DNA from: a virus
Taxonomy: Duplodnaviria > Caudoviricetes
Strand: one strand, 5' to 3'
Virus record (IMG/VR): IMGVR_UViG_3300005918_000002
Span: 1 to 58,935 of that record
DNA: 58,935 nucleotides
In this document: positions 1-58,935 of the stretch, piece by piece
Position numbering within the stretch: position 1 is the stretch's first letter
Layout of the letters: every line of letters begins with the position of its first letter
Made by a program: the position numbers and the translations under genes
Notes under the pieces: generated by a model
Seen by the model: the letters and a program-made list of their open reading frames with translations, nothing else
Told to the model about the DNA's origin: nothing
The model's database searches: none

Positions 1-90
1 TTACTTTTCTGGGAATTTCAGACAGATATTTCTCGGCAATTCATACAAGAAAATTGATATTACATTTAACTTTGACGTTCCTTATGAAGA
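1..90. repeat. Terminal direct repeat, copy 1 (circular assembly overlap)
   Basis: Bases 1-90 are identical to 58846-58935. Confidence 0.95.
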
Positions 91-328
91 CGTACTTACG
101 AAACTGAATACATTATACGCCTTGACCGATAGCTACGGCCAGCCTGAAATAGTAGAATGTTATTATGAATATGCTATAAATACGGCAACCATGATATACG
201 CACAACTGAAAAGAGATGATTATCTAAAGAATTATGAAAGCGGCCTCACTAAAGACGTACTCGTTAAAATGACTTTTTACGAATCGTATTACACAAGTGG
301 AAATTTATCAATTAAAGAAATAGCATAG
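2..328 (+). CDS. 3' part of a putative tail-associated protein that starts at 58718 and spans the circular junction
   Basis: The frame from ATG 58718 runs without a stop through the repeat and joins the 122..328 ORF in frame. Confidence 0.75.
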   Translation, partial: YFSGNFRQIFLGNSYKKIDITFNFDVPYEDVLTKLNTLYALTDSYGQPEIVECYYEYAINTATMIYAQLKRDDYLKNYESGLTKDVLVKMTFYESYYTSGNLSIKEIA

Positions 329-337
329 GAGTTAATT

Positions 338-607
338 ATGGCGTGGGGTTCAAAAAAAACATTTGAAATGAGGGACGGAACTACCGGGGCTGTTGATACG
401 GCCAGCTATACAGTACAAGCGCAACCGACAAATCAAACATTCCCAACGGGTGCGGTTTCATTAGCTCAAAAAACAGTCGATCAGGAAATCTGGGGATTAG
501 CCGCCGACAGCCTGACAGATGACATACATTACAAAATTTATATTGATACGGTGGAAACAGATACTCTTTGGTTTGCACCTACATCAATACCAGCAACTGG
601 AGGTTAA
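338..607 (+). CDS. Small putative virion/tail protein
   Basis: GGAG RBS; 89 aa; lies between tail genes. Confidence 0.6.
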   Translation: MAWGSKKTFEMRDGTTGAVDTASYTVQAQPTNQTFPTGAVSLAQKTVDQEIWGLAADSLTDDIHYKIYIDTVETDTLWFAPTSIPATGG

Positions 608-608
608 A

Positions 609-3600
609 ATGAAATTTAAAAAATTATTATTAGCATTAATGGTTTCGTCTTTATTAGTCCCGTCTTTTATATTCGGACAGGCTAAATTCTTAAAAAATAC
701 TTACAGTCTTGGATATGCGTTTGCAAACTGGGACGTTGAAAAATTACATCCCACATTTGCCACTGTAGATTCATGCGTGTTTAAAGTCTGGCGGAAACTT
801 GGCGGCGACGAGTGGAATCTTTCCATGTATGATGCACTTGGTATATTAATGTTTAATGTTGATTCGACTGGCAACGCCTCAATGTTGGGGTTTAAACTTG
901 GCACCTCAATTACTGCTAATTATATTTTAACTACAGACGCATCGGGGAACGGTACATGGCAAAGCTCTAACGCTTCAGTTGACTCAGCCTGGAATTCAAT
1001 AACGCTTGGCAACGATGCTGAAAACGTAAGCGGGCAAATTAATTTGATAGCCTCAGATAACAAACAAGGAACAGCTGCGATTAATACGAGTGACCAGTTA
1101 GTTTTTGGCGGTTTTAGTGGAGGCTATACGTTTGACGAAGACATTGCCATGCTTACAGGTAAAACCCTAATTGCCGAAACATTTAAAGCGGTTGACGGTG
1201 ACGGAATAACAATTACAGACGATGGTGATGTTGTTAACGTTAATTTCCTGGATGGTGGAGATTCAGATTTTTCCGGCCAGTACGCCCTCGACCTCCAGAA
1301 CATAACCGACCTCGGTGGCGGTGGTGTGAGTTATAGTTTTGACGGGGTGGATGATAAAATAACTTTTGCTGATGACGATGATTTTGATTTTGGTACAGGG
1401 GATTTTAGTATTGTCATTTCGGGTGTGTCTCCGACAAGTGTATCTGGGACACAATATTTAATTAACAAAGAGGCGGGCGGTGTCGGATATGGATTATATA
1501 TAGACGATGATGATCTATATATAAGATTTGACGATAATAATGCAGATGCTTCGGGCATAATCGGAACGGCAGTATTTACAGCAGACAAGTTGCATGATAT
1601 TGCAGTCACGGTTGATCGGGACGGGGACGCAACGGCATATATTAATGGTGTTTTGGTCGGTACGGTAGACATATCCGGTACAAATTTAACATTGTCTAAC
1701 GCTGGTGATCTACTTATAGGATCGACGACAGCCGGAGCAGATTTCTATGGTGGTCAAATATCATGGTGGGAACCATATAGTTTAGTTTTAACTGCTGCTA
1801 AAGTTGAAGCCATCTACTCCGGTGCGGAAACAGAATATAAGTATGTGGGGGCAAGTCAGACGTTGATAATGGATGAAGATTTATCAGCGGCAACCGATTG
1901 GACCCTGAATGGAACTGCGGCGATAAGTGGCGGAACATTAAATTTGACCGGTGATGGCTCTACTGGTAACTGGGGCATATATGATGACATTTCTCCTGCG
2001 GGTATATTTGGTAAAAGTTATGCCGTTACATATACAATTACTGCCAACACGTTGGTCGGTAATGGCGAGATGGAAACGGGAATTTTATCTGCTGGAGAAA
2101 TAGCACCGTCCCCTACCAGCTTATCAACGGGTGTGGGTACGCATACCACTGTATTCATCTGTGATAGAACAGGAGCAAGAAACAGGTTCGTTTTTAGACT
2201 TGCTGCTGGAAATTCAAGTGGTTCCATATCTATAGACAATGTATCCATTAGGCAAATCGGCAACGTAGCCAAATACAGAGCCAAAGATATGACACCCGGC
2301 ACATGGCACGATGCCAGCGGTAACGGGAACGATGGAACCGTATCAGGTGCAACACTAATCAACGCACAGGAATCCGGGTATTTCAAGCAGCGCATAGAGC
2401 TTGGTAACAGCACTGATTACTATACAGTAGAAATTGCAGACGATGGAGCCGTTACGCATACAACAGTTGACGTAGATGCTGCGGAGGCTCATATTGTTTT
2501 AATGCCTGATGGCAACGTAGGTATTAACGAGACAGCACCAGACAGCACACTTGAAATAGACGGTTCTTTACATGTAACTGGGAATGCAAGGATTGAGGGG
2601 AATTTAACAGCTCAAAGAATTTCAGTAAACAGCGCTTCAGATGTAGCATATATCACAGAAAATATAGATCCAATTATTTATAAATCTTATTTTGGGGGTT
2701 CTTATCCTTTTGATAATGGTGGAAATTTAATAATTCAACCCAGAACTTCCACAGCAAACCCAAGAGATATAGTTTTTGCAACCGGCACAGGAACCCCTTC
2801 TACAAGAGTGGTAATTCTTTCAGGTGGTAACGTGGGCGTTAATGAAACAGCACCAGACAGTACATTAGAAATTAAAGGTTCTTTACATGTAACTGGGAAT
2901 GCATTGGTTGACGGGAAAATAGGTATCGGTTTAGCCCCGACTGTAAACATGCTTGGTATATCGGTTGAGGCTGGACTGCTTACATTGAAAGAAACGACCA
3001 CGCCAACGGCAGATGCCGGTTATGGTAAATTTTATACCAAGACAGATAATGTCCCATATTTTCAGGACGGCGACGGTACTGAACACATCCTAGGAATTGG
3101 CTCATCGGATTACGGCGAAATGGGTAACGTATTCGGATCAAGTGCAACAGAAGCCTTAGGTGATGCCAATTTGCATGCCATGTATCATGCTAATATTACA
3201 GGTGCTTCACCGCATCTTAATAGTGGGTTTACATTTGTAGCTGGTAGTAATGGAATAATTGCCTCGTCTAATCTTGATGTAGGGGGAACGGTAACGTTCA
3301 CGAATATTGCTCACGGTCTTTTGGTCGGCGATATAGTAACATTAAATACAATGAGTAACGCCACATACGACGGTATTTATGAAGTCCAGTCGAAAACAGA
3401 TAACACATTTACAATAAATGAAACCAACACAACAGTAAGCGAAAGTGGAACATGGCAGATGGGAAGTTATTTATTAGTAGCGACAACGGGAACTTATCGA
3501 GGCGCATGGAATGCAAGTTTTTCTCAATCTCTCAATAATACCCAAACATCAATAATTGCCCCGTATGTTGATTTAGTGCAAGGAACAAAAGCGGTAGCTG

Positions 3601-3749
3601 AAAGATTGCTAGCAAATAATTCAGATGTCGGTGCGATTGGTGGAAACGGTTTAATGTATTTCACTGCCGGTAATAGAATTTGGTTTGCCGTTCAATCAAC
3701 GGCGGCACAGACATTAACGTTCGTTGTTAGGAACATTTCAATACATTAA
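609..3749 (+). CDS. Tail fibre/receptor-binding-like protein with LamG (concanavalin A-like) domain and N-terminal signal-peptide-like sequence
   Basis: GGAGG RBS before ATG 609. LamG-like motifs FDGVDD..DFGTGDFSI..HDIAVTVDRDG..AYING; two GNVG(I/V)NETAPDSTLEI repeats; Gly/Thr/Asp-rich. Confidence 0.7.
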   Translation: MKFKKLLLALMVSSLLVPSFIFGQAKFLKNTYSLGYAFANWDVEKLHPTFATVDSCVFKVWRKLGGDEWNLSMYDALGILMFNVDSTGNASMLGFKLGTSITANYILTTDASGNGTWQSSNASVDSAWNSITLGNDAENVSGQINLIASDNKQGTAAINTSDQLVFGGFSGGYTFDEDIAMLTGKTLIAETFKAVDGDGITITDDGDVVNVNFLDGGDSDFSGQYALDLQNITDLGGGGVSYSFDGVDDKITFADDDDFDFGTGDFSIVISGVSPTSVSGTQYLINKEAGGVGYGLYIDDDDLYIRFDDNNADASGIIGTAVFTADKLHDIAVTVDRDGDATAYINGVLVGTVDISGTNLTLSNAGDLLIGSTTAGADFYGGQISWWEPYSLVLTAAKVEAIYSGAETEYKYVGASQTLIMDEDLSAATDWTLNGTAAISGGTLNLTGDGSTGNWGIYDDISPAGIFGKSYAVTYTITANTLVGNGEMETGILSAGEIAPSPTSLSTGVGTHTTVFICDRTGARNRFVFRLAAGNSSGSISIDNVSIRQIGNVAKYRAKDMTPGTWHDASGNGNDGTVSGATLINAQESGYFKQRIELGNSTDYYTVEIADDGAVTHTTVDVDAAEAHIVLMPDGNVGINETAPDSTLEIDGSLHVTGNARIEGNLTAQRISVNSASDVAYITENIDPIIYKSYFGGSYPFDNGGNLIIQPRTSTANPRDIVFATGTGTPSTRVVILSGGNVGVNETAPDSTLEIKGSLHVTGNALVDGKIGIGLAPTVNMLGISVEAGLLTLKETTTPTADAGYGKFYTKTDNVPYFQDGDGTEHILGIGSSDYGEMGNVFGSSATEALGDANLHAMYHANITGASPHLNSGFTFVAGSNGIIASSNLDVGGTVTFTNIAHGLLVGDIVTLNTMSNATYDGIYEVQSKTDNTFTINETNTTVSESGTWQMGSYLLVATTGTYRGAWNASFSQSLNNTQTSIIAPYVDLVQGTKAVAERLLANNSDVGAIGGNGLMYFTAGNRIWFAVQSTAAQTLTFVVRNISIH

Positions 3750-3765
3750 AAATAAAGGAATTATA

Positions 3766-4131
3766 ATGAAAATTTTTAACGGTGGATTAAAGACTGATTT
3801 TAAAGTTAAGGCTGGAACGGGTGGGGTTGTTTTAACGCCGGGATTAAAAACATTTGTCCTTGCTCTTGCTTTAATTGGATCACTTATAAGGGTCGGTGTC
3901 TTTTATTCTCAAACTACCGACACGACTAAAACGGTTGAATCGTTAAAAATAAAAGTTGATACATTACAGATTGAGGCGGCTGTTAATCAGCATGCAATTG
4001 ATAGTAAACTCGCGTTATTAGTTAATCTTATAGATCCCGAAAATGGTAAAAAAGAACTTGATAAAATCGATAAGGCAAAGGAAAAACTTTTAAAGGAATT
4101 AAAAGGTAAGTCAAATGGAAAAATATTATAA
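3766..4131 (+). CDS. Membrane-anchored coiled-coil protein (lysis region)
   Basis: One hydrophobic segment (FVLALALIGSLIRVGVFY) followed by a coiled coil. Confidence 0.45.
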   Translation: MKIFNGGLKTDFKVKAGTGGVVLTPGLKTFVLALALIGSLIRVGVFYSQTTDTTKTVESLKIKVDTLQIEAAVNQHAIDSKLALLVNLIDPENGKKELDKIDKAKEKLLKELKGKSNGKIL

Positions 4132-4516
4132 AGTAAAAACTGTTAAAAGCGGTGATGGAATAATGGTATACGGTGGAGAAATTCACGGGGTGGATTTTCT
4201 TGAAAAGTCCTTAATACTTGCTATTCTTTTTGCGCCGGTTGACGGAGACTTGCCAGAAGAAAATGTAACACAAATAATGGAAACGGAAGATGGGAAAAAA
4301 ATAAATACGCAAGGCATATATTCCGATTCAACAATTAAAATTTTAAAAGTTAATTCACCGGCCAAGGCAATAATGCCGAAACATTCACACCCCGGTAAAG
4401 AATGGCTCCATGTTTTGAAGGGTAAATTTAAAATAAAATATTATAGAGGAAATGACATTTTAGTGTTGACATTGATGATTTTATTAACTATCTTTAAATT
4501 GAATGGAGGGTTTTGA
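4115..4516 (+). CDS. Cupin-motif protein, possibly truncated
   Basis: HSHPGKEWLHVLKG matches cupin motif 1; motif 2 is not evident. Confidence 0.4.
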   Translation: MEKYYKVKTVKSGDGIMVYGGEIHGVDFLEKSLILAILFAPVDGDLPEENVTQIMETEDGKKINTQGIYSDSTIKILKVNSPAKAIMPKHSHPGKEWLHVLKGKFKIKYYRGNDILVLTLMILLTIFKLNGGF

Positions 4517-4687
4517 AATGAGTGAAGAAAGCCAAGCATGTTTAAAAATTCCGACGTACACATGCGCAACTACACCGGTGTGGGCGTGTCTTAAATTAGG
4601 ATACTGTCCTTTATTGGCGTTGCTTACTAAGCACGTTGATGAGATGCTCGAAGAACTAATAAAAAAAGAAGACGATTAATACCGGAA

Positions 4688-4978
4688 TTGTCTTACATAG
4701 GGGATGATATGGATAAGATCAAACATTATTGTTTAATATTAATTGTCTATATAACATTTGAATATTTCTTCAAACAGGGGATTCTTTCTGCGTGCTTAGT
4801 TTCTATTACAATAGAACTGGCACAAGCTGAATATGCGATTCCGTTTAAATCTTTGAAATATCTTAAAGACGATTTGATAATATTTCGTAATGAGTTGTTT
4901 AAACGGGATACCCTTTTTGATCTAATCGCCGACGGCGCGGGACTGTTGGCCGGTATGTTAATAATGAAGGGGTATTGA
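4688..4978 (+). CDS. Small membrane protein
   Basis: Several hydrophobic stretches; DLIADGAG C-terminal motif. Confidence 0.45.
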   Translation: MSYIGDDMDKIKHYCLILIVYITFEYFFKQGILSACLVSITIELAQAEYAIPFKSLKYLKDDLIIFRNELFKRDTLFDLIADGAGLLAGMLIMKGY

Positions 4979-5215
4979 TTAAATGACTTTGAAACAAAGC
5001 AAACAATTAGCAATGTCTCATTTATCATCTCGAATTATGTATTTTGAATCTAAGGGGTGTTTTGAACGGGCAAGACTTATAACAGAAATCAGGGATACAA
5101 TAAGGGATAAAAAAAATACCCAAGAAGAATATGAAATATTAATGAATGTAGGTGATGAGGTTTATATTGGAAAATCGTTTCCGAAAAAATGTCTTATATG
5201 TTATAATGGTGTGGC

Positions 5216-5584
5216 ATGAGATTATCAGAACAGCAAAGTGATTTCATGTGGATGGTTCGCGATTTGCAAAATTTCGCCGAACCACTCTGCAAGGGATTTG
5301 GCGTATATATTAAAGTGACGGATTGGTACAGAACTGTTGAGCAACAGAAAAAGTATGTTGTCGAGGGTGTATCCTGGAAGATGGATTCTAAACATCTGGT
5401 CGGACTGGCCGTTGATTTTGTAGTAATGAAAAAAGGTCAACCCAATTATGACCATGTACTATATAAGTTGATGGGTATTTTCTGGGAAAGCATCGGCGGG
5501 GTTTGGGGTGGCAACTGGAAGAAGCATAAGGACAAACCACATTATGAGTACAATGAAACATTACGTGCCGCCTATAAGGGCTAA
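5216..5584 (+). CDS. Endolysin, peptidase M15 family (L-Ala-D-Glu peptidase-like)
   Basis: YRTVEQQ, SKHLVGLAVD (SxHxxGxAxD), WGGNW and DKPHYE motifs. Confidence 0.85.
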   Translation: MRLSEQQSDFMWMVRDLQNFAEPLCKGFGVYIKVTDWYRTVEQQKKYVVEGVSWKMDSKHLVGLAVDFVVMKKGQPNYDHVLYKLMGIFWESIGGVWGGNWKKHKDKPHYEYNETLRAAYKG

Positions 5585-5600
5585 GAAGCGGCCGGACAGA

Positions 5601-5945
5601 ATGAAAATTGAAGGCTGTGAAGAACTGCCGTATGAAGTAGATGACAGCCTTAAGGTAACATGGTATAACCGGGCATGGTGGTGGCTAAACGGCAAGAAAA
5701 GAATAACCTCTGTCATATTAACGATAGGCGGTAACATTGCATTGCTAACAGGTAACGCTCCTCTCGGAGGTGTATTGTTCGGCGTGGCCTCATTGATTGG
5801 TGGTGTAGCATTGGCGCATGAAGGTAGTAAAAAATTAAACAGCGTGACATCAGGTGATAAGATTAATTGGAATGAAATAATAAAAGTAATTGGTAATTTC
5901 ATAATGAAGTTACTAAGAATAGTGGCAAATAAGCCACAGATATAA
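5601..5945 (+). CDS. Putative holin
   Basis: Two adjacent hydrophobic segments after NGKKR; directly downstream of the endolysin; start codon uncertain. Confidence 0.5.
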   Translation: MKIEGCEELPYEVDDSLKVTWYNRAWWWLNGKKRITSVILTIGGNIALLTGNAPLGGVLFGVASLIGGVALAHEGSKKLNSVTSGDKINWNEIIKVIGNFIMKLLRIVANKPQI

Positions 5946-5960
5946 ACGGAGGAAAGAATC

Positions 5961-6128
5961 ATGGCACTAAAGAATGATGAGATTTTTGAAGTTTTTGGCG
6001 AGTTGCTTCTGGGCGTAGCGGCCGAATTGAGAGAAGACGACGACACCCCGGGAGAGTTGACGAAAAGTGAAATATGGAAACTCATTGAACAGTTTTCACT
6101 TAAGGCAATCAAAGAAATTGTAGACTAA
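5961..6128 (+). CDS. Hypothetical protein, 55 aa (not in ORF track)
   Basis: GGAGG RBS, ATG 5961, TAA 6126-6128. Confidence 0.6.
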   Translation: MALKNDEIFEVFGELLLGVAAELREDDDTPGELTKSEIWKLIEQFSLKAIKEIVD

Positions 6129-6223
6129 GCTGCATTCCCGAAAATAGCGGGCCTCCTCCTCACTAAAGTGGCGAGTCTCCCCCTCGTCGTTTCTTCTGAG
6201 TACCTCGCTATTTCCTCCGAGTA

Positions 6224-6258
6224 CCCCCGGACTGTATATTGTGCCGGGGGGCTTTTTT
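6224..6258 (+). terminator. Rho-independent terminator ending the late/lysis operon
   Basis: CCCCCGG...CCGGGGG stem followed by TTTTTT. Confidence 0.75.
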
Positions 6259-6390
6259 ATATGATCGATCAGACCGATAATTTGATTTTGTTGATCTTTT
6301 TAAAACACGTTACATACACCCTATATAAATACATAGGCCATTTATTTTAAGTGCCTTAAAACGGCTCTATGAGCTTTTTACGTAACCGGT

Positions 6391-6700
6391 TAACTATAAT
6401 AAAAATATAGAGTTACAAGAAAGCCATCCATTTTAAAGCAAAATTGATTCAAATTTATTGACTGCTAACCAGGCTTAATTATACGATTTTACATAACTAT
6501 AATAAAAACAAATAGATAAGGCGTGCAAAATAATGGCTTATAAGCAACGATAATTTTAAAATCAAATCGGTTGTTATTAAATTTTATTAAAAATAATTAA
6601 AATAATAGGTGATCTTTTTTATGTGGCGTAACCTTAATAAAAACAATGTCCAACGAAAAATAGTTTATGTTACGTAATTATAGTAAAAATAAAGACATAG
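6391..6700. repeat. Four ~26-bp imperfect direct repeats in an AT-rich non-coding region
   Basis: TAACTATAATAAAAA-like units at 6391, 6494, 6629 and 6675. Confidence 0.65.
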
Positions 6701-6743
6701 GGCAAATTTATTGTTTTATAATTATTCATTTTAAAAAAAAGAC

Positions 6744-6772
6744 TTGACTTTTAATAAAAATTATTGTATTTT
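6744..6772 (+). promoter_or_regulatory. Sigma70-like promoter
   Basis: TTGACT-N17-TATTTT. Confidence 0.55.
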
Positions 6773-6810
6773 ATTAATAGTTGGGGACAACAACAATAGG
6801 GGAAAACAAA

Positions 6811-7170
6811 ATGGAAGACTATAAAGAAATTGTAAATGCTAAAAAAGAAGAAATTATTAACACATTAAAAAAATGTGAATCAACACCATATATGCCGTTA
6901 AAATTTGATATACCGACAGCCATTGTATGTGTTGTTGGAATTAATAATTTAAAATTTGGTGTAAAGATTTTTAATAGTTATGATATTAAAGACAGTCTTA
7001 AAAATTTATCATTCCGTTATAATGGAATGGATAGGGTATGGGAAAAATCTTTTGATACTATAGACGAAATTGTAGTAGAATTGAAAAAAATAAATTTAAT
7101 TCCAATGCATAATATCCACAAAGAATTATGCGATTTTGGACCATTTGAAGGTCAATACATTTATTCATAA
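6811..7170 (+). CDS. Hypothetical early protein
   Basis: First ORF after the promoter; GGGG RBS; LKNLSFRYNG..VWEK motif. Confidence 0.55.
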   Translation: MEDYKEIVNAKKEEIINTLKKCESTPYMPLKFDIPTAIVCVVGINNLKFGVKIFNSYDIKDSLKNLSFRYNGMDRVWEKSFDTIDEIVVELKKINLIPMHNIHKELCDFGPFEGQYIYS

Positions 7171-7383
7171 AATAGGAAAAATTAAAATGAAAACTATTAT
7201 GGAAAACCATACGAGAATTTTTAGTTTTAGCGCCTCTGGTGGTGAGCGAAAAATTATTGAAAATCTTGAAAAAAGATTATGTAAAGGGATTAATAAAATT
7301 CCATTTTCGCAAGTCATAAGAAAAACTTTGGTTAATCTTCAATTGGAACACGAAGATAATAAATAAATTTAGGGGGAGGCAAA

Positions 7384-7674
7384 ATGAAAAATTTAACAGT
7401 AGTTGGTACTGGCAGTTACGATCATATGCCAGAACCTGCGGTCTATCAAAATTTAACAGGACTAACACTAGAGCAAGCATTAAAAGTTTTGCGAAGTGAA
7501 TCCTGGGGGAACATAGGCGAATTATCCCAAACCGATTTATCAGACGGCACATTTTTAGAGGTTAATTTAACGCCGGCGTCTGATGGTAATAGCAGGTATA
7601 TAAATAGCCAACGGGTTGAACGTTTTAAATATATAGACGGGTTTCCTAAAACTTTACGTAGATATTATATTTGA
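7384..7674 (+). CDS. Hypothetical protein
   Basis: GGAGG RBS; 96 aa. Confidence 0.55.
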   Translation: MKNLTVVGTGSYDHMPEPAVYQNLTGLTLEQALKVLRSESWGNIGELSQTDLSDGTFLEVNLTPASDGNSRYINSQRVERFKYIDGFPKTLRRYYI

Positions 7675-7688
7675 TGGGGAGAAATGAC

Positions 7689-8282
7689 ATGAAGATTAAA
7701 ATTGACATTTTACGTTGGGACACGGGAGAATTAATTTATTCATATGAATGCGAAGAGAACACGATAAAGATAACACTTGAAAGAGGTGTAAATGAAAAGA
7801 TTGATTTTTTCCGGGCGGAACTGAACTGGGCGGAACTGAACGGGGCGAAACTGAACGGGGCGAAACTGAACTGGGCGAAACTGAACGGGGCGGAACTGAA
7901 CGGGGCGAAACTGAACCGGGCGGAACTGAACTGGGCGAAACTGAACGGGGCGGAACTGAACCGGGCGGAACTGAACTGGGCGAAACTGAACGGGGCGGAA
8001 CTGAACTGGGCGGAACTGAACCGGGCGGAACTGAACTGGGCGGAACTGAACTGGGCGGAACTGGATTTTTCTTCATGGGGATTAAGCTGTAACACATTAA
8101 ATACATTGCTTGATCAAAGGCTAATTGTACAACTATTATTTCATGCTGCAAAACCATGTGAAAATAATAAAATAAAAATTGATGCCGATGTAAGGCGATT
8201 ATTCAAGTCGAAAATTTTTATAAAAATATTGCAGAAATTTCACCGCCAAGACGTTAAGGAATATACCGGGAATTTAAAATAA
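7689..8282 (+). CDS. Pentapeptide repeat protein
   Basis: 17 consecutive (W/G/R)A(E/K)LN-type repeats. Confidence 0.9.
   Translation: MKIKIDILRWDTGELIYSYECEENTIKITLERGVNEKIDFFRAELNWAELNGAKLNGAKLNWAKLNGAELNGAKLNRAELNWAKLNGAELNRAELNWAKLNGAELNWAELNRAELNWAELNWAELDFSSWGLSCNTLNTLLDQRLIVQLLFHAAKPCENNKIKIDADVRRLFKSKIFIKILQKFHRQDVKEYTGNLK
7812..8066. repeat. 15-bp tandem repeat, 17 units
   Basis: (t/g/c)GGGCG(g/a)AACTGAAC units encoding the pentapeptides. Confidence 0.95.
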
Positions 8283-8307
8283 CCGTATATTACAGAGGAG
8301 AATTAAA

Positions 8308-8640
8308 ATGAGAGTAATCGAATTAGAAGACATGGGTGACGAGCAGTATAAGGGATTATTGAAAGCTGGCAGAGTGGAGGCCGTCTTTGGATATAGCCAT
8401 AAAAGCGGTAGGATCTTTACACCGACCATTCACTTTCTAAACGTCCATACATTATTTGGATTGCTTGAACCGGCAACTTTAAAAGAGTTTTCGGCAAACA
8501 TTGATGCCGAGGATATGATCATGCAATGCCAGCAGATCCTTAAAACGGATGAGGAGCAGGAAGCGGATGCGGCAGAAGCATTTGAGGATCGCATGGGTGC
8601 AGAGGCAAAGATTCAGGAGGCACATTTTGGAAGCAATTAA
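8308..8640 (+). CDS. Hypothetical protein
   Basis: GAGGAG RBS; acidic C-terminus. Confidence 0.55.
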   Translation: MRVIELEDMGDEQYKGLLKAGRVEAVFGYSHKSGRIFTPTIHFLNVHTLFGLLEPATLKEFSANIDAEDMIMQCQQILKTDEEQEADAAEAFEDRMGAEAKIQEAHFGSN

Positions 8641-9056
8641 ATTCCAGATAATTTCAGCCATGATCGTAGAAAACGATAAAACCCTGATAGTTGTTAAGAT
8701 AAGAATAGGATCAGGCCTTTTAAAGGCGTCCGTTAGGTGTAGTAGCAAGAACCCCTTTTTTACTATCCATAAAATCCATGAGAACAAAACAGGCATTTCG
8801 TGGAAACTGCTTCAACGTTTTAATGAGATACCAGAATCAGAAATTATTGAAAAAGTTTTTGATTTCATGGTTGAACGCGACCGGATTAAAAATTATTATG
8901 TGTCTCATTATAAAACCCGAAAAGTAGGATTAAATAAACCCACCTCCTAGCACTCCGCAAAATCTCCGGTACTAACATAGGCCGGAGATTCCCCCGGTAA
9001 GCTGGTGGATATTTAAAAAAGAGAGGATGTACGGTATGAATATAAAAGGGGATATT

Positions 9057-9911
9057 ATGAAAGGTGTTAAAGTTCTTGAAATAGCACCAAGGGGAGAAGT
9101 CGGCGGCGTTATAAGTGAAGCGCCTTTTGAGAATTTTAGAACCTCATTTGCGTGTGGAATGAAAGTTGAATTACCAGAAAATTCAGACTGGCAAGCGATC
9201 AGGGAAGAATTGTTAAACGATAATCAGCAAGCCTTAATGTTCCGGTTTGAATTATTAAAGAATAAATTGAAAGCCGATTACATTCAAAAACAAATGGCCG
9301 GGATTAGATTCAGGGAAAAAGAAGGCAGGCAATATCCTTCCGTTACTTCTATTCTGGGATTTGATAAAGATTTTTTCATCAGTGATGTTGACCTGACTCA
9401 ATACGGCGCACGGGGTAGCATTGTTCACAAACTGATTGAGCATTATTGTGATAACGGAAAATGGCTTGACCTTAAGGAACTCGTAGGCCTTTACCCGGAT
9501 TTCCGGGAGGATGCCAGTATCATGCACCGGGGAAATTTGGGATTAACCCTTGAAACATTATCATATGAAAAATTCATGGAAGTACACGAAAAGGATTTTG
9601 AATTTGGGATAAAGGAAATTATTATTTTTAATGATAAATATCTTTATTCCGGACGTACTGATATGATAGGTAAATACAAGGGCAAGAAATCAATCATTGA
9701 TTGGAAAAGCGGAGTGGGTGATTTCCCACAACTGGCAGCCTATGCGAAGGGTGACGACATCGAAGGTATCGAACAACTGGTAATTTGTCCTGTTGGCAAA
9801 ACGGATAACAAGAGCGGGGTAATGAAACCCAGGGTGACAATAAATATCGAAAAAGAATTCAACACATTCTTAAAAGCAAGGGCAAAATTTGCCGAAAGAT
9901 TTGGAATTTAA
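9057..9911 (+). CDS. PD-(D/E)XK nuclease-like exonuclease (recombination module)
   Basis: YPSVTSIL, RGSIVH, YSGRTD, IIDWKSG and QLAAY motifs. Confidence 0.8.
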   Translation: MKGVKVLEIAPRGEVGGVISEAPFENFRTSFACGMKVELPENSDWQAIREELLNDNQQALMFRFELLKNKLKADYIQKQMAGIRFREKEGRQYPSVTSILGFDKDFFISDVDLTQYGARGSIVHKLIEHYCDNGKWLDLKELVGLYPDFREDASIMHRGNLGLTLETLSYEKFMEVHEKDFEFGIKEIIIFNDKYLYSGRTDMIGKYKGKKSIIDWKSGVGDFPQLAAYAKGDDIEGIEQLVICPVGKTDNKSGVMKPRVTINIEKEFNTFLKARAKFAERFGI

Positions 9912-9924
9912 ACAGGAGATTAAA

Positions 9925-10230
9925 ATGTCAAAACCAATTAAAAAAATATCAGTAGGAAAAGTTCAAGCCGCCGTCTGGCAGGGAGAATATAATGGGAAAC
10001 CGACATATTCATTCAGTTTCCAGAAAAGTTTTAAAGATAAGGCTTCCGGGGAATGGAAAAATACAACCTTCTTTTCCCCTACAGACCTGAGAGACCTGGC
10101 AATTCTCGTAAACAGTCTATGTGCAAAACAGGTAAAAGAATTTATACCAAATCAGTCAACCGAGACCGCACCACCGCCGCCACCTGTTGAGCAAAGTCAA
10201 ACGCCCGCAGAAGACGATCTACCATTTTAA
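9925..10230 (+). CDS. Single-stranded DNA-binding-like protein
   Basis: Aromatic beta-rich core (KSFKDKASGEWKNTTFF), Pro-rich linker, acidic EDDLPF tail; follows the exonuclease. Confidence 0.65.
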   Translation: MSKPIKKISVGKVQAAVWQGEYNGKPTYSFSFQKSFKDKASGEWKNTTFFSPTDLRDLAILVNSLCAKQVKEFIPNQSTETAPPPPPVEQSQTPAEDDLPF

Positions 10231-10400
10231 AATTTGTAGTATCAAAAATGGTAAACTGTATCGACATGCTGGTGTTACGGCTCCCGGCATTAAAACCGAT
10301 GAAGACGGTCGTATATTAGTAGCTGATTGATAACGGCCTATTCAACGAAATAAGCCAGATTAAGAAAAGCCCTAACCTTTGTACCTAAAAAGGACGAAAG

Positions 10401-10805
10401 ATGCAGAAACCGATCAATCCGCTTGATACGGCCCGACAATACACACACCGTTGCACTGTATGCGGTAATTTCTTCTGCCGGGCTGATAAAAGGCGGGTTT
10501 TATATTGTGGTGATCCTTGCAGAGACGGGGCGGCGGCAGAACGGAAACAACAAAAACTCGAAAAGAAACGTGCCGCCGCCCGTAAAAGATTTGAAAAGTA
10601 TTTCGTCGCTCATCCTGATTACTGGAAACTGATTAAGGTACTTGCGAAATGGCGACTTGTGGAACATGGCTCATATTCCATCCGGGATATTTTCGGAGTT
10701 ATGCGACACGAATACAATGATCAGATTAGTAATAACTGGTCTAAGTTTTATAAGGAAAAACTTGATTATGAATTTAACAAGGGGAGTGAATCATGCGAGA
10801 AATAA
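10401..10805 (+). CDS. Zinc-finger-containing hypothetical protein
   Basis: CTVC...YCGDPC. Confidence 0.5.
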   Translation: MQKPINPLDTARQYTHRCTVCGNFFCRADKRRVLYCGDPCRDGAAAERKQQKLEKKRAAARKRFEKYFVAHPDYWKLIKVLAKWRLVEHGSYSIRDIFGVMRHEYNDQISNNWSKFYKEKLDYEFNKGSESCEK

Positions 10806-11215
10806 AGTTCAGGGGTAAACGACAAGATAATGGTAAATGGATTTATGGATACTATAGATGTATTCAATGGGAGATCGATAAATATTCTCATGAAATCATT
10901 AACGGAAATAGCTTCTTTAGGGTTGATCCCGAAACAGTAGGACAGTTTACAAATAAAATAGATACACATGAAAAAGATATTTATGAAGGTGATAAGGTTT
11001 CATTTACTGTATTTGACGCTATGGGTAGCGATAATCTATTTGAAGGTATTGTAAAATTTGCAGGCGGACAGTGGCAAATATGGAACAATGCTATAACAGA
11101 ATTTTATGGACCAGATGGAGCGTTTGATTTGAACTGGGTAGTTAGTCAAGATGATGAAATTGAAATTATCGGCAATATCCATGAGAATAAAACTCACGAG
11201 GAGAAAGTATCATGA
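10793..11215 (+). CDS. YopX family protein
   Basis: MREIKFRGK...ETVGQFT...DIYEGD...EIIGNIHEN. Confidence 0.85.
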   Translation: MREIKFRGKRQDNGKWIYGYYRCIQWEIDKYSHEIINGNSFFRVDPETVGQFTNKIDTHEKDIYEGDKVSFTVFDAMGSDNLFEGIVKFAGGQWQIWNNAITEFYGPDGAFDLNWVVSQDDEIEIIGNIHENKTHEEKVS

Positions 11216-11634
11216 TTTATATATGTATAGGCATATTTGTTGTCAGTCTTGTTTTAGGATTTTCGATAATGGCAATATTGGCAAGTGGAAGCATTGCCGA
11301 TAAAGCACAAGAGCTTGGACACGCAAAACATGTCCTTGCTAAAATTCTACGCTGGTACGAATCCAAAGCCCTACGAGATTCATTCCCGAAGGAAGAAGCG
11401 GAAGATATCTTATATCATGTTTGACCACTGCGAAATAATCAATGCCATTTGTCCGTTCTGCGGGATCGCAGAAGGCAAGCACTTTTGTGGAACTATGCGA
11501 AGCGGTTGTACAGACATCGATTACATGATCAAGAATGAAATCGGCTGCCCAAAGATTACCGGGAAATATGGTAAACTGATTAAACATAAAAAAAAAGTTG
11601 TTAACGATGGTGATTTATTTAAAGGGGATTTATA

Positions 11635-11991
11635 ATGCCTGATGTAATAAAAACGTCCGAAGAAATAGACCATAAAATAAAGCAACTCGAATCAGGCCGA
11701 AAGGAATTAAACAACCGTGCAATAGATAAGGCCGAAGCAATGGGGATTTATCGCAAGGAAGTTGCGAAAACTTTAATAGGATTACGTAACGGTAAAACAT
11801 ACGAACTTGACGGCGAATCAATACAAAATCCACCGGCCTCTACGTCTGCATCGATCGCAAGGGGAATTTGTTGGAAGGAAAAGATTGAATCTAACAAGTC
11901 CGAAGGGTTATATAAGATTGCTATTATCGGCATGCAGTCTTTAATGGCCGAGCTGAATGGCAAGCAAAGTATTTTAAGATTTATTGAATAA
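11635..11991 (+). CDS. Hypothetical coiled-coil protein
   Basis: RBS; helical composition. Confidence 0.5.
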   Translation: MPDVIKTSEEIDHKIKQLESGRKELNNRAIDKAEAMGIYRKEVAKTLIGLRNGKTYELDGESIQNPPASTSASIARGICWKEKIESNKSEGLYKIAIIGMQSLMAELNGKQSILRFIE

Positions 11992-11995
11992 TCGC

Positions 11996-12024
11996 TTGAC
12001 ATTGACGAAATGATTTTGTAACTT
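11996..12024 (+). promoter_or_regulatory. Sigma70-like promoter
   Basis: TTGACA-N17-TAACTT. Confidence 0.55.
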
Positions 12025-12030
12025 GTTTTT

Positions 12031-12143
12031 GTACGGCGAATCGCAAGAAGGGAACTTAAAAAATGTATAAATTTCAGGCCATTCAAAATTACTTAAGTTC
12101 CTGCATTTCGTCGTGCGGCTTTCGGTTTTGAGTGGCCTGTTTT
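12031..12143 (+). promoter_or_regulatory. Structured leader / candidate attenuator upstream of the replication genes
   Basis: CAGGCCATTCAAAA/TTTTGAGTGGCCTG stem plus T-run; its loop is complementary to 12031-12059. Confidence 0.5.
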
Positions 12144-12479
12144 AATTTAAGATAGAGGTGATACATGGGAGAAATGGCAGACATGATGATTGACGGAACG
12201 CTATGCGAATATTGTGGCGTATATTTAGAACCGGGTGAAACGGTGTATCAGGAAGGTGATAAGAAAAAATCAAGGATGCCCAAAGATGGTACCGGCTTTG
12301 GATGTCCTGTAATATGTAAGAATTGTCATAAATAATACGGGAAGTGGCCAGTTGTATATTGCTGGAAAAGGTTTTACGGTTACCCCATAGTTAAAGAGGT
12401 AAAGCATGATACCATAATCAAAATCGTTTTTAAGTTGTTATGGTATAAAACAATCATGAAAGTTAAGAAAGGAAACATC

Positions 12480-12785
12480 ATGAAAATTAAAAGACTTATA
12501 ATCGCGATGTTGTGTTTAGTCCTGATAGTCCCCATTGTTGGACAGTCGGTATTAACAATCATATCAGACAAAACAGCACCGAAGAAATTCGAGGTTACGC
12601 TCACGGTAACCTATAATGCTATCACCCTAAAAGATGCAGCCGAAAAGGAATTGCAATTCAGGGAGAAGTACAAAGACGCTTGCAAGGTAGACATTACCCT
12701 TTCTGCTGTTGTTTCCGCTGGTTATATTAGTATAGGTGAGGCTGGTTATATTTATACAGGTGAAACAAATACGATAAGTCATTAA
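12480..12785 (+). CDS. Secreted hypothetical protein
   Basis: Signal-peptide-like MKIKRLIIAMLCLVLIVPIVG-Q. Confidence 0.55.
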   Translation: MKIKRLIIAMLCLVLIVPIVGQSVLTIISDKTAPKKFEVTLTVTYNAITLKDAAEKELQFREKYKDACKVDITLSAVVSAGYISIGEAGYIYTGETNTISH

Positions 12786-12796
12786 TGGAGTAAAGC

Positions 12797-13222
12797 ATGA
12801 ATACAAAAACATTATTTAATTTGTTAAGATCAGATGGGTGCATAGTAGTAAACAAGACATTGGCAAAAAATATAGGTATTAATGCCGCTATTATGTATTC
12901 AGAATTATTAAGTAAGTATTATTATTTTAGCGATAACAATATGCTTACGGAAACGGGAATGTTTTTTAATACGATTGAAGATATAGAAAAAGACACAACA
13001 TTAACAGGTTATCAACAGCGCAAAGCGATTTATAAATTATTCAAATTAGATTTAATAGAAGTTCAGGTTACCGGAATGCCAGCGCGGCGTTATTTTAAGA
13101 TCATGCAGAACATGAAAAATGTGGAAACATTACTCAATCCCAGTTATAAAGAAACTTCACGGCAGGTAGTAAAGAAACTTGACGGTAATAATACTAAGAA
13201 CAATACTAAGGGAAATATATAA
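12797..13222 (+). CDS. Phage replication initiator-like protein (N-terminal winged helix)
   Basis: NKTLAKNIGINAAIMYSEL...FFNTIEDIEKDTTL..QQRKAI..GMPARRYF pattern. Confidence 0.7.
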   Translation: MNTKTLFNLLRSDGCIVVNKTLAKNIGINAAIMYSELLSKYYYFSDNNMLTETGMFFNTIEDIEKDTTLTGYQQRKAIYKLFKLDLIEVQVTGMPARRYFKIMQNMKNVETLLNPSYKETSRQVVKKLDGNNTKNNTKGNI

Positions 13223-13285
13223 ATACTAAGAAACGTATTTATATATTTACGCAAGCGTACAAATAACTAATACAAAAGAGGAAAC

Positions 13286-13576
13286 ATGACAAAAGCAGAA
13301 CAAACCCGACGGGAACAGATGGAGGATATTATTATTCGCCTGTCCGTTCTAACTGAAAAAGAATCCGCCAGACTTTGGGGAATGGCCGGAAAGTTCTGGA
13401 ATGAATACGGGTACGCCGAAACTATGCGGGTGCTGGCTGGAATTTGGCCGGTGAAACCCATTGCATATATTTGTGGAGTATTAAAATCGGAAGAACTGAA
13501 AACAGTTGACCTGTCAACCATGCAGCTCCCGCAAGAGGTGTATGATAATCTTGGTGGGTTTGGAGGTGTAAAATAA
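13286..13576 (+). CDS. Hypothetical protein (possible replication accessory)
   Basis: GAGG RBS; KPIAYICGVLK motif. Confidence 0.45.
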   Translation: MTKAEQTRREQMEDIIIRLSVLTEKESARLWGMAGKFWNEYGYAETMRVLAGIWPVKPIAYICGVLKSEELKTVDLSTMQLPQEVYDNLGGFGGVK

Positions 13577-13578
13577 TG

Positions 13579-13642
13579 CACTAACGTTGTAGATATAATT
13601 GGTGGATGGTTTTCACCATCCATTTCATATCGCTTGTTATGT
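13579..13642. mobile_element. attC-like site A
   Basis: CACTAAC...GATATAA/TT-C-ATATC...GTTATGT around a TGGATGGT/ACCATCCA hairpin; near-identical to site I. Confidence 0.75.
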
Positions 13643-13670
13643 TGCACAATGAAAGAACCGGAGATTATGT

Positions 13671-14486
13671 ATGATTGAAAGTAACGATAAAAGAGATTCT
13701 GTGGGTGGGGGTAGTTCCCTTTCCCCTGCTTGTACTCTTTTGCTCGGCGATTGTTTGGAAGTAATGAAGGATATACCAGACGGATCAATAGATGCGATTA
13801 TAACAGACCCGCCTTATGGAACTACTGCTTGTAAATGGGATAGTATTATTCCCTTAGAACCTATGTGGGGGCAGTTAAAGCGGGTCATCAAGCCGAACGG
13901 TGCTATCGTTATGACAGCAAGCCAGCCGTTCACCACAACCCTGATAGCGTCTAATATGAAGATGTTTAAGTATTGCTGGGTGTGGGATAAGCGAGTAGCA
14001 TCTAATTCTCAGCTTGCTAAGATTCAGCCACTAAAGATTCACGAAGATATTTGTGTTTTTGGTGTCGGCAGAATCACATACAATCCACAAGGTCTTACTG
14101 ATTGCAATATAAGCAAGAGTAATAAGAACAGAAGTAAAGGAGTTGGTCACGTTGGCAGTGAATCAAAAAGGGAAAGTTTTACCCAAACAAAAACAGGCTA
14201 TCCTAAGTCAATCCAAAACTTTAAGCCAAATAATATCGGCAAAATGCACCCAACTCAAAAGCCAGTAGCCCTAATGGAGTATCTAATTAAAACATATACT
14301 AACGAGAATGAAACAGTATTAGATTTTGCAATGGGAAGCGGAACAACTGGCGTAGCGTGTAAGAATCTAAATCGTAATTTCATAGGCATAGAAAAAGAAG
14401 AGAAGTATTTCAACATTTCAAAGGATCGTATTTCCCTAATCCCTAAAGGGGGTGGGAATTGCGATCAAACAGCATTAGCAATATAA
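13671..14486 (+). CDS. DNA N6-adenine/N4-cytosine methyltransferase (beta class)
   Basis: GDCLEVM, DPPY, HPTQKP and LDFAMGSGTT motifs. Confidence 0.93.
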   Translation: MIESNDKRDSVGGGSSLSPACTLLLGDCLEVMKDIPDGSIDAIITDPPYGTTACKWDSIIPLEPMWGQLKRVIKPNGAIVMTASQPFTTTLIASNMKMFKYCWVWDKRVASNSQLAKIQPLKIHEDICVFGVGRITYNPQGLTDCNISKSNKNRSKGVGHVGSESKRESFTQTKTGYPKSIQNFKPNNIGKMHPTQKPVALMEYLIKTYTNENETVLDFAMGSGTTGVACKNLNRNFIGIEKEEKYFNISKDRISLIPKGGGNCDQTALAI

Positions 14487-14538
14487 CCATTTCATAACCT
14501 GCCATGTTTCACCGGTCAGGTTGATGAACAGGTTAGAA
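14481..14538. mobile_element. attC-like site B
   Basis: ATATAAC..TTCAT-AACCTG-CC / GG-T-CAGGTT-G-ATGAA..GTTAGAA; MTase stop codon lies within TAAC. Confidence 0.85.
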
Positions 14539-14589
14539 AAATAATAAAAAAGAATGGTAAATATTAATCACAACAGGTGGAGGGGCAAA

Positions 14590-14874
14590 ATGAAATTCAG
14601 TATGAGAATTGGCGATTTTGAATTGAAATCATGTAATCAATATTTAACATCACTTGGTGAACACACAACAGCAGAAATAGTTCAATGGTCAAAAGATGAG
14701 ACAACGGGGAGGCTTTATTGTTGGACTATTGCATGCTGGCGTGAAGACAAAGAGGGATTTGATTTATATTTTATAGATAGTAGACCGTTTGAATGTGATG
14801 CCGAAACATTTTTTAAATTAGCAAAAACGGGACAAATATTTTTAACGGAATATCTGGAAAAGAAGTCAAGTTGA
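14590..14874 (+). CDS. Hypothetical protein
   Basis: GGAGGGG RBS; flanked by an 18-bp imperfect direct repeat. Confidence 0.55.
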   Translation: MKFSMRIGDFELKSCNQYLTSLGEHTTAEIVQWSKDETTGRLYCWTIACWREDKEGFDLYFIDSRPFECDAETFFKLAKTGQIFLTEYLEKKSS

Positions 14875-15135
14875 CATTAATCATAACAGGTAGGGAGGTG
14901 AGATAATTTGAGCTATATAATAACTGCGGATGTCTATTTAGACGAAGAAGAGAATTCATATGGTGAAATTGTAAAAGTAAATGCACGGATTTTATCTAAA
15001 CAGGGATCTTGTATAACTTTTGATATTGCCGGAGATCATTCGAGAAAACGAAAAAGAACAAAGATGTTGTGTGATACACTTATAAATGCAGGGTTTTATT
15101 CATTTAATATACGGCATTCTTATTAAAGGGCAAAT

Positions 15136-16368
15136 ATGACAACAATTTTTGACAATCCTCCACCCCAAGCAATTGATGCGGAAATGTCCGTGCTTGGATC
15201 AATACTGCTTGACAATAAAGTAATAAATATTGTAAAGCTATTACCAAAGCATTTTTACAGAACTTCGCATCGCCAGATATTTCAAGCTATGTTAAACATG
15301 GATAACCAGCCTATTGATATTATCTCGCTTGAGGAGCAGTTGAAAAAAGAAAAGTTGCTTGAAGAAATTGGCGGTTCATATTATCTAACAGAGCTTGCAG
15401 AATCCGTTCCCTCTGCGGCCAATGTTTATGAACATGTGAAAATCGTAATGGAAAAATATACACTAAGGCAAATAATTGAACTGGCATATAACGCAACTAA
15501 GGAAGCGAACGACCTTAATGAGTCAGGCGCAATAATAGATTCATTCTGTAATAAACTTGTTGAGCTATCAATTGCAGAGGTTAGGTCTGATCACATATCA
15601 GAGGCCTTGCATGAATTTAATGATTATGTAGACAGGAAACAAGCTGGCGAAATTGTAGACGTAAAAGTTCCGTTCATTGATAATTTTGAGGAAGGTGAAG
15701 TTATTGTTTTGGCGGCACGTCCCAGTCACGGTAAAACTTCGCTTGCTACCCAGATACTTTTTGAGTGTAATGTTCCGGCTGGTTTAATATCAATGGAAAG
15801 CACAAGAAAAAAAATAGCCGGTAGGATGTTGGCGCAACTTTCGCGAATTGATTCTAAAAAATTAAGTAGGGGAATGCTTGAGGGTGCAGACGTTGCGAGT
15901 GTAATTCAGGCATCCACCGAATTGGCAGAAGCACCAATATATCTTGATTTTGCATCTGATAAGATTTATGAAGTATTGGCTACTGGTCATAGATGGATAA
16001 AAGAACACAATATAAAATTATTAATCATTGATTATCTTCAGCTGATACGTGGAGGTAAAAGCGAAAGTAAGAATATAGAGATTGAAAATATTTCCAGGTC
16101 TTTGATGAGATTTGCAAAAAGAACCGGTGTACCCTTATTGATTTTATCACAATTAAGCCGGGATGGAAAGGTTAAACCGGGGCTTGAACATTTACGAGGT
16201 TCAGGAGCAATTGAGCAGGATGCCGACAGGGTTATATTTATTCGTCGACTTCACATCGAAAATGTCAGTGAGGTAATAATTGAAACGGCGAAATATAGAG
16301 ATGGTGAAATCGGCGAAATACTATTACATTTTAGGAAGGAAATGATGTTGTTTAATAAAGATTTTTAA
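15136..16368 (+). CDS. dnaB: Replicative DNA helicase DnaB-like
   Basis: PPQAIDAEMSVLGSIL N-terminus, AARPSHGKT, IIDYLQL, LSQLSR and LRGSGAIEQDAD motifs. Confidence 0.95.
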   Translation: MTTIFDNPPPQAIDAEMSVLGSILLDNKVINIVKLLPKHFYRTSHRQIFQAMLNMDNQPIDIISLEEQLKKEKLLEEIGGSYYLTELAESVPSAANVYEHVKIVMEKYTLRQIIELAYNATKEANDLNESGAIIDSFCNKLVELSIAEVRSDHISEALHEFNDYVDRKQAGEIVDVKVPFIDNFEEGEVIVLAARPSHGKTSLATQILFECNVPAGLISMESTRKKIAGRMLAQLSRIDSKKLSRGMLEGADVASVIQASTELAEAPIYLDFASDKIYEVLATGHRWIKEHNIKLLIIDYLQLIRGGKSESKNIEIENISRSLMRFAKRTGVPLLILSQLSRDGKVKPGLEHLRGSGAIEQDADRVIFIRRLHIENVSEVIIETAKYRDGEIGEILLHFRKEMMLFNKDF

Positions 16369-16411
16369 AGTGAAAATAAAACTTGTTTTTTAATAAAACC
16401 TAGGGGTGTAA

Positions 16412-16633
16412 TGATAACGTTCAAAGATAACCTGCCTTGCGGTGGTCGGGCATAATTGAAAGGATTTAATGATATGGATATAGTTGATGCACTTCAAGAG
16501 TATTTAGACAAAACAAATCTTGGGAATAATTTACTTTTAGATGATTTATTGTGTTCATCGAGGGATGTTATCAAAGAGTTGAGGGAGGCGGGGCAAGGTG
16601 AGTTGGGCGGTAATCAAGATGGGGTGGTTATTG
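16412..16633. mobile_element. attC-like site C (long loop, degenerate right arm)
   Basis: Left arm TGATAACGTTCAAAGATAACCTG matches site F from AAC onward; CCTTGC/GCAAGG pairing; right box GTTATTG at 16627. Confidence 0.5.
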
Positions 16634-16785
16634 ATATAAAGACGGCATTTGCTTTAGCGCACCCGAATATGTTTAGACCTGAACCGGTGTATGGTTGCAA
16701 GGCATGTAATCGACAAGTCGTACTTGAGAGTGACGACTATTGCCCAAAGTGTGGTGTAAAAATAACTTGGGTGGGAAAATCTTGA
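16474..16785 (+). CDS. Hypothetical protein with C-terminal zinc ribbon; starts inside the loop of site C
   Basis: CKAC...YCPKCG. Confidence 0.55.
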   Translation: MDIVDALQEYLDKTNLGNNLLLDDLLCSSRDVIKELREAGQGELGGNQDGVVIDIKTAFALAHPNMFRPEPVYGCKACNRQVVLESDDYCPKCGVKITWVGKS

Positions 16786-16789
16786 TTCC

Positions 16790-16865
16790 GAATAACAGTT
16801 ATATTCACCGGCGGAAGGCTGGGACGTGGGCGGAAGGGCCGTCCGTGTACAATATTTGGTTATCT
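16790..16865. mobile_element. attC-like site D
   Basis: GAATAAC..ATATTCACCGGCGG / CCGTCCGTGTA-C-AATAT..GTTATCT. Confidence 0.65.
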
Positions 16866-16902
16866 TTTTCGCCCCTAATCCCTAAGTTAATCAATAAATG
16901 TC

Positions 16903-16931
16903 TTGACATTAACAAATGATATATGTATATT
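16903..16931 (+). promoter_or_regulatory. Sigma70-like promoter
   Basis: TTGACA-N17-TATATT. Confidence 0.7.
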
Positions 16932-16940
16932 AAAATAACG

Positions 16941-17176
16941 AAAAATTGAGGGGAAAACGTAATTGAGATCATTGGGAAATTTGGACGCGCAACTTGTTGA
17001 AAGGTTATAGTAGCGAGTAGCAGCCATGTGCCATAGGCAATCTTGGCCCCGTATGGGTAGCAAATTAACCGGAAGGACAAGCTCTGTGAAGACTGGATAG
17101 CAGCCGACGAACAACTCGGAAATTCCCCAGCGAACGAGCCAACACAAAATGGTACTGAGGACACCCCTCAATTTTT
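16941..17176 (+). ncRNA. Candidate structured ncRNA (~236 nt), family unassigned
   Basis: Begins about 10 nt after the -10 box; perfect 13-bp closing stem AAAAATTGAGGGG/CCCCTCAATTTTT; GC-richer than flanks; no + strand ORF in the ORF track. Confidence 0.55.
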
Positions 17177-17191
17177 ATTAAGGAAAATTAA

Positions 17192-17341
17192 ATGCCAGCA
17201 CCTAAAAAGAAGCATCCAAAACAGCCATTAGGAATTCGCCTTCACCCTTTCATAATTAAGCGGTTAAGAAAAGAGGGTAAATATAATGCACTTATTCAGC
17301 GTTTATTATGTGAATATTTCGGTATAGACCTTGGCGAATAA
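17192..17341 (+). CDS. Ribbon-helix-helix-like small DNA-binding protein, 49 aa (not in ORF track)
   Basis: MPAPKKKHPKQPLGIRLHPFIIKRLRKEG...LCEYFGIDL; paralogous to the ORFs at 19900 and 21591. Confidence 0.6.
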   Translation: MPAPKKKHPKQPLGIRLHPFIIKRLRKEGKYNALIQRLLCEYFGIDLGE

Positions 17342-17487
17342 ATATAACGACCCAAATAACCGGCTTTGCCGGGAAGGGAATTTAAAATGAGTTTATTTGA
17401 CGAGGCTACCGAAAGAATGTTAGACGACGAAGAGAGAGAGAGGATATTGGCGGCGGAGCAAAGTCCGTGTTCATTACCGTGTTCTAC
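17342..17487. mobile_element. attC-like site E (ORF start in loop)
   Basis: ATATAAC..AAT-AACCGG-CTTTGC / GCAAAG-T-CCGTGTT-C-ATT..GTTCTAC. Confidence 0.75.
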
Positions 17488-17695
17488 AGGGGATAGTCGG
17501 GACGGGAAGGGTGGCCTTAAAAATGGTGGGTGGTTTAAGAATGAACGCGAAAGTAAGGTGCCGTGCAGGAATTGCCGTTGTCCACATTGGGGTGACAAAT
17601 ACAATCAAAGTTGTGGTGCGTCTGATATAATAAGTGAAAAATGCGCAATGATTTGTGAGGAATACATACCGAAAAGATTGGTGGGGGATTTTTAA
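17387..17695 (+). CDS. Cys-rich hypothetical protein starting in the loop of site E
   Basis: GGGAAGGG RBS and ATG 17387; reads through the right arm of the site. Confidence 0.55.
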   Translation: MSLFDEATERMLDDEERERILAAEQSPCSLPCSTGDSRDGKGGLKNGGWFKNERESKVPCRNCRCPHWGDKYNQSCGASDIISEKCAMICEEYIPKRLVGDF

Positions 17696-17699
17696 GTGT

Positions 17700-17921
17700 G
17701 TAGAACGTTCAAAGATAACCTGCGAAATGGCGGGGGAAGGAATTGGAAAAGATGGATTTAGATAAAAAATATTATACCAGTGAATACATTGAATGTAATA
17801 TACTTCAACTCGTAAAAATGGAACCAGAGTGGGCGGCTTATAGGATACAAGCAGGAGAGAAAGCAATTGAACAGCTTGAGGGTGAGGCGGGGATTTCGTC
17901 AGGTTCATCTAGTGGTTCTAC
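17700..17921. mobile_element. attC-like site F (ORF start in loop)
   Basis: GTAGAAC..AGAT-AACCTG-CGAAAT / ATTTCG-T-CAGGTT-C-ATCT..GTTCTAC. Confidence 0.85.
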
Positions 17922-18219
17922 AGTGGGGGGCGGTGTGGTGATGGATGGCATTAAAAAATTCATGGGTGGAAGGGCTTGTTTAAAGATTGGCGATGGATCA
18001 ACACTTATCAGTGAAGCCCATTATAAGGACAGTATTGATAATGTCCTCGTATTGACGCAATATCACGAGTGTAGAAAAATAGGGTCAGAGCTAAAAGGTT
18101 CTGCCGGCAACCCTGCTACCAACAACGGCACAGTACTTGAAATAGTATTTACAAACTCCACTTCTGTACAAGTTGTAATAGACGCACTAGTTAAAATAAA
18201 AGCGGCCCTTGGGGAATGA
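17752..18219 (+). CDS. Hypothetical protein starting in the loop of site F
   Basis: ORF reads through the right arm (GISSGSSSGST). Confidence 0.55.
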   Translation: MDLDKKYYTSEYIECNILQLVKMEPEWAAYRIQAGEKAIEQLEGEAGISSGSSSGSTVGGGVVMDGIKKFMGGRACLKIGDGSTLISEAHYKDSIDNVLVLTQYHECRKIGSELKGSAGNPATNNGTVLEIVFTNSTSVQVVIDALVKIKAALGE

Positions 18220-18231
18220 ATTATTTAATGT

Positions 18232-18289
18232 GTAGAACCACTTCATAACCTGCCACGTTTCACCGGTCAGGTTGATGAACATGTTAGAA
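18232..18289. mobile_element. attC-like site G
   Basis: Near-identical to site B; GTAGAAC...GTTAGAA. Confidence 0.85.
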
Positions 18290-18310
18290 AATCGGAGAGG
18301 AGTAATTATT

Positions 18311-18505
18311 ATGAGTTGCTGGACAAAAGAAGAACTGGAAAACATGCTTGAAGATGTTGTTAATGAGTTAGAGTTGTCCGGTTCTATATTAGAAGAACAT
18401 GGGCCATTAGGAACACCGCCAGCTGAATTGGTTAGGCTTGTATTGGATGAGAAGGATAAAATCATATCAGCACAAAAAGCCGGATTAAAAATTATATTTT
18501 CTTAA
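18311..18505 (+). CDS. Hypothetical protein (cassette G-H)
   Basis: GAGGAG RBS and ATG 18311. Confidence 0.55.
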   Translation: MSCWTKEELENMLEDVVNELELSGSILEEHGPLGTPPAELVRLVLDEKDKIISAQKAGLKIIFS

Positions 18506-18506
18506 C

Positions 18507-18730
18507 ATATAACATTGGGCTCACCGATTTAGCGGTGGGGAAAGGATAGAATACTATGAGCGTACCAATTAGACATTTAAAACAAGCTTTGGCAATTATG
18601 GGTGTTTCAACCCCAGAAAGTCTTGAGGAATTTAGACAAGATGAATTAAAATGGATTAACAAGCTTGTTTTTACCGTAGTAATATTTGGGGATGAAGGGG
18701 CAAAATCCGCCGTGCAGCCAGTGGTTAGCC
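18507..18730. mobile_element. attC-like site H (ORF start in loop)
   Basis: ATATAAC..GGCT-CACCGATTTAGC / GCAAAATCCGCCGTG-C-AGCC..GTTAGCC. Confidence 0.65.
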
Positions 18731-18897
18731 AAGACGGAGCGGCGGCAAAGGTTGATATTATTCGTCCACTTATTGATGATACCATGAAATATCACAGAAC
18801 GGCGAACAGTAGAGCGAGTAAATTACTAACTGCATTGAATATTAGTGTTGATGCAGTTAAGGAGATACTTAAAGAGTGGGTTGATCGGAGTCAGTAA
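18556..18897 (+). CDS. Hypothetical protein starting in the loop of site H
   Basis: AAGGA RBS; reads through the right arm (AKSAVQPVVS). Confidence 0.55.
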   Translation: MSVPIRHLKQALAIMGVSTPESLEEFRQDELKWINKLVFTVVIFGDEGAKSAVQPVVSQDGAAAKVDIIRPLIDDTMKYHRTANSRASKLLTALNISVDAVKEILKEWVDRSQ

Positions 18898-19056
18898 GAA
18901 GAGGTAAACCATGAAAAACCTTATAAGAAAAATCGGTGAAACAATAATGTTTATCATTGAGTTTTTAGTAACTCTGTTAGGATATGGCCTGTTTGATTTT
19001 AAAGATGGGTTAGAATCTTATGGTAAACCAAAGTATATTAAAATACGGGGGACGAA

Positions 19057-19545
19057 ATGAAAAGGCAAAATTTATTTAAGGCGGCCATTTGCAGTTTTAT
19101 CCTGGCGGTAATTGCAATCATTCTTTTTTCCGGATGCCGTGACGATACGGCAGTTTGGAAACGTATTGCAGAATTGGAAAAGAAGCAAGTCGCAACGGAG
19201 GCCGCTCTTGACAGTGTGGTTTTCAAGGCGGAATTGAGACGAGAAATAAATACAGTCTGGCTCGGAATCGACGGGCTGGATGAAGAAATTATTGACATTG
19301 AAACCCGGCAAGCGGCAATAATGAACCGTCTTGCAAAGTTGGAAGTTGATACCGGGGGAATTATACTTATTTGGAATGAGAATAAATTCGATCCCCGGCG
19401 GCCAGTATACGGATACCGGATTTATTTAGGAAATCACTTGATCTGGGCAGGTCAGGACACATCCGTAACGCTGGAAAATTTAAGGTATTCGGCGTATAAT
19501 TCTGCCGGGGAATCGTTTGGTTTGGAGAAGGTGAGGATAAAATGA
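19057..19545 (+). CDS. Putative lipoprotein
   Basis: Signal peptide with LFSG-C lipobox; Fn3-like fragments YGYRIY..SAYNSAGES. Confidence 0.6.
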   Translation: MKRQNLFKAAICSFILAVIAIILFSGCRDDTAVWKRIAELEKKQVATEAALDSVVFKAELRREINTVWLGIDGLDEEIIDIETRQAAIMNRLAKLEVDTGGIILIWNENKFDPRRPVYGYRIYLGNHLIWAGQDTSVTLENLRYSAYNSAGESFGLEKVRIK

Positions 19546-19607
19546 ATATTTTTTCACGCCTAACCCCTTGTTTCTGTTGCCCTCTTTGAAAATAGTTGAA
19601 AAAAGAC

Positions 19608-19636
19608 TTGACTTTAATCTAAATGATTAGTATATT
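19608..19636 (+). promoter_or_regulatory. Sigma70-like promoter
   Basis: TTGACT-N17-TATATT; shares AAAAAAGACTTGACTTT context with the 6744 promoter. Confidence 0.7.
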
Positions 19637-19899
19637 TATAGTGTCATGAGAGACCAAACTAAAAAAAACGAGGAAAAGAAAGTGACAGCGATACAACAAG
19701 AATTGAAAAGATATGCAGAGATAAGAGCGCAATTATATCAGATTAAAGGTTTTGGGGGGACATCAATTAACGCTGCTATATCTTATGCCGTTGCTGATAT
19801 GATTAATGAACTCAATAATTTTGCAACCAATAAGGTTGAATATTTAAAAAGCGAAAACGAATATCTTTTAGGGTGTATATCGAAATTAAAGGAAGTAGC

Positions 19900-20268
19900 A
19901 TGAGAGGCGGCAAACGAGAAGGGGCCGGACGCAAGCCCAAGCCCGATAAAAAGAAGCCCGTATCTTTTCGCCTTCATCCTAAACTGATTGAACGGTTGAA
20001 GAGAGAAGAAAACCAAGCAAGTGCAATTGAAAAGGCATTGTGCCGATGGTTCGGTATAGACCTTGATGAGCAAGAGACAGAAAAAGAGGGCAAGGCAATG
20101 AAGATAGTTAGAATTAATGAAATTATTTTAAGGGCCAATACTTATCCAACATATTTTGTAGATTATAAGATAGGTAAGGACTGTTGGAAAAATTATGGTA
20201 GTTCTTGTGTCTATGCGGCTGCATTAGAAATGAAAAAACAAATAAATTCCGGGGAAATAGTACTATGA
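19900..20268 (+). CDS. Ribbon-helix-helix-like DNA-binding protein, apparently fused to a second small domain
   Basis: RGGKREGAGRKP...VSFRLHPKLIERL. Confidence 0.65.
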   Translation: MRGGKREGAGRKPKPDKKKPVSFRLHPKLIERLKREENQASAIEKALCRWFGIDLDEQETEKEGKAMKIVRINEIILRANTYPTYFVDYKIGKDCWKNYGSSCVYAAALEMKKQINSGEIVL

Positions 20269-20904
20269 TTTTTAGAGTTAAATTTAAGATAGATGGAAAT
20301 GAAAAATCCGCAATTGAGCCAGAATGTGGATGGTTTTTAATTGACCAACAGGGAAAGTTTTATAGTTATGGGCCATGTTCACCTGTAAAACCTGTTGAAA
20401 GTTGCATTAAAGAAATAGAGCCTTTAATATTAATAAACAATGAGTACTTGACAATTGAAGAGATAGAAGAAAGGATTAATAAATTTTGAATATTTCGAGA
20501 TAGACCTTGATGAATAAAAGATGAGGATTGAATGAAGGTTATAAAGTGTAAAAAATGTGGTATGACCTTGTGGCTCAAGGCTGATAGTAAAAAGAAATGC
20601 CACATTCCTAAACGATGTTCATTTTGTGGAGAATATTACATCTTGATGAATAAAAGGATGAAAGAGCAAGTAACACAATGATTCTAAATAATATTATATT
20701 TAATAATCGGTTATTTCGTATATTCGACAAAAAGAAACAGACCTACTGGGAAATTCTCTGCCGGATTGATTATGACACAGAAGAGATAACCGTTATAAAC
20801 AGGGGTGACGAAGACGAAACAACTGTTTTTTTTGGAGATGTATTGATTCATGGTGATATTTCAGCAACCTTGATAAATAAACAAATAAAAACGGGGAGTT
20901 TAAA

Positions 20905-21285
20905 ATGAAAGTCAGAATGAGCGCGCAAATGATTGATGATAATAACATCTTGATTCAACTTAATTTCTCAGGAAAAGGCGTTGATAGCGCTGAAATGATT
21001 GGAAGCGAAGCAAAAAAATATCAAGCAGAAGTACAAAAAATTGATTATGAGGATCAAATGAAAGTTACAATCAGAACCGCAGACATTAAACGGCACGGCA
21101 CAACTATTTTGCTTGGCCAAAAACGAACGGCAACCGAAGGGCGTGAGGGTAACCTGAAAACACTTAACATCCGCGAGAATGGTAAACACATTAAATCTTT
21201 TAGAGGCAGTTCTCTTGGTTTTTGTAATCCTCTTACAGATAAGGATAAGGATTATTTGGCCTCGCTCGGAAGCAATATTGAATAA
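20905..21285 (+). CDS. Hypothetical protein
   Basis: GGGGAG RBS; 126 aa. Confidence 0.5.
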   Translation: MKVRMSAQMIDDNNILIQLNFSGKGVDSAEMIGSEAKKYQAEVQKIDYEDQMKVTIRTADIKRHGTTILLGQKRTATEGREGNLKTLNIRENGKHIKSFRGSSLGFCNPLTDKDKDYLASLGSNIE

Positions 21286-21590
21286 AGACAACCAGACGGT
21301 TTTAAATTTATGCCGCCGCAAAATATCTGGAAGCTACTAAAGCACACTTGTAAAAAAGGAGACAAAATGGGACAGGATGAAACTTATTTTTATGACGGGC
21401 AAAAAGTAGAAGCTCTTCATTTTGAAGATGGGACACACTGGACCGTTGGCCAGTCAGGGATTGAGAAGATTATTGTAATCATGGAAAACGGAGAGATGGC
21501 AAGTGTTGTGTGGTTTGGCGTTTATAAAGACGGAAAATTAACATTTAAACAAAATCGTAAGTTTGTTAGCCACGCAACTATGGTTAAAAT

Positions 21591-21782
21591 ATGAGGGGCG
21601 GCAAACGACTAGGGGCTGGACGCAAACCGGCCCTTCACAAAAAGCGGATGGTATCTTTTCGACTTCATCCAAAATTGATTGAACGGTTGAAGATGGAAAA
21701 TAATCAGGCCAGTGCAATTGAAAAGGCATTATGCCAATGGTTTAATATAGATCTTCAACAAGGAGACAATGAGCAACTTTGA
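21591..21782 (+). CDS. Ribbon-helix-helix-like DNA-binding protein (paralog of 19900)
   Basis: RGGKRLGAGRKP...VSFRLHPKLIERLK..NQASAIEKALC. Confidence 0.7.
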   Translation: MRGGKRLGAGRKPALHKKRMVSFRLHPKLIERLKMENNQASAIEKALCQWFNIDLQQGDNEQL

Positions 21783-22208
21783 TAAAATGACCAGAAATCC
21801 ATCCACTGGCAAATTACAAAAAGCTAGTTGGATAGATAACTATTTTGGGAATCATATATACGGAGTTCAATTCCCGGATGGTAAAATCTGGAATGAAAAA
21901 GATATTAAAGATATTGAAGGGGATGTAGAGGAGATTACAATAATTGAACATGATGGGTTCCATTGCGGTGTCTGTGGTAAATGGGTAGCCAGGAAAAAGA
22001 AAGTATCTCAGTTTGCTGTTCAATGGTGGGACATCTGGGGACTATGTGACAGGTGCGATAATTGCAGGGGAGGGGATTTAAAATGAGAAATGTAATAAAG
22101 TGTACAAACGAAATTCATGTGATATTAAAAAAATATAAGTGTAAGAATGGTGATAAGTGCAGTAAATGCGGCAATACTGAATTGAGTAGTGATGAAACTT
22201 TTTAGCAT

Positions 22209-22272
22209 GCATAACGTTGGAGATATAATTGGTGGATGGTTTTCACCATCCATTTCATATCGCTTGTTATGT
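22209..22272. mobile_element. attC-like site I
   Basis: GCATAAC...GTTATGT; near-identical to site A. Confidence 0.8.
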
Positions 22273-22309
22273 TTTTCACCCCTATAACCAAAGAATGGAA
22301 AGGATTAGA

Positions 22310-22870
22310 ATGAAGGTGTTAATTGCTTGTGAATATTCCGGTGTAGTGCGTGACGCATTTATTAAGAGAGGCCACGATGCAGTGAGTTGTGACATTTTAC
22401 CAACAGAGAGATCCGGGCCCCATTATATGGGTAATGTTTTACCCCTATTGGGTGAAGGGTGGGATCTTATGATTGCTCATCCACCGTGTACAAGATTATG
22501 TAACTCAGGTGTTTGCTGGCTTGACAAAAGGAACCTTTGGGACGAAATGAGAGAGGGGGCCCGGTTTTTCAAAACTTTACTAAATGCGGACATACCTAGA
22601 ATTGCTATAGAGAATCCTATACCACATGGTTATGCGGTGAGAGAGATTGGTAAAAAATATGATCAGATTATACAGCCTTGGCAATTCGGGCACGGGGAGA
22701 CAAAGGCCACTTGTCTATGGCTAAAGAACTTGCCAAAATTAGAACCAACTAGAATTGCTAAAGGAAGAGAGCAGCGATTGCACATGTTGCCGCCTTCTAA
22801 AGATAGGGCGAAGTTGAGGAGTAAAACGTATTTTGGTATCGCTGACGCAATGGCAATTCAATGGGGTTGA
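22310..22870 (+). CDS. Short phage-type DNA cytosine methyltransferase-like protein
   Basis: VLIACEYSG, SCD, HPPC and IENP motifs (C5-MTase motifs I/IV/VI-like); GIADAMAIQW C-terminus. Confidence 0.8.
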   Translation: MKVLIACEYSGVVRDAFIKRGHDAVSCDILPTERSGPHYMGNVLPLLGEGWDLMIAHPPCTRLCNSGVCWLDKRNLWDEMREGARFFKTLLNADIPRIAIENPIPHGYAVREIGKKYDQIIQPWQFGHGETKATCLWLKNLPKLEPTRIAKGREQRLHMLPPSKDRAKLRSKTYFGIADAMAIQWG

Positions 22871-22888
22871 CCTATACCCTGTGAATAA

Positions 22889-22946
22889 ATATAACGCCCA
22901 TTATCAGCGGCGGGCGTTTATCGTCCGCTGCATAATTTTGTTATAA
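22889..22946. mobile_element. attC-like site J
   Basis: ATATAAC..ATTAT-CAGCGG-CG / CG-T-CCGCTG-C-ATAAT..GTTATAA. Confidence 0.85.
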
Positions 22947-22962
22947 TTGGAGGGAATATAAA

Positions 22963-23148
22963 ATGAATGAATACGATGTAAAAAGATTAGCTTTGATTTT
23001 GGCCATACAAGCAGACATTGAAGGAATGAAAATTGAAAACAAGGTTAGGTTGAGTAACAATCAATCACCAGCATATCCCGATGGTGAATTTATGATGAAA
23101 TCGGAAGAATTAAGAGAACTGGCCTATAAACACAATGAACAATTATAA
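22963..23148 (+). CDS. Hypothetical protein (cassette J-K)
   Basis: GGAGGG RBS; stop codon within the TAAC of site K. Confidence 0.65.
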   Translation: MNEYDVKRLALILAIQADIEGMKIENKVRLSNNQSPAYPDGEFMMKSEELRELAYKHNEQL

Positions 23149-23222
23149 CGTTGGTGCTTACCGGCAAATAGGCGGTAAGGAATTGGCTGTGACGGGTTGC
23201 CGCGTACAGCACTTTGTTAGCC
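23143..23222. mobile_element. attC-like site K
   Basis: TTATAAC..GTGCT-TACCGGCAA / TTGCCGCGTA-C-AGCAC..GTTAGCC. Confidence 0.8.
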
Positions 23223-23280
23223 TTAGAGAATGTGGCGTACAGAGCCACGCTTATGAACGGCGTACACGAGGGAAGATGAC

Positions 23281-24237
23281 TTGAATATGTTAGACTTATT
23301 TTCAGGAATCGGCGGATTTCGATTAGCAGCGCAAAGGGTTTGGGGGGAATCTCTAAACTGTAAATGCATGGTAGAGCTTGACCCGTTCTGTCAAAAGGTA
23401 CTTATGAAAAATTGGCCAGGAGTGACAATACATGACGACATTAAAACATTCAAGGGGAGCGGATGGGGAACAATTGACATTCTTACCGGGGGGTTTCCAT
23501 GCCAACCGTTTAGTGTTGCCGGGAAGCAGGGAGGCCGGGAGGATGACCGTTACCTCTGGCCTGAAATGCTCCGCGTTATTAAAGAAGCAAAGCCCCGTTG
23601 GGTTGTTGGGGAAAATGTTACTGGAATCATCAATCTGGCACTCGACGACGTGCTTACTTCGTTGGAAGGTGAGGGGTACGAGACAGAAACGTTTATTATT
23701 CCAGCTTGCGGTGCGGACGCCAAACACAGAAGGAACCGAGTCTGGATTGTTGCCAACAATGAGGGGTCGTTTGACGGGCAACCTATCCCCAAAGAGGTGT
23801 GGGGACAAATTCAACAACTTAGAATCAGTGTTGAGTCGGCAAATGTGGCCAACCCCAAGTGTAAACGAGCCGGGGTGGAAATACAGGACACCAGTAGACA
23901 AGAATGGAAATGCACCAACCCATCACAATCAAAGATGGTACGACAAGGAAACGGGGCGGTTAATGCAGAAAGGATTGGAGCATGCAGTGAAGATGTGGCC
24001 GACAATGACCGCTTGCGAATGGAAGGGGAGAGGCCCGAACAGCAAACAAAAGGGATTAACGAACGCAATTGGATGTACGGGTGGGAGCCTGAACCCTCAG
24101 TGGGTCGAGTGGCTGATGGGATACCCTCAAGGGTGGACAGACTTAAATCACTCGGAAACTCAATAGTGCCGCAAGTGGCTGAACGAATTTTCTGGGGGTT
24201 GCGCTGTGTAGAAGAGGCATTGTGTACGCAAGGCTAA
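23281..24237 (+). CDS. DNA (cytosine-5)-methyltransferase, large subunit
   Basis: DLFSGIGG, GGFPCQPFS, ENV, HRRNRVW and LGNSIVP motifs. Confidence 0.93.
   Translation: MNMLDLFSGIGGFRLAAQRVWGESLNCKCMVELDPFCQKVLMKNWPGVTIHDDIKTFKGSGWGTIDILTGGFPCQPFSVAGKQGGREDDRYLWPEMLRVIKEAKPRWVVGENVTGIINLALDDVLTSLEGEGYETETFIIPACGADAKHRRNRVWIVANNEGSFDGQPIPKEVWGQIQQLRISVESANVANPKCKRAGVEIQDTSRQEWKCTNPSQSKMVRQGNGAVNAERIGACSEDVADNDRLRMEGERPEQQTKGINERNWMYGWEPEPSVGRVADGIPSRVDRLKSLGNSIVPQVAERIFWGLRCVEEALCTQG
23432..24166 (+). CDS. Nested alternative-frame ORF, putative second C5-MTase subunit (motif IX-like)
   Basis: 244 open codons inside the MTase gene; GGAG upstream; LNPQWVEWLMGYPQGWT C-terminus. Confidence 0.65.
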   Translation: MTTLKHSRGADGEQLTFLPGGFHANRLVLPGSREAGRMTVTSGLKCSALLKKQSPVGLLGKMLLESSIWHSTTCLLRWKVRGTRQKRLLFQLAVRTPNTEGTESGLLPTMRGRLTGNLSPKRCGDKFNNLESVLSRQMWPTPSVNEPGWKYRTPVDKNGNAPTHHNQRWYDKETGRLMQKGLEHAVKMWPTMTACEWKGRGPNSKQKGLTNAIGCTGGSLNPQWVEWLMGYPQGWTDLNHSETQ

Positions 24238-24291
24238 CCACTTCATAACCTGCCGCTGTAGTCCACGGTCAGGTTCATGAACAGGTTAGAC
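24232..24291. mobile_element. attC-like site L
   Basis: GGCTAAC..TTCAT-AACCTG-CCG / CGG-T-CAGGTT-C-ATGAA..GTTAGAC; MTase stop codon within TAAC. Confidence 0.85.
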
Positions 24292-24556
24292 AAAATAAAG
24301 GAGAGTAAATATTTGATAAAGCCACATGTCTTCCGAGTAGTTCACGGCAAGGGTGAATTACTAGAGGGAGGAGAAGTTACCAGGTATCGGGGAATGAATT
24401 TCCATACCTGCAATATAAAAAGTAAAAAGAATATCTGCCAGTGGTGTGGCGAGCTTACGGATAACGAGAGGTTTTGCACAACCGGCCACATGTGGAAACA
24501 TCGGAAAAAGGTGAAACGTTACGCAAAGAACGTAACATAAAAAACGGATTGTTATA

Positions 24557-24979
24557 ATGAAAGAACTCCCATTTTCAAAACAGAAACAAGTTGGACGGGG
24601 TGCTATAGACGTAACGGAATATCGTAATATGGTATGCAAAGAAGCTGATCTTCAACGGCAAGCAGAGGAGTATTTACAGGTTCAAGGTATACCATTTATC
24701 AGGGTACCTGATGCGATATACAAAGCGATTTTTTCAAGCCGAACAATTAAGCCATATATTAAAGCGTTGATTTCAAGATTCATTAAGGGTTTGCCGGATC
24801 TTATAATTTTAGACCCCGCTGGCCGCTGGAATAGGGCCTGTTGTATTGAATTAAAATCGGCAACTGGAAAATTATCGCAGGGCCAAAAGAATTTTGCTAA
24901 ACGAGTTAATGTAGTTGTCAAGCGTAATTTTGAAGATTTTGTAAAAGAAGTTGAAGAGTTTTTAAACGGGAAGGAATAG
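24557..24979 (+). CDS. VRR-NUC domain nuclease
   Basis: EADLQ, GLPDLI and IELKSATGKLSQGQ motifs. Confidence 0.85.
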   Translation: MKELPFSKQKQVGRGAIDVTEYRNMVCKEADLQRQAEEYLQVQGIPFIRVPDAIYKAIFSSRTIKPYIKALISRFIKGLPDLIILDPAGRWNRACCIELKSATGKLSQGQKNFAKRVNVVVKRNFEDFVKEVEEFLNGKE

Positions 24980-24988
24980 AGATTCTTG

Positions 24989-25017
24989 TTGACTTTTACG
25001 ATAATTTTCAGTAGATT
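24989..25017 (+). promoter_or_regulatory. Sigma70-like promoter
   Basis: TTGACT-N17-TAGATT. Confidence 0.55.
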
Positions 25018-25045
25018 AATAGTGTATAAATAACGGGTTAAGTAA

Positions 25046-25693
25046 ATGTTAGAATTGAATAAAATTTACAACATGGACAATATGAAAGGTATGGCGCATT
25101 TTTCTGATAACTATTTTGAGTTGGCGATAGTCGACCCGCCGTATGGGATAAATCGAAGTAAAAATTTTGGCATGAAAGAATTTGGATGGGTTCAACACAA
25201 GCGGTCTGAATGGGATTCTGAAAAACCAAAGCCTGAATACTTTAAGGAATTGTTTAGGATTTCGGAAAACCAAATAATATGGGGTGGGAATTATATGGTT
25301 GAACATTTAAAGCCATCAATGGGTTGGGTGTTTTGGGATAAGGGACAGAGAAAGTTTTCTACCAGCGATGGAGAGTTGGCGTATACGAGTTTCAATAAAA
25401 AGTTAAAAGTTTTCAATTTAAGCCGGGCTGGTGCGTTGTCGGATAATGGGGGCAAGCCAATACACGCCACTCAAAAGCCCATAAAGCTCTACAAATGGCT
25501 ACTCCACAACTACGCCAAACAAGGCGACAAGATACTTGACACTCATTCCGGATCAGCCAGTTTAGCAATAGCCTGTGAATGGATGGGATTTGATTATATC
25601 GCATTTGAAACAGATATAGACTATTGGACTGACAGCTTAAAAAGATTAGAACAGGAACGGCAGAAGATGCAACAGATAAAAATGGAGTTATAA
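25046..25693 (+). CDS. DNA N6-adenine/N4-cytosine methyltransferase
   Basis: DPPY, HATQKP and LDTHSGSAS motifs. Confidence 0.9.
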   Translation: MLELNKIYNMDNMKGMAHFSDNYFELAIVDPPYGINRSKNFGMKEFGWVQHKRSEWDSEKPKPEYFKELFRISENQIIWGGNYMVEHLKPSMGWVFWDKGQRKFSTSDGELAYTSFNKKLKVFNLSRAGALSDNGGKPIHATQKPIKLYKWLLHNYAKQGDKILDTHSGSASLAIACEWMGFDYIAFETDIDYWTDSLKRLEQERQKMQQIKMEL

Positions 25694-26365
25694 ACAAAGC
25701 GACTGGCCTTATGTTCTTTTATAAATCTTAAAATATTTGGATGTACTTTGGGATTTTCGAGCTAACAGATATTAGCAGAGGCCGGTCGTTTTAAAAGGAT
25801 GAAAGGGGAAAATAATGAAACAAACAGAAGATGAGCTTTTAGGAAAATATCATTATTTTTATGGATTTTTTGCAGACCAACACGAGCGGGTTATAGCGGC
25901 CCTTTACGGTCACGGTCGTAAACATTCAATAGGTGAAGACGAGCAATTTTTACACCACTCCGCAAATTACCACGCATGGAAATCCCTCACCCATCTTGTG
26001 CGTGGCTGTTTTAAAAAGATAGACAAGGATAGCGAAGTACCACATTGGACACTTGCACAATTGAGGCTATACATGGCTCAGAATAGGAGAAAGTGAAATG
26101 TTTATACTAAAATGGCTTATGATTATTATATGGCCTATAGGGCATATTTATATAATTAGTAAGGGTGTATGTTCTGTATTTATGGTCAGGAAAAAAAGGT
26201 ATTGGTTCCGGCCATATTGGTATACACGGGGAATAAGATTAATGAAGTTCCGTGAAGCATTATATTTATCGATGTATGCAGAATAGGAGGGGGAGGTGTA
26301 ATTTGTACATGACAACAAAACGTGTACAGGAAACTGTAAGGGTTGTACATGAACAGGAGGGGATT

Positions 26366-26692
26366 ATGAAAATAACAGTAACGCCGGAGGGCAGAAATGG
26401 TGTCTGGTTGGCAGACAAGGATAGTATTATAGGGTTTATAAATCAATATAAAGAAGAACAAATTCATAATTTTATGCCGGGTGGCGGGGTAATTTTAGGT
26501 GTTGGCTGGGACAAACAAAGCGTTATAGATGAGATTAACAATTCTACGAGAATAGGTATACTAACGGGCGAGGCGTTAAGTAGAAATATGCGACATGCTT
26601 TATCTGTAATTTCAAATAATAAACTTTATGTGTTCGATATTGGAGAGATAACAGAAAACGATTTACATGTTGAACAAAGACCGGAGGCATAA
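26366..26692 (+). CDS. Hypothetical protein
   Basis: GGAGGGG RBS before MKITVTPEG. Confidence 0.5.
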   Translation: MKITVTPEGRNGVWLADKDSIIGFINQYKEEQIHNFMPGGGVILGVGWDKQSVIDEINNSTRIGILTGEALSRNMRHALSVISNNKLYVFDIGEITENDLHVEQRPEA

Positions 26693-26976
26693 TGGATAAT
26701 GAAATATTAAAAAAATATATTCCATGTGCAAAAAGAAGGTGGGAGGAAATCAGACGGGGAAAGGGATTGTGTTATAAATGTGGCGCACCTAAAAGATCAC
26801 AATTTACTAAATGTGATAAATGTCTTGCAAAACATAGGAAGCTAGTATTTGAAAATACGCAAAAATGGAAAGCAAATAATCTTTGTATTAACTGCGGGAA
26901 ACCATTAACTGAGATGGATGCTGGATTCGTAAGCCACGAAAGAAGTAATTGCAAACCGTCAAGGAGGACACCATAA
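26692..26976 (+). CDS. Zinc-finger protein
   Basis: GLCYKCG..CDKC..LCINCG. Confidence 0.6.
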   Translation: MDNEILKKYIPCAKRRWEEIRRGKGLCYKCGAPKRSQFTKCDKCLAKHRKLVFENTQKWKANNLCINCGKPLTEMDAGFVSHERSNCKPSRRTP

Positions 26977-27824
26977 TGGAACTTTTAAAAGCTGAAATTC
27001 CCTTGAATTGTGAAATAGCATTACACGGTGATACACATATCGGTTCAACCATGTATCACCATGCTGGTATCAATAAGATGAAAAAATGGCTTTTGGCTAA
27101 AAGGGATAGTAGGTTTTTTGTACATATGGGTGATGCAATTGAAGGAATAACAGTAGATGATAAACGTTTTGATTTCGCCTCATGTGATGAACCTATACCA
27201 TTAGAGCAAGTCAAAAGAGTGGTTGAAATTTATAAACCAATAGCCGGTCAATGTTTGGCATGGCTTAAAGGTAATCATGAGGATACCCTGAAAAGGTTTG
27301 GTGACCTGTCAAAATTAATGACAGATGAAAATCATTTAAATGTACCGTATGGAACCTGGACTTGTAAATTAAAATTAACACATAAAGAAAAACAAATTTG
27401 TAAAATGTTCCTCTCTCATGGTTTTAGGGGACGCATAGTTTCAAATGCAAAAGATTATGAACAGCAACAGGCCAACATGAAAGCAAGTCTTAAAAGGAAA
27501 TTAATTCATAAAGCATCAGATTGTCTTATCATGTGTATTGGTCACACCCATTTACTTTTAGTTTGTCCACCGGCAGAAAAGTTAATATTAAGATCAAATG
27601 ATGAGGAGTTAATCCAGGAATATTTAAAAGCTGGGAACGGTGCCGATTCTTATATTGAACCAGATAGAAGATGGTACGGGAATACCGGATCATTTTTAAA
27701 ACTTTATCAAATCGGAATTGATGGGTACGCAGAACGCGCCGGTTACGATCCAGTTGAGCTTGGTTATTTAATAGTTAAAATACGTGATGGGATAGTTCAA
27801 GACATAGAAAAGGTTGTATTATGA
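26976..27824 (+). CDS. Calcineurin-like metallophosphoesterase
   Basis: GDTHIG, MGDAIE, GNHE, SHG and GHTH motifs. Confidence 0.88.
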   Translation: MELLKAEIPLNCEIALHGDTHIGSTMYHHAGINKMKKWLLAKRDSRFFVHMGDAIEGITVDDKRFDFASCDEPIPLEQVKRVVEIYKPIAGQCLAWLKGNHEDTLKRFGDLSKLMTDENHLNVPYGTWTCKLKLTHKEKQICKMFLSHGFRGRIVSNAKDYEQQQANMKASLKRKLIHKASDCLIMCIGHTHLLLVCPPAEKLILRSNDEELIQEYLKAGNGADSYIEPDRRWYGNTGSFLKLYQIGIDGYAERAGYDPVELGYLIVKIRDGIVQDIEKVVL

Positions 27825-28090
27825 AAATATACTGTAAGGATTGTAATGCATATCTCGGAGAGGTTAATAAATGTAAAATATTAAAGGGTATGATTAGACT
27901 ATGTCCTACCTGTTATAACAAACTAAAATTGGCGGACAATGCGATGAAAAGCAAACGGAATACCGGCGGGACTGAATCGATGCCGGATTTCTTTAAGGAT
28001 ATATTTAAATTATAGGAGAAAGATCATGATTAATGTAGAACTGAAAGACAGTGACGTTAAAAATAGAAATTGACAAATTAAATTAATCAC

Positions 28091-28119
28091 TTGACAATGT
28101 GATAAATATTTATTATATT
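28091..28119 (+). promoter_or_regulatory. Sigma70-like promoter
   Basis: TTGACA-N17-TATATT. Confidence 0.65.
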
Positions 28120-28394
28120 ACGCAATATTTAAAGGATGTGAGATATGACAAGTAATTACAATATAAGTTTTGATGAGGACGATCCGAGAACGTTTGAAGA
28201 GGGCTGTGAATTATTAAAAAGACATACAAAAGCATTGGACAGAATCGGCAAGGCGCTTGGCCGTGGTAGTATAAATCGTATGGTTATGTATGATTATGTT
28301 AAGGAAAGTGAAATAGAATTATAAGTAAGGGTGATTGAAATGCGAATTGAAAATATAAACATTTCAGAAATTAAGCCATATATAAGGCAATAGA

Positions 28395-28865
28395 ATGGCA
28401 AAGAACAATCCCAAAATAGATCAAAACGATCCACAGGCTAAGATAATAATAGACTGGGAAGAGTTTGAGAAATTATGCTCCCTACAGGCTACCGAGGAAG
28501 AGATTGCTGAATGGTTTGGGTGTGATACGTTGACATTAAGACGTAAAATAAAAGGTAAGTATAAAGTAACATTTGAACAGGTCTTTAAAAAGAAGTCTGC
28601 TAAGGGTAAAATATCATTGAGAAGATTACAATTTCAGAACGCATCTGGTATAAAGAAAGATGGTAAATTTTTAAAACTACCAAGTGATACAATGCAGATA
28701 TGGTTAGGTAAACAGCACCTGGGCCAAAAGGATAGAAGAGAGCTTTCAAATGACCCGGAAGCACCATTTAATTTTTTAGCTTTAGTTGAAGCATCTCAAC
28801 AATGTAATACCAAAGAAGATTTTGACAAGATGCATGGTAAAGACAAAAAAGAAACGGAGGAGTAA
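28395..28865 (+). CDS. terS: Terminase small subunit (HTH type)
   Basis: FEKLCSLQATEEEIAEWFG...GKISLRRLQF...MQIWLGKQHLGQKD. Confidence 0.75.
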   Translation: MAKNNPKIDQNDPQAKIIIDWEEFEKLCSLQATEEEIAEWFGCDTLTLRRKIKGKYKVTFEQVFKKKSAKGKISLRRLQFQNASGIKKDGKFLKLPSDTMQIWLGKQHLGQKDRRELSNDPEAPFNFLALVEASQQCNTKEDFDKMHGKDKKETEE

Positions 28866-30171
28866 GATGAAAAGATCAGATTTGAAAACGGGTGACAAGT
28901 TTAAAGTGGCACAGAATGGTCGCGTTAAGTTATATAGTGTATTACTAGGCACAAGGAATGGAGATATAGTTTGTACTGAGGCTGGTCTTTGGGGTGAGCT
29001 TGAAGATTTACCAAAGAGATCACCATTAATTGTAAAATTGATGGATGGGGTGATACATGTATAAAGCAAGTCTATATATGTTTAAGGCCTCCGGGATTTA
29101 TGACTGCTAATTTTGATAATCCCCGTTATTACAAGCCCGCCTTAACAGTGCGGAATAGGAGAACAGTGGAAAAGACAGAGTATGAAGAGTTTAAACAGTT
29201 TAGTAGTTTATTAAAGGATTTTGGTGATTTTGCTGATGGTTGTCCTATTTCTGGGTTTGGAGTAATTTATAGAGATAAAATGCTTGCGGAATTGCTTAAG
29301 GTAAATGTTACAATATTAACATTACTATCAAAGTTGGTATATAAGGGAGATGGTCAACCAAAATAAACAACAGGAGAAAAAAAGATGAAAAAAGTAGTTG
29401 AATACAAATTCGGATTAGACGAAATGGTTGCAACTGATTTACGTGGGCCTGGTAGAATAAGTATGTTAGGGTTTGATGATTCTGGTGTGGTGTACTTTGT
29501 TAAAACGAAAGATGGTGGCACATGGTTTAAGGAGAAATTCTTAACTGCCAGATAGTGGAAAGCAATAACAGAATGTAATTAAATCGGCTGGATATGTAAG
29601 GGAGTGAAGATGGGACAGTTTGAAAAGACAGTACTAGAGCTAAGCGAAAAAGCTTTTAGGGGTGGAGCGGTAGCCATTACGAATAAAGAAATTGAAACGC
29701 CATTTATTCATAGCTCCACATCTAAAGAAATTGAAAACATAATTAAATCAATGGGAGAGATATACAAAAAAGATTTAGCTGTTTATTATTTAGAGGAAAG
29801 CAATAGATGAAAAAAACCTTAAACATAGTTGGAGAGAAAAATGGAAATAGGAATTATAATAAGGATTATATTAAATGTAATGGTTATTTTTATGTGTGCG
29901 TTTAATATAATGAGAGAGGCGGGCAAAAAAAATGTTCCCGCAGTGGCGGGGTTTTTATTGGCATTGTTATATTCTATGGCATATGTTATAGAGATTGCTC
30001 AATGATGAGTTTTGCCAAAAATGTTTATGGCATCAGTTTAAGTTCTGTTCATTTGGGAATATTGTCAAGGGTACGGTTAGGCGGTTTGGTTATGAAGAGT
30101 GTTACGAGAGGTAGTTTAAACAAAGCCGTTATAAGTCAAAAAATGTGGTTACCGATTCTAGGAAAAGATAA

Positions 30172-30690
30172 ATGCAAAAAAAAACCTTAAACATCGGAGC
30201 AGGTACAAGAACATACAAACACTACCCTACAAAAGAGTATGATTGTATTAATATTGACGAGCGTGACCTGCCCGGAATTGATTACATTGTAGACGCGTGG
30301 GATTTAACAAGTAGCATCTTTAAGCCTAAATGGCATAACAGTTTTGTTACCGACGAATTTGATTATATTTTAGCGTCTGGTATTATCGAACATTTCCCTA
30401 TTGCACAAACTGAAAATGTTTTAACGAAATGGATGAGAGTATTAAAGCCCGGCGGGATCATAGAATTTAAGTTACCTAATTTACGAGCTATTGCTGATTC
30501 TATAAGGAATGGTAGTGATTCAAAGAAAAAATCATGCCTGCTTTATGGTAACCAGGACTATCCGGGGAACTTTCATTATGTCTGCTTTGACAGGAAATTC
30601 TTTAACGAAGAAATTAATAAGGTGGGATTAACAGAAATCGAATATTGTGAAGAGGGTTTTAATATGATTATAATAGCGAGGAAGAAATAG
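30172..30690 (+). CDS. Class I SAM-dependent methyltransferase (type 11-like)
   Basis: LNIGAG, IIEHF and RVLKPGG motifs. Confidence 0.8.
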   Translation: MQKKTLNIGAGTRTYKHYPTKEYDCINIDERDLPGIDYIVDAWDLTSSIFKPKWHNSFVTDEFDYILASGIIEHFPIAQTENVLTKWMRVLKPGGIIEFKLPNLRAIADSIRNGSDSKKKSCLLYGNQDYPGNFHYVCFDRKFFNEEINKVGLTEIEYCEEGFNMIIIARKK

Positions 30691-30700
30691 GAGAAAAGAG

Positions 30701-30994
30701 ATGAAAAGAATATTAATTTTTATCGGCTTGAAAGTGGGTGAGATTATCGGAGCAGGCGTGGCGTTGTTTCTGGTTAACTGGCCTGGTGTTCGGTTGTTAG
30801 TTCATATACGTGATGTAAGCGGGTTTAATTGGTTTGAAATTAATTTTGTCGGGACGATAATAGGGTGTTTATTGTTGCTTGGGTGTTTGGCTCTATTGTT
30901 TTTGTTTTATGTTATATTTATAGATGGGATACCCACATGGATAAAAGCAAACTGGAGAAAAGCCGGAGAAATTTCAGGGAGGAAAAGAACATGA
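30701..30994 (+). CDS. Small membrane protein
   Basis: Two hydrophobic segments. Confidence 0.5.
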   Translation: MKRILIFIGLKVGEIIGAGVALFLVNWPGVRLLVHIRDVSGFNWFEINFVGTIIGCLLLLGCLALLFLFYVIFIDGIPTWIKANWRKAGEISGRKRT

Positions 30995-31408
30995 GATATT
31001 TTACCTTTACAGCAATGACGGAACATGGTGGACAGTGTACCATGGATTTAAAATCTGAAACTTTTCCTAATAGGGAGAGATTATTTAAAAAGGTACAATC
31101 GTATGCGGGTGATATTCCTACAAATTACATCCACCTCGTATTTGCCCTTGAATTTAAATCAAAAGAAGATTACGACAATTTCACCAGGGAAGAGGACGAA
31201 TAATGATTGAATGTATCTCAATAGAAGAAATTGATTATGACAACAACCTTTTGGACATATTGGAAATATTAAATAAAATGTTAAAAAATGAGAGTCTTGA
31301 ATTTATTGCAGAAGGTGGGGAACGTGACGGATTTGAGATTGTTCAGCTTATAAAAATATAAAAAGAAACGATATAAAAGGGGAGGTAATTATTTGAGGAA
31401 AACATTCT

Positions 31409-32926
31409 TTGACCTGGGAAGAAGTAAAGGCTATAAAATATTTAACAAGCGATTGGAACCGGCTGGCCCGTGATGGGTTTGGTGTAGAGCTAACAACTGA
31501 GAAACAGGAAATATTACATCTTATTCAGCACAATAGAAAAATCAGTCTAAGATCCGGCCATGCCTGGGGTAAGGATTACATGGCCGCACTTTCCGCCAAT
31601 TGTTATTTGTATTCTCATTATCCCGCTATCGTAATTTGTACAGCTCCCACCCATAGACAAGCCATAAGCATAAACATGGCCGAAATTTCATCAATACATC
31701 GTAATTCCAAAATACCGCTTACAGGTGAAGTCCTCACCAATATAATTAAATTCCCGTATAAGGGAAACAAAAACAAACCAGATACCAAGCATTATTTAAT
31801 GGCATTTAAGGCCGGTGATAAAAGTATTGAGTCATGGACAGGGTTTCATTCACCTAATTTGTTTTTAATAATGACAGAGGCCAGCGGTATAGAGGATGCT
31901 GTTGATGAAGCAACCGAGGGGATATTAACGGGCGTCGATCCAAAGAAATTAATATTGTTCAATCCAAATAACAATTCAGGTTTTGCATATAAGTCCGTAG
32001 CGAGTAAGTTTTATGTATCACGGAAATTGTCTTGTTTAGATGCGGCAAACGTAGTCAATAAGAACAATGATATTCCCGGCCAGGTAGATTATCCGTGGGT
32101 AAAAGAACATGTAGAAATGTGGTGTAGGCAAATAGAAAAAGACGAAGTATCAGAGGCTAAATGCGATTTTGAATTTGATGGTAAATGGTGGAGACCGAAC
32201 AATCTTGCAAGAGTTAAGATTTTAGGCGAGTTCCCCGAAGAAGATGAAAGCCAGGTTATTCCCATGCGTTGGGTTGAGTTGGCAAATGAACGTTGGCTTG
32301 AGGGTATAGGCAAGTTTGACAGGGACGCAAAAGGATGTGCACCATTAAGCCTCGGCGTTGACGTTGCCGGTATGGGTAGAGATAAAACTGTTCCTACTTT
32401 TAGATATGGTTCGTTTGTTGAGAAAATAGAAGAGTGGGATTTACCTGTTGACGACCCGGCTAAAATACACATGGCAATAGCGGGTAAGATAAAGCAAACA
32501 TTGAGAAGTGGTGATAAGGATTTTGTTGATTCACTTGGTGAGGGTGCTGGTGTTCATGCAAGATTACTTGAAATGGAAGTAGATTCTGTTAGTGTTAAAT
32601 TTTCCGAAAGTGCAAAAGGTTATACGGATTTAACGGGAGAGAGAACTTTTGCAAATATGCGATCATTATGCATTTGGGCGGTTAGGGATGCCTTAGACCC
32701 AAAACTTGAAGGGGCCCTTGCCCTGCCGCCCGATGCAGAACTAATGCAGGAATTATGTGAAACGAGAGTAAAGAATTTGAGAAGTGACGGGTCTATAGTT
32801 TTAGAACCTAAAGATGAGATTAAAAAAAGAATAGGACGCAGTCCCGATAAATCTGATTCTTTAGCGATAAGTTTTTATCCGGGTGATACTGATGCAATAT
32901 TTTTTGTTGGCGGAGGTGAGCGATGA
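31409..32926 (+). CDS. terL: Terminase large subunit
   Basis: Walker A-like SGHAWGKD, EASG, NPN, LGEFP, GVDVAGMGRD and SPDKSDSL motifs. Confidence 0.88.
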   Translation: MTWEEVKAIKYLTSDWNRLARDGFGVELTTEKQEILHLIQHNRKISLRSGHAWGKDYMAALSANCYLYSHYPAIVICTAPTHRQAISINMAEISSIHRNSKIPLTGEVLTNIIKFPYKGNKNKPDTKHYLMAFKAGDKSIESWTGFHSPNLFLIMTEASGIEDAVDEATEGILTGVDPKKLILFNPNNNSGFAYKSVASKFYVSRKLSCLDAANVVNKNNDIPGQVDYPWVKEHVEMWCRQIEKDEVSEAKCDFEFDGKWWRPNNLARVKILGEFPEEDESQVIPMRWVELANERWLEGIGKFDRDAKGCAPLSLGVDVAGMGRDKTVPTFRYGSFVEKIEEWDLPVDDPAKIHMAIAGKIKQTLRSGDKDFVDSLGEGAGVHARLLEMEVDSVSVKFSESAKGYTDLTGERTFANMRSLCIWAVRDALDPKLEGALALPPDAELMQELCETRVKNLRSDGSIVLEPKDEIKKRIGRSPDKSDSLAISFYPGDTDAIFFVGGGER

Positions 32927-34260
32927 GAATAGGTGATTTTATTTTATTTGAGAAGAAACCAGACCAGGCGTTGGCCATAAGCCAGACTGCGGCATCAACA
33001 CAAGCAAGATCAAGTTATTCAACAAGGTTTAGTTTTGATATTAACAAACCGATTATGCAGCTGTCCGGCGAGTTCATCGACAGGCTGAGGGGTATATTGC
33101 CTTGTATTGATCTTGTGCCGTCCATTTATAATTCGCTTATTGGTACGTTTGATTTTGAGACGTTTGGGAACAAATCAGCAGAGGACTATTTAAAAGATTT
33201 ATATTCAAACGTGGTTGTTAATAACGTTTCTAAATCCTGGCCGGTATTTCAGAATCAGCTTGTTGATTCGGCTATTGCAAAGGGTGGCGCGGCTGGCGAA
33301 GCCGTACCATTGGCAAACCTTAAGGGCTGGCACCACCTGACCAATATAAACACTAATACGCTAAGATTTAAAACGGTAGACGATAAGCCCGTACTTGGGC
33401 AAGTAGACTTAATGGGGCAAGTAAAGGTATTCGAGAAACCAGAGTATATTTATTATATGGCTCCTGATTTGAGAGAAGGATTCCCGCAGGGTTTTTCAAT
33501 TTACCACGGTATGCCCTGGATGACTCAAATACTTGAACGGCTATATCAGTGTATTAATAATGCGGCCTGGCGTGTAGGAGACCCCAGCTTTCTCATAACC
33601 GTAACAGGTGCGGAAAGCAAGAATCCTAAAGCAATGGCTCTAATGGCGAGGAATGCAGCGGAAAATGTACAAACTCAACTTGGTAAAGTCATGAAATTAA
33701 AACATGGCGGCAAGACCGGCGATGTCATTACAGGTTTGCCGTATGGTGGAAATCTGGACGTTAGCATTATCGGAGAAGGTGGCGAAAAAATGGTAACAGC
33801 TTTGTCTACTCCGATTGCAGAAGTGATGAAACAGATAATTGGTGGATCAAGATTACCTGACTGGGCGTTTTCACAAAATTACGGCAGAACGGAAAGTTTA
33901 AGCGATAACCAAGCCGATTTGTTAGCTGAGGGCGTAAAAGGTTATAGGTCTAATATTGATCCATTTGCTAACCGGTTTTTCGGTGAAGGTCTCGCAATGG
34001 TCGGAATGACAGGTATTAAGTGGGAACGTGTCTGGCGTGAGATTAGCTTTAGAGATCAAAAATCACAAGCAGAGACTCGCAAGGCCAACGCCTTCGCATC
34101 CAAGACAGAACTTGAAGTATTACTTGCGAAGATGGAAGCAGGATTAATGAGCCGTCAAGACGTGGAGACCGAACTTGACAGAAAGTTTACAGAAAGGGAA
34201 TGGTACGATATAGAAAAAGAGTTATCGCTAAACCGTACTATTAAGGCTGTTTTGAAATAA
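32923..34260 (+). CDS. Portal protein (putative)
   Basis: 445 aa directly after terL; helical; P.G.S motif region. Call rests mainly on synteny. Confidence 0.7.
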   Translation: MRIGDFILFEKKPDQALAISQTAASTQARSSYSTRFSFDINKPIMQLSGEFIDRLRGILPCIDLVPSIYNSLIGTFDFETFGNKSAEDYLKDLYSNVVVNNVSKSWPVFQNQLVDSAIAKGGAAGEAVPLANLKGWHHLTNINTNTLRFKTVDDKPVLGQVDLMGQVKVFEKPEYIYYMAPDLREGFPQGFSIYHGMPWMTQILERLYQCINNAAWRVGDPSFLITVTGAESKNPKAMALMARNAAENVQTQLGKVMKLKHGGKTGDVITGLPYGGNLDVSIIGEGGEKMVTALSTPIAEVMKQIIGGSRLPDWAFSQNYGRTESLSDNQADLLAEGVKGYRSNIDPFANRFFGEGLAMVGMTGIKWERVWREISFRDQKSQAETRKANAFASKTELEVLLAKMEAGLMSRQDVETELDRKFTEREWYDIEKELSLNRTIKAVLK

Positions 34261-34264
34261 ATTC

Positions 34265-34293
34265 TTGACATTGTGAGAATAAATTGTTAAATT
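34265..34293 (+). promoter_or_regulatory. Sigma70-like promoter
   Basis: TTGACA-N17-TAAATT with extended -10 TG. Confidence 0.55.
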
Positions 34294-34912
34294 ATAACAA
34301 CTTTTAAGGAGGGGGATGTTATGAAAAATAAATGCGAACACAAATACGAATTTTCTAATTATGGATGTTTATATTTTTGTGCTGACGGTGAATATAGGCC
34401 TGGGTTTGAGTTCTGGAGGTGTTCTGAATGTGGGGACACTATAACACATAAAAATCCAAAATTTATTTAAGATCACTCGGAGATGAAACTTGTTATTTTA
34501 TAAGTAAAGAGAAAAGGAGAATTATAATGGATAGCTACTCTGAGAATCTCGAGACAATGAAAATGATCGAAGAAATAACTTTACGGGCTCGGGCCATTTG
34601 TGAACAATGTGATTTACTTGTTTCAGAGGGCTTTACAAAGGTACAAATATTTTTTATGTTGGGGGAGATATGAAAGTAAATATTGAAATTGATCTAAATG
34701 ATTTTTATAATGAGTTTGAGGGTTTAGGCGAATGGCTCCAAACTTGGGTGAAGGATGAATTAAAAAAGGAAATTAAGAAAAGTCCCGAATGGAAAGATTT
34801 TGTAAAAACTCAAATTGATAAGGCGGTGGATGGTGTTTGATGGAGAAAATTAAAAACTTTTTAGCATGTTTGTGGTGGGCAATAGTTAATATGGAAAGTG
34901 CAGAAAGGGAAT

Positions 34913-35872
34913 ATGGAGTCAATCAATTTTAAACAATATAGCATAGCAAAGGGTTTAATAATACCAGAGATTAAACCAGAGTATTTAATTGGCAAGGCAA
35001 TGATACATGAATGCTCTGCCGGTTGTGCTATGAAGCTCGCCTCACAGCCCCACAGGTGGGACGAAGTAAATAAGTTAGCAAAAGAAACATTTAATAAGTA
35101 CATGGATATAGTTGAAGAGCATGAGAAGAAATTGCTTGATGTCCTGGGTTTGCCGAATATTAACACTGTAAGAATAGAAGCAACAAAGGGCACAACTGAT
35201 CCATATGTGCCACCCGCTAACGCAAGTGCTGCCGTGAGTACCATCCTTACGGACTGGGCGAATGATGTTGTCGGTAGTGAAGAGGTCTATCAGAATTCAC
35301 AGCTGCAAGCATTTGGAATAGGCTTATCGAAAACTCAAAAGGCAATTCTTCGAGTTGCACCCAAGGACAGGATTGACGAGATAAGGGCTAATACTGTTTT
35401 CGCATCTTACGGTAATCCAAGATTACAAGCAATAGTCCGGGACGGCTCGACTCGAATAATCAAAGACATTACTGTCGGCAAGAAGAAATTGATAGAAAGA
35501 ATTCTCGCAGACGGAATAATCAACAATTCCACACCTATGCAGGTAGCTAGTAGATTACATAAAATGGTAGGTGAGGGAGATGCCTGGCAGTGGTTAAGGT
35601 TTGCGAGAAGCGAAATAACTCTCGCAATGGAAGCCGCTTATGATGTACAGGCAGATGCACAAGGAATTAAGTATGATCAATGGTCAGCCGCCGGGAACGC
35701 TTGTGAGATTTGCTCACCGCTTGACGGGGACGTTTGGAAGCGTGGAGAGGGGCCGATACCGGTCGCAGATACACACCCGAACTGCTATTGTATCAGAATA
35801 CCGTTATTTGAATATGATAAAGTAGTTCAGAATATCTGGACTGAACCTTCTCCGTATTTACAGGCGGCATAG
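34913..35872 (+). CDS. Head morphogenesis / minor capsid protein (Mu F / SPP1 gp7-like)
   Basis: ARSE, ACEICSPLDG and HPNCYC motifs. Confidence 0.8.
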   Translation: MESINFKQYSIAKGLIIPEIKPEYLIGKAMIHECSAGCAMKLASQPHRWDEVNKLAKETFNKYMDIVEEHEKKLLDVLGLPNINTVRIEATKGTTDPYVPPANASAAVSTILTDWANDVVGSEEVYQNSQLQAFGIGLSKTQKAILRVAPKDRIDEIRANTVFASYGNPRLQAIVRDGSTRIIKDITVGKKKLIERILADGIINNSTPMQVASRLHKMVGEGDAWQWLRFARSEITLAMEAAYDVQADAQGIKYDQWSAAGNACEICSPLDGDVWKRGEGPIPVADTHPNCYCIRIPLFEYDKVVQNIWTEPSPYLQAA

Positions 35873-38230
35873 AGGAGAGATATAATAATGAATGGGTATT
35901 TCATGGACGAGCCAGAGCTTGAATATAAAGTTGAAAAGGCATACGTTAATAAAGAAACAGCTCAAGAAAACAGTGTGGTTATTTTGTGTCAGTATTGTAA
36001 AGGGCCCATGAAAGCATCGTTAGGCTGGGAGGGCCTGTCATTTGATCCAGGAGCGTGTAAGCGATTTTATACAATGATTTGTGTTAATAAAAAATGTGGC
36101 GCATGCGGCCCTAAAAGAATAAGCGAAAAAAAAGCCATTGAGGCTTGCTTGGGGAAAAATAGCATAGGAGTATAAGATGAGTTTAAGAAAAAAACAAAAA
36201 GAACCGAATGGTTATATAAATGTAATAGATTGCAGTGATTGTCACTGTATGAGTCGTTGCTATGCTGAATATGAATGTAACCTTGGATACGGCATTAAAT
36301 TAATGTGTCGAAAAGATGGAGGGATTATTTATTGTTCTACTGAGTGCAAACTTGTTGAGGTAATTACCAAAGACGGTGTTTATAAAAACAATAATATTAT
36401 GGCAACAAGTTTAGGAATTTCTTGTACAGGAAAAGGAAATAATGGAACAATTAAAATTAATATTAAAATTAACTAAGTTAATAAATTCACTCTTTACTCA
36501 AAACGTTGAATTAAGGAAAAAGTTTTATTTATTAAAACGACAGAACGAATGTTTACAGAAATGTTTAAAAAACACACTTTACGGGAGAGTTTATTTAAAC
36601 TAAGGAGAAGAAAATGAGCAATAAAGACACGATTTCAATTTTAAATAAGCGTGTGGAAGAATTAATAGAACGCATTTCCAAGTTAGAGGAAACAATTAAG
36701 CAGTTGATTTGCAAACATGATGGTGATGTAAAATTTAGTTTTGGGAGTAGAATATTTACAGGGTTTCACTATTTTAAAGAATGCTGTAATTGTGGGAAAG
36801 TATTAACCAGGTATCCCAGTATATACGAGTGGGAGGTTGCCCATGCGGAATACAACAAAGAAAAAGCCGATAAGGCAAAAAAGGAAGCCGACGAGAAGTT
36901 AAAGAAGGTGAGAGATGGAAAAGAAAAGATTTAATAAATGTATACCATACCATCTATTAATATGGTTTATGGAAAAGGCGTTCAATTATAAAGATGACAG
37001 AATGATGGAGCTATTTAATACCTTGGATACGGATGAGGACATATTTATACGTTGGGATTATATCGACAGTAAATTCCATAGCTACTTTCATATCCGTGTA
37101 TTCTATGGCGAAGACGGAGTATTAATCACAACAAGTAAAGATGAACTATATAAATATTTGAAGACGTTTTATTAAAACAGGGGTTTAAGATGAGTGAATA
37201 CAAATGGCAAATAGTAGGTTGCAAACTTGAATCTGCAAAAGATTGCAAGGTAAGTTTTAATGAATACGGATTGCCAATACATATCGACGATTATGGAATG
37301 GGAGCCTGTCATTATTCATTGATCAAAAGTAAAGATGAACAGGCAATAAGGCAAGTCATAGACGATGTGATTTGGGCTGTAGAGCGGTTGAAATGGGCAA
37401 CGCAGAAGGCACCTAATGAAAGGCCGGAACTATTAGAAATAATTGTTAAGGGAAGCAGAAAATAAAAAAGGCTTAAGATGAAAACATATTGCATTGACGG
37501 CATTACTGTTGAACGGATAGACAGTGAACCGTTTAGTTTAAACTCGCATGGTTTTATTTGCTATCCATTTAAAGTAGTTGGCCCTGAAAATATAAAAAGA
37601 ACGGATTTGAATAGGTTGTCCGGTAAAGAGCTTGATGGTAAAACAATATGTGGGGTTGAGTCATTTGCTATAGAAAACCAATTTAATGAAACTATTTCCA
37701 TAGCGTTTAAAGTGGGGGCTTAAGATGAACACACAAATCAAAAGAAAAGATAAATATATGGCACAAGATTAAAGGGTTTTTCATTGATCGTAATTGTGTA
37801 GATATGAGACAATATAGCGGAGGTTAAGATGGACACGAAAATACATGATGCAACGCCCTCAACATGGGTTGACTTACCAAAGATGACAATTGAAACGGTA
37901 AACAGGGATAATGATAATAATACTGAAATACCGACAACGGTGATAAACATAGACAAGGCAACTATCACTTATTCATTAGGTCTAATGGATTGGCTTAAAT
38001 ATAAATTGTTTATGTTAAAAAACTGGTTATTAATTAAGAGGGGTTAAGATGGAAATATCATATACATATGAAACAAAAATTGCATCAGTTGAAACGTTGA
38101 GAGACACACCCGAAGAAAAGATAATAAAAATAATCGGTGGCCCATTCACAATTGAATTGTTGAATCCAGCGCTTGATGTATCAGTTGGTGATAAGCTAGA
38201 AGTTATCTCTAAAAAAGAGATGCATTTCTA

Positions 38231-39118
38231 ATGCCAAGATTAATTTGTAAAATATGCAAAAAAGAAATATCAATATCATACATAGAACATGAAAAGATTG
38301 TAGATATTAATAACTGGATTTGTATTAATTGTGTGTCGGTTATCTATACAAAGGATTACCCCGCTGGGAAAGTTACTTTATTTACACCCATCGGTACGAG
38401 CGAGGACGGAGCGGCCTTGGGTGATCTGATAATGTCACAATTGGTTTTTGACGAATACAAAAAAGACAATCCAGATGAAACTGTTATAACGACACGGCCG
38501 GGAGACAATGCACTTGAAATGATAAAAATCTTAAAACCTGACAAGATATTTGTATCTGAGTTTCTATGTGACGACAAGCAGAAAATAGAAAAGCTGCCGC
38601 AGGTTATAAATTATAGAATGATGAATGAGCTTTGCAATTATGCGAGAGACGGGGTATATCCAAAGAACATATTTAAGCCGGATTACGTGTTACCAGAAGG
38701 CTTTGATTATGTTGTTTTACACATTAGAAACATATCAAAGGGCAAGACTAAGAATATGTCTCTTGAGGAAGCATATAAAATTACTCTCTCGTTAAGTAAT
38801 AGTAGACAAAAAATTATAGTAGTGGGTAACGATGCGAAGGTAACAAAACATCTTCCTTTGGGTGCCAGGGATTTGCGGTGCATGTTAACCCTAAACGAAA
38901 TTGCCGGGGTGCTTGAAAATTGCAAGCTGTTCATCGGCAAAGACTCGGGAATGGTACACCTTGCGGCCTCATGTGGATGCAATATAATAGCCTATGGATT
39001 CGTAGCTGATAAATGGCATCCTAAAACTGACAAAGAGAAATACAAAGCGTTCAATAAAGACGTTAAGTTTGATATGGTGTTAGATGAAATAAGAAATTAT
39101 TTAGAGGAGATGAAATGA
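38231..39118 (+). CDS. Glycosyltransferase family 9 (heptosyltransferase-like)
   Basis: ALGDLIM, LFIGKDSGMVHLAA and KWHP motifs. Confidence 0.8.
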   Translation: MPRLICKICKKEISISYIEHEKIVDINNWICINCVSVIYTKDYPAGKVTLFTPIGTSEDGAALGDLIMSQLVFDEYKKDNPDETVITTRPGDNALEMIKILKPDKIFVSEFLCDDKQKIEKLPQVINYRMMNELCNYARDGVYPKNIFKPDYVLPEGFDYVVLHIRNISKGKTKNMSLEEAYKITLSLSNSRQKIIVVGNDAKVTKHLPLGARDLRCMLTLNEIAGVLENCKLFIGKDSGMVHLAASCGCNIIAYGFVADKWHPKTDKEKYKAFNKDVKFDMVLDEIRNYLEEMK

Positions 39119-39416
39119 GAAGAGCAAATATTGAAGTTGATGATAAATTAAAAAATGAGCTTGAAAAATGGACAAAAAAGACATGGGACATATGCGGTAA
39201 AAAGGTTCATATCGAGACCGAGACTTATTACAAATTATATGACTGTAATTATAATGGAGTCCCCGACGGTGTTATAAAAAATTTCGTAAGAAAAGAAAAT
39301 GGCGAATTTGATTTAGAAATTATAAAATTTGATAATGGCGGTACCCTAAGAACAAAAGGATGGGGCAAGGAAAGATAACTATTTCAAGGAGAACTAAGAT
39401 GAAAACATTTTAATGC

Positions 39417-39445
39417 TTGACTTTAACGTAAAAAATGCTTATATT
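39417..39445 (+). promoter_or_regulatory. Sigma70-like promoter
   Basis: TTGACT-N17-TATATT. Confidence 0.6.
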
Positions 39446-39902
39446 CTTTTTAATTATGAAAAAGGAGTTAGTTATGCCGAAATATCCCTGTAAGAATTGT
39501 GGTGCGATGGTTAGCATCAGCTGTTTAAAGGAAAAGCAATTAAAAAATAAGAATGTCAAATATGCTGATTTTGTAACAAGATGCGGATCGTGTCCAGATG
39601 TCAAGACCGTCAAGAAGTCTTCAAAGAAAAATGATGGTAAATCTGGAAAAGTGCGTGGTGGGATAGATAAATTTTTTGGAGATAGTGAAGAGAATTTTGA
39701 AGGTACTAAATAGTTGCAGGTTAATCTTGACATAACCAAATTAAGTTACAAGACACAAAACAGAATAAGGCTATTAATAGAATTATTAGAAAATAAACAA
39801 TCAGTCGGCGGAAAATGGTCGGCGCATAAAGGGGATTTAATAATTAAAAAAGAAGTAGATTTAAAATAAAAAAATAAATAAATAGCCGAACCACTGCAAC
39901 GC

Positions 39903-39942
39903 AAAGTCGGATATTCCTTAACGGGAGTATTCGACTTTTTTT
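39903..39942 (+). terminator. Terminator-like hairpin directly upstream of the head genes
   Basis: AAAGTCGGATATTCC/GGAGTATTCGACTTT followed by a T-run. Confidence 0.6.
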
Positions 39943-39956
39943 ATTATGGAGGCAGT

Positions 39957-41333
39957 ATGGATTTTTTAGAAGAGTCACAGCGTAATTTTGTTTTCTCGTG
40001 TTATCCTAATTTGAAATTTATCAAAGAAGGCGTACGTGCGGAAAGTGGAACTGTAAGATTTTCTAAAGAAGTTTTTAAAGATCAAATAGAATGTGAAAAA
40101 TGGATATTAAAAAATACGGATGAAGATGTTGAGATAGTCAAGGAGTTTAATAATGTAACAGCCAAATCTTTAGAAATAACAGATGCGGACTGGGAGTTAA
40201 TTAAAGGGCGGCTTGTAAAGCCTGAAAAGTTTTTAAATGGCAAGAAAGACTTTACAATATTCGAGGAGTATCTTGCCTTTAATGCTTGGGATAGAGATGA
40301 AGAAAGATTCCCAAAGGAGTTTTTAAAACGATTAAGCGATACGATAGTTGGCAAACGTAGACTACAGTCGCATGATTGGTCTGGGAAATCCGGGATAGTT
40401 GGCCGTTATTTTAAATCAAGATTAGAAAAAGTAAGTATTGATGAAGCTGTTAAGTTAATGGGTAATCCTAATCCCGGTTTAAAAAAAGAACTGGATACGA
40501 TTGAAAAAGAAGACGGCGGAATATTTTATATGGTTCCCACTTATTACGTACCCAATGAATATGAAAAAGAGATCCTCGCTATTTCTGCTGGTCTCATTCC
40601 GTCGTCAATTGGTTTTAGGGGTGCAAAATTTGAAGAAGTTAAAGACGATAACGATAATACAATAGGATGGAAATATATTTTAACATCAAGAACCGAATCT
40701 GTTGAGGGTTCTGGCGTTGGTGTAGAAGCTCAATTCGGAGCAGAGACCAAAAAGAATCTATCCGGTGATACAAATATAAGCCGCTCCGATTACGAGGGCG
40801 AAAATGGAGAGTCCCGCTCCAACAAAGAGGGCGAAGGAATCCAGCACAAGAATGTTAATGGAGGCACTATGAAAATTAAATCCCTCGAAATGGAAATTGA
40901 GGTTAAGGATTTAAAAGAACTTGACAAGGCGGGGTCTGACATAGACGAAAAAGTCCAGCCCATACTTGACAATGTTAAAAGTTTGACCGATGAGGTAGCA
41001 AAGTATAAAACAGAAAAAGAAGCACTTGATGAAGTATTCGGTGAAGGTGTTAATCCCGAAAACCTGAAAGGGCTTATTGATCTTGCGGCTGAACTAAAAT
41101 CCGACCTTACAAATGAGGTTATAAGATTACAAGTTTTAACAAAGGCGTTACCAGATGAGCCGGAACGTGTCGAGACTCGAAAGGTAGCGGTTGAGAAATG
41201 GTCCATCAAGGAGATCAAATCTGCTCTTGAAGACTTGCAGAAACAGATTAACGTTCCCGCTGATGACCAGGCTTCGAGTAATACCAAAGAAACAGAAAAA
41301 GCCATAAACCCAAGATTGTATGAATTAAGTTAA
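39957..41333 (+). CDS. Prohead protease/scaffold protein (putative)
   Basis: DRDEERF, SHDW, SIGF and EGSGVGVEAQ motifs; coiled-coil C-terminus; upstream of the capsid gene. Confidence 0.65.
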   Translation: MDFLEESQRNFVFSCYPNLKFIKEGVRAESGTVRFSKEVFKDQIECEKWILKNTDEDVEIVKEFNNVTAKSLEITDADWELIKGRLVKPEKFLNGKKDFTIFEEYLAFNAWDRDEERFPKEFLKRLSDTIVGKRRLQSHDWSGKSGIVGRYFKSRLEKVSIDEAVKLMGNPNPGLKKELDTIEKEDGGIFYMVPTYYVPNEYEKEILAISAGLIPSSIGFRGAKFEEVKDDNDNTIGWKYILTSRTESVEGSGVGVEAQFGAETKKNLSGDTNISRSDYEGENGESRSNKEGEGIQHKNVNGGTMKIKSLEMEIEVKDLKELDKAGSDIDEKVQPILDNVKSLTDEVAKYKTEKEALDEVFGEGVNPENLKGLIDLAAELKSDLTNEVIRLQVLTKALPDEPERVETRKVAVEKWSIKEIKSALEDLQKQINVPADDQASSNTKETEKAINPRLYELS

Positions 41334-41343
41334 GGAGAATGCA

Positions 41344-41808
41344 ATGAGTGATATATTAGCGAAGGGCGGCGGAACTATCGGTGGATTGATTGTACCTGGT
41401 TGTATACCGGATGCGACTTTTCTTGCTGAAATAATAGTGCTTGAAGCTGCCGCAACCAAAATAGAGGGTAGATTGGTTACCCTTACATTTGCAAACAACT
41501 ATGAAGTTACAAGTGCCGCTGCTGGTGCCACGCCTGACGGTGAAATTATCGCGTGTCGTAAAACTACGCAGGCAGCCGGTAACAGTTACGATTTATCAGT
41601 TCGTCTTTTCCATTTTGTGGATCAGAACAGTGTCCATAATTCACCGAATGCCATTGTCACGCTTAAATATGATGGAACCACAGCCTTGCAGGATACCGCT
41701 ATGGTTGACGGTGCTGATTATACATATGTCGAAGACGGCGGAGCGAATGGATGGGGTGCTTGTATTTCTATAGATACGAGCGCAGAAAAGGCCGATTTTT
41801 TATTTTAA
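41344..41808 (+). CDS. Head decoration/cement protein (putative)
   Basis: Small Ala/Gly-rich ORF between scaffold and capsid genes. Confidence 0.5.
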   Translation: MSDILAKGGGTIGGLIVPGCIPDATFLAEIIVLEAAATKIEGRLVTLTFANNYEVTSAAAGATPDGEIIACRKTTQAAGNSYDLSVRLFHFVDQNSVHNSPNAIVTLKYDGTTALQDTAMVDGADYTYVEDGGANGWGACISIDTSAEKADFLF

Positions 41809-41820
41809 GGAGGCATCATA

Positions 41821-42924
41821 ATGGCTAAACGAGAAAATGGTTTGAAGGGCGTAGAATTTATAGACGACAACTTTGATGTTGGTATTTATGAGGACGCCCA
41901 AAAACAATGTAAATCAGTATCAATGATACTCGAAGATATGAAGGAAGAAAAAGAAGGCGAGCTTTCGCCGTATTCTGGCATGACAAAGTCCGAAGTATTA
42001 CAAACAAAAACTCTAATGCGTAAGGCTGGTCAGATTGCACCATTAACTGCTTTTGAAACTTGTATCGCAAAGGCTGGCATTCGTGGAACGGATAAAGTTG
42101 GAAAGTTCTTTGAGTATTCCGGAACTGATGTTTTATTTGGTGAAATGATTTCAGATCAGGTTTATACCGGCGAATTGAAAGTTTCACAGGTTCCCGAATT
42201 TTGCTATGCGCAAACCGTAATTGAATCGGATACATTTAAAAAATTGTATCTTGATGAAGACGAGGACGATATAGATTTAAAGGATATTGTCAAATTGCAG
42301 GATCTGCCAGAGACCAGGATTACAACGAGCGACAGGGTTGTAAGGCTGAACATGTACGGACGCTATCTTAAAATTTCCAAATACGATAAAAGCGAATTGA
42401 GTGTAAAAGCCTTTAACCGTTTTATGCTTAAAATCGGCCAGCAAATTGGTGTACGTAAAACCGATTTGATGTATTACAGATTGAGAAATGGCGACGGCAA
42501 TACAGGAAGCACACCCGGCAGTACGCTCACTTGTGGTGATGGTGCAAACGTGATCAGTTTTGCGAATACGGTTGGATGGGCGGCTCAGGCACCAACTCCA
42601 TATAAGCTTGATAAATTTGCAGTACGTAAAGCCAACTGGATCACATGGATTACCCGACTCTATGATGGTAAAACTACTTCTATCGGTAGCGATGTATTCA
42701 AGGCATTTCCAAAAGCATTTGAATGGGACAGGGCTGTACTTACTGCTAATTATGGTATCGGTGTTGATTCAAGTTTCGCTATTGAAGAAATCTCAACCGG
42801 TGCGCCCCTTGTAGAAGCTGAAAAATTAGTGCGAAGCGTGTCAGACGGAACAGCAATATCAACAATGTATGAATTTACCATTGGTGATAATGATGCTGTT
42901 GCAGTTCTTAACATGGCATCTTAA
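41821..42924 (+). CDS. Major capsid protein (putative)
   Basis: 367 aa; synteny; LPETRI..VRLNMYGRYLKIS..IGQQIG pattern. Confidence 0.75.
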   Translation: MAKRENGLKGVEFIDDNFDVGIYEDAQKQCKSVSMILEDMKEEKEGELSPYSGMTKSEVLQTKTLMRKAGQIAPLTAFETCIAKAGIRGTDKVGKFFEYSGTDVLFGEMISDQVYTGELKVSQVPEFCYAQTVIESDTFKKLYLDEDEDDIDLKDIVKLQDLPETRITTSDRVVRLNMYGRYLKISKYDKSELSVKAFNRFMLKIGQQIGVRKTDLMYYRLRNGDGNTGSTPGSTLTCGDGANVISFANTVGWAAQAPTPYKLDKFAVRKANWITWITRLYDGKTTSIGSDVFKAFPKAFEWDRAVLTANYGIGVDSSFAIEEISTGAPLVEAEKLVRSVSDGTAISTMYEFTIGDNDAVAVLNMAS

Positions 42925-42936
42925 GGGAGGCAAGAA

Positions 42937-43260
42937 ATGACAGATAAATCTAAAATGCTTTGGGCCTTGCCGAATACCGGTAAAGAATTACAGCTGACCG
43001 ATTCAACTGTTGTCTCAAGAGTAACAGATGAAAACGGCAAAATTAAAATTGAATATTTTAATGTTGCATGGGGTGAAAAGGAACTCAAGAAACCCAAACA
43101 GGTTCCTAACAGCCCAGAGTTTGCCGGTTATGCTAATATTGGTTATATAATTTTTGTTGATGCGCCTAAAGAAAAAAAGAAATCAACAGATGTGAATTAT
43201 ACAGCTAAGGCAAGCGGCGAAACAAAAGCGGCCAACAAATCAAAGGAGGCTAAAAAATGA
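42937..43260 (+). CDS. Hypothetical protein
   Basis: GGGAGG RBS; Lys-rich C-terminus. Confidence 0.5.
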   Translation: MTDKSKMLWALPNTGKELQLTDSTVVSRVTDENGKIKIEYFNVAWGEKELKKPKQVPNSPEFAGYANIGYIIFVDAPKEKKKSTDVNYTAKASGETKAANKSKEAKK

Positions 43261-45677
43261 AATTAAAGAAACTATTTGTTATAAGTTTTTGCCTTTTCAT
43301 GGCCGGTGTTTCTTTTTCTCAAACAGCACGGCCTTCCATTAGGACGAGCTGGTTTGAAACTGTTCAGTGGATTCTAACGGGTGAGGAAACATTAACCTAT
43401 AAAACACTTACAGATATGACAATTACAGGGCTAACGGCTCATACTAACACATCTGCATTGACAACCGGCACCATCCGATCTTATACTATCGCCCAAACTC
43501 AGACTGGTGACGGTGCGGCTATTCTCGAAGCATTGAGAGTTGATATTAATTCAGCCGTACAGACCGGAGCTTGGGCGAATGCAATTGTCGGAGCCGTGAA
43601 TTACATCGGGGCTACCGGAGATGCCGGCGGCGGAATGGCAGCGGCCATGTGTTCAGAGGTTACATTACCGGCCATTGCCTCACCTGGCGGATCATATTTT
43701 GCGCATGATTTTGAATTTAATGCGCCAACGACTTACACCGGAAATACAAGCAATAGTTTTAATGTTGCCTTCCTCAGATTTGGATTGTACGGAAACGCTA
43801 CTGCAATTGCATCCTTTGAGGATGAATCGTATTTCATGCGTGTTGACAATGCCTTTACAGATGCAACGGGTAATATGTGGTTTGATAATACTCTCAGAAT
43901 TCAGATTGAAGCCACTGATTGGTTTATTCCATTGTCAGATGCAGAGGGTGAATATTCATCTGCCTATGCAATAGACATTAGTAATGCAACGGACGCATCA
44001 AGTACTACGACCGGATCAATTGCAACCGACGGCGGTTTGGGAGTTGCCAAGAAAGCATTTATTGGAACCGACCTTGCCGTTGACGGTATTTCTAATCTTG
44101 ATAATACTGATATTGACGGAACGTTCACTATGGACGGGACCGCCTTTGATGTTAATTCAACAACCACCGTTACAATTGACAATACCAATACAAGTAATGG
44201 TGTTGTAATTAACGCTGTAACAAGTGGTAGCCCTGTTTCTATCGGTCATACTACATCGGAAACAACGGTCAATGATAATCTCACGGTTACCGGTGATGCA
44301 GATGTTGTGGTTGCTTTTACAGCCGGATCGGTTGGGTCTGATGCAGCCGTTACCGCAACCTCAGGAATGGATATTGGAACGAGTCAGGCTATTGTTGGAA
44401 CCACTGCGATGACAGTCGGAGACGGAACGCAGACAGTAAACGTGAATTCTTCTGATTGGAATATTGGTGCAACTGGTGACATGACCGGGATTGGCACTTT
44501 TGCGGCTGACGGACTAATGACACTTACTGCCGTAACAACCGGGATTGATATTAACGGGACATCCGCCGGTGCAGATGTTAATTATTATTCTATAGATACT
44601 GACTATGACCAGGGTGTTGTTTCTGGTGGAGTCTATGGTAGCCGTGGAAACATCACTGGGGTAGGCGCTTATGTAGATTGTATTGGTAATATAGATCATG
44701 TATATGCTACCCGTGGCGGTTCGTATATGGCAATGGCGGCTGATGCCGAAGCAAATCAGTTTTACGGCGGTACATTTAATGCTAATGCTTCAGGTGCTCA
44801 CACGTTTTCGCTCCGTGATGGTATGGCGGGATTAAAAACAAGTGTTACCGTGGATGCCGCTGTGACTGATATTGACCATGCTGGTAGTACGGGTGACGGC
44901 ATTGTCGCTGGTTTACATGTGTATACGGTGCCAATAGCTGTTGATATAAGTGCCGAGACTTTCGGTATTTATGAAAAGATTGGTGGATATACTGATTATG
45001 GTACATCAATTCAGGTTGTTGCAAACAATACAACTTCCGGGATACGTGTTCAGGTTACCGATGCAGCCGTACTTCCTAACGGTCTTGAAATTAGTGAGAG
45101 TGTCGGGACGATAACAAATGACATCCTATTGAGTGATGACTCGGTTATAAAAGGAGCTGTCACAAGTGGCGCAACAATTGGAGCTAGTGTAACCGGAGCT
45201 GTTCTTAAGAATTATGTCGGAGCCACGAACCAGACCATTATCACGTTCACAAATTACGCAATGCCGATTACAGATTCAGGCGGAAACGGTGGACATGGTA
45301 CGCTTCTATTGGCAACATTCCCTGAAGGTATGATTGATGCTGACGGCTTTATTGGCGACATCGAAATATCAGAAGTAGCTGGAATCGATGCAGCTGGTAC
45401 TTTCGATATGGGTATCGGAACTATTACTGTAGATGTAAGTAATGAAACTCTAGCCGGTGCAGAACAGGATTTAGTAAATGAGGTTGGTGGAACTCTTGTT
45501 GGTGGTGCTGATACTATCGATTTGGTTAATGTAACACTCAACCAGCTTGATGGACACACTACGGCAGTAGCAGTTTATTTTAATGTAGCCGTAACTGATT
45601 CAGACATGACCGCAACAGGATCGATGACAATGAGCGGAACAATAGTGATCACATGGTCGAATCTTGGTGATTATTAA
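43257..45677 (+). CDS. Large beta-rich fibre/surface-like protein with signal-peptide-like N-terminus
   Basis: 806 aa; Thr/Gly/Ala/Asp-rich; STTTGSIATDGGLGVAKK fibre-type repeat; MKLKKLFVISFCLFMAGVSFS-Q. Confidence 0.6.
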   Translation: MKLKKLFVISFCLFMAGVSFSQTARPSIRTSWFETVQWILTGEETLTYKTLTDMTITGLTAHTNTSALTTGTIRSYTIAQTQTGDGAAILEALRVDINSAVQTGAWANAIVGAVNYIGATGDAGGGMAAAMCSEVTLPAIASPGGSYFAHDFEFNAPTTYTGNTSNSFNVAFLRFGLYGNATAIASFEDESYFMRVDNAFTDATGNMWFDNTLRIQIEATDWFIPLSDAEGEYSSAYAIDISNATDASSTTTGSIATDGGLGVAKKAFIGTDLAVDGISNLDNTDIDGTFTMDGTAFDVNSTTTVTIDNTNTSNGVVINAVTSGSPVSIGHTTSETTVNDNLTVTGDADVVVAFTAGSVGSDAAVTATSGMDIGTSQAIVGTTAMTVGDGTQTVNVNSSDWNIGATGDMTGIGTFAADGLMTLTAVTTGIDINGTSAGADVNYYSIDTDYDQGVVSGGVYGSRGNITGVGAYVDCIGNIDHVYATRGGSYMAMAADAEANQFYGGTFNANASGAHTFSLRDGMAGLKTSVTVDAAVTDIDHAGSTGDGIVAGLHVYTVPIAVDISAETFGIYEKIGGYTDYGTSIQVVANNTTSGIRVQVTDAAVLPNGLEISESVGTITNDILLSDDSVIKGAVTSGATIGASVTGAVLKNYVGATNQTIITFTNYAMPITDSGGNGGHGTLLLATFPEGMIDADGFIGDIEISEVAGIDAAGTFDMGIGTITVDVSNETLAGAEQDLVNEVGGTLVGGADTIDLVNVTLNQLDGHTTAVAVYFNVAVTDSDMTATGSMTMSGTIVITWSNLGDY

Positions 45678-46011
45678 AACATGAATAAATAATTATGGCG
45701 AGTAGGCGGAAAGCCGTTAAACGTCTTTTTGTCCTACTCGTCACCCTATGGGGGATAAAAGAGGAAAGAGGATATTATGAGAATAATAAGCGATGGAACT
45801 GGAAGGCATACTTATACATATGATGACGATGGTAATTTAATAAAAAGGATAATTGAAGCTGAAATATTCATTCCTGTTAGTGGACCGAACAAAGTACAGC
45901 TTACTTTTTCCGATAAAGTACAGCTTACTTTTTCCAATGTAGAATTAGACATTCCATTTGACATAGATGGGTTGACAAAATTAAAGGAAAAACTGGGGAT
46001 TGATAAAGAAC

Positions 46012-46779
46012 ATGTTTCCTGAACTTTTAAAAATTGAGATAACGAGCAGATGTAATGCGAAATGTATATTCTGTCGCCATGATAATTATAAGGGAATGGA
46101 TATGGATTTTGACATATTCAAACTTATTGTTGATTCGTTCCCCGAAACAAAAGTGGTTCATCCTCAATTTTTTGGCGAACCTACATTATATCCTCAATTT
46201 GTTGAAGCATTAAAATACCTTAAGGATAATAAAAAGCAAGTTTGTTTCTATACAAACGGGTCGTTTCCGTTAGGCAACATTAAAGACATTCTCAACACTC
46301 ATCCAGACAAGATAATATTTTCCATCGAAGCCGACAATGAGAAATTATATAATAAGATACGCCCGGGATTAAACTGGAAGGTATTGCTTGCCAATATTGA
46401 GTTATGTAATAAATCGGTTAATGTAATTGTAAGGATGACAGTTTGCAAAGAAAACAAGAAACAGATACAGAGAATTAAAAAGTACTGGCAAGATAAAGGC
46501 TTAAAGGTGGTAGCCGTTCCCGAGGTACCAATAAGAAGAGGACGAGCTGGAAAGTATAATGATTATATCTGCAAAAGACCATTAAAGCAGTTTGTTGTTA
46601 AGGCAAACGGGGACGTGGTACTATGTTGTACTGATTGGTTTGGGAAATACGTTATTGGTAATGTAAAAGATGGGTGTGTAAATGTTTGGAATAGTAAAAA
46701 ATTTAAAGAATTAAGGGATAGAATTAATACAGAAACCGCCCCGTCAATTTGTGATAGGTGCGGGTTTAGAATGAGATGA
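46012..46779 (+). CDS. Radical SAM protein with SPASM/twitch domain
   Basis: CNAKCIFC, GEPTL, TNG, CKRP..GDVVLCC..IGNV and CDRC motifs. Confidence 0.9.
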   Translation: MFPELLKIEITSRCNAKCIFCRHDNYKGMDMDFDIFKLIVDSFPETKVVHPQFFGEPTLYPQFVEALKYLKDNKKQVCFYTNGSFPLGNIKDILNTHPDKIIFSIEADNEKLYNKIRPGLNWKVLLANIELCNKSVNVIVRMTVCKENKKQIQRIKKYWQDKGLKVVAVPEVPIRRGRAGKYNDYICKRPLKQFVVKANGDVVLCCTDWFGKYVIGNVKDGCVNVWNSKKFKELRDRINTETAPSICDRCGFRMR

Positions 46780-47828
46780 GGAGAAAAAAGATGAATAAAG
46801 AAATATGTTTTGTAACTGGGCATTGTTGTATTAGGGTCTTAAAAGAAGCTCAATGTTTAAAAGATTTAGGTTATAAAATACACCTTATTGTAGGCGGTGA
46901 TATATTCGGTACCTTAACCGCTAACCCTGAAAAATTTATGACATTATTTAAATCTATTATGCGGTATGTTACCACTGAACAGATGGAACATTCCATAAAA
47001 TTAATTAGCAAAGAAGTATCAATTTTCCACGTTCATAACGAACCAAGCTGGCCGGTTACTAAAATTAGAGAATTGGTACCTGATGCGAAAATTATACTTG
47101 ATATGCATGATTCAAATTATTGGCGTTACGATGGATGTGATTGGCCGGAAGAAGATAACGCCGTAAGCAATGCGGACGCTTTTATAGTCCCGTCGGAGTC
47201 GTGTAAAAAAGAATTGTCTACCAGGACAGACAAACCGATAACCGCCTGTCCCCCGGCGGTGCCTTATAGCTGGTACGTACATTTAAAGCCTGAATCAACT
47301 GATGGACTCGTAAGTCATGGTGGTCATAATAACAAAGTAAGCTGGCGAAATTATACAGATATATACAGGGCCATTGTTAAAGACAAACCAATTTTTGCTT
47401 ATTCTCCGCAGTTTACAATGGATGAGAACAAAACCGAATTAAGGGAAATTACTAATTACTACGCCGGATTAGGCGTTGGGCTTGGTAATCTACGATATTT
47501 TCAGCTGCTTGATATGCTTGGGAATTATACATGGAACCTCGTAGGCAATTGGAATAATAATAGCAAGGTTTGGCAATTTGCATTACCGAATAAATTTTAT
47601 GATGCCGTTGCCGCCGGGATCCCATCGGTTGTTTTCAACGTGCCAGAAGTTGAAAGCATAATTAACAAATACGACATAGGAATTACGGCTAAGAAGCCAG
47701 AAAATTTAATTAACAAATGGAGCCTACATACGGAAAAAAGAAATAATTTAATGTTGTGTAGGAAAAAATTAAGTATGGAAAATTTCATACAATCAATAAC
47801 TAAACTTTATAAGGAGATTCAAAGATGA
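46776..47828 (+). CDS. Glycosyltransferase (GT-B fold, GT4-like)
   Basis: HVHNEP, LDMHD and ALPNKFYDAVAAGIPSV motifs. Confidence 0.8.
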   Translation: MRRKKMNKEICFVTGHCCIRVLKEAQCLKDLGYKIHLIVGGDIFGTLTANPEKFMTLFKSIMRYVTTEQMEHSIKLISKEVSIFHVHNEPSWPVTKIRELVPDAKIILDMHDSNYWRYDGCDWPEEDNAVSNADAFIVPSESCKKELSTRTDKPITACPPAVPYSWYVHLKPESTDGLVSHGGHNNKVSWRNYTDIYRAIVKDKPIFAYSPQFTMDENKTELREITNYYAGLGVGLGNLRYFQLLDMLGNYTWNLVGNWNNNSKVWQFALPNKFYDAVAAGIPSVVFNVPEVESIINKYDIGITAKKPENLINKWSLHTEKRNNLMLCRKKLSMENFIQSITKLYKEIQR

Positions 47829-48190
47829 AGAGACTTAAAAGATTAGCAGTATTATTTTGTGTAATTATGCCGATTGTTCTATTTGCACAAGAAAGCGATT
47901 CTGTTAAAGTTGTAAATTTAACAAAGGAAAATACCGAGCTATCACAGGAAAACAATCAGTACCAAAAAATAATCACAAGCTTGCTGGTAGGTGAAAAAGA
48001 CATATCCAAAGTAGTGGCGGATTTATATCTTGAAAAATTAATATTAATGACCGACCGGGAGCAAATGCTTAAGGCCATAAAAGAAATGCAGGAACTTGCC
48101 CACGAACTTGAGAACGTAAAGACTATCGGCAATCTCGACAAAGTATTATCTAAGTATGGAATAAAGCGAAAAGTAACAATAAAGCAATAA
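47825..48190 (+). CDS. Secreted coiled-coil protein
   Basis: MKRLKRLAVLFCVIMPIVLFA-Q. Confidence 0.55.
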   Translation: MKRLKRLAVLFCVIMPIVLFAQESDSVKVVNLTKENTELSQENNQYQKIITSLLVGEKDISKVVADLYLEKLILMTDREQMLKAIKEMQELAHELENVKTIGNLDKVLSKYGIKRKVTIKQ

Positions 48191-48202
48191 AGGAAAAATG
48201 GA

Positions 48203-48652
48203 ATGGCTATTACTATTACTGCCGCAAATGTGGTTGCCAGGTTAAGAAGTTTAACGACTGTCGACGTACCTGATGCTGTACTCGCTACGCCTGCTTATAT
48301 TCCAGCTGCCGACGCTTGGGCTTCTCAGATTGTGGGATCTGACACTTTGACAGATAATAAAAGTGCTTTAATCGTTGCGGCCAAAATAGCATTTGTTTGT
48401 AAAAGGGTGATAGCCAGCGCACCCGTTGAAAGTTTTGACGTGTCCATTTTGAAAACAAAAGCAGTTACCGCAAATGACAGGCTTGCAATGATGGATATAT
48501 TAGATATTGAAATAGGTGACTTGCTTACATCTGCCGGTTATACCGAATCGTCATTTTATGTTACCAGCTCAGGTGGTGACGATTACACGGTTGACGGAAC
48601 GGATAACACGCAGATAGATTATACTGAACCAAACTTGACGGTGTGGCCATGA
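48203..48652 (+). CDS. Head-tail adaptor (putative)
   Basis: Size and synteny. Confidence 0.5.
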   Translation: MAITITAANVVARLRSLTTVDVPDAVLATPAYIPAADAWASQIVGSDTLTDNKSALIVAAKIAFVCKRVIASAPVESFDVSILKTKAVTANDRLAMMDILDIEIGDLLTSAGYTESSFYVTSSGGDDYTVDGTDNTQIDYTEPNLTVWP

Positions 48653-49110
48653 CAAAAAAAGAAAGATTTATGTTATGGTTATTAAGAAATGGTGAAGCCT
48701 TTACGATTGCCGATATTAGCGGAACTGTATGCCCGTGTATGGCTTACAGGGCGCAGGGATATTCTGCTCAATATCATATTGATTTTCCACTGGCCGCAAA
48801 ATGTAACGGAACAGGATTAATAAATACATCTTCCGTAACAGTAAATCTTAAAGGTATTTTTTACGATGCGGTACTTGCGATAAATAGAGTGATAATGTCG
48901 GAAGACATGAAAACGGAAATCGGTAAAATCAAAAAGGATGCGGTGATATTAGTTGGCACGGTAAACACCGCAACTAATGCATATTACGATTTATCTACGT
49001 TGGTGGAGAGGGAAGATACTTTAACCTGGTCGGGAAATACATACAAAATAAGAAAAGTATACCCGCTTGAAAATGTTGGACAACAGGCATTATTGGAGAG
49101 ACGATCTTGA
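48643..49110 (+). CDS. Head closure protein (putative)
   Basis: CPC..C.GTG motif; synteny. Confidence 0.5.
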   Translation: MAMTKKERFMLWLLRNGEAFTIADISGTVCPCMAYRAQGYSAQYHIDFPLAAKCNGTGLINTSSVTVNLKGIFYDAVLAINRVIMSEDMKTEIGKIKKDAVILVGTVNTATNAYYDLSTLVEREDTLTWSGNTYKIRKVYPLENVGQQALLERRS

Positions 49111-49544
49111 ACCAGACTTATGTAACAAGTGCAGGATGGAGCAGAAAAGTAAACAGAGTAATACGAACTGTCCACCCCTCTATTGTAAAAATAGTTAAAG
49201 AATCGTCCGACGAAGTTTTGAAGGCCACTATTAAGAATGTGTCCGGGCCGGGAATACGTCCGGGAGTTACCCGTGCGGAAAATAATGCTATTGGCCAGAT
49301 GCCAATCCCAAGACGTACAAAACAACTTATACACTCCATTAAACGATTGGTTATTTATAATTGGTTGCATGCTGTTTTTTCAGATCCGAACATTGCACCA
49401 CACGGAAAATATGTACACGACGGTACGAGAAGGGCAAGGCCAAGACGGTTTCTTGGTGACGTAATGACAGAAAAAAGCAGGAAAATTTATAGTCAAATTA
49501 AAGGCGCGTTTTTAATGGCAATGAGAAAAGAGGGGTTACGTTGA
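49107..49544 (+). CDS. Neck protein, HK97 gp10-like
   Basis: PRRTKQLIHSI and YVHDGTRRARPRRFL motifs. Confidence 0.7.
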   Translation: MNQTYVTSAGWSRKVNRVIRTVHPSIVKIVKESSDEVLKATIKNVSGPGIRPGVTRAENNAIGQMPIPRRTKQLIHSIKRLVIYNWLHAVFSDPNIAPHGKYVHDGTRRARPRRFLGDVMTEKSRKIYSQIKGAFLMAMRKEGLR

Positions 49545-50017
49545 TAAGATCAAATAATATAGCAGACATACAAGAATGTTTTGTGCAATTATTTGATGCT
49601 TTGACATCTCCGTGGAGTACGTGGGATATAATTAATGGCTGGCCTGATACTGAAATACTAGAAGCGGCATCGAAGGCTTTTGTCTATGTGTTAAATCCGC
49701 AAAAATCAGGAAGCCTTTTTAGTCAGGGCGGAACTGCAAGAAATTACTGGAATATTATCACCGGGTTTTGGGTAACCCGAGACAAAGGCGGACTCAACGA
49801 GGTGGCAGCATGGCAAGCAGCTATAATTAATTTAATACAGAACCCACAAACAGTACACTCAACTGTTTTTACTGTCGAAATTGGAGGGACGACATTTGCC
49901 GACACAACATTAAAAGCGCAAAAAATATCAGTAATTGACATCACCGGACAGAGACCTATAGACACTGGAGACATTCAAGAATTTAGAGCAGAAGCAACCA
50001 TAAATATAATAGCATAA
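49541..50017 (+). CDS. Tail terminator (putative)
   Basis: Synteny. Confidence 0.5.
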   Translation: MIRSNNIADIQECFVQLFDALTSPWSTWDIINGWPDTEILEAASKAFVYVLNPQKSGSLFSQGGTARNYWNIITGFWVTRDKGGLNEVAAWQAAIINLIQNPQTVHSTVFTVEIGGTTFADTTLKAQKISVIDITGQRPIDTGDIQEFRAEATINIIA

Positions 50018-50027
50018 GGAGCATATA

Positions 50028-50816
50028 ATGTGCCCAACAACTCAACTCGCTCCACCTGATGCCGAAAAACAAGTACTCGGCAGATTTACACTTGCCCGGT
50101 TTATTCTTTGCGAGGCAGCAGCAGCTACGCCAGTAGCTAGTACAGACATTGAAGATTTGGTTTCGTGGAGTTCTGGTGATCCAAATGTAAAATTTTCATC
50201 TGAATTGTTTTCACAGGGTTCCGGTAATGAATCAACGGTAAACGAAATTGGTCATACGTGGCCTTTAACACTTGATTTCCACAAGGGTGCTGCGTGGGAT
50301 AGACTTGCGGCCCTTAGGGGTGTTACACTTGGCACAAGCGATGACGCTGGAATGCCAATGGTTAAACAGAACGATTTCCCAGCATTTATACTTGAAATGA
50401 TCGTCAGGGAACATGACAATAGTACACATCTTGGAAGTGTTATTATTCCAGATTTTATTATTGATTCCATTGCATGGGATCATCCCATGGATGACTCGCT
50501 ATTTCAAATTAAAGGCCATACTCGTAGAGTGCCAACGGAAACATGTGCTGGATCTGAACTTGTATACGATGTATTTACAGGTGACGCATCTACTACTGAT
50601 TTTACCCAGTCTGCCTCACCGCTAAATATTACCACAGCCTCAAACTGGAATCATCTTAGTTATGATGATTATTTCTACATCAAAGAGAAAGCGTCAACTG
50701 CATCTACCGGCACTTTAAAGAAAACAGGCTACAGCTTATCAGGTGTAACACTTTCAGCTGCTACCGCACCGGCCACCGATACATTAGTACAGACACTATA
50801 CCTCAAGAAAACATAA
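50028..50816 (+). CDS. Major tail protein (putative)
   Basis: 262 aa; acidic/Thr-rich; upstream of the chaperone and tape measure genes. Confidence 0.6.
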   Translation: MCPTTQLAPPDAEKQVLGRFTLARFILCEAAAATPVASTDIEDLVSWSSGDPNVKFSSELFSQGSGNESTVNEIGHTWPLTLDFHKGAAWDRLAALRGVTLGTSDDAGMPMVKQNDFPAFILEMIVREHDNSTHLGSVIIPDFIIDSIAWDHPMDDSLFQIKGHTRRVPTETCAGSELVYDVFTGDASTTDFTQSASPLNITTASNWNHLSYDDYFYIKEKASTASTGTLKKTGYSLSGVTLSAATAPATDTLVQTLYLKKT

Positions 50817-51146
50817 ATAGGGATAGAGACATGAAGAGTTTAATAAATAAAAGTTCAAAAATCTTTGAGGTTGCGGCTAATAGAGCCTTGACGGGTTTAG
50901 TACATGAAACAGTTGAAAAGGTTTTTCCCCCTAACGGTGGGAAAGCATTTGTACAAGCCTGTTACGGTTGCGATGAAACACTAATACCTAGAGATAGATT
51001 GTTTATAATGTTCGAATCCGAGAGGGGGGTCGTAAAGGCCCCGCTCTTGAAATCAAATGGAATGTCCGAGCTGTCATTCGAAGAAGCAGTAAACACCGTT
51101 AAGCATGGTGCAAATGGATTTTTCAAAAAACTAGACGAAGGAGAAA

Positions 51147-51686
51147 ATGATGAGACCAATTGAAAGAATGAGAAAAGCGCAAGCAGAAAAAAATCTGAAA
51201 GTAGAGTTTGAATTTTTAGGTGAACAGGTTATGCTTTCCAGATTTGATATGATTTCAATTCAGGAAGAAATCGCCATTACGCATATTATAAAAAAAGAAG
51301 AGTATGCCAAAAGAGGGCTTGACAAAATCAGGCTTGATGAAAAGGCGTGGCGACAACACATAGACACCCGCAAGGCTAAACTTGTGGAGATCGGCAAAAC
51401 CGCTAAAGAAATAAAAATCATTATCGACGCAGAGGAAGATAAAAAACCAACGTCAGAAGCGGACAGGCTGGCAAGTGAGTTTTCGGCAATGTGTGCATCG
51501 CAGGAAATAATTCCAACGTTTTTACAAGATCCCAAAACAGGCGCATTGTTATTTACCACCGACGCTGAAAAGGCAGAAATTGCTAAACTTGTAAAAGGTG
51601 ATGTCGGCTTGATGACATTACTTTCTGAAAAGTTTATGAAACTAACAACTGCCATGTCAGAAATTGAGGAAGTTGCAAAAAACTGA
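51147..51686 (+). CDS. Tail assembly chaperone (gpG-like)
   Basis: Ends at slippery A-AAA-AAC; synteny. Confidence 0.65.
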   Translation: MMRPIERMRKAQAEKNLKVEFEFLGEQVMLSRFDMISIQEEIAITHIIKKEEYAKRGLDKIRLDEKAWRQHIDTRKAKLVEIGKTAKEIKIIIDAEEDKKPTSEADRLASEFSAMCASQEIIPTFLQDPKTGALLFTTDAEKAEIAKLVKGDVGLMTLLSEKFMKLTTAMSEIEEVAKN

Positions 51687-52063
51687 TTAAGGCCGGTTTG
51701 CTCCCGGAGTTTAATCTTCGGGTGCAGATCGCTCGTCAATTCGGGCTTTGGCCGTGGGATGAACGAATAACAGAAGCATTAAGTAATGATTACAAGAGGG
51801 CAATGTTAATAGCTTCTTTTGAAATCAAAACACCTGAGCAGAGTATAATTGAATTTTTATATAAGGAGTTTCCTGAAATTATAAAAGTGTATTCTGACAG
51901 GATAGGAACAGCGGCGTTAGTAGGTGGCACAAATGCGAACAGAGGCACTAAGGCCATAATGAACATGGACGGCTTGTATAAAGATCCAGAAGATGAAACT
52001 AATAAACGAATAAGCGGACAGGTATTAGTATTTCCGGGGAGCACAACAAAGGTGATAATGTGA
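51683..52063 (+). CDS. Tail chaperone frameshift extension (gpT-like, -1 frame)
   Basis: Open -1 frame from the slippery site up to the tape measure gene; no strong RBS of its own. Confidence 0.6.
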   Translation: MIKAGLLPEFNLRVQIARQFGLWPWDERITEALSNDYKRAMLIASFEIKTPEQSIIEFLYKEFPEIIKVYSDRIGTAALVGGTNANRGTKAIMNMDGLYKDPEDETNKRISGQVLVFPGSTTKVIM

Positions 52064-55000
52064 TAGGTTTGGGCGGATTCGGCGGACTCGGTGACATAGT
52101 TGCTCATATAGGAATAAGTGGCGACAAGCAATTCATTTCTAAAATGCGAGCAATGGATACGCAAACTGCGGCAACTGCCAAGATAATGAATAAGGCTTTA
52201 ACGGTTTCTTTTCTTGCTGCCACTGCCGCTATAATTGCGTCCTTTACAGCTGCCGCTCAATTTGAATCTTCATTTGCCGGAGTCGTTAAAACCGTTGACG
52301 GCCTCGACGATGGTATGGGCAATTTAAATCAAACCGGTAAAGAATTGGCCCAGGGCTTTAGGGATCTATCTTTTGAAATACCCGTAAGCGTAAATGAATT
52401 AAACAAGATCGGCGAACTTGGCGGACAGCTTGGGATTGCAAAAGAGGAATTGCTTTCCTTTACTGAAACAATTGCTAAAATAGCCACAACAACAGATCTC
52501 ACTATTGAAGCCGCCTCAATGGATATGGCGAAGTTTGTCAACGTTACAAAGCAAGTTGCGCCTGCCGGAATGTTAGCATCTGAACAGATTGAACGTATGG
52601 GATCTACAATTGTAGAACTTGGTAATAATACAGCCACAACTGAATCGGCAATTTTAGCAATGGCTACACGGATTGCAGGTGTTGGTAATATAATTGGATT
52701 AACACAACCAGAGATATTAGGTATTTCAGCTGCCATGTCTGCCGTTGGAATTAACGCCCAGGCCGGTGGAACTGCCATGTCAAGGGCAATGACAATGATG
52801 GCCACGGCAGTTGAAATGGGCGGCGGTGAAATTGAACTGTTTGCAGAAGTATCGAAATTATCAGTTGATGAGTTTTCAAGATTGTTTAAAGACGATGCGG
52901 CTGCGGCTATTTCTGCATTTTTAGTTGGGCTTGGTGAAATTAAAGAAGACGGTGGAAATACATTTAAAACGATAGACGAATTAGGGTTTTCAAATATTCG
53001 CCTACAGACTGCAATGTTAAAAGGCGCAAGCGCAAGTGATTTATTCACTAAATCCTTAGCAATGGCGAAAGCAGAATATGAATTAAATACCGCCCTGAAT
53101 ATTGAGTTCAATAAACGTGCAAGTACTTTAATATCAACGCTGAAAATGTTAGGTAATGTTTTATATGATGCCTTTATTGAAGTTGGTAATAAGTATCTGC
53201 CAGCATTAAAAGATTTTTTGAATAACCTAAAGGAAAACCCGGAAGCGATCAGGGATGTTGTAACCAATTTAGTCCCATTGATAGTTAAAATAGGACTGGC
53301 TGCGGGTGCAATTAAACTATGGATTTCAGTATCAAAAACATGGATTGCGCTTGGTTTACCGGTCAGCATTCTTGCATTGAAAACGGCATTTGCATCATTG
53401 ACTACTTTTATAGTGGCTAATACCGCATTGCTTGCACCCTTGGTAATACTATTATTGGCAGCAGGTGCGGCAATGATAGTGGTAAATTTAGCCGCCAATG
53501 ATGCTTACAAATCAATGGCATTATTAAATGCTGCTATTAAAGTACAGCAGGGGTTAGTAGACGAAAACAGGATGCGTTTAGAGAAAATGGTTGGAATTTA
53601 TGAAGAGCTTGGCGAGCACGCAGCAGATGACATGGTCAGATTGAATGATGTTGAAATGACAGTAGCCGAAGCAACAGAAAAAATAAACGAACAGCTTGTG
53701 CTTATGAAGGAAAACGGAAAAGGTATTGCTGATATTGAATTAACATTTGATAAAATAGTGACGGTCGGGGGTGAATTATTTAATGTCACGGAAGCACTTG
53801 CCGATTCAGGTATAACCTTAACAAGTTCTGTTCAAAAACAAATAGTAGAACTTGAAAAATTATATCCATTCATTAAAGACGACGCACTAGCCACTTCTGA
53901 ATTAACTGAAAAAATTAAAGAATTAAAAGAAAGAATAATGCCAGCAAGTGATGCAACAAAAATATTAAAAGAAAGAATGGGGGAATTTAAAGCAATCATT
54001 CCAGACATAAAGATTGGGGTATCTGATGCTTCTATTGAAATGTACATATTGGCAGACAATACAAAGGCTCTGGCTGATAAAACAAAGGAAGCAGCGGATG
54101 CGGCAGAGGCCGCGGCAGAAGCAATAAAAAAAGAAAAGGAACAGGCCATAGGTGCCGCTTATGCTTTGGGTGATCTTTGGGATGCCTTTGGTGATGGCGA
54201 TCGGGTTATAAGTAATTTAATGACTGCATTTGAAAAACTTATTTCTGGTGATTATATTGGAGCCGTAATTGCTGGATTAAAGTTGCTATGGGAAGCAATT
54301 TCATCAGATGATAAAATTTCTAAAGTTGAAGAATTTGAGGCCGCTGGAATAAAAATGAATGCCGCTGTATATGGGGAAATACAGGCACTTGCAGCACTTG
54401 CAACGAGTTATAATCTAACAGACGCAGAAATAGAACAGGTAATTAATAAACTAGATGCACTATTTGAAAGTATTGGAAAGGTTAACTTTTTAATAGATCA
54501 AGAAACTATTGATATTTATAATTCATGGGTAACGGCACTGGGTTCAGCGGGCGCATGGCTAGCAGAACTACAAATTCAAATAGAGGGTATGTATTTATTG
54601 GACGGAATTTTTTCCCAGGCAGAATTACAGGCCATGTGGGATTATAGTTCTGCCGGACTTTCGGTTGCTGAACAATTAGAAAAAATACAAGAATTATTAC
54701 TTGCTGGTGGCCCGCCGGAATGGTTAGCTTTTTTACAAGAGCAATATAATTTATTGATAGATACAACCGAGGCCCTTGTTGATCAAGAGGGTGCGGTTAA
54801 TGGATTAGTGATTGCATGGGAAAAGTATTACAGTGTCTTATTTGAAGAATTTTCGACTTTTGAGCAAAACGTACAAACGGCAACTCAGGGAATACAAGAT
54901 TTGTTATATTTTAATATAGACCTTGATACTACCGATGCTGACGAACAAATATGGGCGTCAATGCTTGCCATGCAGGCCTATCTCAGAACTTTAGATCCCA

Positions 55001-56481
55001 ACTCTCAGGCTTATAGAGATGGTTACAAAGCATTACAGGATTTGTGGCTGTTATACGACCAACTCGGAACGGGCAGAACTCTTGATATTTCTTTTCCCGT
55101 AGACCTTGATCAACTTGATAATTTTACCAGGGTGACCGGGGAGATGAGCGATGCGCTTGGTGATGCGTCAGATCAAGCAGAACGTCTTGCGGCTGAGTTC
55201 GCAGAATTAGAAGGCAAGGTTATAATTATTAACGATTATATTAATTACCTAAATGCAGAGCTTGATATACTTTACGCACAACGCGACAGGGTAATAGAAA
55301 TAAAAAATAGTATTGCGGAAATTAGCGAAGTGATTGAATTGTTAAACGGCGACGATGTTAATTTCTATCAGATTGACAAGATTTTGACAGATCTCGGGCT
55401 TAAATTGGATGCTTTTGTTATTCAGTGGAGTGCGGCATTTGGACAAATGTTAACAGACTATGAACAATTCGGTCTTGACATGGCGGCTGCCGATGCAGCA
55501 ATTCAATTATTAATGGATTTCAATGTTGATCTTGACACAACCGATGCAGATGAACAAATCAATGCATTAATTTTTAAATGGTTAGCATATTTGGATACAT
55601 TAGATCCAGGTTCTGCCGCTTACACAAGAGCAAAAAAAATGATAGATGATTTAATTGCAAGATTTGAAGAGCTTGGCGGAACCCTTAGTGAAGAGGATGC
55701 CATTGCATTCAATACAGCATTAGCGCAAGCGGCTATTGACGAACTGGAAGCCGAATTAAATGGTTTGCCCACAGAGTTTGAACTTAATATGGCCATACAG
55801 GAAACGTTGGATAAAATAGCTGAATTGTTGGCATTATTAAATAAAATATTATTAAGAATGCTTGAAATTGCCGGTATGGAACTTGATATAGAAATACCAC
55901 CCCCGGCTGATCCTTGGTGGGATGAACCAATAGACTTAAAAATTAATATGCCCGACATACCAATAATCCCTCCGGCCGATAAACCTTGGTGGATGGACGA
56001 AATCGAACTTAATGTAAAACCACCCGACATACCAATACCACCCCCGACTGATCCTTGGTGGGATGAACAAATTTTACTTGAATTTGAGGTAGATATTGGC
56101 CCCAGACCGTCTGACGCTTGGTGGAACGAACCTATTACAATTGATCTTTATTACAATATTAAAACCATAGGCACACCGCCAACAGGTGGGGAATATCCAA
56201 CTGCTCACTCAGGATATTCCGGCGCTGGAATCGGCAGAGAAATTCCCGCATTAATAAAAGACAATGAAGCAATTTTGACACCGGCATTAACAAGTAACAT
56301 CGGGACTGATAATATCGCAGCTGCGAATAAATCAGGCAACCCGGCATCTCTTGGCGGTACACCCGTTAATGTAGAAATACACGAAGCCACGCCCTCAACA
56401 TGGGTTAGTATTAATGACCAATATTTACAACCGAGAAATAAAGAAACTGATAATTACACAATAACGAGGAGTATTTTTTGA
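52060..56481 (+). CDS. Tape measure protein (TP901-like)
   Basis: 1473 aa; FESSFAGVVKT, GGQLGI, LGNNTATTE and AGGTAMSR motifs. Confidence 0.92.
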   Translation: MIGLGGFGGLGDIVAHIGISGDKQFISKMRAMDTQTAATAKIMNKALTVSFLAATAAIIASFTAAAQFESSFAGVVKTVDGLDDGMGNLNQTGKELAQGFRDLSFEIPVSVNELNKIGELGGQLGIAKEELLSFTETIAKIATTTDLTIEAASMDMAKFVNVTKQVAPAGMLASEQIERMGSTIVELGNNTATTESAILAMATRIAGVGNIIGLTQPEILGISAAMSAVGINAQAGGTAMSRAMTMMATAVEMGGGEIELFAEVSKLSVDEFSRLFKDDAAAAISAFLVGLGEIKEDGGNTFKTIDELGFSNIRLQTAMLKGASASDLFTKSLAMAKAEYELNTALNIEFNKRASTLISTLKMLGNVLYDAFIEVGNKYLPALKDFLNNLKENPEAIRDVVTNLVPLIVKIGLAAGAIKLWISVSKTWIALGLPVSILALKTAFASLTTFIVANTALLAPLVILLLAAGAAMIVVNLAANDAYKSMALLNAAIKVQQGLVDENRMRLEKMVGIYEELGEHAADDMVRLNDVEMTVAEATEKINEQLVLMKENGKGIADIELTFDKIVTVGGELFNVTEALADSGITLTSSVQKQIVELEKLYPFIKDDALATSELTEKIKELKERIMPASDATKILKERMGEFKAIIPDIKIGVSDASIEMYILADNTKALADKTKEAADAAEAAAEAIKKEKEQAIGAAYALGDLWDAFGDGDRVISNLMTAFEKLISGDYIGAVIAGLKLLWEAISSDDKISKVEEFEAAGIKMNAAVYGEIQALAALATSYNLTDAEIEQVINKLDALFESIGKVNFLIDQETIDIYNSWVTALGSAGAWLAELQIQIEGMYLLDGIFSQAELQAMWDYSSAGLSVAEQLEKIQELLLAGGPPEWLAFLQEQYNLLIDTTEALVDQEGAVNGLVIAWEKYYSVLFEEFSTFEQNVQTATQGIQDLLYFNIDLDTTDADEQIWASMLAMQAYLRTLDPNSQAYRDGYKALQDLWLLYDQLGTGRTLDISFPVDLDQLDNFTRVTGEMSDALGDASDQAERLAAEFAELEGKVIIINDYINYLNAELDILYAQRDRVIEIKNSIAEISEVIELLNGDDVNFYQIDKILTDLGLKLDAFVIQWSAAFGQMLTDYEQFGLDMAAADAAIQLLMDFNVDLDTTDADEQINALIFKWLAYLDTLDPGSAAYTRAKKMIDDLIARFEELGGTLSEEDAIAFNTALAQAAIDELEAELNGLPTEFELNMAIQETLDKIAELLALLNKILLRMLEIAGMELDIEIPPPADPWWDEPIDLKINMPDIPIIPPADKPWWMDEIELNVKPPDIPIPPPTDPWWDEQILLEFEVDIGPRPSDAWWNEPITIDLYYNIKTIGTPPTGGEYPTAHSGYSGAGIGREIPALIKDNEAILTPALTSNIGTDNIAAANKSGNPASLGGTPVNVEIHEATPSTWVSINDQYLQPRNKETDNYTITRSIF

Positions 56482-58718
56482 GTGTAGCATTAAAGATAGT
56501 CCCATATACTGGTAGCCTTAACGCGTCAACCGGGGTTACCACATACACCGCACAATCAGCAATAGAATTTGACGAAACAGAAACAAGAGATGTTGTTCAA
56601 TTTCATCCTAAAAGTTGCGTTGTTTTGGAATCACAAAATAAACCACCGGCGGTATATGACAGAAACGCAACGTATAACAAGGACAGTTCATTAATAAAAC
56701 TTTTTAAGGTGTCGATTTATCTTGATACGGTAACAACAAATAATAATGTTGACGCTTTATTTAATGAGAACTATATAAAACATAGGGTTTATTATGAATA
56801 TAGAAAAAATGCGGCAACTTATACCGACTGCATCCTTGATCCAAATTATCAAAAAAAATATTTCTTTGGTGAATTAGGTGCGGGATTTATAACTACATTA
56901 AATTTCTTTGAATCAGTTACGCTTTTTTATCCACCTTCCGGTCGAAGGGTGTTCGTAGAAGTAACGATAGACCCGGATGGCAGAGCCATTAAACTAGACG
57001 GTTATAAAGATGTTGCAAATATAAGTCCCGTTGTAAGTGAGGTTAATTTAGACCCTAAAAGTTTGAATCAGTTAATACTTAAAGATATACAAATCACTTT
57101 AAACGATTCAAGAGAGTTTTACAATCCAAGTACCAGAAGCTGGGAAACAGATAGGTACTTACCATTTAGAAAAGAATTTACCACGTTAAAGGAAGCACCA
57201 AGCGCAACGTATGCAACGGTGAGCGAGCTGGGCGTAAATTTATTCAAAACAGATGACATGGTAATATTTTCAGACGGTGTTAATACTGATATTGTTAAAA
57301 TAACTTATACTTCAAGCGTTCGGCAATATTTCGATTCTGATTGCCAGTATGGCGAATGTTGGCAAAGGATACATTTCCATACCGGTTCGCTTACTCATAC
57401 ATATTCTGGGGGTGACATAGTAACCTTGCAACCGTGGCTTGGTAAAAATGTAATAATACAAATTAGAGATATTACGCTTGGAGTGGCAACATTAAAAACT
57501 GTTTTTAGGGGGGTAATCAGACAACCTTTTGATTTTTACGGCGGCGGAGCAATTTTAAAAGTTGATAATCTGTTGGCTGAATTTCTTGATGCAGAATTAA
57601 AACTCGCAACTGGAAGCACCGATCCGCACAAACGATGCGATTCCGCCGGGTCTTTAGTCACTACAATAACGTGGACAAAATCCGGCACGGGTGTATTGTC
57701 AGGTATTACATATTATGAAAGCGCATCTCTTGGATTATGGACGGTTACTTTTTCAGATGCAACCAATTTTACAGTAACGGGATTAGGCATTAAAGATAAA
57801 GCCGGGACTACCGGAGCTGATTTTTATGATAAGACAGATGCAACGGATAGCCAGATAAAAATCCCGCTTGGCAATTGGAGCGGAACCCCGCAAGCCGATG
57901 ACGTTGTTATATTTTACTCATGTCTTAATTTTGAAAACTTATCCGTTCCCGAAATAATGTATCAATTATCAGTAGCACATGCGGGAATAGATACTGATTT
58001 AATAGATATGCATGCAAGCGGAATGACATATGTTGGAAGTGGGTACGGTGATTATACATTTAACGATTTATATAAAGACATAGCTGTTACGTATAGCGAA
58101 AACATTACAATATCATTTGATTCGTTTACTACTATTGGAGAGGCCATTCTTGCCGTACAAATTAATGCGGCTATATATCTATCACAAAATGCAGATGGTA
58201 AGCTTGCACTTTTCGCACTTAATCCAGAATGGTCGGTAGGGTATTGGTCTGCTAGTGGGGCTGGTCATTATATAGATGGGACGCAATCCGCAACCTCTTT
58301 GAATTATTATAACGAAATTGTAATTAAATATGGCTTCGATTACACAACGGGAGAATATCAATATTCATATATTTATCCTGGGGCGTCAAATTATTCCTTA
58401 TCAGTACTGGACAAAAAAAGAAGTGTTGAAATAGAAATGCCAGCTATTTATGATGAAGCAACAGCTGAATTATATGCAAAACGGTATTATTCATTTTGGG
58501 CTTTTGGCCCCGATATAATAAAAACAGATGCTAATATTAATGGTGCAGAGGCAAATATAGGACAGCAATCAAGAACAAGGGTCGGACGGTTTGACTCTCA
58601 ATCTTTATATGGTGCATATAATAAAATAGTACGAATTGAGAGAAATTTATTAAATCCAAGCAAGGCAACTATGATATTAATGAGAATGAGAAATCCATTA
58701 TTAAAAGGGTGGCAATAA
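56478..58718 (+). CDS. Tail tip/baseplate hub protein (putative)
   Basis: 746 aa directly after the tape measure gene; beta-rich. Confidence 0.55.
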   Translation: MSVALKIVPYTGSLNASTGVTTYTAQSAIEFDETETRDVVQFHPKSCVVLESQNKPPAVYDRNATYNKDSSLIKLFKVSIYLDTVTTNNNVDALFNENYIKHRVYYEYRKNAATYTDCILDPNYQKKYFFGELGAGFITTLNFFESVTLFYPPSGRRVFVEVTIDPDGRAIKLDGYKDVANISPVVSEVNLDPKSLNQLILKDIQITLNDSREFYNPSTRSWETDRYLPFRKEFTTLKEAPSATYATVSELGVNLFKTDDMVIFSDGVNTDIVKITYTSSVRQYFDSDCQYGECWQRIHFHTGSLTHTYSGGDIVTLQPWLGKNVIIQIRDITLGVATLKTVFRGVIRQPFDFYGGGAILKVDNLLAEFLDAELKLATGSTDPHKRCDSAGSLVTTITWTKSGTGVLSGITYYESASLGLWTVTFSDATNFTVTGLGIKDKAGTTGADFYDKTDATDSQIKIPLGNWSGTPQADDVVIFYSCLNFENLSVPEIMYQLSVAHAGIDTDLIDMHASGMTYVGSGYGDYTFNDLYKDIAVTYSENITISFDSFTTIGEAILAVQINAAIYLSQNADGKLALFALNPEWSVGYWSASGAGHYIDGTQSATSLNYYNEIVIKYGFDYTTGEYQYSYIYPGASNYSLSVLDKKRSVEIEMPAIYDEATAELYAKRYYSFWAFGPDIIKTDANINGAEANIGQQSRTRVGRFDSQSLYGAYNKIVRIERNLLNPSKATMILMRMRNPLLKGWQ

Positions 58719-58935
58719 TGTATGAAACTTTAAGATTTGTTCATAGTGGTGGAACTACGAGTTTTTATAATGATGAAACCATAGAAATGATAGTAGACAA
58801 TATTCAAAAAGTCGACAGGGTTCAAGATGTTGGCGCTACGGCTGGTTACTTTTCTGGGAATTTCAGACAGATATTTCTCGGCAATTCATACAAGAAAATT
58901 GATATTACATTTAACTTTGACGTTCCTTATGAAGA
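58718..58935 (+). CDS. 5' part of the junction-spanning tail-associated gene
   Basis: TAATG overlap with the previous stop; open to the window end and continues into 2..328. Confidence 0.7.
   Translation, partial: MYETLRFVHSGGTTSFYNDETIEMIVDNIQKVDRVQDVGATAGYFSGNFRQIFLGNSYKKIDITFNFDVPYE
58846..58935. repeat. Terminal direct repeat, copy 2
   Basis: Identical to 1-90. Confidence 0.95.

What the first reader, a model, noticed from the sequence alone, without database searches (positions are those of the whole stretch)
13579..24291. Phage-borne array of 12 integron attC-like sites: a candidate gene-cassette shuffling system
Seen: 12 imperfect inverted repeats bounded by xxx(T/G)AAC...GTTxxxx at 13579-13642 (A), 14481-14538 (B), 16412-16633 (C, degenerate), 16790-16865 (D), 17342-17487 (E), 17700-17921 (F), 18232-18289 (G), 18507-18730 (H), 22209-22272 (I), 22889-22946 (J), 23143-23222 (K) and 24232-24291 (L). 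They form three clusters enclosing nine short units, most with a single gene. Sequences differ (families A/I, B/G/L, C/F) but the fold is kept: an unpaired spacer, then a stem with a bulged G/C separated from GTT by 8 nt (9 in A/I), and in B, F, G, J, L a bulged T a further 6 nt in. Established: this is the geometry of attC sites such as attC-aadA1 recognised by IntI on folded ssDNA. Inference: the phage's accessory genome is built from integron-type cassettes. I do not know of a description of this arrangement in phages but cannot check the literature.
Basis: partly seen in the sequence, partly recalled or inferred. Interest (0 to 1): 0.95.

Follow-up and report, generated by a model that had tools for sequence, protein, structure and literature searches.

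The report
Mirror-polarity integron cassettes in a phage
A complete salt-lake phage genome carries three rows of genuine integron-type recombination hairpins around nine small gene units, three of them DNA methyltransferases, but with the genes facing the opposite way to those in bacterial integrons; phage-borne sites of this kind were first reported in 2023.

Summary
The twelve AAC...GTT hairpins lie where stated, all on the + strand, in three clusters (A-B, C-H, I-L).

A covariance model built only from genuine attC bottom strands of a complete integron finds J, B, K, L and I as the five best matches of the whole window. The reverse model, built only from those five sites, finds G, D and A here. 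It also finds the true attCs of that integron, and attCs beside a classical integron integrase in a Bacteroidota genome.

The 3' box of each site complements the 5' box of the next (34 of 44 positions, P = 2e-5). Real integron arrays show the same signature. F is strongly supported by its arms, E and H moderately, C weakly.

The phage record is complete and holds no tyrosine recombinase, so these are CALIN-type arrays that would need a host IntI. That step is inferred.

One defining habit is broken: in all nine units the gene is sense to the bottom-strand-like strand. It is antisense in every bacterial and phage control.

Phage CALINs with methyltransferase cargo are already published (Qi et al. 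2023). I therefore class this as a new variant of a known kind. This scan has noted similar arrays on other DNA. No cassette gain or loss could be shown for this phage itself.

The parts
13579..13642 (+). Site A, first site of cluster 1 (A/I family)
   Evidence: 98% identical to I over 62 nt. Window-derived model R2 gives 17.9 bits, E 0.11, and A was not in its training set. True-attC model R1 gives only 8.6 bits. The bulge is 9 nt from GTT.
13671..14486 (+). Cassette gene A-B: N6/N4 DNA methyltransferase. Its TAA stop lies inside the 5' box of site B.
   Evidence: Pfam PF01555, 116.9 bits. ORF end 14486 and AAC at 14485.
14481..14538 (+). Site B, last site of cluster 1 (B/G/L family)
   Evidence: R1 22.6 bits, E 0.002; the - strand scores only 8.5 bits. 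Descriptor 10/10.
16412..16633 (+). Site C, long and degenerate. The 5' arm is good; the 3' partner is doubtful.
   Evidence: The 20 nt after AAC are identical to F. Arm pairing is not above chance (0.13). Its 3' box complements D's 5' box at 3 of 4 outer positions.
16474..16785 (+). Unit C-D gene, 103 aa. The start codon lies inside the loop of C.
   Evidence: ORF list. Only weak zinc-ribbon hits below Pfam cut-offs.
16790..16865 (+). Site D
   Evidence: R2 22.2 bits, E 0.008, not in its training set. Arms 0.025.
16903..17341 (+). Unit D-E: promoter-like site, a stretch of about 236 nt without a + strand ORF closed by a 13-bp stem, then a 49-aa ORF (17192-17341).
   Evidence: TTGACA-17-TATATT, 11 of 12. 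Fold z-score -1.85. No Rfam match.
17342..17487 (+). Site E, long (AAC to GTT 138 nt). The start of the next gene (17387) lies in its loop.
   Evidence: Arms 0.012. Its 3' box GTTCTAC is the exact complement of F's 5' box.
17387..17695 (+). Unit E-F gene, 102 aa, no family
17700..17921 (+). Site F, long (214 nt), same L-box family as B/G/L. The start of the next gene (17752) lies in its loop, and its 3' arm is coding.
   Evidence: Descriptor 10/10. Arms -17.4 kcal/mol, 0 of 3000 random pairs as good.
17752..18219 (+). Unit F-G gene, 155 aa, no family
   Evidence: No Pfam family. No tblastn match in 50,697 phage records.
18232..18289 (+). Site G (B/G/L family)
   Evidence: R2 34.6 bits, E 4e-6, not in its training set. 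Descriptor 10/10. 93% identical to B.
18311..18505 (+). Unit G-H gene, 64 aa. The unit's ends are not complementary (2 of 4).
18507..18730 (+). Site H, long (216 nt), last site of cluster 2. The start of the next gene (18556) lies in its loop.
   Evidence: Arms 0.032. By my reading of the sequence, a bulged C lies 8 nt from GTT.
22209..22272 (+). Site I, first site of cluster 3 (A/I family)
   Evidence: R1 13.1 bits, fifth best hit of the window. R2 22.6 bits, but I was in its training set.
22310..22870 (+). Cassette gene I-J: small phage-type DNA methyltransferase
   Evidence: tblastn finds it in 164 phage records, annotated there as DNA (cytosine) methyltransferase, up to 63.6% identity. No Pfam hit.
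22889..22946 (+). Site J
   Evidence: Best R1 hit of the window, 32.2 bits, E 9e-6. Descriptor 10/10.
22963..23148 (+). Cassette gene J-K, 61 aa. Its stop lies inside the 5' box of K.
23143..23222 (+). Site K
   Evidence: R1 21.4 bits, E 0.004. Arms 1/3000, with two bulges on the 3' arm.
23287..24237 (+). Cassette gene K-L: C5 cytosine DNA methyltransferase. Its stop lies inside the 5' box of L.
   Evidence: Pfam PF00145, 144 bits.
24232..24291 (+). Site L, last site of cluster 3 (B/G/L family)
   Evidence: R1 16.3 bits, E 0.08. Descriptor 10/10. Arms 0/3000.

Best explanation
Shown:
- The hairpins are integron-type attC sites. They form three integrase-less clusters (CALINs) in the early/replication region of a complete phage genome that has no tyrosine recombinase.
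- The + strand of each site has the anatomy of an attC bottom strand. From the 5' end it reads: a 5' RYYYAAC-type box, a short unpaired spacer, a stem whose 3' arm carries a bulged G/C 8 nt before GTT (often with a bulged T 6 nt further in), a variable loop, and a 3' GTTRRRY-type box.
- The sites belong to the same sequence and structure family as attCs that sit beside a classical integron integrase in a Bacteroidota genome.
- Eight single units (A-B, C-D, D-E, E-F, F-G, I-J, J-K, K-L) have ends that would pair into an R stem if the unit were circular.

Inferred:
- During infection a host integron integrase binds the folded + strand and cuts in the 5' AAC.
- It then exchanges, excises or inserts units of the form [C + site + gene + RYYYAA].
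- This would let the phage change its set of DNA methyltransferases (three of the nine units) and small accessory genes.

Difference from the canonical rule: each gene lies downstream of its site and sense to the bottom-strand-like strand. This is the mirror image of bacterial cassettes. The two large blocks between clusters (B to C with DnaB, H to I with about 14 small genes) are ordinary phage genes, not cassettes.
For: 1. Model from genuine attCs
- Model R1 was built only from 12 genuine attC bottom strands of Shewanella phage M16-3's integron and CALIN.
- Run over the whole window, both strands, filters off, its five best hits are J 32.2, B 22.6, K 21.4, L 16.3 and I 13.1 bits.
- In 158,659 bases of eight other phage loci the best score is 14.5 bits.
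- The same model finds exactly three sites (29.1, 24.5, 18.3 bits) in Tetrasphaera phage TJE1, the number Qi et al. report for that phage (PMC9892861 legend to Figure 2).

2. Reverse model
- Model R2 holds sequence from J, B, K, L and I only.
- In the window it finds G 34.6, D 22.2 and A 17.9 bits, and nothing else at E<1.
- In 98.9 kb of three phage loci its 13 best hits are all attCs of M16-3, on the strand antisense to the cassette genes.

3. Covariation
- On the five sites aligned to the true-attC structure, 98.4% of cells pair, against 78.6% in shuffles and 26-44% when partners are slid.
- 6 of 14 pairs carry compensatory changes, and 0 of 500 shuffles reach the covariation score.
- The alignment was fitted to that structure, and B and L are related.

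4. Cassette-end complementarity
- The outer four bases of the 3' box of site n complement the 5' box of site n+1 at 34 of 44 positions.
- The permutation mean is 21.9, and 2 of 100,000 permutations reach 34.
- The eight single units give 28 of 32. Within one site the figure is 25 of 48.
- Real arrays give 4/4 in 10 of 11 neighbour pairs of M16-3. The one miss is my script taking the wrong GTT. TJE1 gives 2 of 2.

5. Crossover side
- In B/G/L the 3' boxes are conserved (GTTAGAA, GTTAGAA, GTTAGAC).
- Their 5' boxes differ (ATATAAC, GTAGAAC, GGCTAAC).
- This fits a crossover in the 5' AAC of the + strand, as Nivina et al. 2016 describe for the bottom strand (PMC5027507, passages read).

6. Bacterial counterpart
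- R2 hits occur in 9 of 25 genomes from the phylum of G003, whose record title reads Marinifilum sp..
- 4 of 5 genomes with R2 hits hold a TIGR02249 match over the curated cut-off.
- On G013:C322 the integrase scores 372.5 bits against a cut-off of 265. It is 40% identical over 312 aa to M16-3 IntI with 3 gap positions.
- That integrase faces + strand cassettes followed by R2 hits on the - strand.
- Those sites share the ACCTGCC...GGTCAGGT core of B/G/L/F.

7. No recombinase in the phage
- There is no TIGR02249 or PF00589 match in the complete record.
Against: - No cassette gain, loss or circle was seen for this phage.
- It has no close relative in the collections searched. The nearest DnaB is 49% identical, and that locus has no such sites.
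- Gene polarity breaks the canonical rule in 9 of 9 units. Ordinary bacterial cassettes would therefore enter this array antisense to phage transcription, and these units would be silent in a host integron.
- G, C, E, F and H are not found by R1, and C, E, F and H are not found by R2 either. C is not above chance on its arms.
- Four sites (138-216 nt from AAC to GTT) hold the next gene's start in the loop and have coding 3' arms. I know of no description of this for attC sites (recalled).
- Cassette-end matches are less perfect than in real arrays: four units at 4/4, four at 3/4, and G-H at 2/4.
- The host is unknown. Strong Shine-Dalgarno-like motifs before the genes (my reading) are not typical of Bacteroidota (recalled).
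- R1 and R2 E-values come from a shortened calibration.
Confidence: 0.78

Rival explanations
1. The sites are relics. They were acquired once as attC cassettes and are no longer recombined. They persist only as intergenic hairpins, perhaps stabilising or punctuating the long + strand transcripts.
For: - Cassette-end complementarity is imperfect: 28 of 32 for the eight best units and 2 of 4 for G-H.
- C has a decayed 3' arm.
- The 3' arms of E, F and H are now coding.
- Every site lies on the transcribed strand.
Against: - A/I (98%) and B/G (93%) are too alike for old, drifting relics.
- Bulge positions and paired columns are kept through compensatory changes.
- The best sites score like experimentally validated phage attCs: 16-32 bits here against 18-29 bits in TJE1.
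Confidence: 0.12
2. The sites are used by a recombinase other than the classical integron integrase. Candidates are a short Xer-type enzyme of other phages or of the host, as earlier notes of this scan propose for similar arrays, or the phage's own general recombination functions acting on the short shared boxes.
For: - Earlier AI notes report Xer-like recombinases beside similar arrays. I did not test this.
- Mirror polarity suggests a cassette pool kept apart from bacterial integrons.
- In two Flavobacterium phages, two indels have junctions inside the shared TAACGTT and CTTATAAC motifs that follow the stop codons. Sites there do not score with R1 or R2.
- The window encodes a PD-(D/E)XK nuclease-like protein, a weak match of 19.5 bits.
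Against: - For this window's site family, the partner found in bacteria is a classical IntI over the NCBIfam cut-off. It aligns through the whole length of a known IntI.
- Geometry matches IntI substrates down to the bulge spacing.
- The phage holds no tyrosine recombinase at E<=1.
Confidence: 0.08
3. The sites are intrinsic terminators, RNase processing stems or chance inverted repeats, with no role in recombination.
For: - They are intergenic and on the coding strand.
- J matches the terminator-like pattern.
Against: - Only 1 of 12 sites is terminator-like, and the region has 8 such hits against 9.7 expected.
- This reading does not explain the AAC/GTT boxes, the match to true attC models in both directions, or the complementarity between boxes that lie a whole gene apart.
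Confidence: 0.02

Closest known systems
Phage CALINs (clusters of attC sites lacking an integron integrase), Qi et al. 2023, Front Microbiol, PMC9892861 (outline, section 3.4 and passages read; supplements closed)
   Same: - attC sites in virulent-type phage genomes without an integrase.
- DNA methyltransferases as cargo.
- TJE1's three sites score like this window's with the same model.
   Different: - Twelve sites in three clusters and nine units, against the 3 attC sites described for TJE1 and a minimum of two per CALIN.
- All genes are sense to the bottom-strand-like strand, whereas TJE1 is canonical.
- The paper mentions only 'divergent directions' in Polaribacter phage P12002L.
- Four sites are long, with gene starts in the loop.
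- Their supplementary tables, which I could not see, may list further examples.
Classical chromosomal integrons with IntI, here the one on G013:C322 (locus L107) and that of Shewanella phage M16-3 (L001)
   Same: - Same site anatomy.
- Same L-box family (ACCTGCC...GGTCAGGT with a bulged T).
- Same cassette-end complementarity.
   Different: - No integrase and no recognisable attI in the phage.
- Cassette genes are antisense to the bottom strand in the integrons and sense in the phage.
attC of aadA7 and other mobile-integron attCs (Nivina et al. 2016, PMC5027507, passages read)
   Same: - Cleavage triplet AAC in the 5' box of the recombined strand.
- Extrahelical bases on the arm next to GTTRRRY.
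- The paper names G16 and T23 for attC-aadA7. Counting from the outer end of the 7-nt box (my assumption about their numbering), the bulges of B, F, G, J and L fall at 16 and 23.
   Different: - C replaces G at the first bulge in F, J, K and L.
- Gene polarity is mirrored.
PeSL 'mobile regulatory cassettes' of T4-type phages (recalled from memory, Arbiol et al. 2010; not looked up here)
   Same: Small accessory phage genes are each preceded by a stem-loop that is proposed to mediate shuffling.
   Different: PeSLs combine an early promoter with a stem-loop and have no AAC/GTT boxes or attC geometry. Here the sites match attC models and are not promoter-bearing as a class.

Membership tests
Integron attC site | Outer inverted boxes RYYYAAC / GTTRRRY with conserved AAC and GTT | tested here: met
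   12 of 12 sites have AAC and GTT. The outer four bases fit R/Y only loosely, as they also do in the genuine sites of M16-3.
Integron attC site | Folded strand with an R stem, an unpaired central spacer, an imperfect L stem with extrahelical base(s) on the arm next to GTTRRRY, and a variable terminal loop | tested here: met
   - Consensus of 12 genuine attCs: 5 bp, 2/2 unpaired, 5 bp, one bulge 8 nt from GTT, 4 bp.
- B, F, G, J and L meet this at 10/10 pairs.
- K, D, E and H show bulges on the same arm (and my reading).
- A/I have 9 nt instead of 8.
- C is doubtful.
Integron attC site | Recognised by a covariance model of genuine attC sites | tested here: met
   - R1 gives J 32.2, B 22.6, K 21.4, L 16.3 and I 13.1 bits, against a best of 14.5 bits in 158.7 kb of controls.
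- 7 of 12 sites (A, C, D, E, F, G, H) are not separated from noise by R1.
- This is my own model, not IntegronFinder's or HattCI's.
Integron attC site | In an array, the box at the end of one site complements the box at the start of the next (the circular cassette restores one site) | tested here: met
   34 of 44 positions, P = 2e-5. Eight units give 28 of 32. Real arrays give 4/4 in 10 of 11 and 2 of 2 neighbour pairs.
Integron attC site | Length about 57-141 nt (range recalled from memory) | tested here: inconclusive
   8 of 12 are 58-80 nt. E is 146 nt and C, F and H are 222-224 nt.
Integron gene cassette | Promoterless gene oriented so that the recombined bottom strand is antisense to it (Nivina et al. 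2016, passages) | tested here: not met
   0 of 9 units: all genes are on +, the strand that matches the bottom-strand models. Controls are canonical: M16-3, TJE1, L105, L107 and L108.
Complete integron | intI (TIGR02249) and attI next to the array | tested here: not met
   No TIGR02249 match at E<=0.01 and no PF00589 match at E<=1 in the complete record.
CALIN | Two or more attC sites close together without an integron integrase | tested here: met
   Clusters A-B, C-H and I-L. Model-supported sites are A, B / D, G / I, J, K, L.
Integron attC site | Recombined by an integron integrase as folded single-stranded DNA | not testable with these tools
   Needs attC x attI or attC x attC assays.

The most novel reading that the evidence does not exclude
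Phages of Bacteroidota-like hosts keep their own mirror-image pool of integron cassettes, with the site in front of the gene and the recombined strand equal to the coding strand.
- The pool is loaded mainly with anti-restriction methyltransferases.
- It is shuffled by the host's classical IntI during infection.
- The mirror polarity keeps phage cassettes expressed from phage promoters and silent in host integrons, and the reverse for host cassettes. Two cassette economies would then share one enzyme.

Support beyond this window:
- Polaribacter phage P12002L has further sense-polarity AAC...GTT hairpins beside its methyltransferase and Mom-like genes.
- Two Flavobacterium phages differ by whole [hairpin + gene] units joined within the shared TAAC-containing motifs.
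- Earlier notes of this scan report similar arrays (untested).
Probability: 0.4. Interest if true: 0.8.

Novelty: new variant of a known kind. Interest (0 to 1): 0.62.

Why it matters
- Integrons are the textbook gene-capture system of bacteria. Strand choice by the integrase is thought to exist in order to insert promoterless genes the right way round.
- A virulent-type phage with nine units that all face the other way, flanked by canonical sites of a family served by a classical IntI, makes that rule testable from the phage's side.
- It suggests that phages use the host enzyme to swap anti-restriction methyltransferases.
- It gives concrete substrates (B, J, K, L) and a concrete enzyme (the IntI of G013:C322) for an assay.
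- It shows that standard integron screens, which assume gene then attC, may misread phage arrays.

Tried and rejected
Rfam
- No family matched at gathering score over the window.
- None matched at E<=1 over 16850-17250.

MAFFT alignments of sites from different families
- A1 and A2 put the arms out of register.
- I therefore used my own descriptor and model-guided alignments instead.

Relatives of this phage
- megablast of 12000-26000 against 50,697 phage records matched only a 72-nt methyltransferase motif in 13 Flavobacterium phage records.
- DnaB found no close relative in viral contigs.
- With an alignment, the nearest locus (L005, 49% DnaB identity) shares only 7 ORFs with the window. It has no 10/10 descriptor hit and no R1 hit above 14 bits. 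It is too distant for breakpoint analysis.

Exact patterns of the B/G/L family
- 0 hits in viral contigs, metagenome contigs and genome contigs.

Sequencing runs
- 18 coded runs labelled salt lake metagenome hold part of the stretch.
- I laid contigs of 4 of the 18 (X5, X8, X9, X11).
- They gave pieces identical to the window.
- No joint fell at any site boundary.
- The joints listed lie inside methyltransferase motifs shared with other organisms.
- Contigs drop rare variants, so this says nothing either way.

Other negative or failed steps
- R1 gave no hit at E<=0.25 on P12002L's sites, and R2 gave only 15.7 bits at 30006-30059.
- The first version of my Flavobacterium site script demanded closed ends and returned nothing; the relaxed version is.
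- In a sample of 41 genomes from the phylum of G004/G005, R2 hit 2 genomes. Stricter filters applied there, so this is not strictly comparable with 9 of 25.
- L105's array has no recombinase within 13 kb.
- The F-G protein has no tblastn match in phage records.
- I did not compute a 10/10-only shuffle count, did not run IntegronFinder or HattCI (not available), and did not determine the host.

Full report
WHAT THE WINDOW IS. The window is one complete virus record of 58,845 bp plus a 90-nt terminal direct repeat. The collection classes it as having direct terminal repeats and as 100% complete. Nearly all long ORFs are on the + strand. The stretch 13.5-24.3 kb lies in the replication and early region. 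It holds:
- an N6/N4 DNA methyltransferase (13671-14486);
- DnaB (15136-16368);
- a C5 methyltransferase (23287-24237);
- a VRR-NUC protein (24557-24979);
- a small methyltransferase (22310-22870) found in 164 phage records.
A fourth methyltransferase (25046-25693) lies just outside the stretch.

THE OBSERVATION. All twelve sites have AAC and GTT at the stated ends. A/I, B/G/L and C/F are sequence families.

I wrote a rigid descriptor: AAC, a spacer, a 4+6 bp stem, a single bulge on the 3' arm, 8 nt, GTT. It is met at 10 of 10 pairs only by B, F, G, J and L, all on the + strand. Hits at 9 of 10 are background, with 14 hits at 9/10 or better against a mean of 8.0 in shuffles.

I compared arm pairing with 3000 random AAC..GTT pairs. 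F, L, J, K and B are far beyond chance. E, I, D, G and H fall at 0.01-0.03. C (0.13) and A (0.16) are not above chance. A is a 98% copy of I. Only J looks like an intrinsic terminator.

ARE THEY attC SITES? I used a genuine integron as a yardstick. Shewanella phage M16-3 has an annotated integron integrase, a cassette array running away from it, and a second integrase-less array.
- My descriptor picks up its intergenic sites only on the strand antisense to the cassette genes.
- Twelve of those sites, aligned, give an RNAalifold consensus of a 5-bp R stem, 2/2 unpaired, 5 bp, one bulge on the 3' arm 8 nt before GTT, and 4 bp. This is the layout of B, G, L and J.
- The covariance model R1 made from them was run over the whole window, both strands, without filters. 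Its five best hits are J (32.2 bits, E 9e-6), B (22.6), K (21.4), L (16.3) and I (13.1). D and A sit in the noise, and G, C, E, F and H are not listed.
- In 158,659 bases of eight other phage loci the best score is 14.5 bits.
- In Tetrasphaera phage TJE1, R1 finds exactly three sites at 18-29 bits. Two attCs of that phage were tested with IntI1 by Qi et al., where five of the six phage sites tested recombined.

The reverse test used model R2, built from J, B, K, L and I alone.
- In the window it finds G (34.6 bits), D (22.2) and A (17.9), and nothing else at E<1.
- In 98.9 kb of three phage loci, its 13 best hits are all attCs of M16-3 on the bottom strand.
- On the five aligned sites, 98.4% of cells pair and 6 of 14 pairs carry compensatory changes. 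Shuffled and slid controls are far lower. The alignment was fitted to the structure and the sample is small.

ARE THEY CASSETTES? In an array, a crossover inside the box means that the box ending one site and the box starting the next come from one circular cassette, so they should be complementary.
- Here the outer four bases match at 34 of 44 positions. The permutation mean is 21.9, and 2 of 100,000 permutations reach 34.
- E-F, F-G, J-K and K-L are perfect.
- A-B, C-D, D-E and I-J are 3 of 4.
- B-C, G-H and H-I are at the chance level of 2 of 4. Two of these three are the multi-gene blocks.
- The same count in real arrays gives 4 of 4 in 10 of 11 neighbour pairs of M16-3 and in 2 of 2 of TJE1. 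The one miss in M16-3 is my script picking a wrong GTT.
- Within the B/G/L family the 3' boxes are conserved and the 5' boxes differ. This places the crossover in the 5' AAC of the + strand, where Nivina et al. 2016 place cleavage on the bottom strand.
- In B, K and L the TAA stop of the upstream gene lies inside that 5' box. A cut after AA would therefore leave each unit with its own stop codon.

WHICH ENZYME? The phage has none. There is no TIGR02249 match at E<=0.01 and no PF00589 match at E<=1. Earlier notes of this scan on other DNA led me to look in Bacteroidota genomes.
- R2 hits 9 of 25 genomes drawn from the phylum of G003, whose record title reads Marinifilum sp..
- It hits 2 of 41 genomes from the phylum of two other handles, where stricter filters applied.
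- The hits form arrays with genes antisense to the hit strand (L105, L107, L108).
- 4 of 5 genomes with hits hold an integron integrase over NCBIfam's cut-off.
- On G013:C322 the integrase scores 372.5 bits against a cut-off of 265. It is 40% identical over 312 aa, with 3 gap positions, to the M16-3 integrase. It faces a row of + strand cassettes, each followed by an R2 hit on the - strand.
- Those sites share the ACCTGCC...GGTCAGGT core, the bulged T and the G/C bulge of the window's B, G, L and F.
For this site family the bacterial partner is therefore a classical IntI, not the Xer-like enzyme that the earlier notes describe for their windows. That a host IntI acts on the phage's sites remains an inference.

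WHAT IS UNUSUAL.
- Polarity. In M16-3, TJE1 and the three bacterial arrays, the model-positive strand is antisense to the cassette genes. In the window it is the coding strand in 9 of 9 units. Each unit is therefore [site + gene], not [gene + site].
- Four long sites. E, F, H and the doubtful C place a Shine-Dalgarno-like motif and the start codon of the next gene directly after the 5' arm. Their 3' arm lies about 50 codons into the ORF.
- One unit, D-E, carries a strong promoter-like site and an ORF-free structured stretch.
- Clusters 1 and 3 are bounded by the same site families, A/I on the left and B/L on the right.

WHAT IS KNOWN. Qi et al. 2023 screened 10,705 phage genomes. They found 17 CALINs and noted five methyltransferases in phage cassettes. 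They showed IntI1-mediated recombination for five of six phage attCs (PMC9892861; outline, section 3.4 and passages read; supplements closed). Three full-text searches found no other paper on attC sites in phages and none on mirror polarity. This scan has flagged similar arrays on other DNA.

WHAT IS NOT SHOWN. No relative close enough for breakpoint mapping exists in the collections searched. Contigs from four salt-lake runs show only the same arrangement. Mobility of these units is inferred from the site anatomy and from the end complementarity.

VERDICT. The integron reading is supported for at least nine sites: A, B, D, G, I, J, K, L and F. It is plausible for E and H and weak for C. The kind is known. 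The mirror polarity, the long gene-bearing sites and the size of the array make it a new variant.

Noticed in passing
window 16903-17176: A promoter-like site (TTGACA-17-TATATT, 11 of 12) is followed by about 236 nt without a + strand ORF, closed by a 13-bp stem that ends in a T-run. The RNA fold z-score is only -1.85, and there is no Rfam match even at E<=1. It is a candidate small RNA carried inside unit D-E.
   Followed up: partly
window 17192-17341, 19900-20064, 21591-21755, 20487-20518: Three paralogous small ORFs: 19900-20064 and 21591-21755 are 79% identical over 165 nt, and all three share a 32-nt 3' end. A fourth orphan copy of the 3' end alone lies at 20487-20518 (families D2 and D5). 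This is a footprint of recombination that does not involve the AAC/GTT sites.
   Followed up: no
L015 (MN812206) 5688-5748, 7257-7277, 8053-8204, 8452-8520 against L016 (MN812220): Flavobacterium phages filifjonk9-1 and mumin6-1 differ by two indels. One is 1.55 kb and holds a methyltransferase and two ORFs; the other is 383 bp and holds one ORF. Their junctions lie inside the shared motifs TAACGTT and CTTATAAC that follow the stop codons. Several intergenic regions there are long AAC...GTT inverted repeats (-15 to -16 kcal/mol arms). R1 and R2 do not score them.
   Followed up: partly
L002 (NC_028924) 29974-30088, 38016-38128, 38817-38960, 32127-32290: Polaribacter phage P12002L has at least four AAC...GTT hairpins on the coding strand beside its methyltransferase and Mom-like genes. 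Qi et al. describe two attC sites there. The polarity is the same as in this window.
   Followed up: partly
window 7753-8112: A run of 15-nt tandem repeats lies inside ORF 7671-8282, which encodes a pentapeptide-repeat protein (Pfam PF00805, 63.2 bits).
   Followed up: no
window 25046-25693: A fourth DNA methyltransferase (PF01555, C-terminal part only, 43.6 bits) lies 750 nt beyond site L. No model-supported site flanks it.
   Followed up: no
L107 (G013:C322) 1425-2282: The Bacteroidota integron has two further R2 hits on the far side of intI, next to + strand ORFs. This looks like a second short array beside the integrase.
   Followed up: no
window 18311-18363: Contigs of other organisms in the salt-lake runs share only the first 52 nt or so of the G-H unit's gene, then diverge on both sides. 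Depth there is 12-32 against about 5. The N-terminus of this 64-aa protein is therefore shared with other elements in the same lakes.
   Followed up: no

What the first reader, a model, noticed from the sequence alone, without database searches (positions are those of the whole stretch)
13636..24238. Ends of each inter-site unit are complementary to each other: footprint of cassette mobility
Seen: the right box of site N matches the left box of site N+1, usually better than its own left box. J/K: GTTATAATTG / CAATTATAAC (10/10). K/L: GTTAGCCTT / AAGGCTAAC (9/9). E/F and F/G: GTTCTACA / TGTAGAAC (8/8). A/B: GTTATGTTGC / GCAATATAAC (9/10). D/E: GTTATCTTTTTCGCC / GGCGAATAAATATAAC. I/J: GTTATGTTTTTCAC / GTGAATAAATATAAC. 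C/D: GTTATT / AATAAC. G: GTTAGAAAAT near-matches ATTTTCTTAAC just before H. Established: a circular integron cassette has one fully paired site that is split on integration, which gives this pattern. It is not expected of terminators.
Basis: partly seen in the sequence, partly recalled or inferred. Interest (0 to 1): 0.88.

Follow-up and report, generated by a model that had tools for sequence, protein, structure and literature searches.

The report
Integron-style gene cassettes in a phage
A salt-lake bacteriophage keeps several accessory genes, mostly DNA methyltransferases, as integron-style cassettes whose two ends match each other as expected if each can loop out as a circle, although the phage carries no enzyme of its own to move them.

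Summary
With 12 sites placed by coordinate, the right box of a site pairs best with the left box of the next site in 8 of 9 adjacent pairs (rank 1 of 12). Mean score is 8.44 against 5.00 for a site's own boxes, and 0 of 20,000 permutations reach it. C/D is not above chance and B>C fails.

The window is a complete 58.9-kb phage genome with no tyrosine or serine recombinase and no Y1 transposase. Five sites (B, F, G, J, L) have the integron attC bottom-strand geometry, but on the coding strand. That is the reverse of the aadA1 control and of a bacterial array. Cleanly bounded cargo is three DNA methyltransferases.

An unrelated phage (G001) shows the same rule at 10 of 10 junctions. A cultured Flavobacterium phage, Polaribacter phage P12002L and a bacterial array beside a Xer-like recombinase show the same layout.

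Best reading: a cassette array of the phage CALIN kind (Qi et al. 2023), moved in trans by a host recombinase. Excision itself is not shown, and the crossover side is unresolved. This scan has noted such phage arrays before on other DNA. Verdict: a real feature, a reversed-polarity variant of a known kind.

The parts
13576..13649 (+). Site A (type 1). Left-box C at 13585, right-box G at 13636. First site of array 1.
   Evidence: 98% identical to site I over 62 nt (family D6). Its bulge pattern is not the canonical one.
13636..14487 (+). Unit A>B: N6/N4 DNA methyltransferase, ORF 13671-14486.
   Evidence: Pfam PF01555, E 1.7e-33. End complementarity 8.5, rank 1 of 12. 62% identical homologue in G001, also behind a folded site.
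14478..14545 (+). Site B (type 2). C at 14487, G at 14532. Canonical attC bottom-strand geometry on the + strand.
   Evidence: Fold (z -3.4). Scanner hit with bulges G at position 16 and T at position 23. Model R1 scores 89 bits on + and 19 bits on -.
14546..16408 (+). Backbone block, not a cassette: two small ORFs and the DnaB helicase (15136-16368).
   Evidence: Pfam DnaB_C, E 9.6e-54. B>C box score 3.0, rank 10 of 12.
16409..16455 (+). Site C: left box (C at 16418) and a 5' arm like that of F. No right arm was found.
   Evidence: (fold z +0.4).
16787..16873 (+). Site D. C at 16796, G at 16859. GC-rich interior that does not fold as one clean hairpin.
16859..17348 (+). Unit D>E: promoter-like site, candidate structured RNA (about 16941-17176) and a small RHH-like ORF (17192-17341).
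   Evidence: End score 10.5, rank 1. Promoter-like site 16903-16931 matches 11 of 12 positions. No Rfam match.
17333..17488 (+). Site E, long-loop. C at 17348, G at 17481. ORF 17387-17695 starts inside the loop.
   Evidence: The arm pairing was read by eye; the minimum-energy fold prefers a local hairpin.
17697..17922 (+). Site F, long-loop (222 nt). C at 17706, G at 17915. ORF 17752-18219 starts inside the loop.
   Evidence: The fold pairs the two distant arms. Scanner hit with bulges C at 16 and T at 23, R box 7 of 7. The PHROG match of the ORF begins only at residue 67, just after the right box.
18229..18292 (+). Site G (type 2). C at 18238, G at 18283.
   Evidence: (86 bits on +, 10 bits on -).
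18283..18506 (+). Unit G>H: ORF 18311-18505, unknown function.
   Evidence: End score 8.5, rank 1. No PHROG match.
18496..18550 (+). Site H: left box (C at 18506) and a short hairpin before the next start codon. A distal right arm near 18929-18955 is only a weak candidate.
22205..22283 (+). Site I (type 1). C at 22215, G at 22266. First site of array 3.
   Evidence: (z -3.8).
22266..22895 (+). Unit I>J: DNA methyltransferase, ORF 22310-22870.
   Evidence: phrog_757, E 1.5e-58. End score 10.5. Contigs of two metagenome runs join 22283 to 22871 (weak, short side of 25 nt).
22881..22949 (+). Site J. C at 22895, G at 22940.
   Evidence: Fold z -2.8. Scanner hit with bulges C at 16 and T at 23. The only site with a T-rich tail.
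22940..23149 (+). Unit J>K: ORF 22963-23148, unknown function.
   Evidence: End score 10.0; the ends match 10 of 10. No PHROG match.
23140..23224 (+). Site K. C at 23149, G at 23216. Branched interior with two hairpins.
   Evidence: z -3.1.
23216..24238 (+). Unit K>L: C5 cytosine DNA methyltransferase, ORF 23281-24237.
   Evidence: PF00145, E 1.4e-42. End score 9.0. Homologues at 66-68% identity over residues 1-160 in G001 (between folded sites) and in G002 (no sites).
24230..24294 (+). Site L (type 2). C at 24238, G at 24285. Last site of array 3.
   Evidence: Fold z -5.0. R1 scores 82 bits on + and 24.5 bits on -. Scanner hit.

Best explanation
The stretch holds integron-type gene cassettes in a complete phage genome that has no integrase, that is, a cluster of attC-like sites (CALIN).

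Layout: three short arrays, A-B, C/D-H and I-L, are separated by backbone genes. Each site is an imperfect hairpin closed by an AAC-ending left box and a GTT-starting right box.

Mechanism (inferred): a structure-specific tyrosine recombinase, supplied in trans by the host (an IntI or a Xer-like array recombinase), exchanges strands inside the conserved triplet of two folded sites. This releases the unit between them as a circle or inserts such a circle. In the circle, the box at one end of the unit meets the box at the other end and they form the paired base of a single site. After integration that site is split. So the right box of site N matches the left box of site N+1 better than its own left box.

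What is shown: the pattern and its statistics; the attC-like geometry; the missing recombinase; the same layout in other phages and in one bacterial array beside a recombinase.

What is inferred: the recombinase, the circle, and the crossover point. The bulge geometry puts the recombining strand on the coding (+) strand, so the crossover would lie in the left box and each cassette would carry its site at the head of its gene. That is the mirror image of a classical cassette.

Likely use: swapping orphan DNA methyltransferases that protect phage DNA from host restriction.
For: 1. Statistics of the box rule. The adjacent left box ranks first of 12 in 8 of 9 pairs, and 0 of 20,000 permutations reach the observed mean. 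Circularised composite sites fold 2.7-3.6 kcal/mol better than native sites, against +0.73 for 101 non-adjacent controls.

2. attC features. All 12 left boxes end in AAC and all 10 placed right boxes begin with GTT. A geometry scan found 6 hits on the + strand and 0 on the - strand, against a mean of 0.27 in 30 shuffles. The scan asks for AAC, a spacer, stems of 4, 6 and 2 bp, and on the return arm two single-base bulges 6 bp apart, then GTT. Five hits are sites B, F, G, J and L, with the bulges at positions 16 and 23. Nivina 2016 describes the same thing: bulges on the arm opposite AAC, positions 16 and 23/24, a 6-bp stem between (passages read).

3. Positive control. The only hit in 3 kb around In2 of plasmid R100 is the attC of aadA1.

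4. Replication in other genomes.
- G001 is an IMG/VR phage that shares only methyltransferase genes with this one. Of 139 ORFs, only those at the four methyltransferase genes (five ORF rows, two overlapping in the C5 gene) have a tblastn match. All 10 of its junctions rank first of 13, and 0 of 20,000 permutations reach the mean.
- The cultured Flavobacterium phage snusmum6-1 and IMG/VR locus L041 each give chains of 6 units, above the 3-5 seen in 40 shuffled strands.
- Polaribacter phage P12002L shows the same layout by eye. One attC of that phage was recombined by IntI1 (Qi 2023, section 3.4 and passages read).
- Bacterial locus L166 has 8 units, 7 with exact 10-nt ends. Its first unit is a homologue of the I>J methyltransferase, and a 282-aa tyrosine recombinase lies about 1 kb away.

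5. Signs of movement.
- G001 holds one 282-nt unit twice (280 of 282 identical) behind two unrelated hairpins.
- The homologous methyltransferase cassettes stand in a different order in G000 and G001.
- Contigs of two metagenome runs join 22283 to 22871, skipping the I>J methyltransferase ORF.

6. Cargo. The three cleanly bounded long units are DNA methyltransferases, as in the phage CALINs of Qi 2023.
Against: - No recombinase in the phage. Six-frame searches for PF00589, PF00239 and PF01797 found nothing. Pfam on 40 ORFs and PHROGs on 20 ORFs found none either. The host is unknown.
- No circle or empty site was seen directly. The one skip in metagenome contigs has only 25 nt on its shorter side, and its edges lie 18 and 25 nt inside the unit, not at the conserved triplets.
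- Only 5 of 12 sites have the canonical bulge geometry. A, I, D and K fold differently. C and H lack a right arm.
- The spacer is 2+2 nt, against the usual 5-6. E (146 nt) and F (222 nt) exceed the usual 57-141 nt.
- Polarity is the reverse of classical cassettes.
- The identity of the recent duplicate in G001 starts at the right box, not at the left box where the bulge geometry would place the crossover.
- Site families are specific to one genome. The G001 arm motif occurs 4 times, all in G001. The G000 motifs have no other match in viral contigs, and among 17 loci of the metagenome scan only one resembles a site. Whole cassettes have therefore not been exchanged recently between these phages.
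- Homologous methyltransferases also occur without any such sites, in G002 and in Pseudoalteromonas phage C7.
- The + strand folds only slightly better than the - strand: 6 of 10 sites in G000.
Confidence: 0.7

Rival explanations
1. The hairpins act in RNA, not DNA. They would be processing or translation-control structures in a long phage transcript, each presenting the next gene's start codon in an open loop. The matching unit ends would then be selected because the two ends of each processed mRNA pair with each other.
For: All genes lie on the strand that carries the structures. In E and F, and in most G001 and snusmum6-1 sites, the start codon lies in the loop and the 3' arm is coding. The gene-sense strand folds a little better in 6 of 10 (G000), 8 of 11 (G001) and 4 of 5 (snusmum6-1) sites.
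Against: It gives no reason for an invariant AAC...GTT pair across unrelated site families and phages. It does not explain bulges at exactly positions 16 and 23 with a 6-bp stem. It does not explain the same layout beside a tyrosine recombinase in a bacterium. An 8-15 nt pairing across 200-1000 nt of mRNA would be weak. A phage site of this kind was recombined by IntI1 (Qi 2023). An RNA role could still coexist with a DNA role.
Confidence: 0.1
2. Units are shuffled by general homologous or copy-choice recombination at conserved hairpins, as proposed for the promoter-stem-loop cassettes of T4-type phages (recalled from memory, not read here). No site-specific recombinase would be involved.
For: No recombinase is encoded. 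Several sites of one genome share arms (B/G/L and A/I; 4 copies of one arm in G001). The G001 duplicate ends inside such a shared arm. A VRR-NUC nuclease (24557-24979) and a PD-(D/E)XK nuclease (9027-9911) are encoded.
Against: Homologous exchange in the hairpin interiors does not predict that the right box of one site matches the left box of the next. The upstream edge of the G001 duplicate lies between two unrelated hairpins, where there is no homology to use.
Confidence: 0.1
3. The units are hairpin-guided single-strand transposons of the IS200/IS605 or PATE kind, or miniature elements with terminal inverted repeats, moved by a transposase in trans.
For: Each unit has terminal inverted repeats of 8-15 nt next to hairpins.
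Against: There is no Y1 transposase in G000 or G001. The inverted repeats differ from unit to unit, so no sequence-specific transposase could bind them all. From general knowledge (not tested here), IS200/IS605 ends are not complementary to each other.
Confidence: 0.04
4. Chance similarity among AT-rich intergenic terminators.
For: The C/D pair rests on common hexamers. Site J has a T-rich tail.
Against: 0 of 20,000 permutations reach the observed mean in two phages. Terminator-like sites number 8 against 9.7 expected, and only 1 of 12 sites has a T tail.
Confidence: 0.01

Closest known systems
Integron gene cassettes and attC sites (class 1 integrons; sedentary chromosomal integrons)
   Same: Both have an imperfect hairpin closed by AAC and GTT boxes, with two single-base bulges 6 bp apart on the arm opposite AAC (5 of 12 sites here). 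One or a few genes lie between sites. The box at the start of a unit is complementary to the box at its end. Site families are homogeneous within one genome, as in chromosomal integrons.
   Different: There is no integrase, and no attI or Pc was identified. The genes lie on the strand with bottom-strand geometry, which is reversed relative to aadA1 in In2. The spacer is shorter. Some sites are 146-222 nt long and hold the next gene's start codon in their loop. The arrays are interrupted by essential phage genes such as DnaB.
Phage CALINs of Qi et al. 2023 (PMC9892861), for example Polaribacter phage P12002L
   Same: In both, a virulent-type phage without an integrase carries clusters of attC sites with orphan DNA methyltransferases as cargo. 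P12002L shows the same layout and matching unit ends by eye. Five of the six phage attC sites tested were recombined by IntI1 (section 3.4 read).
   Different: That paper reports 2 predicted attC sites in P12002L and at least 2 per CALIN. In the parts I read, it does not describe the end-complementarity rule in phages, the reversed gene polarity or start codons inside the sites. I could not see its supplementary tables. This window has 12 sites in three arrays.
Integron-like arrays beside Xer-like recombinases
   Same: L166 has 8 units, 7 with exact 10-nt matching ends, and sites about 115 nt apart. Its first unit is a homologue of the I>J methyltransferase. A 282-aa tyrosine recombinase lies about 1 kb away.
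   Different: L166 has the classical polarity, with bulges on the 5' arm of the gene-sense strand, and it has its own recombinase. That enzyme scores 21.6 bits on the integron-integrase model (cut-off 265), and its best NCBIfam match is a XerA-type model at 107 bits (cut-off 220). Only this one locus was examined here.
Promoter-stem-loop (PeSL) mobile cassettes of T4-type phages
   Same: Both are small phage accessory genes bounded by repeated stem-loops and thought to be shuffled as units.
   Different: As I recall, PeSL exchange rests on homology between repeated promoter and stem-loop sequences. It has no AAC/GTT boxes and no complementarity between the two ends of a unit.

Membership tests
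Integron attC site | Conserved 5'-AAC-3' and 5'-GTT-3' triplets at the two outer ends of the site | tested here: met
   12 of 12 left boxes end in AAC. 10 of 10 placed right boxes start with GTT. C and H have no placed right box.
Integron attC site | In the circular cassette the two R boxes pair, so in an array the right box of site N matches the left box of site N+1 | tested here: met
   8 of 9 adjacent pairs rank first of 12, and 0 of 20,000 permutations reach the mean. Circularised composites fold better than native sites.
Integron attC site | Two or three extrahelical bases on the arm opposite AAC, with a 6-bp stem between first and last (positions 16 and 23/24) | tested here: inconclusive
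   Met by B, F, G, J and L, which is 5 of 12 sites. A, I, D and K fold otherwise. E is met only by eye. C and H lack a right arm.
Integron attC site | Unpaired central spacer of about 5-6 nt per arm, and total length of 57-141 bp | tested here: inconclusive
   The spacer is 2+2 nt in B, G and L. Eight of 10 complete sites are 58-80 nt long; E is 146 nt and F is 222 nt.
Integron attC site | Called by the attC covariance model (IntegronFinder) or by HattCI | not testable with these tools
   Neither program nor its model is on hand. Rfam holds no attC family (searches found nothing).
Integron attC site | Recombined as a folded single strand by an integron integrase | not testable with these tools
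   This needs a bench assay. It was reported for 5 of 6 other phage attC sites (Qi 2023).
Classical integron cassette | The gene lies on the top strand, so the bottom-strand geometry is on the non-coding strand | tested here: not met
   All 5 geometry hits lie on the coding strand. The aadA1 control and the L166 array have the opposite arrangement.
Complete integron | An IntI integrase gene with attI and Pc next to the array | tested here: not met
   There is no PF00589 match at E<=1 in six frames of the complete genome.
CALIN (cluster of attC sites lacking an integrase) | Two or more attC sites close together with no integron integrase nearby | tested here: met
   Five canonical-geometry sites lie within 10 kb (F and G about 530 nt apart, J and L about 1.3 kb apart) and there is no integrase. 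This rests on my own scanner, not on IntegronFinder.
Intrinsic terminator | GC-rich stem followed by a run of T | tested here: not met
   The region has 8 terminator-like sites against 9.7 expected. Only J among the 12 sites is hit.

The most novel reading that the evidence does not exclude
These arrays would be a phage-adapted, mirror-image form of the integron cassette, not stray bacterial cassettes. The folded site would sit at the head of each gene. It would often carry that gene's translation start and a short leader in its loop. It would lie on the coding strand, which also has the G-over-C excess along the whole genome; whether that makes it the more exposed strand during transcription or replication is my inference, not tested. 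It would be worked in trans by a host tyrosine recombinase that need not be a classical integron integrase. Phages of several lineages would use it to reshuffle anti-restriction methyltransferases. Because the sites are specific to each genome, cassettes would be made inside phage lineages, which bears on the open question of how integron cassettes arise.
Probability: 0.35. Interest if true: 0.8.

Novelty: new variant of a known kind. Interest (0 to 1): 0.6.

Why it matters
Where integron cassettes come from, and who besides bacteria uses them, are open questions. This is a complete virulent-type phage genome with 12 attC-like sites, the textbook split-site footprint, and orphan methyltransferases as cargo. 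That makes phage counter-defence genes look like exchangeable cassettes. The reversed polarity, the start codons inside site loops and the missing integrase give concrete, testable differences from bacterial integrons. The same layout occurs in cultured Flavobacterium and Polaribacter phages, which makes bench tests feasible.

Tried and rejected
- Close relatives of the phage. TerL has only matches below 30% identity among the rows listed for cultured phages.
- Metagenome scan with the type-2 motif. It gave 17 loci. By eye nearly all are chance matches inside unrelated sequence. L001 looks like an integron-type array fragment with one related site, and L009 holds a single resemblance. Neither was followed further.
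- Narrow covariance model R1, built from B, G and L. It finds those three sites, finds J weakly (17 bits), and finds nothing else convincing. It is too specific to be used as an attC detector.
- Strand asymmetry of folding energy. The signal is weak, so it is not used as evidence for polarity.
- Unit-chain detector. It is noisy: shuffled window strands give chains of 3-5, so only chains of 6 or more were taken seriously. L149 and L163 (chains of 7) were not inspected. L047 and L062 (chains of 4) are within the noise.
- My strict geometry scanner found no hit in the Flavobacterium phage locus or in P12002L. Their sites have another internal pattern, a 4-nt bulge on the 5' arm in snusmum6-1, so reversed polarity is not general.
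- Distal right arms for C and H. Nothing was found for C, and only a weak candidate for H.
- Laid metagenome contigs. Most joints lie inside the methyltransferase genes and come from other organisms' homologues. The joints 15197>22257 and 17773>25160 have short sides and were set aside. Parts without cover say nothing.
- Crossover side. The shared edges of paralogous sites point both ways. B/G/L share interior plus right box, A/I share left box plus interior, and the G001 duplicate starts at the right box. I could not settle it.
- Tyrosine recombinase search in five further array-bearing or candidate records: 0 of 5 have a match. Three of them are 40-64% complete.
- Supplementary tables of Qi 2023 were not seen. 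They may list further phages, site orientations or the phages named here.
- Prior description of the reversed polarity or of start codons inside the sites. None appeared in the listings of three full-text searches. From those searches I read only passages of two papers.

Full report
WHAT THE WINDOW IS
The window is a complete IMG/VR virus record of 58,935 nt with a 90-nt direct terminal repeat. Almost all long ORFs lie on the + strand, and GC skew is positive nearly throughout. It encodes a large terminase candidate with only distant cultured relatives (below 30% identity in the rows listed). It also encodes a Mu-F-like head protein, DnaB, and nucleases of the PD-(D/E)XK and VRR-NUC kinds. Its DNA is held by 18 coded salt-lake metagenome runs. 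Six-frame searches found no tyrosine recombinase, no serine recombinase and no Y1 transposase. Pfam on 40 ORFs and PHROGs on 20 ORFs found no recombinase either.

CHECK OF THE OBSERVATION
All 12 left boxes end in AAC. The 8 right boxes that adjoin a compact hairpin begin with GTT. The right boxes of E and F lie 133 and 209 nt downstream of their left boxes, inside ORFs.

I scored each right box against all 12 left boxes with a gapped score anchored at the triplet.
- The left box of the next site is the best of the 12 in 8 of 9 adjacent pairs. The exception is B>C, where the DnaB block lies between.
- Mean adjacent score is 8.44, a site's own boxes 5.00, all other pairs 4.32.
- 0 of 20,000 permutations reach the observed mean.
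- I dropped two pairs as near-repeats of others (E>F like F>G, I>J like D>E). Then 6 of 7 pairs rank first, again with 0 of 20,000 permutations.

The 8-mer right box of E and F occurs only twice in the window, against 0.77 expected. The C/D pair in the finding rests on hexamers present 26 and 30 times and is worthless. F's own boxes pair 8 of 8, so for F adjacent and own cannot be told apart.

Composite sites fold 2.7 or 3.6 kcal/mol better than native ones, depending on where the crossover is placed. Putting on a non-adjacent left box changes the energy by +0.73 (sd 1.95, n=101; 2% reach the adjacent mean).

WHAT THE SITES ARE
As single-stranded DNA, A, B, I, J, K and L fold better than shuffles (z from -2.1 to -5.0). 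C, D, E, F and G do not stand out as short pieces. F folds as a 222-nt hairpin once its distant right arm is included.

B, G and L (type 2) are 93% alike. A and I (type 1) are 98% alike.

I wrote a scanner for the attC bottom-strand geometry. It looks for AAC, a short spacer, stems of 4, 6 and 2 bp, a loop, and on the return arm two single-base bulges around the 6-bp stem, then GTT.
- It finds 6 hits on the + strand and none on the - strand, against 0.27 per shuffle (30 shuffles).
- Five hits are B, F, G, J and L, each with a T at position 23 and a G or C at position 16 counted from the outer end of the right box.
- The sixth hit (29146-29255) has a different spacing and is probably chance.

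Nivina et al. 2016 describe these same features for the recombining bottom strand: AAC on one arm, extrahelical bases on the other, usually G16 and T23/24, with a 6-bp stem between (passages read).

As a positive control, the only hit in 3 kb around In2 of plasmid R100 is the attC of aadA1. It lies on the strand opposite the gene. In the phage the geometry lies on the coding strand, so the genes are reversed relative to classical cassettes.

A uniform walk along the main stem shows the same contrast. In the gene-sense strand the two single-base bulges are on the 5' arm in aadA1 and in the bacterial array L166. They are on the 3' arm in B, F and L here and in G001 sites s2, s9 and sZ.

The other sites are less canonical. 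A and I have bulges on both arms, K is branched, D is GC-rich and ill-defined, and C and H have only a left box with a short hairpin.

The sites are not terminators. The region has 8 terminator-like hits against 9.7 expected, and only J has a T-rich tail.

CARGO
The three long, cleanly bounded units are DNA methyltransferases: N6/N4 (A>B), phrog_757 type (I>J) and C5 (K>L). The remaining units hold small ORFs without family matches. D>E holds a promoter-like site, a candidate structured RNA and a small RHH-like gene. In E and F the ORF starts inside the site loop and reads through the 3' arm. The only family match of the F>G ORF begins just after the right box.

RELATED DNA
The C5 methyltransferase brought in 80 IMG/VR loci. 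The strict scanner hit 2 of them, always on the gene strand.

One of these, L031, belongs to G001, a 90.6-kb contig rated 58% complete with no PF00589 match.
- On its coding strand I read two arrays with 13 left boxes and 11 right boxes.
- The adjacent left box ranks first of 13 at 10 of 10 junctions: mean 9.95, own-site 4.41, other pairs 3.79, and 0 of 20,000 permutations.
- G001 is otherwise unrelated. Of 139 + strand ORFs of this window, only those at the four methyltransferase genes (five ORF rows, two of them overlapping in the C5 gene) have tblastn matches in G001 or G002. TerL finds nothing in either; DnaB finds nothing in G001 and only a weak partial match (E 1.4e-5, 29% identity over about 95 residues) in G002.
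- The homologous methyltransferase units stand in a different order in the two phages.
- G001 sites usually hold the start codon and a short leader in their loop.
- G001 holds one 282-nt unit twice (280 of 282 identical). Identity starts 3 nt before the right-box GTT, behind two unrelated hairpins. It ends 17 nt into an arm that four G001 sites share.

A cruder detector looks for chains of units with 10-nt matching ends. It exceeds the shuffled-window range (3-5) only for L041 (6 units) and for the cultured Flavobacterium phage vB_FspS_snusmum6-1 (6 units, 4 exact, sites of 99-137 nt).

Polaribacter phage P12002L is one of the CALIN phages of Qi et al. 2023. By eye it shows the same layout around its methyltransferases.

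Among 80 bacterial and archaeal loci with a homologue of the I>J methyltransferase, L166 (a Chloroflexi MAG) has 8 units, 7 with exact ends.
- The methyltransferase is its first unit, and a 282-aa tyrosine recombinase lies about 1 kb beyond the array.
- That enzyme scores 90 bits on PF00589. Its best NCBIfam match is a XerA-type model at 107 bits (cut-off 220), and it scores 21.6 bits on the integron-integrase model (cut-off 265).

Homologous methyltransferases also occur with no such sites, in G002 and in Pseudoalteromonas phage C7.

HOW IT MOST LIKELY WORKS
The split-site footprint, the invariant triplets and the bulge geometry fit structure-specific recombination of folded single strands through a circular intermediate, as in integrons. 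The phage has no recombinase, so a host enzyme must act in trans.

The bulge geometry predicts strand exchange in the left-box AAC of the coding strand. Each cassette would then be 'site, then gene', the mirror image of the classical 'gene, then site'.

The shared edges of paralogous sites do not settle this. B/G/L share interior and right box but not left box, which fits a left-box crossover. A/I share left box and interior, and the G001 duplicate begins at the right box, which fits the opposite.

Direct evidence of mobility is thin. It consists of the G001 duplicate, the different order of homologous units, and contigs in two runs that join 22283 to 22871, skipping the I>J methyltransferase ORF. 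That joint has a short side of only 25 nt and edges inside the unit rather than at the triplets.

Site families are genome-specific. The sites therefore evolve with each phage, as attC sites do in chromosomal integrons, and are not imported together with each gene.

COMPARISON WITH WHAT IS KNOWN
Complementarity between the start and the end of an integrated cassette is textbook integron biology; I state this from knowledge. CALINs in virulent phages, with methyltransferase cargo and IntI1-recombinable sites, were published by Qi et al. 2023 (abstract, section 3.4 and passages read).

What I did not find in the parts read, or in the listings of three full-text searches, is the following: the footprint shown for phage arrays, the reversed polarity, start codons inside the sites, or arrays of this length. 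I could not see the supplements of Qi 2023.

Earlier notes of this scan describe many similar phage arrays and attribute them to Xer-like recombinases. I treated these as leads and tested them only through L166 and the polarity control.

VERDICT
The array belongs with phage CALINs. It shows a reversed-polarity, head-of-gene variant of the cassette layout whose recombinase and crossover point remain to be found.

Noticed in passing
window 1-90 and 58846-58935: There is an exact 90-nt direct terminal repeat, so the record is a complete, terminally redundant or circularly assembled phage genome.
   Followed up: partly
window 16903-17176: A promoter-like site (11 of 12 positions) precedes a non-coding stretch of about 236 nt. 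The stretch is closed by a long stem and ends in a terminator-like hairpin with a T run. It has no Rfam match even at E<=1. This is a candidate cassette-borne small RNA.
   Followed up: partly
window 17192-17341, 19900-20064, 21591-21755; remnant at 20487-20518: Three paralogous small RHH-like genes are present (79% identity between two of them). A copy of the 3' end of one recurs at a gene junction (families D2 and D5).
   Followed up: no
window 24557-24979: A VRR-NUC family nuclease gene lies close behind the last site, L, with one small ORF (24277-24540) between. Whether it acts on the folded sites is unknown.
   Followed up: no
window 7671-8282: A pentapeptide-repeat protein is encoded by a run of 15-nt tandem repeats.
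   Followed up: no
window 519-3749: A 1076-aa, probably fibre-like protein has a weak Pfam match, below cut-off, to the N-terminal receptor-binding fold of clostridial neurotoxins (22.7 bits, cut-off 23.8). I take this as a lectin-like fold; it is not evidence of a toxin.
   Followed up: no
L031 about 3880-4320 (G001): The C5 methyltransferase homologue of G001 is interrupted by a segment holding a promoter-like motif and a 125-aa Cys/His-rich ORF that looks like a homing endonuclease. The methyltransferase frame resumes after it. Read by eye only.
   Followed up: no
L166 5986-11365 (Chloroflexi MAG): This is a bacterial array of 8 units with sites about 115 nt apart, in classical polarity, next to a small Xer-like tyrosine recombinase that is not a canonical integron integrase by NCBIfam.
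   Followed up: partly
L104 209-3221 (Flavobacterium phage vB_FspS_snusmum6-1) and L112 29150-32300, 37180-39270 (Polaribacter phage P12002L): These cultured phages show the same unit-and-site layout around their methyltransferases. The snusmum6-1 sites carry a 4-nt bulge on the 5' arm instead of two single bulges on the 3' arm.
   Followed up: partly
window about 13600-13625 and 22228-22250 (tops of sites A and I): A contig of run X8 keeps the outer arms of the type-1 site but has 24 other letters in place of the apical hairpin (table 5c). A related strain therefore carries a variant site top.
   Followed up: no
L001 (1229-nt metagenome contig): This fragment looks like an integron-type array with four folded sites. 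One shares the inner motif of the type-2 sites, and its genes lie on the opposite strand, which is the classical polarity. Read by eye only.
   Followed up: no

Follow-up and report, generated by a model that had tools for sequence, protein, structure and literature searches.

attC-like hairpins with polarity reversed relative to their genes in an integrase-less salt-lake phage genome

Integron sites in bacteria and phages

In integrons, the integrase picks the bottom strand of the recombination site, so that cassettes enter with their gene facing the promoter. The terminal boxes of an attC site, R′ and R′′, carry the conserved triplets 5′-AAC...GTT-3′ (consensus RYYYAAC / GTTRRRY). Chromosomal integrons also contain cassettes with a gene opposite to the array, typically toxin-antitoxin genes with their own promoters. 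Where at least two attC sites lie close together without a nearby integron integrase, the group is termed a CALIN (cluster of attC sites lacking integrase), for which IntegronFinder uses a spacing rule of 4 kb. The attC bottom strand has two to three extrahelical bases opposite AAC, the first at position 16 (usually G) and the last at position 23/24 (T), with a 6-bp stem between them (Nivina et al., 2016; PMC5027507).

CALINs in virulent phages are already known; what is new here is the polarity of the sites relative to the genes. In the phage CALINs described by Qi et al. (2023, Front Microbiol, PMC9892861), attC sites separate single small genes, methyltransferase cassettes with orphan DNA methyltransferases are among the cargo, and IntI1 recombined 5 of the 6 phage sites tested. 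Phage P12002L is reported there to have attC sites in "divergent directions", and the available parts of that report describe no array of reversed polarity (Qi et al., 2023; PMC9892861).

The site cluster of the salt-lake phage

The window, by which we mean the whole stretch of 58,935 nucleotides that was analyzed, is a complete, virulent-looking phage genome (58.9 kb) from a salt lake, with a cluster of candidate sites at 13.6 to 24.3 kb. The sites and the methyltransferase genes that they bracket are given below, where R1, R2, and R3 denote home-built covariance models made from real attC bottom strands. The models give approximate E-values; most of the weight in R1 and R2 comes from class 1 sites, whilst R3 was built from Vibrio sites only.

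S1, 13579-13645, + strand: attC-like hairpin; core (13582-13643) 98% identical to the S8 core; repeat family D6; seen by folding, weak by the models
N6/N4 DNA methyltransferase gene, 13671-14486, + strand: PF01555 (E 1.7e-33); bracketed by S1 and S2
S2 (site B), 14481-14538, + strand: attC-like; T14516 and G14523 bulge out of the 3′ arm; match of the strict pattern scan; 9/9 pairs
S3, 16414-16470, + strand: degenerate, without GTT end; 5′ arm AAC...ATAACCTGC common to S3 and S5; from motif positions and folding
S3b, 16790-16865, + strand: weak attC-like site directly 3′ of the gene at 16456-16785; R3 12.6 bits on + (E 0.77); 6/10 pairs
S4, 17342-17380, + strand: ATATAAC and short hairpin, 5′ of a ribosome-binding site; from folding
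S5, 17700-17745, + strand: half-site with S3-like 5′ arm and short hairpin, without GTT end; from motif positions and folding
S6 (site G), 18232-18289, + strand: 93% copy of S2; bulged T18267 and G18274; repeat family D7; 9/9 pairs
S7, 18507-18545, + strand: half-site, ATATAAC and short hairpin whose 3′ side extends into the ribosome-binding site; from folding
S8, 22209-22272, + strand: attC-like, copy of S1; R2 11.3 and R3 13.8 bits on +
DNA methyltransferase gene, 22310-22870, + strand: phrog_757 (E 1.5e-58), no Pfam match found; bracketed by S8 and S9
S9, 22889-22946, + strand: attC-like; T and C bulges that fit the attC register; 9/9 pairs
S10, 23143-23222, + strand: 80-nt AAC...GTTAGCC element with two inner hairpins; from folding
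C-5 cytosine DNA methyltransferase gene, 23281-24237, + strand: PF00145 (E 1.4e-42); bracketed by S10 and S11
S11, 24232-24291, + strand: third copy of the S2 family; bulged T and C (C replaces G at the second bulge); 9/9 pairs

Profile searches of the complete 58.9 kb genome found no integrase of any kind (0 matches to PF00589, TIGR02249, PF00239, and PF01797) and no Y1 transposase. With no tyrosine recombinase found in the genome, the locus differs from a complete integron, in which intI, attI, and a cassette promoter lie beside the array. Since this is a complete phage with attC-type sites but without an integrase, we class the 13.6 to 24.3 kb stretch as a CALIN; the distance from S2 to S6 is 3.7 kb, and a span of 2.1 kb takes in S8, S9, and S11. 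The sites separate single accessory genes, all genes between them are on the sense strand, and, of the four DNA methyltransferase genes of the phage, three have a site on either side. The dnaB helicase gene, which is also present in a more distant relative, lies between S2 and the following sites, and excision there would therefore probably disable the phage.

The cluster shares with class 1 and Vibrio chromosomal attC arrays the inverted AAC...GTT boxes, the L box, a pair of extrahelical bases opposite AAC with 6 bp between them, a site length of 58 to 83 nt, and an arrangement in single-gene units with the site right after the stop codon, the stop often being part of the left box (the TAA stops of the genes at 13671-14486 and 23281-24237 fall within the left boxes of S2 and S11, respectively). 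It differs from them in the orientation of the strand, which is opposite with respect to the genes, and in that no intI was found, the central spacer of the S2 family is largely paired, and two sites have C as their second bulge. Tetrasphaera phage TJE1, which has a 3-site CALIN, is likewise of lytic type and without an integron integrase, and one of its sites, which aligns with the S2 family at 52 to 55% identity, has that family's stem and both its T and its G bulge. In contrast, the bottom strand is opposite the genes in 3/3 TJE1 sites but coincides with the coding strand in the window. The opposite-gene cassettes of chromosomal integrons also have their gene on the strand bearing the attC bottom strand; those, however, are single exceptions in canonical arrays, whereas in the window and in other phages whole arrays are of this kind, with genes read together with the remainder of the phage genome.

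Strand assignment and recurrence in other viral contigs

In the window sites, it is the coding strand that carries the bottom-strand signature, namely a 5′ AAC and, on the 3′ arm, two extrahelical bases with 6 bp between them. An earlier note on this DNA had placed the bulges of sites B and G on the 3′ arm of the + strand, and the sequence reads as claimed: S2 runs ATATAAC CATTTCAT AACCTG CC...GG-T(14516)-CAGGTT-G(14523)-ATGAACAG-GTT(14532-14534)AGAA. In S2, S6, S9, and S11, all nine positions of the L box and the 6-bp stem are paired, with a bulge at position 16 (G in S2 and S6, C in S9 and S11) and a T at position 23, and the 8 nt from the first bulge to GTT are kept as in attC. The layout of extrahelical bases is not clean in S1 (8/10 pairs on + and 7/10 on −), S8, S3b, and S10. 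The pair count of S10 was left aside, its coordinates having been off by 2. Perfect geometry was seen in 18/27 sites on the assigned strand and in 0/27 on the opposite strand. A strict pattern, consisting of AAC, the exact complement of the 6-base stem, and then T-N6-G-N8-GTT, matched the window twice on + and never on −, compared with a mean of 0.29 (both strands summed) in 100 window shuffles. That T-N6-G-N8-GTT canonically lies on the non-coding strand, as the note had stated, was borne out in six real cassette arrays (six matches opposite the genes, none coding), and the aadA1 string that it quoted was found on the minus strand of one contig (L007:36865-36924).

The outer parts of the sites are less regular. 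TAAC...GTTA is present in S1, S2, S3b, S8, S9, S10, and S11, and S6 has GAAC...GTTA, its left box reading GAAC instead of TAAC. The R box of S11 is the best paired (GGCTAAC/GTTAGAC); the outer three to four box bases are often unpaired, as in real arrays, and the R helix is 75% paired in the family alignment described below. The central spacer is mostly paired in S2, S6, and S11, with two to three unpaired bases per arm versus the usual five to six, and is 6/5 in S9 in the model register. Four sites (S3, S4, S5, and S7) lack the right end and comprise only the left AAC end and a short hairpin. The right end of S4 is uncertain, because the models pair its AAC with differing GTTs inside the next gene (R1, 17342-17425, 10.1 bits; R2, 17342-17487, 17.3 bits).

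The covariance models were run on known arrays as controls. R1 gave 22 matches on the strand opposite the cassette genes, and its four weak coding-strand matches were the top strands of four of those same sites (11 to 19 vs 75 to 84 bits). In an independent Vibrio array, 15/15 full-length R2 matches fell on the strand expected, and 3/3 TJE1 sites, scoring 20.4 to 31.8 bits, were assigned by R2 to the non-coding strand. In every control (class 1 cassettes, Vibrio array, and validated TJE1 sites), the model matches thus lay on the strand opposite the cassette genes. In the window, wherever a site was matched, the best match was instead on the coding strand; the earlier note had proposed an attC covariance model as the check on strand, and the outcome agrees with its reading. 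Of the R2 matches, the six highest-scoring were all on +. For S2, R2 scored 23.1 bits on + versus 9.9 on −, with 18.3 bits from R1 on +; for S11 the corresponding values were 21.9, 8.2, and 20.0 bits; and S6 scored 15.3 bits on +, with no − match at E ≤ 10. S9 was matched on + by all three models (R3 23.7, R2 14.6, R1 12.3 bits), and the R3 matches to S8 and S3b were on + as well. The scores of the window sites are modest (11 to 24 bits), and noise elsewhere reached at most 12.9 bits over ~116 kb. S1 was absent from the R2 and R3 matches at E ≤ 10, and S10 was matched by neither model in the window, its likeness to a site in another viral contig (G4b of L024; 27.2 bits, R2) being judged by eye. 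The polarity of S8 is weakly determined; its unconstrained fold has six unpaired bases on the 5′ arm and two on the 3′ arm, and the free-energy fold of S9 favors another register. The claim that all sites with readable bulges agree therefore held for the covariance models but failed for S8 and S9 when they were folded without constraint, their extra bases then lying on the 5′ arm.

Site families are common to the window and unrelated viral contigs, in eight of which the bottom-strand-like strand is the coding strand: G002 (10/10 matches), L024 (2/2), L107 (4/4 strict sites), and L106, L112, L114, L116, and L117, each with one or two sites of this family oriented likewise. Because it is present in these contigs, the reversed layout is a recurring arrangement rather than an oddity of one genome. 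Contig G003 and phage TJE1 carry the same family canonically, so polarity is not intrinsic to the family, which qualifies the interpretation of the earlier note. After collapsing related contigs, the tally is ~5 reversed lineages versus 1 canonical, plus TJE1. As judged from these sequences, reversed polarity recurs across several phage lineages. Models trained on attC only reach up to 34 bits at sites of related contigs. In an alignment of eight family members, including one of the three TJE1 sites, 80/80 cells of the inner helix are paired, 4/10 pairs show compensatory changes, and the T bulge is present in 8/8 rows. In most contigs, each site lies on the sense strand, after one gene's stop codon and before the following ribosome-binding site; in two G002 sites, the start codon is inside the loop. 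The only site common to the window and another phage is S9, of which G002 has a 55-nt copy that is 92.7% identical. The flanks of the two copies are unrelated on both sides, with no flank moving with the site, and a protein-by-protein comparison of G002 and the window found no common protein at E 1e-4. Homologs of the methyltransferase between S8 and S9, at 80 other viral loci, were not flanked by such sites.

Possible roles of the reversed sites

The explanation that we consider best, and hold with slightly more confidence than doubt, is that these are integrase-less, attC-type single-strand recombination hairpins, of reversed polarity relative to the genes, that serve a host integron integrase. 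The + strand hairpins would be the substrate of such an enzyme. They could form whenever the + strand is unpaired, such as while it serves as lagging-strand template, provided that replication and transcription run the same way. The cut would be made after the second A of the left AAC, ahead of its C, and recombination between two sites would excise or swap the intervening genes as "site plus downstream gene" units. Such units could be exchanged among phages with this polarity and remain aligned to phage transcription, whilst a bacterial attI would take them in reversed with respect to the cassette promoter. We propose that opposite entry into attI, together with exchange among like phages, would therefore keep a gene pool partly separate from bacterial integrons. 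Several results weigh against this explanation: the phage has no integrase, the model scores are modest, the spacer of the S2 family is mostly paired and the second bulge of S9 and S11 is C, some sites are weak or without a right end, dnaB lies inside the cluster, the two S9 copies have unrelated flanks, and the position of the sites would suit an RNA element as well.

The sites could also be genuine attC descendants of past integrase-mediated insertions that are now inert, their orientation being an accident of insertion or lineage history without function. An integron integrase inserts cassettes at genomic 5′-GWT-3′ on either strand without bias (bioRxiv 10.1101/2022.09.11.507474), both orientations exist among the lineages tallied above, and four half-sites that have degenerated, along with a number of weak ones, point to decay. 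We nevertheless regard this reading as doubtful, given that phages with no other relation have retained the inner helix in full, compensatory changes included, and that the 55-nt S9 site is nearly the same in two phages without a common protein. Moreover, a canonical cassette inserted backwards would bring an antisense gene, whereas the genes between sites are all sense.

The main rival is a role at the RNA level, in which the hairpins act in mRNA as intercistronic processing, stabilizing, or terminating stem-loops and their attC likeness is convergent, or inherited and disused. T7-like phages have intercistronic hairpins that are processed by RNase III and that resemble the present sites in being irregular, ~60 nt long, on the sense strand between genes, and asymmetric on the 3′ side. 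The bulged strand is the sense strand in the window and in the eight other contigs, and the space between stop codon and next ribosome-binding site is where an RNA element would also be. The short sites S4, S5, and S7 extend into the ribosome-binding site, the loops of two G002 sites hold a start codon, and S9 scores as a terminator-like hairpin with a T-rich tail. Among the sites, S9 (22907-22931) is the only one listed by a scanner for intrinsic terminators, which found nine terminator-like sites in the region versus 9.8 expected in shuffles; S2, S6, and S11 are followed by A-rich sequence, and the sites generally are not G+C-rich hairpins followed by a T run. We think an RNA role unlikely, because the same family with the same bulges is antisense to genes in TJE1 and G003. 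In addition, the AAC...GTT ends are at the exact integrase-binding spacing, for which an RNA element has no known need, and the RNase III hairpins of T7-like phages are not known to have AAC/GTT boxes or attC spacing. A binding factor would need to be of host origin, because G002 and the window have no common protein. The fully paired inner helix and its compensatory changes in the eight-member family also speak against a purely RNA role, and IntI1 recombined sites of TJE1 (Qi et al., PMC9892861).

Finally, we consider it very improbable that the hairpins are substrates of another single-stranded-DNA enzyme, the candidates being host transposases of the HUH or IS200/IS605 type, REP-associated tyrosine transposases, and factors for priming or replication that recognize lagging-strand hairpins. 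In favor of this reading, the hairpins are strand-specific, bulged, intergenic, and spread over unrelated phages, and S5 and S6 have GTAG, a head sequence of REP elements, 5′ of AAC. Against it, the phage has no Y1 transposase, the AAC/GTT ends, 6-bp bulge spacing, and 8 nt to GTT match attC in detail, and attC-only models score as high as they do in related contigs.

Returning to host-integrase recombination sites, a broader and more tentative picture, which we offer as a possibility rather than an expectation, is that phages keep a mirror-image integron cassette system. Phages infecting the same cell would trade "site plus downstream gene" units, for the most part anti-restriction methyltransferases, with host integrases doing the shuffling; attC hairpins would spread among unrelated phages with the coding strand as the recombinogenic one (the lagging-strand template if replication follows transcription); and the units would be unreadable once captured by a bacterial integron.

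Software that assumes canonical cassette orientation mis-assigns genes to cassettes in phage CALINs, and the sites described here are a concrete set for comparing the two strands in a standard recombination assay. Whole reversed arrays in several phage lineages would mean either that integron chemistry operates under a different orientation rule, or that attC-like hairpins do other, strand-specific work in phages. On both readings, the sites delimit accessory modules whose cargo includes anti-restriction genes.

The strand that carries the attC signature

The window, 58,935 bases long, represents a whole viral record and has a terminal direct repeat of 90 bases. Of the 106 reading frames in a greedy open-reading-frame map, 98 lie on the plus strand. 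Direct reading of the sequence located the bulge bases as the earlier note had claimed, on the 3′ arm of the plus (coding) strand (T14516 and G14523 in site S2; T18267 and G18274 in site S6). Together with S11, these two sites form one family of 77 to 91% identity, in which the plus strand has the layout xxxxAAC, 8 bases, AACCTG, loop, T, CAGGTT, G, 8 bases, GTTAGAx, with C replacing G as the second bulge in S11. Both single bases are unpartnered on the 5′ arm, and the central spacer is mostly paired. The strict layout pattern matched the window twice on the plus strand and never on the minus strand; shuffled windows gave 0.29 matches per window, both strands counted.

attC-like sites in the window
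S1, 13579-13645, plus strand: AAC...GTT hairpin, weak; core 98% identical to that of S8
S2, 14481-14538, plus strand: S2-family site
S3b, 16790-16865, plus strand: AAC...GTT hairpin, weak
S6, 18232-18289, plus strand: S2-family site
S8, 22209-22272, plus strand: AAC...GTT hairpin, weak; core 98% identical to that of S1
S9, 22889-22946, plus strand: AAC...GTT hairpin, assigned by models and pair count
S10, 23143-23222, plus strand: AAC...GTT hairpin, weak
S11, 24232-24291, plus strand: S2-family site
S3, S4, S5, S7, plus strand: shorter elements, left end and short hairpin only

In attC sites, as described by Nivina et al. (2016; PMC5027507), position 16 holds the first extrahelical base, most often G, and position 23 or 24 holds the last, a T; a 6-bp stem is required between the two. 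As controls we took ten class 1 integron regions of plasmids, together with a chromosomal-type array carried by a Vibrio phage. In six control arrays, the strict pattern gave six matches opposite the cassette genes and none on the coding strand, confirming the canonical polarity from which the earlier note had argued, and the aadA1 string that it quoted was found on the minus strand at L007:36865-36924.

Strand was assigned with three home-built attC covariance models: R1, trained on the bottom strands of eight short class 1 sites with a manually entered textbook structure; R2, from 18 R1 matches, all on the expected strand; and R3, for which all 14 training sites came from the Vibrio array. 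In a control of 198,553 bases, R1 gave 26 matches, 22 of which were opposite the genes; the remaining four fell on the top strand at four sites already among the 22, scoring 11 to 19 bits versus 75 to 84. All 15 full-length R2 matches in the Vibrio array, which was unseen in training, fell on the expected strand (7 to 22 bits). In the Tetrasphaera phage TJE1, whose genes are on the plus strand, R2 placed the three sites of the validated CALIN (a cluster of attC sites lacking an integron integrase) on the minus strand, at 31.8, 30.3, and 20.4 bits.

With filters off, the best six R2 matches in the window all lay on the plus strand (S2, 23.1 bits; S11, 21.9; 17342-17487, 17.3; S6, 15.3; S9, 14.6; S8, 11.3), and the minus-strand scores of S2 and S11 were 9.9 and 8.2 bits. 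R3 scored S9 at 23.7, S8 at 13.8, and S3b at 12.6 bits, again on the plus strand; model noise elsewhere was at most 12.9 bits over ~116 kb. All 9 of the 9 attC-register positions were paired on the plus strand of S2, S6, S9, and S11, and among the 27 sites from all sources pairing was perfect in 18 on the assigned strand and in none on the opposite strand. Covariance-model assignment, which the earlier note had proposed as a check, gave the plus (coding) strand with R2 and R3.

In an unconstrained fold, the unpaired bases of the 5′ and 3′ arms number 6 versus 2 in S8 and 5 versus 2 in S9; the free-energy register of S9 competes with its attC register, and this site is also terminator-like. Fold energy was abandoned as a strand test because it does not separate the strands even in real sites: only 12 of 23 folded more stably on the bottom strand. 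We also rejected the left motif, TATAAC, as a promoter element (21 occurrences on the plus strand versus 27 expected). Rfam yielded no gathering-score match, and the six matches up to E 10 fell at none of the sites.

Site orientation in other viral contigs

The centre of S9 was found in one other viral contig, G002, which comprises 37,186 bases with terminal repeats and has no tyrosine recombinase. The stretch common to both is only 55 bases long (92.7% identity) with unrelated flanks, and no G002 protein matched the window at E 1e-4. At E up to 1, R2 matched G002 10 times, in every case on the minus strand and within 6.7-13.5 kb; the genes at these sites, which include HTH_3 and HNH matches, are likewise on the minus strand, where reading frames amount to 29.4 kb versus 5.7 kb on the plus strand. 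At two long G002 sites (L021, 8106-8225 and 13438-13537), the next gene has its ribosome-binding site and ATG within the hairpin loop, and the 3′ arm is coding sequence.

Two scans with S2-like patterns yielded 15 new loci besides that of G002 (L020). Seven were excluded from the orientation tally, six being intragenic matches and one, L110, a perfect palindrome without a bulge. We call an array reversed when the attC bottom-strand signature is on the coding strand, and canonical when it is opposite the cassette genes.

Orientation of sites at loci in other viral contigs
L024, two sites, 29.2 and 27.2 bits: coding strand, with the portal gene and ribosome-binding sites on the same strand
L107, four consecutive strict sites: coding strand
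L112 and L114: reversed, clear from frame content
L116 and L117: probably reversed
L106: reversed, on the basis of a ribosome-binding site and start codon only
L023 (contig G003), four sites, 24.6 to 34 bits: plus strand, with the intervening small frames and next three genes on minus

The minus-strand genes of G003 have GGAGG-type ribosome-binding sites, and since its sites are on the plus strand, its orientation is canonical. G003 also has a Xer-like tyrosine recombinase (L023, 2298-3422), 1.4 kb from the four-site array. This protein was rejected as an integron integrase (43 bits versus a cut-off of 265); it has a zinc-ribbon-like N-terminus and is transcribed away from the array, resembling an integron-platform layout. 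Counted by contig, nine are reversed, the window included, and one is canonical, TJE1 being an additional canonical case; because several contigs carry near-identical sites, the independent lineages are nearer five versus one. Downstream of a homologue of the window methyltransferase 22310-22867, locus L088 has two coding-strand matches of strict attC geometry with GAAC...GTTC boxes (1169-1290 and 1840-1927), a pair that could be due to chance or could mark one more small reversed array.

An alignment of eight family members, drawn from five sources and including one TJE1 site, has 80 of 80 inner-helix cells paired, with compensatory changes in 4 of 10 pairs; each of the 8 rows has the T bulge, and 6 of them have G as the second bulge. 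The covariation score was 0.206, compared with 0.095 when shuffled, and none of 500 shuffles reached it, a figure that overstates the significance since the rows are related. Conservation across unrelated phages does not fit the idea that the sites are inert relics, which we regard as unlikely even though the degenerate sites would suit it. A role of the hairpins at the RNA level would agree with the sense-strand placement of the sites, but it is somewhat less likely again, as it explains neither the antisense family members nor the attC spacing. That the sites serve another single-strand enzyme is very improbable, and nothing points to one.

Breakpoints, linkage, and the surrounding region

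The interpretation offered in the earlier note, in which reversed sites cross over at the left AA/C and each site travels ahead of its gene, is only partly supported as a whole; the part that stands is the coding-strand signature, which the models give and which recurs in other contigs. Conservation of the right-hand box extends past GTT in the two multi-copy families of the window, and the bases left of AAC vary, a pattern that a left-hand crossover would give and that hints weakly at one, in three and two copies only.

Megablast of window 14000-24400 against GenBank phages gave no match, and DnaB patterns gave no relative in viral contigs. The only relative reached was L017/G001, with a DnaB of 49% identity and 7 proteins in common with the window at 30 to 50%; it has no attC-like match above 9.4 bits, and it is unusable for breakpoints because such identity is too distant. 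Searched as short BLAST queries against GenBank phages, S2 and S9 gave partial chance-level matches only, or none. The exact S2-family pattern had no match in viral contigs, two in the genomes of 185,579 species (~1.6 expected by our estimate; no flanking AAC/GTT), and three in metagenome contigs, which lack AAC/GTT flanks as well; all five were taken as chance.

All 18 runs listed with the window stretch are labelled salt lake metagenome, possibly from one campaign. In runs X7, X8, X9, and X11, phage depth was ~5 to 7-fold and the short contigs break at the repeated sites; no site-to-site joint was among the joints listed for the four runs, whose contigs drop rare variants and are too shallow and broken up to weigh for or against such joints. 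One low-depth X8 contig (4.3) has the S1/S8 outer arms (13582-13643 / 22212-22273) around a different 24-base centre, which is similar to the S2-family stem, differs from it by a compensating base-pair change, and retains the T bulge. There seem to be further site variants in the lake population.

Site-gene linkage was examined in 80 viral loci with homologues of methyltransferase 22310-22867 (58 to 73% identity, 262 kb), where strict matches numbered three on the plus and one on the minus strand, approximately the chance rate. Of the known phages compared, P12002L gave no site-like match with R2, and PH101 gave no match in a lossy whole-record search; sites may still be present in both.

The region's best sigma-70-like promoter match (TTGACA, 17 nt, TATATT; 11/12) lies in window 16903-17185. 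It is followed by ~248 nt without a long plus-strand reading frame, the ends of which pair (AAAAATTGAGGGG with CCCCTCAATTTTT) and which finish in a terminator-like hairpin and T run. This stretch, a possible small RNA gene, gave no Rfam match and a fold z-score of only -1.6. Three paralogous small genes are located at 17192-17341, 19900-20268, and 21591-21782, two of them sharing 79% of 165 nt; their products, without a Pfam match, are ribbon-helix-helix-like by eye and end in ...FGIDL. An orphan copy of their 3′ end (20487-20518) follows another gene. Paralogues and fragment resemble a further type of repeated module border, where the region is without attC-like sites.

The nearest homologue of the window DnaB (15136-16368) is that of one phage relative (49%), followed by cellular proteins at ~40%. 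The latter include proteins source-named candidate division KSB1 and Calditrichaeota, a faint hint that the host may belong to this group. A 15-nt tandem repeat of ~17 or more copies (7753-8112), within frame 7671-8282, would encode a 5-residue protein repeat.

The array and its polarity

Profile search of the window gave no match to a tyrosine recombinase, integron integrase, serine recombinase, or Y1 transposase. The array is most likely a CALIN of the kind present in virulent phages (Qi et al., 2023; PMC9892861). Section 3.4 of that paper notes methyltransferase cassettes in phage CALINs and reports that IntI1 recombined five of the six sites tested; two of the three TJE1 sites were tested by these authors. 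Four methyltransferase genes lie in or adjoin the window array, three of them bracketed by sites.

The phage CALIN itself is already known, and what is new is that the relation of site strand to gene strand is reversed. We found no paper on reversed attC polarity in phages by title or abstract, and the strand tables for the 17 CALINs of Qi et al. may hold reversed arrays. A canonical cassette keeps its gene on the top strand whichever way it is inserted, and the reversal therefore belongs to the units themselves and not to insertion direction. Outside att sites, cassettes are described as inserting on either strand (bioRxiv 10.1101/2022.09.11.507474). Composition of the window gave no replication origin signal. 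Bottom-strand folding is described as favoured on the lagging-strand template (PMC5371416, PMC13108822); if replication follows transcription in this phage, reversed polarity would place the recombinogenic strand on that template.

What the first reader, a model, noticed from the sequence alone, without database searches (positions are those of the whole stretch)
16412..18730. Recombination-like sites with genes starting inside their loops
Seen: sites C (222 bp), E (146), F (222) and H (224) have loops holding a purine-rich RBS and an ATG. The ORF then reads through the right arm (EQSPCSLPCST, GISSGSSSGST, AKSAVQPVVS) into the downstream unit. C and F share GAGGCGGGG before the right arm, and K keeps an F-like GGCGG..AAGGAATTGG loop without a long ORF. 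Established: natural attC sites are usually ~55-140 bp with non-coding loops. Inference: the loop is a second cargo slot, and read-through yields two-part chimeric proteins. This fits the inverted polarity, since loop and downstream segment stay in one unit.
Basis: partly seen in the sequence, partly recalled or inferred. Interest (0 to 1): 0.82.

Follow-up and report, generated by a model that had tools for sequence, protein, structure and literature searches.

The report
Phage attC-like sites enclosing gene starts
A salt-lake phage carries a row of integron-type folded recombination-like sites, and in at least two of them the loop has grown to hold a gene's ribosome-binding site, start codon and first protein segment, so that the site's far arm is translated as a linker inside a two-part protein.

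Summary
The window is a complete 58.8-kb phage genome. Its early region (13.5-24.3 kb) holds 12 imperfect palindromes built like integron attC sites: AAC/GTT outer box, unpaired spacer, inner stem with extra bases at fixed places, variable loop. The phage has no integrase, so this is a CALIN-like array, a kind already reported in phages. Of the four long sites, F (220 nt) is solid: it is the best arm pair in the genome and is predicted to fold. E (144 nt) has exact attC geometry but is not predicted to fold. H is weak. C has only a credible left arm. All four loops do hold an SD and an ATG, and the ORFs do read through the proposed right arm. The two-part reading is shown for F only. Its loop-encoded 43 residues recur in other metagenome proteins with unrelated tails, or alone. 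Its post-arm half resembles free-standing 88-101-aa viral proteins. These fusions also occur in relatives without visible arms. My best reading: the unpaired loop became the translation start zone of the downstream gene, and the 3' arm became a linker. Site K shows a leader-ORF intermediate. This is a new variant of a known kind. Recombination is untested.

The parts
13580..13643 (+). Site A (short, 62 nt), 98% identical to site I; precedes the N6/N4 methyltransferase gene
   Evidence: (repeat family D7)
14482..14540 (+). Site B (56 nt). The TAA stop of the methyltransferase lies inside its TAAC box. Extra bases G16 and T23 on the 3' arm.
   Evidence: D9; P 0.96-0.99
16412..16438 (+). Site C left arm, a genuine F-like arm (AACGTTCAAAGATAACCTGC shared with F)
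   Evidence: score 40 against noise of about 21
16606..16633 (+). Claimed right arm of C, inside ORF 16474-16785. Not distinguishable from chance.
   Evidence: 0.80 expected by chance; P <=0.02; no alignment
16474..16785 (+). ORF starting in the C 'loop' (103 aa); the C-terminal part is a zinc ribbon
   Evidence: phrog_10714, E 3.9e-6; no homologue other than itself
16791..16865 (+). Site D (74 nt), a weak hairpin with a bulge at position 16
17343..17487 (+). Site E (144 nt). R box TATAAC/GTTCTA, spacer of 5-6 nt on each arm, L stem 17355-17369 paired with 17458-17475, with unpaired C16, T20 and T24. The loop holds an SD and ATG 17387.
   Evidence: (0.024 expected by chance). Against: P 0.01 in folding.
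17387..17695 (+). ORF of E (102 aa), reading through the 3' arm (..EQSPCSLPCST..) into a Cys-rich C-terminal part
   Evidence: no informative homologue
17699..17922 (+). Site F (220 nt). R box TGTAGAAC/GTTCTACA, L stem 17713-17728 paired with 17893-17910, with unpaired C16 and T23. The loop of about 165 nt holds an SD, ATG 17752 and 47 codons.
   Evidence: (top score in the genome)
17752..17880 (+). Loop-encoded N-terminal module of the F ORF (residues 1-43), found elsewhere with other tails or alone
17941..18219 (+). Post-arm half of the F ORF, from internal ATG 17941 (after GGGGGG). It resembles free-standing 88-101-aa viral proteins.
   Evidence: (phrog_31900, E 0.002, profile positions 3-88 of 101)
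18231..18291 (+). Site G (56 nt), 93% identical to B. Its left arm is the inverted match of F's right arm.
   Evidence: D9; score 29
18508..18730 (+). Site H (222 nt), a weak candidate. The left arm is K-like. The right arm ends in the same GTTAGCC as K and has a bulge at 16. The loop holds an SD and ATG 18556.
   Evidence: 0.42 expected by chance; P <=0.03
18556..18897 (+). ORF of H (113 aa), reading through the proposed arm (..AKSAVQPVVS..)
   Evidence: no homologue other than itself
22210..22273 (+). Site I (62 nt); precedes a methyltransferase gene (phrog_757)
22890..22946 (+). Site J (56 nt). Bulges on the 5' arm; also terminator-like.
23144..23222 (+). Site K (78 nt). The TAA stop of the upstream ORF lies inside its TAAC box. 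The loop shares GGCGG..AAGGAATTGG with F. Unpaired bases at 16 and 20.
23189..23284 (+). 31-codon leader ORF. It starts at a GTG in K's loop, reads through K's 3' arm and stops 2 nt before the C5-methyltransferase ATG at 23287.
24233..24293 (+). Site L (58 nt). The TAA stop of the C5 methyltransferase lies inside its TAAC box. C16 and T23.
   Evidence: (z -5.7)

Best explanation
The four 'sites' belong to a 12-site array of integron-type (attC-like) folded sites in the early region of a complete, integrase-less phage genome. The array is CALIN-like, and its bottom-strand-like features lie on the gene-sense strand. In that orientation each site sits in the 5' leader of the gene it travels with, so its stem would hinder ribosome loading. 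In some units the translation start zone (SD plus start codon) lies in the only unpaired, sequence-free part of the site, the variable loop. The ribosome then melts the 3' arm by translating it.

K shows the short form: a 31-codon leader ORF from the loop that ends 2 nt before the methyltransferase ATG. F and E show the fused form, and H less surely. There the loop-started ORF runs in frame through the 3' arm, which encodes a Gly/Ser/Cys-rich linker, into the downstream domain and gives a two-part protein. In F the loop part is a real 43-aa protein module and the downstream part a once-independent small protein. C keeps only the left arm and is probably a decayed site.

Shown here: the anatomy, the arm statistics, the geometry and the mosaic nature of F. 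Inferred: recombination at the sites, which strand is used, translation of the ORFs, and the ribosome-access rationale.
For: Array and geometry. All 12 AAC boxes start 0-48 nt after a + strand stop codon, and three stops lie inside TAAC. Short sites fold as R box, internal loop, bulged stem and loop (B, I, J and L have z -2.2 to -5.7). An unpaired base sits at position 16 on the arm opposite AAC in 8 of 12 sites on the + strand, 0 of 12 on the - strand, and 3 of 52 chance candidates. B, F and L have 16 and 23 with a 6-bp stem between; E has 16/20/24. PMC5027507 (passages) gives EHBs at 16, optionally 20, and 23/24, a 6-bp stem between first and last, a spacer of 5-6 nt, and AAC on the other arm.

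Cassette signature. The 6 nt after GTT of site n are complementary to the 6 nt before AAC of site n+1 in 47 of 66 positions, against 33 of 72 within the same site. In 100,000 permutations the mean was 29.0, sd 3.9, and the maximum 45.

Long sites. F scores 36, the genome's best, and folds at P 0.92-0.98. E has 0.024 expected chance hits.

Mosaic F. See for the N module with other tails or alone. P0005's tail is a separate 56-aa ORF in L002 (58% identity over 48 aa, E 2.7e-15). See for the post-arm half.

K leader ORF.

Precedents read. Phage CALINs carrying methyltransferase cassettes (PMC9892861, abstract and section 3.4). Short ORFs in attC that relieve the stem's block on translation, and fused cassettes giving bifunctional proteins (PMC8876359, passages). 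Synthetic attC sites that work as peptide linkers (PMC7439510, passages).
Against: No tyrosine recombinase, serine recombinase or Y1 transposase is encoded anywhere in the contig, which is 100% complete by the record's estimate. Any recombination would therefore need a host enzyme, and the host is unknown.

The extended consensus RYYYAAC/GTTRRRY is only partly met; only (T)AAC/GTT(A) is constant. A, I and J carry their bulges on the 5' arm.

The arms of E, H and C are not predicted to pair (P <=0.03). The left arms of E, H and K prefer local hairpins. C has no right arm by my measures.

Under RNA parameters F's right arm prefers G's left arm (0.96) over F's own (0.04).

Strand asymmetry and G.T pairs on the + strand would equally fit an RNA structure, and the whole genome is G-rich on that strand.

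I saw no arms around the N-module in L001-L003 (by eye; scan), so the fusions do not depend on a site.

The position numbering (outer end of GTTxxxx taken as 1) is my assumption. No dedicated attC detector (IntegronFinder, HattCI) could be run.
Confidence: 0.5

Rival explanations
1. The palindromes act in the phage's polycistronic early mRNA, not in DNA. They would be processing, stability or translation-control hairpins in the 5' leaders. The long F and E structures would enclose the start region to tune translation.
For: All sites lie on the sense strand in leaders. The bulges and G.T (G.U) pairs sit on that strand. The + strand folds better than the - strand in 6 of 8 sites tested. SD sequences directly follow local hairpins in E, H and K. 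J looks like an intrinsic terminator.
Against: The match between each site's tail and the next site's head across whole genes (47 of 66, beyond 100,000 permutations) has no obvious RNA role. The invariant AAC/GTT, the 5-6-nt spacer and the 16/20/23-24 bulge positions with a 6-bp stem match the DNA site of integron integrases point by point. No Rfam family matches.
Confidence: 0.2
2. The long 'sites' are scars of cassette fusion, not working sites. Two neighbouring units lost the inner arms between them, including the TAAC box that carried the stop codon. The left arm of one site and the right arm of the next now flank a former small gene that reads into its neighbour. The right arms are decaying under coding constraint.
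For: Fused cassettes formed by partial attC loss, some giving bifunctional proteins, are documented (PMC8876359, passages). Stops sit inside TAAC in 3 sites, so losing a left arm removes a stop. The N module is a free-standing 57-aa gene in L002 and L003. The four sites form a decay series: F intact, E weaker, H weak, C gone.
Against: F's arms are the best-matched pair in the genome and keep the 16/23 bulges. E keeps exact 16/20/24 geometry. That is unexpected for drifting leftovers. K's loop shares the SD-bearing stretch with F, so the SD in the loop seems old.
Confidence: 0.2
3. The right arms are over-read chance matches. Only the intergenic left elements are real, and the ORFs are ordinary genes.
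For: C and H are within chance on arm complementarity (0.80 and 0.42 expected). The genome-wide scan gives 18 rows (16 AAC positions) scoring >=26 outside 13-25 kb. E's right arm is not above noise in plain similarity to F's (score 21 against noise of 23).
Against: F cannot be chance (score 36; no null site reached it). TGTAGAAC occurs 6 times against 1.0 expected, four of them within 750 bp in alternating orientation. E's three bulges fall at 16/20/24. The tails of E and F match the next heads in 5 of 6 positions each.
Confidence: 0.05

Closest known systems
Integron attC sites in clusters lacking an integrase (CALIN), as reported in phages (Qi et al. 2023, PMC9892861; abstract and section 3.4 read)
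   Same: Imperfect palindromes with an AAC/GTT R box, spacer, bulged L stem and variable loop. They form an array between genes, with no integrase on the element. DNA methyltransferase genes sit as cassettes; here three of the four are bracketed by sites.
   Different: There are 12 sites. The bulges lie on the gene-sense strand, so the sites are flipped relative to classical cassettes. Two to three sites are 144-222 nt long, beyond the 57-141 bp range, and their loops are coding. The extended consensus is only partly met, and recombination is untested.
Short ORFs inside attC sites and fused gene cassettes in class 1 integrons (review PMC8876359, passages read)
   Same: A start codon inside the site lets ribosomes pass the stem and couple to the next gene, as in K's leader ORF. 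Loss of site parts fuses neighbouring genes into bifunctional proteins.
   Different: Here the ORF begins in the loop, carries a real protein module (in F), and uses an intact 3' arm as the linker. The site is kept rather than deleted.
Synthetic attC sites embedded in peptide linkers and lacZ (Nivina et al. 2020, PMC7439510, passages read)
   Same: Site arms double as coding sequence for a flexible inter-domain linker.
   Different: Those sites are designed, 60-70-nt sites lying wholly inside a gene. Here the sites are natural, only the 3' arm is translated, and the loop holds the SD, the start and the first domain.
   Same: Repeated palindromes at gene borders of a mosaic region. Some are translated as part of proteins.
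   Different: Those lack the AAC/GTT box, the fixed bulge positions and the tail/head cassette signature seen here.

Membership tests
integron attC site | R box with conserved 5'-AAC-3' on one arm paired to GTT on the other | tested here: met
All 12 sites, although they were chosen on this feature.
integron attC site | Extended consensus RYYYAAC / GTTRRRY (PMC5027507) | tested here: inconclusive
   Only L's GTTAGAC fits fully. The common forms are ATATAAC, GTAGAAC, GTTAGAA, GTTATNN and GTTCTAC.
integron attC site | Unpaired central spacer of about 5-6 nt per arm between the R and L boxes | tested here: met
   Met for part of the set. E has 6/5 nt and F 6/4 nt. B, G and L have 2/2 plus one extra pair. 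H has almost none. C has about 2/9.
integron attC site | Extrahelical bases on the arm opposite AAC at positions 16, (20) and 23/24, with a 6-bp stem between first and last | tested here: met
   Position 16 in 8 of 12 sites on the + strand, 0 of 12 on the - strand, and 3 of 52 controls. B, F and L have 16+23; E has 16/20/24; K has 16/20. A, I, J and C do not fit. The start of the numbering is my assumption.
integron attC site | Length 57-141 bp with a non-coding variable loop | tested here: not met
   Met by the 8 short sites (56-78 nt). E is 144, F 220, H 222 and C 220 nt, with an SD, an ATG and 24-57 codons inside.
integron attC site | Recombined as folded single strand by an integron integrase | not testable with these tools
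   Needs an attC x attI conjugation assay.
integron attC site | Cassette signature: the bases beyond the crossover at one site belong with the R box at the far end of the same cassette | tested here: met
   47 of 66 complementary positions between tail(n) and head(n+1), against 33 of 72 within the same site; permutation maximum 45 in 100,000. Weak at B>C, G>H and H>I (2-3 of 6).
complete integron | intI (tyrosine recombinase) and attI next to the array | tested here: not met
   No Phage_integrase match at E<=1 in six frames of the whole contig; also no Resolvase or Y1_Tnp.
CALIN (cluster of attC sites lacking an integrase) | Two or more attC sites called by IntegronFinder's covariance model, with no integrase nearby | not testable with these tools
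   The model is not available here. By my structural criteria the array qualifies.
fused gene cassette | Partial or total loss of the attC between two genes, giving one unit | tested here: inconclusive
   C lacks a right arm. F and E keep both arms, but the arms flank a former free-standing gene module.

The most novel reading that the evidence does not exclude
The array is a working, flipped integron-like system in a virulent-type phage. In it the variable loop of the site is a translated module slot. Recombination at either arm (AA|C on the sense strand, or G|TT at the 3' arm) would then re-deal N-terminal modules and C-terminal domains in frame. E and F share the same GTTCTACAG box in the same codon phase, and so do H and K with GTTAGCC. 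The result would be a natural combinatorial generator of two-part early proteins, the natural counterpart of engineered attC linkers.
Probability: 0.12. Interest if true: 0.85.

Novelty: new variant of a known kind. Interest (0 to 1): 0.6.

Why it matters
Integron sites are treated as short, non-coding punctuation after genes. Here a phage carries a long array of such sites flipped in front of its genes. At least one clear case (F), and a second likely one (E), have a loop holding the ribosome-binding site, the start codon and a protein module, while the far arm is read as a linker.

If the sites recombine, a structure-specific recombination site can coexist with coding sequence in nature, which so far has only been engineered. 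It would also mean that phages can move, and perhaps re-pair, small early genes and methyltransferases as self-contained 'site + RBS + gene' units. That would give a concrete test bed for how attC stems and translation interact, and for where integron cassettes come from.

If the sites do not recombine, the finding is still a well-defined family of structured leader elements in an uncultured salt-lake phage.

Tried and rejected
Relatives of the phage were sought so that arrays could be compared.
- megablast of 12-26 kb against GenBank phages found only a 72-nt methyltransferase motif.
- tblastn of the terminase and DnaB gave <=36% identity.
- The search for related loci with DnaB in viral contigs found none.
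- Exact scans of viral contigs for the C/F left arm and the B/G/L core found 0 each.
- The N-module alignment found 0 of 147 candidate stretches in viral contigs, 0 of 105 in genome contigs and 3 of 210 in metagenome contigs.
So there is no comparative test of mobility.

Homologue searches for the E, C and H ORFs returned only the proteins themselves, plus one low-complexity hit. tblastn of F's post-arm half against phages gave no match at E<=1. C and F proteins are not homologous. None of the eight halves has a paralogue in the window.

The Rfam gathering scan of the window and an E<=1 scan of 16780-17200 found nothing. There are no tRNAs.

Contigs of four salt-lake runs were laid on 12.5-25.5 kb. 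The pieces are short and identical to the window in the E-H region. None of the 15 listed joints lies at a site border (24 more were not shown). Contigs drop rare variants, so this says nothing about excision. Two joints from 17773 to 25160 and one from 13769 to 25132 look like other organisms' sequence or methyltransferase motifs and were set aside.

A plain gapped alignment of each left arm against the next 400 nt supported only F, K and L, and was too strict for bulged stems. It was replaced by the R-box plus L-stem scan.

I did not build a covariance model of the short sites. Its hit-length limit would exclude 220-nt sites.

The equal lengths of C, F and H (220, 220, 222) looked like support for the right arms. 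However, GAGGCGGGG sits 42 nt before GTT in C and 31 nt before it in F, so the loops are not collinear. I give this little weight.

Supplementary tables of PMC9892861, which list the phage CALINs, were not opened because supplements are closed. The DNA around P0002-P0005 could therefore not be read for arms.


Full report
WHAT THE WINDOW IS. The 58,935 bases are one complete virus record with a 90-bp direct terminal repeat. The 'genome' holds only this contig and is rated 100% complete. Almost all genes lie on the + strand, and G exceeds C on that strand throughout. It has no close relative among GenBank phages or in IMG/VR. Near-identical DNA occurs in contigs of 18 public runs, all labelled salt lake metagenome. 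The region around the finding encodes an N6/N4 methyltransferase (13671-14486), DnaB (15136-16368), a phrog_757 methyltransferase (22310-22870), a C5 methyltransferase (23287-24237), a VRR-NUC nuclease and a further N6/N4 methyltransferase, among many small ORFs without family.

THE ARRAY. Between 13.5 and 24.3 kb I count 12 imperfect palindromes, A to L (coordinates in 'parts'). Each begins (T/G)AAC 0-48 nt after the stop codon of the preceding gene. In B, K and L the TAA stop lies inside the TAAC. Each ends GTT(A/C). Eight are short (56-78 nt). As single-stranded DNA, B, I, J and L fold into an outer stem, an internal loop, a bulged inner stem and a terminal loop, with z-scores of -2.2 to -5.7. 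D and G are not better than shuffles in that test.

Repeat families show that the repeated unit is the site itself. A and I are 98% alike over 62 nt, and B and G 93% over 59 nt, with unrelated flanks.

Arm sequences differ between site types, but each arm fits its own partner. Examples are CCTG/CAGG in B, G, L and F, and CCGG/CCG(T)G in E. A variant A/I-type site in a contig of run X8 has a B-like inner stem changed on both sides to CCAG/CTGG.

COMPARISON WITH attC GEOMETRY. Passages of PMC5027507 state the following for the recombined bottom strand:
- AAC, cleaved between A and C, is on one arm.
- Extrahelical bases are on the opposite arm at position 16 (usually G), sometimes 20, and 23 or 24 (T).
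- A 6-bp stem lies between the first and last of these bases.
- The spacer is 5-6 nt per arm.
- Site length is 57-141 bp.

I numbered inward from the outer end of GTTxxxx, which is my assumption. A script then found an unpaired base at 16 on the + strand's 3' arm in 8 of 12 sites (B, D, E, F, G, H, K, L). The figure was 0 of 12 when the - strand was read the same way, and 3 of 52 (either strand) among chance AAC..GTT candidates outside the array. B has G16 and T23. F and L have C16 and T23, each with a 6-bp stem between. E has C16, T20 and T24. K has 16 and 20. A, I and J carry their bulges on the other arm.

CASSETTE SIGNATURE. The six bases after GTT of site n are complementary to the six bases before AAC of site n+1 in 47 of 66 positions. 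Within the same site the figure is 33 of 72. In 100,000 random re-pairings the mean was 29.0 (sd 3.9) and the maximum 45. J>K and K>L are 6 of 6. A>B, D>E, E>F, F>G and I>J are 5 of 6. B>C, G>H and H>I are only 2-3 of 6. This is what crossover inside the R box produces in integron arrays. It does not tell which arm is cut.

NO RECOMBINASE, AND WHAT IS ALREADY KNOWN. No tyrosine or serine recombinase and no Y1 transposase is encoded. The array is thus CALIN-like. Qi et al. 2023 reported 17 CALINs in phages, including virulent ones; 5 of 6 tested sites were recombined by IntI1, and methyltransferases were among the cassettes (PMC9892861, abstract and section 3.4). The array as such is therefore a new member of a known kind.

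THE FOUR LONG SITES. The descriptive part of the finding holds. An SD and an ATG lie between the proposed arms, and the ORF reads through the right arm. The arms differ in quality.

F. The left arm 17699-17728 and the right arm 17893-17922 give the highest score in the genome (36; no null site reached it). They pair with P 0.92-0.98 in the full 222-nt ssDNA on either strand, and with 0.93 within a 971-nt context. Under RNA parameters the right arm prefers G's left arm instead (0.96), and by sequence it is even closer to G's left arm (score 29 against 25). That is expected if both are the same site type and F's tail and G's head bound one unit.

E. The score is 28, with 0.024 chance hits expected per window, and the spacing is exact (16/20/24) with 5-6-nt spacers. 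Folding nevertheless prefers a local hairpin in the left arm (P 0.01).

H. 0.42 chance hits are expected and P is <=0.03. On the other side, the left arm is K-like (score 23 against noise of 21), the right arm ends in K's GTTAGCC, and there is a bulge at 16.

C. The left arm is almost F's (score 40). The proposed right arm is within chance (0.80 expected), does not fold (P <=0.02) and gave no alignment.

My grading is F confirmed, E likely, H possible, and C a half-site.

ARE THE ORFs TWO-PART? Only F could be tested. A search with the 155-aa ORF found four metagenome proteins of 98-111 aa. They share residues 1-40/43 at 65-84% identity and then continue with tails unrelated to F's, of three kinds. 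Three metagenome loci carry the module as well. L001 has two tandem copies followed by a Cys-rich tail. In L002 and L003 it is a separate 57-aa ORF. The tail of P0005 is itself a separate 56-aa ORF 1.5 kb away in L002 (58% identity over 48 aa, E 2.7e-15).

Conservation between F and these proteins stops at about nt 17880, roughly 13 nt before the right arm's stem. The post-arm half of F matches phrog_31900 weakly (E 0.002). The match starts at profile position 3 of 101, close to an internal ATG at 17941 that follows GGGGGG. In the ESM Atlas its nearest clusters are viral proteins of 88-100 aa (score 0.92-0.93), with TM 0.73/0.75 to an 88-aa cluster over residues 70-155. These Atlas hits are leads only.

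So F is a fusion of a mobile 43-aa module, an arm-encoded Gly/Ser stretch and a once-independent small protein. I saw no AAC..GTT arms around the module in L001-L003 (by eye; scan at the threshold). Such fusions therefore happen without the site. The E, C and H ORFs have no homologues; their arm-encoded stretches merely look linker-like.

HOW IT MOST LIKELY WORKS. With the bottom-strand-like features on the sense strand, cleavage at AA|C of the 5' arm would make each mobile unit 'site + gene'. The site then lies in the gene's leader. attC stems are known to impede translation of the next gene, and short ORFs inside attC relieve this by coupling (PMC8876359, passages).

K fits that picture. Its loop carries AAGGA and a GTG at 23189. 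The 31-codon ORF runs through the 3' arm and stops 2 nt before the methyltransferase ATG. K's loop shares the SD-bearing stretch with F. I therefore read F and E (and perhaps H and C) as the fused version of the same solution: the start zone sits in the unpaired loop and the 3' arm is translated as a linker. That the arm can serve as a linker has an engineered precedent (PMC7439510, passages).

The anatomy and the mosaic nature of F are shown. Recombination, strand choice, translation and the ribosome-access rationale are inferred.

RIVALS. (1) The sites act as RNA elements in the early mRNA. The strand bias fits this; the cassette signature and the point-by-point attC geometry do not. (2) The long sites are fusion scars of two neighbouring units. 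This fits the free-standing N-module gene in L002 and the F > E > H > C decay series, but sits poorly with the intact geometry of F and E. (3) The right arms are chance matches. That is tenable for C, possible for H, and excluded for F.

A bolder reading remains open. E and F share GTTCTACAG in codon phase 2, and H and K share GTTAGCC in phase 1. Exchange at the 3' arms would therefore keep the frame and re-pair the halves.

VERDICT. The array belongs to a known kind (phage CALIN). The coding loops and the translated arm are a new variant of it. Confidence in the main reading is 0.5 and interest is 0.6.

Noticed in passing
window 16903-17185: The best sigma-70-like promoter of the region (TTGACA-17-TATATT, 11 of 12) precedes about 250 nt with no + strand ORF. 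The stretch is closed by a 13-bp helix (AAAAAUUGAGGGG..CCCCUCAAUUUUU) and a T run. Folding gives MFE -65.6 and z -2.0. There is no Rfam match at E<=1. It is a possible phage small RNA inside the D>E unit.
   Followed up: partly
window 17192-17341, 19900-20268, 21591-21782: Three paralogous small genes share the motif ..SFRLHPKLIERLK..A(L/I)..(W/Y)F(G/N)IDL. I find it ribbon-helix-helix-like by eye; no Pfam hit. They account for repeat families D2, D5 and D6. The middle copy carries an extra C-terminal part.
   Followed up: no
window 13671-14486, 22310-22870, 23287-24237, 25046-25693: There are four DNA methyltransferase genes. The first three are each bracketed by two sites (A/B, I/J, K/L), as in the methyltransferase cassettes reported for phage CALINs.
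   Followed up: partly
run X8 contig mapped to window 22228 / 13625: A contig carries an A/I-type site with the same outer arms. Its interior is replaced by a 24-nt B/G-like stem-loop in which CCTG/CAGG has become CCAG/CTGG, a change on both sides of the stem (table 5c).
   Followed up: no
window 18311-18363: The first 17 codons of the ORF after site G occur in other, more abundant contigs with different sequence on both sides. This shows as loose ends at 18311 and 18363 in X8, and as raised summed depth in bin 18142-18575. It may be another shared N-terminal piece.
   Followed up: no
L002 430-600 and 2058-2231: In this metagenome contig the two halves of protein P0005 are separate small genes 1.5 kb apart. 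L001 carries two tandem copies of the N-module fused to CxxC..CxxC tails.
   Followed up: yes
window 7753-8112: A 15-nt tandem repeat (17 registers listed) lies inside a pentapeptide-repeat protein gene, 7671-8282.
   Followed up: no
window 519-3749: A 1076-aa protein, probably a tail fibre, has an internal 93-nt repeat (2510 and 2825, 83% identical). It also has a sub-threshold match to a lectin-like receptor-binding domain family (22.7 bits against a cut-off of 23.8).
   Followed up: no
window 13583, 16416, 17704, 22213, 23147: In five of the 12 left arms the AAC is followed directly by GTT, giving the palindrome AACGTT. Its meaning is unknown; a methylation or restriction target is one guess.
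   Followed up: no
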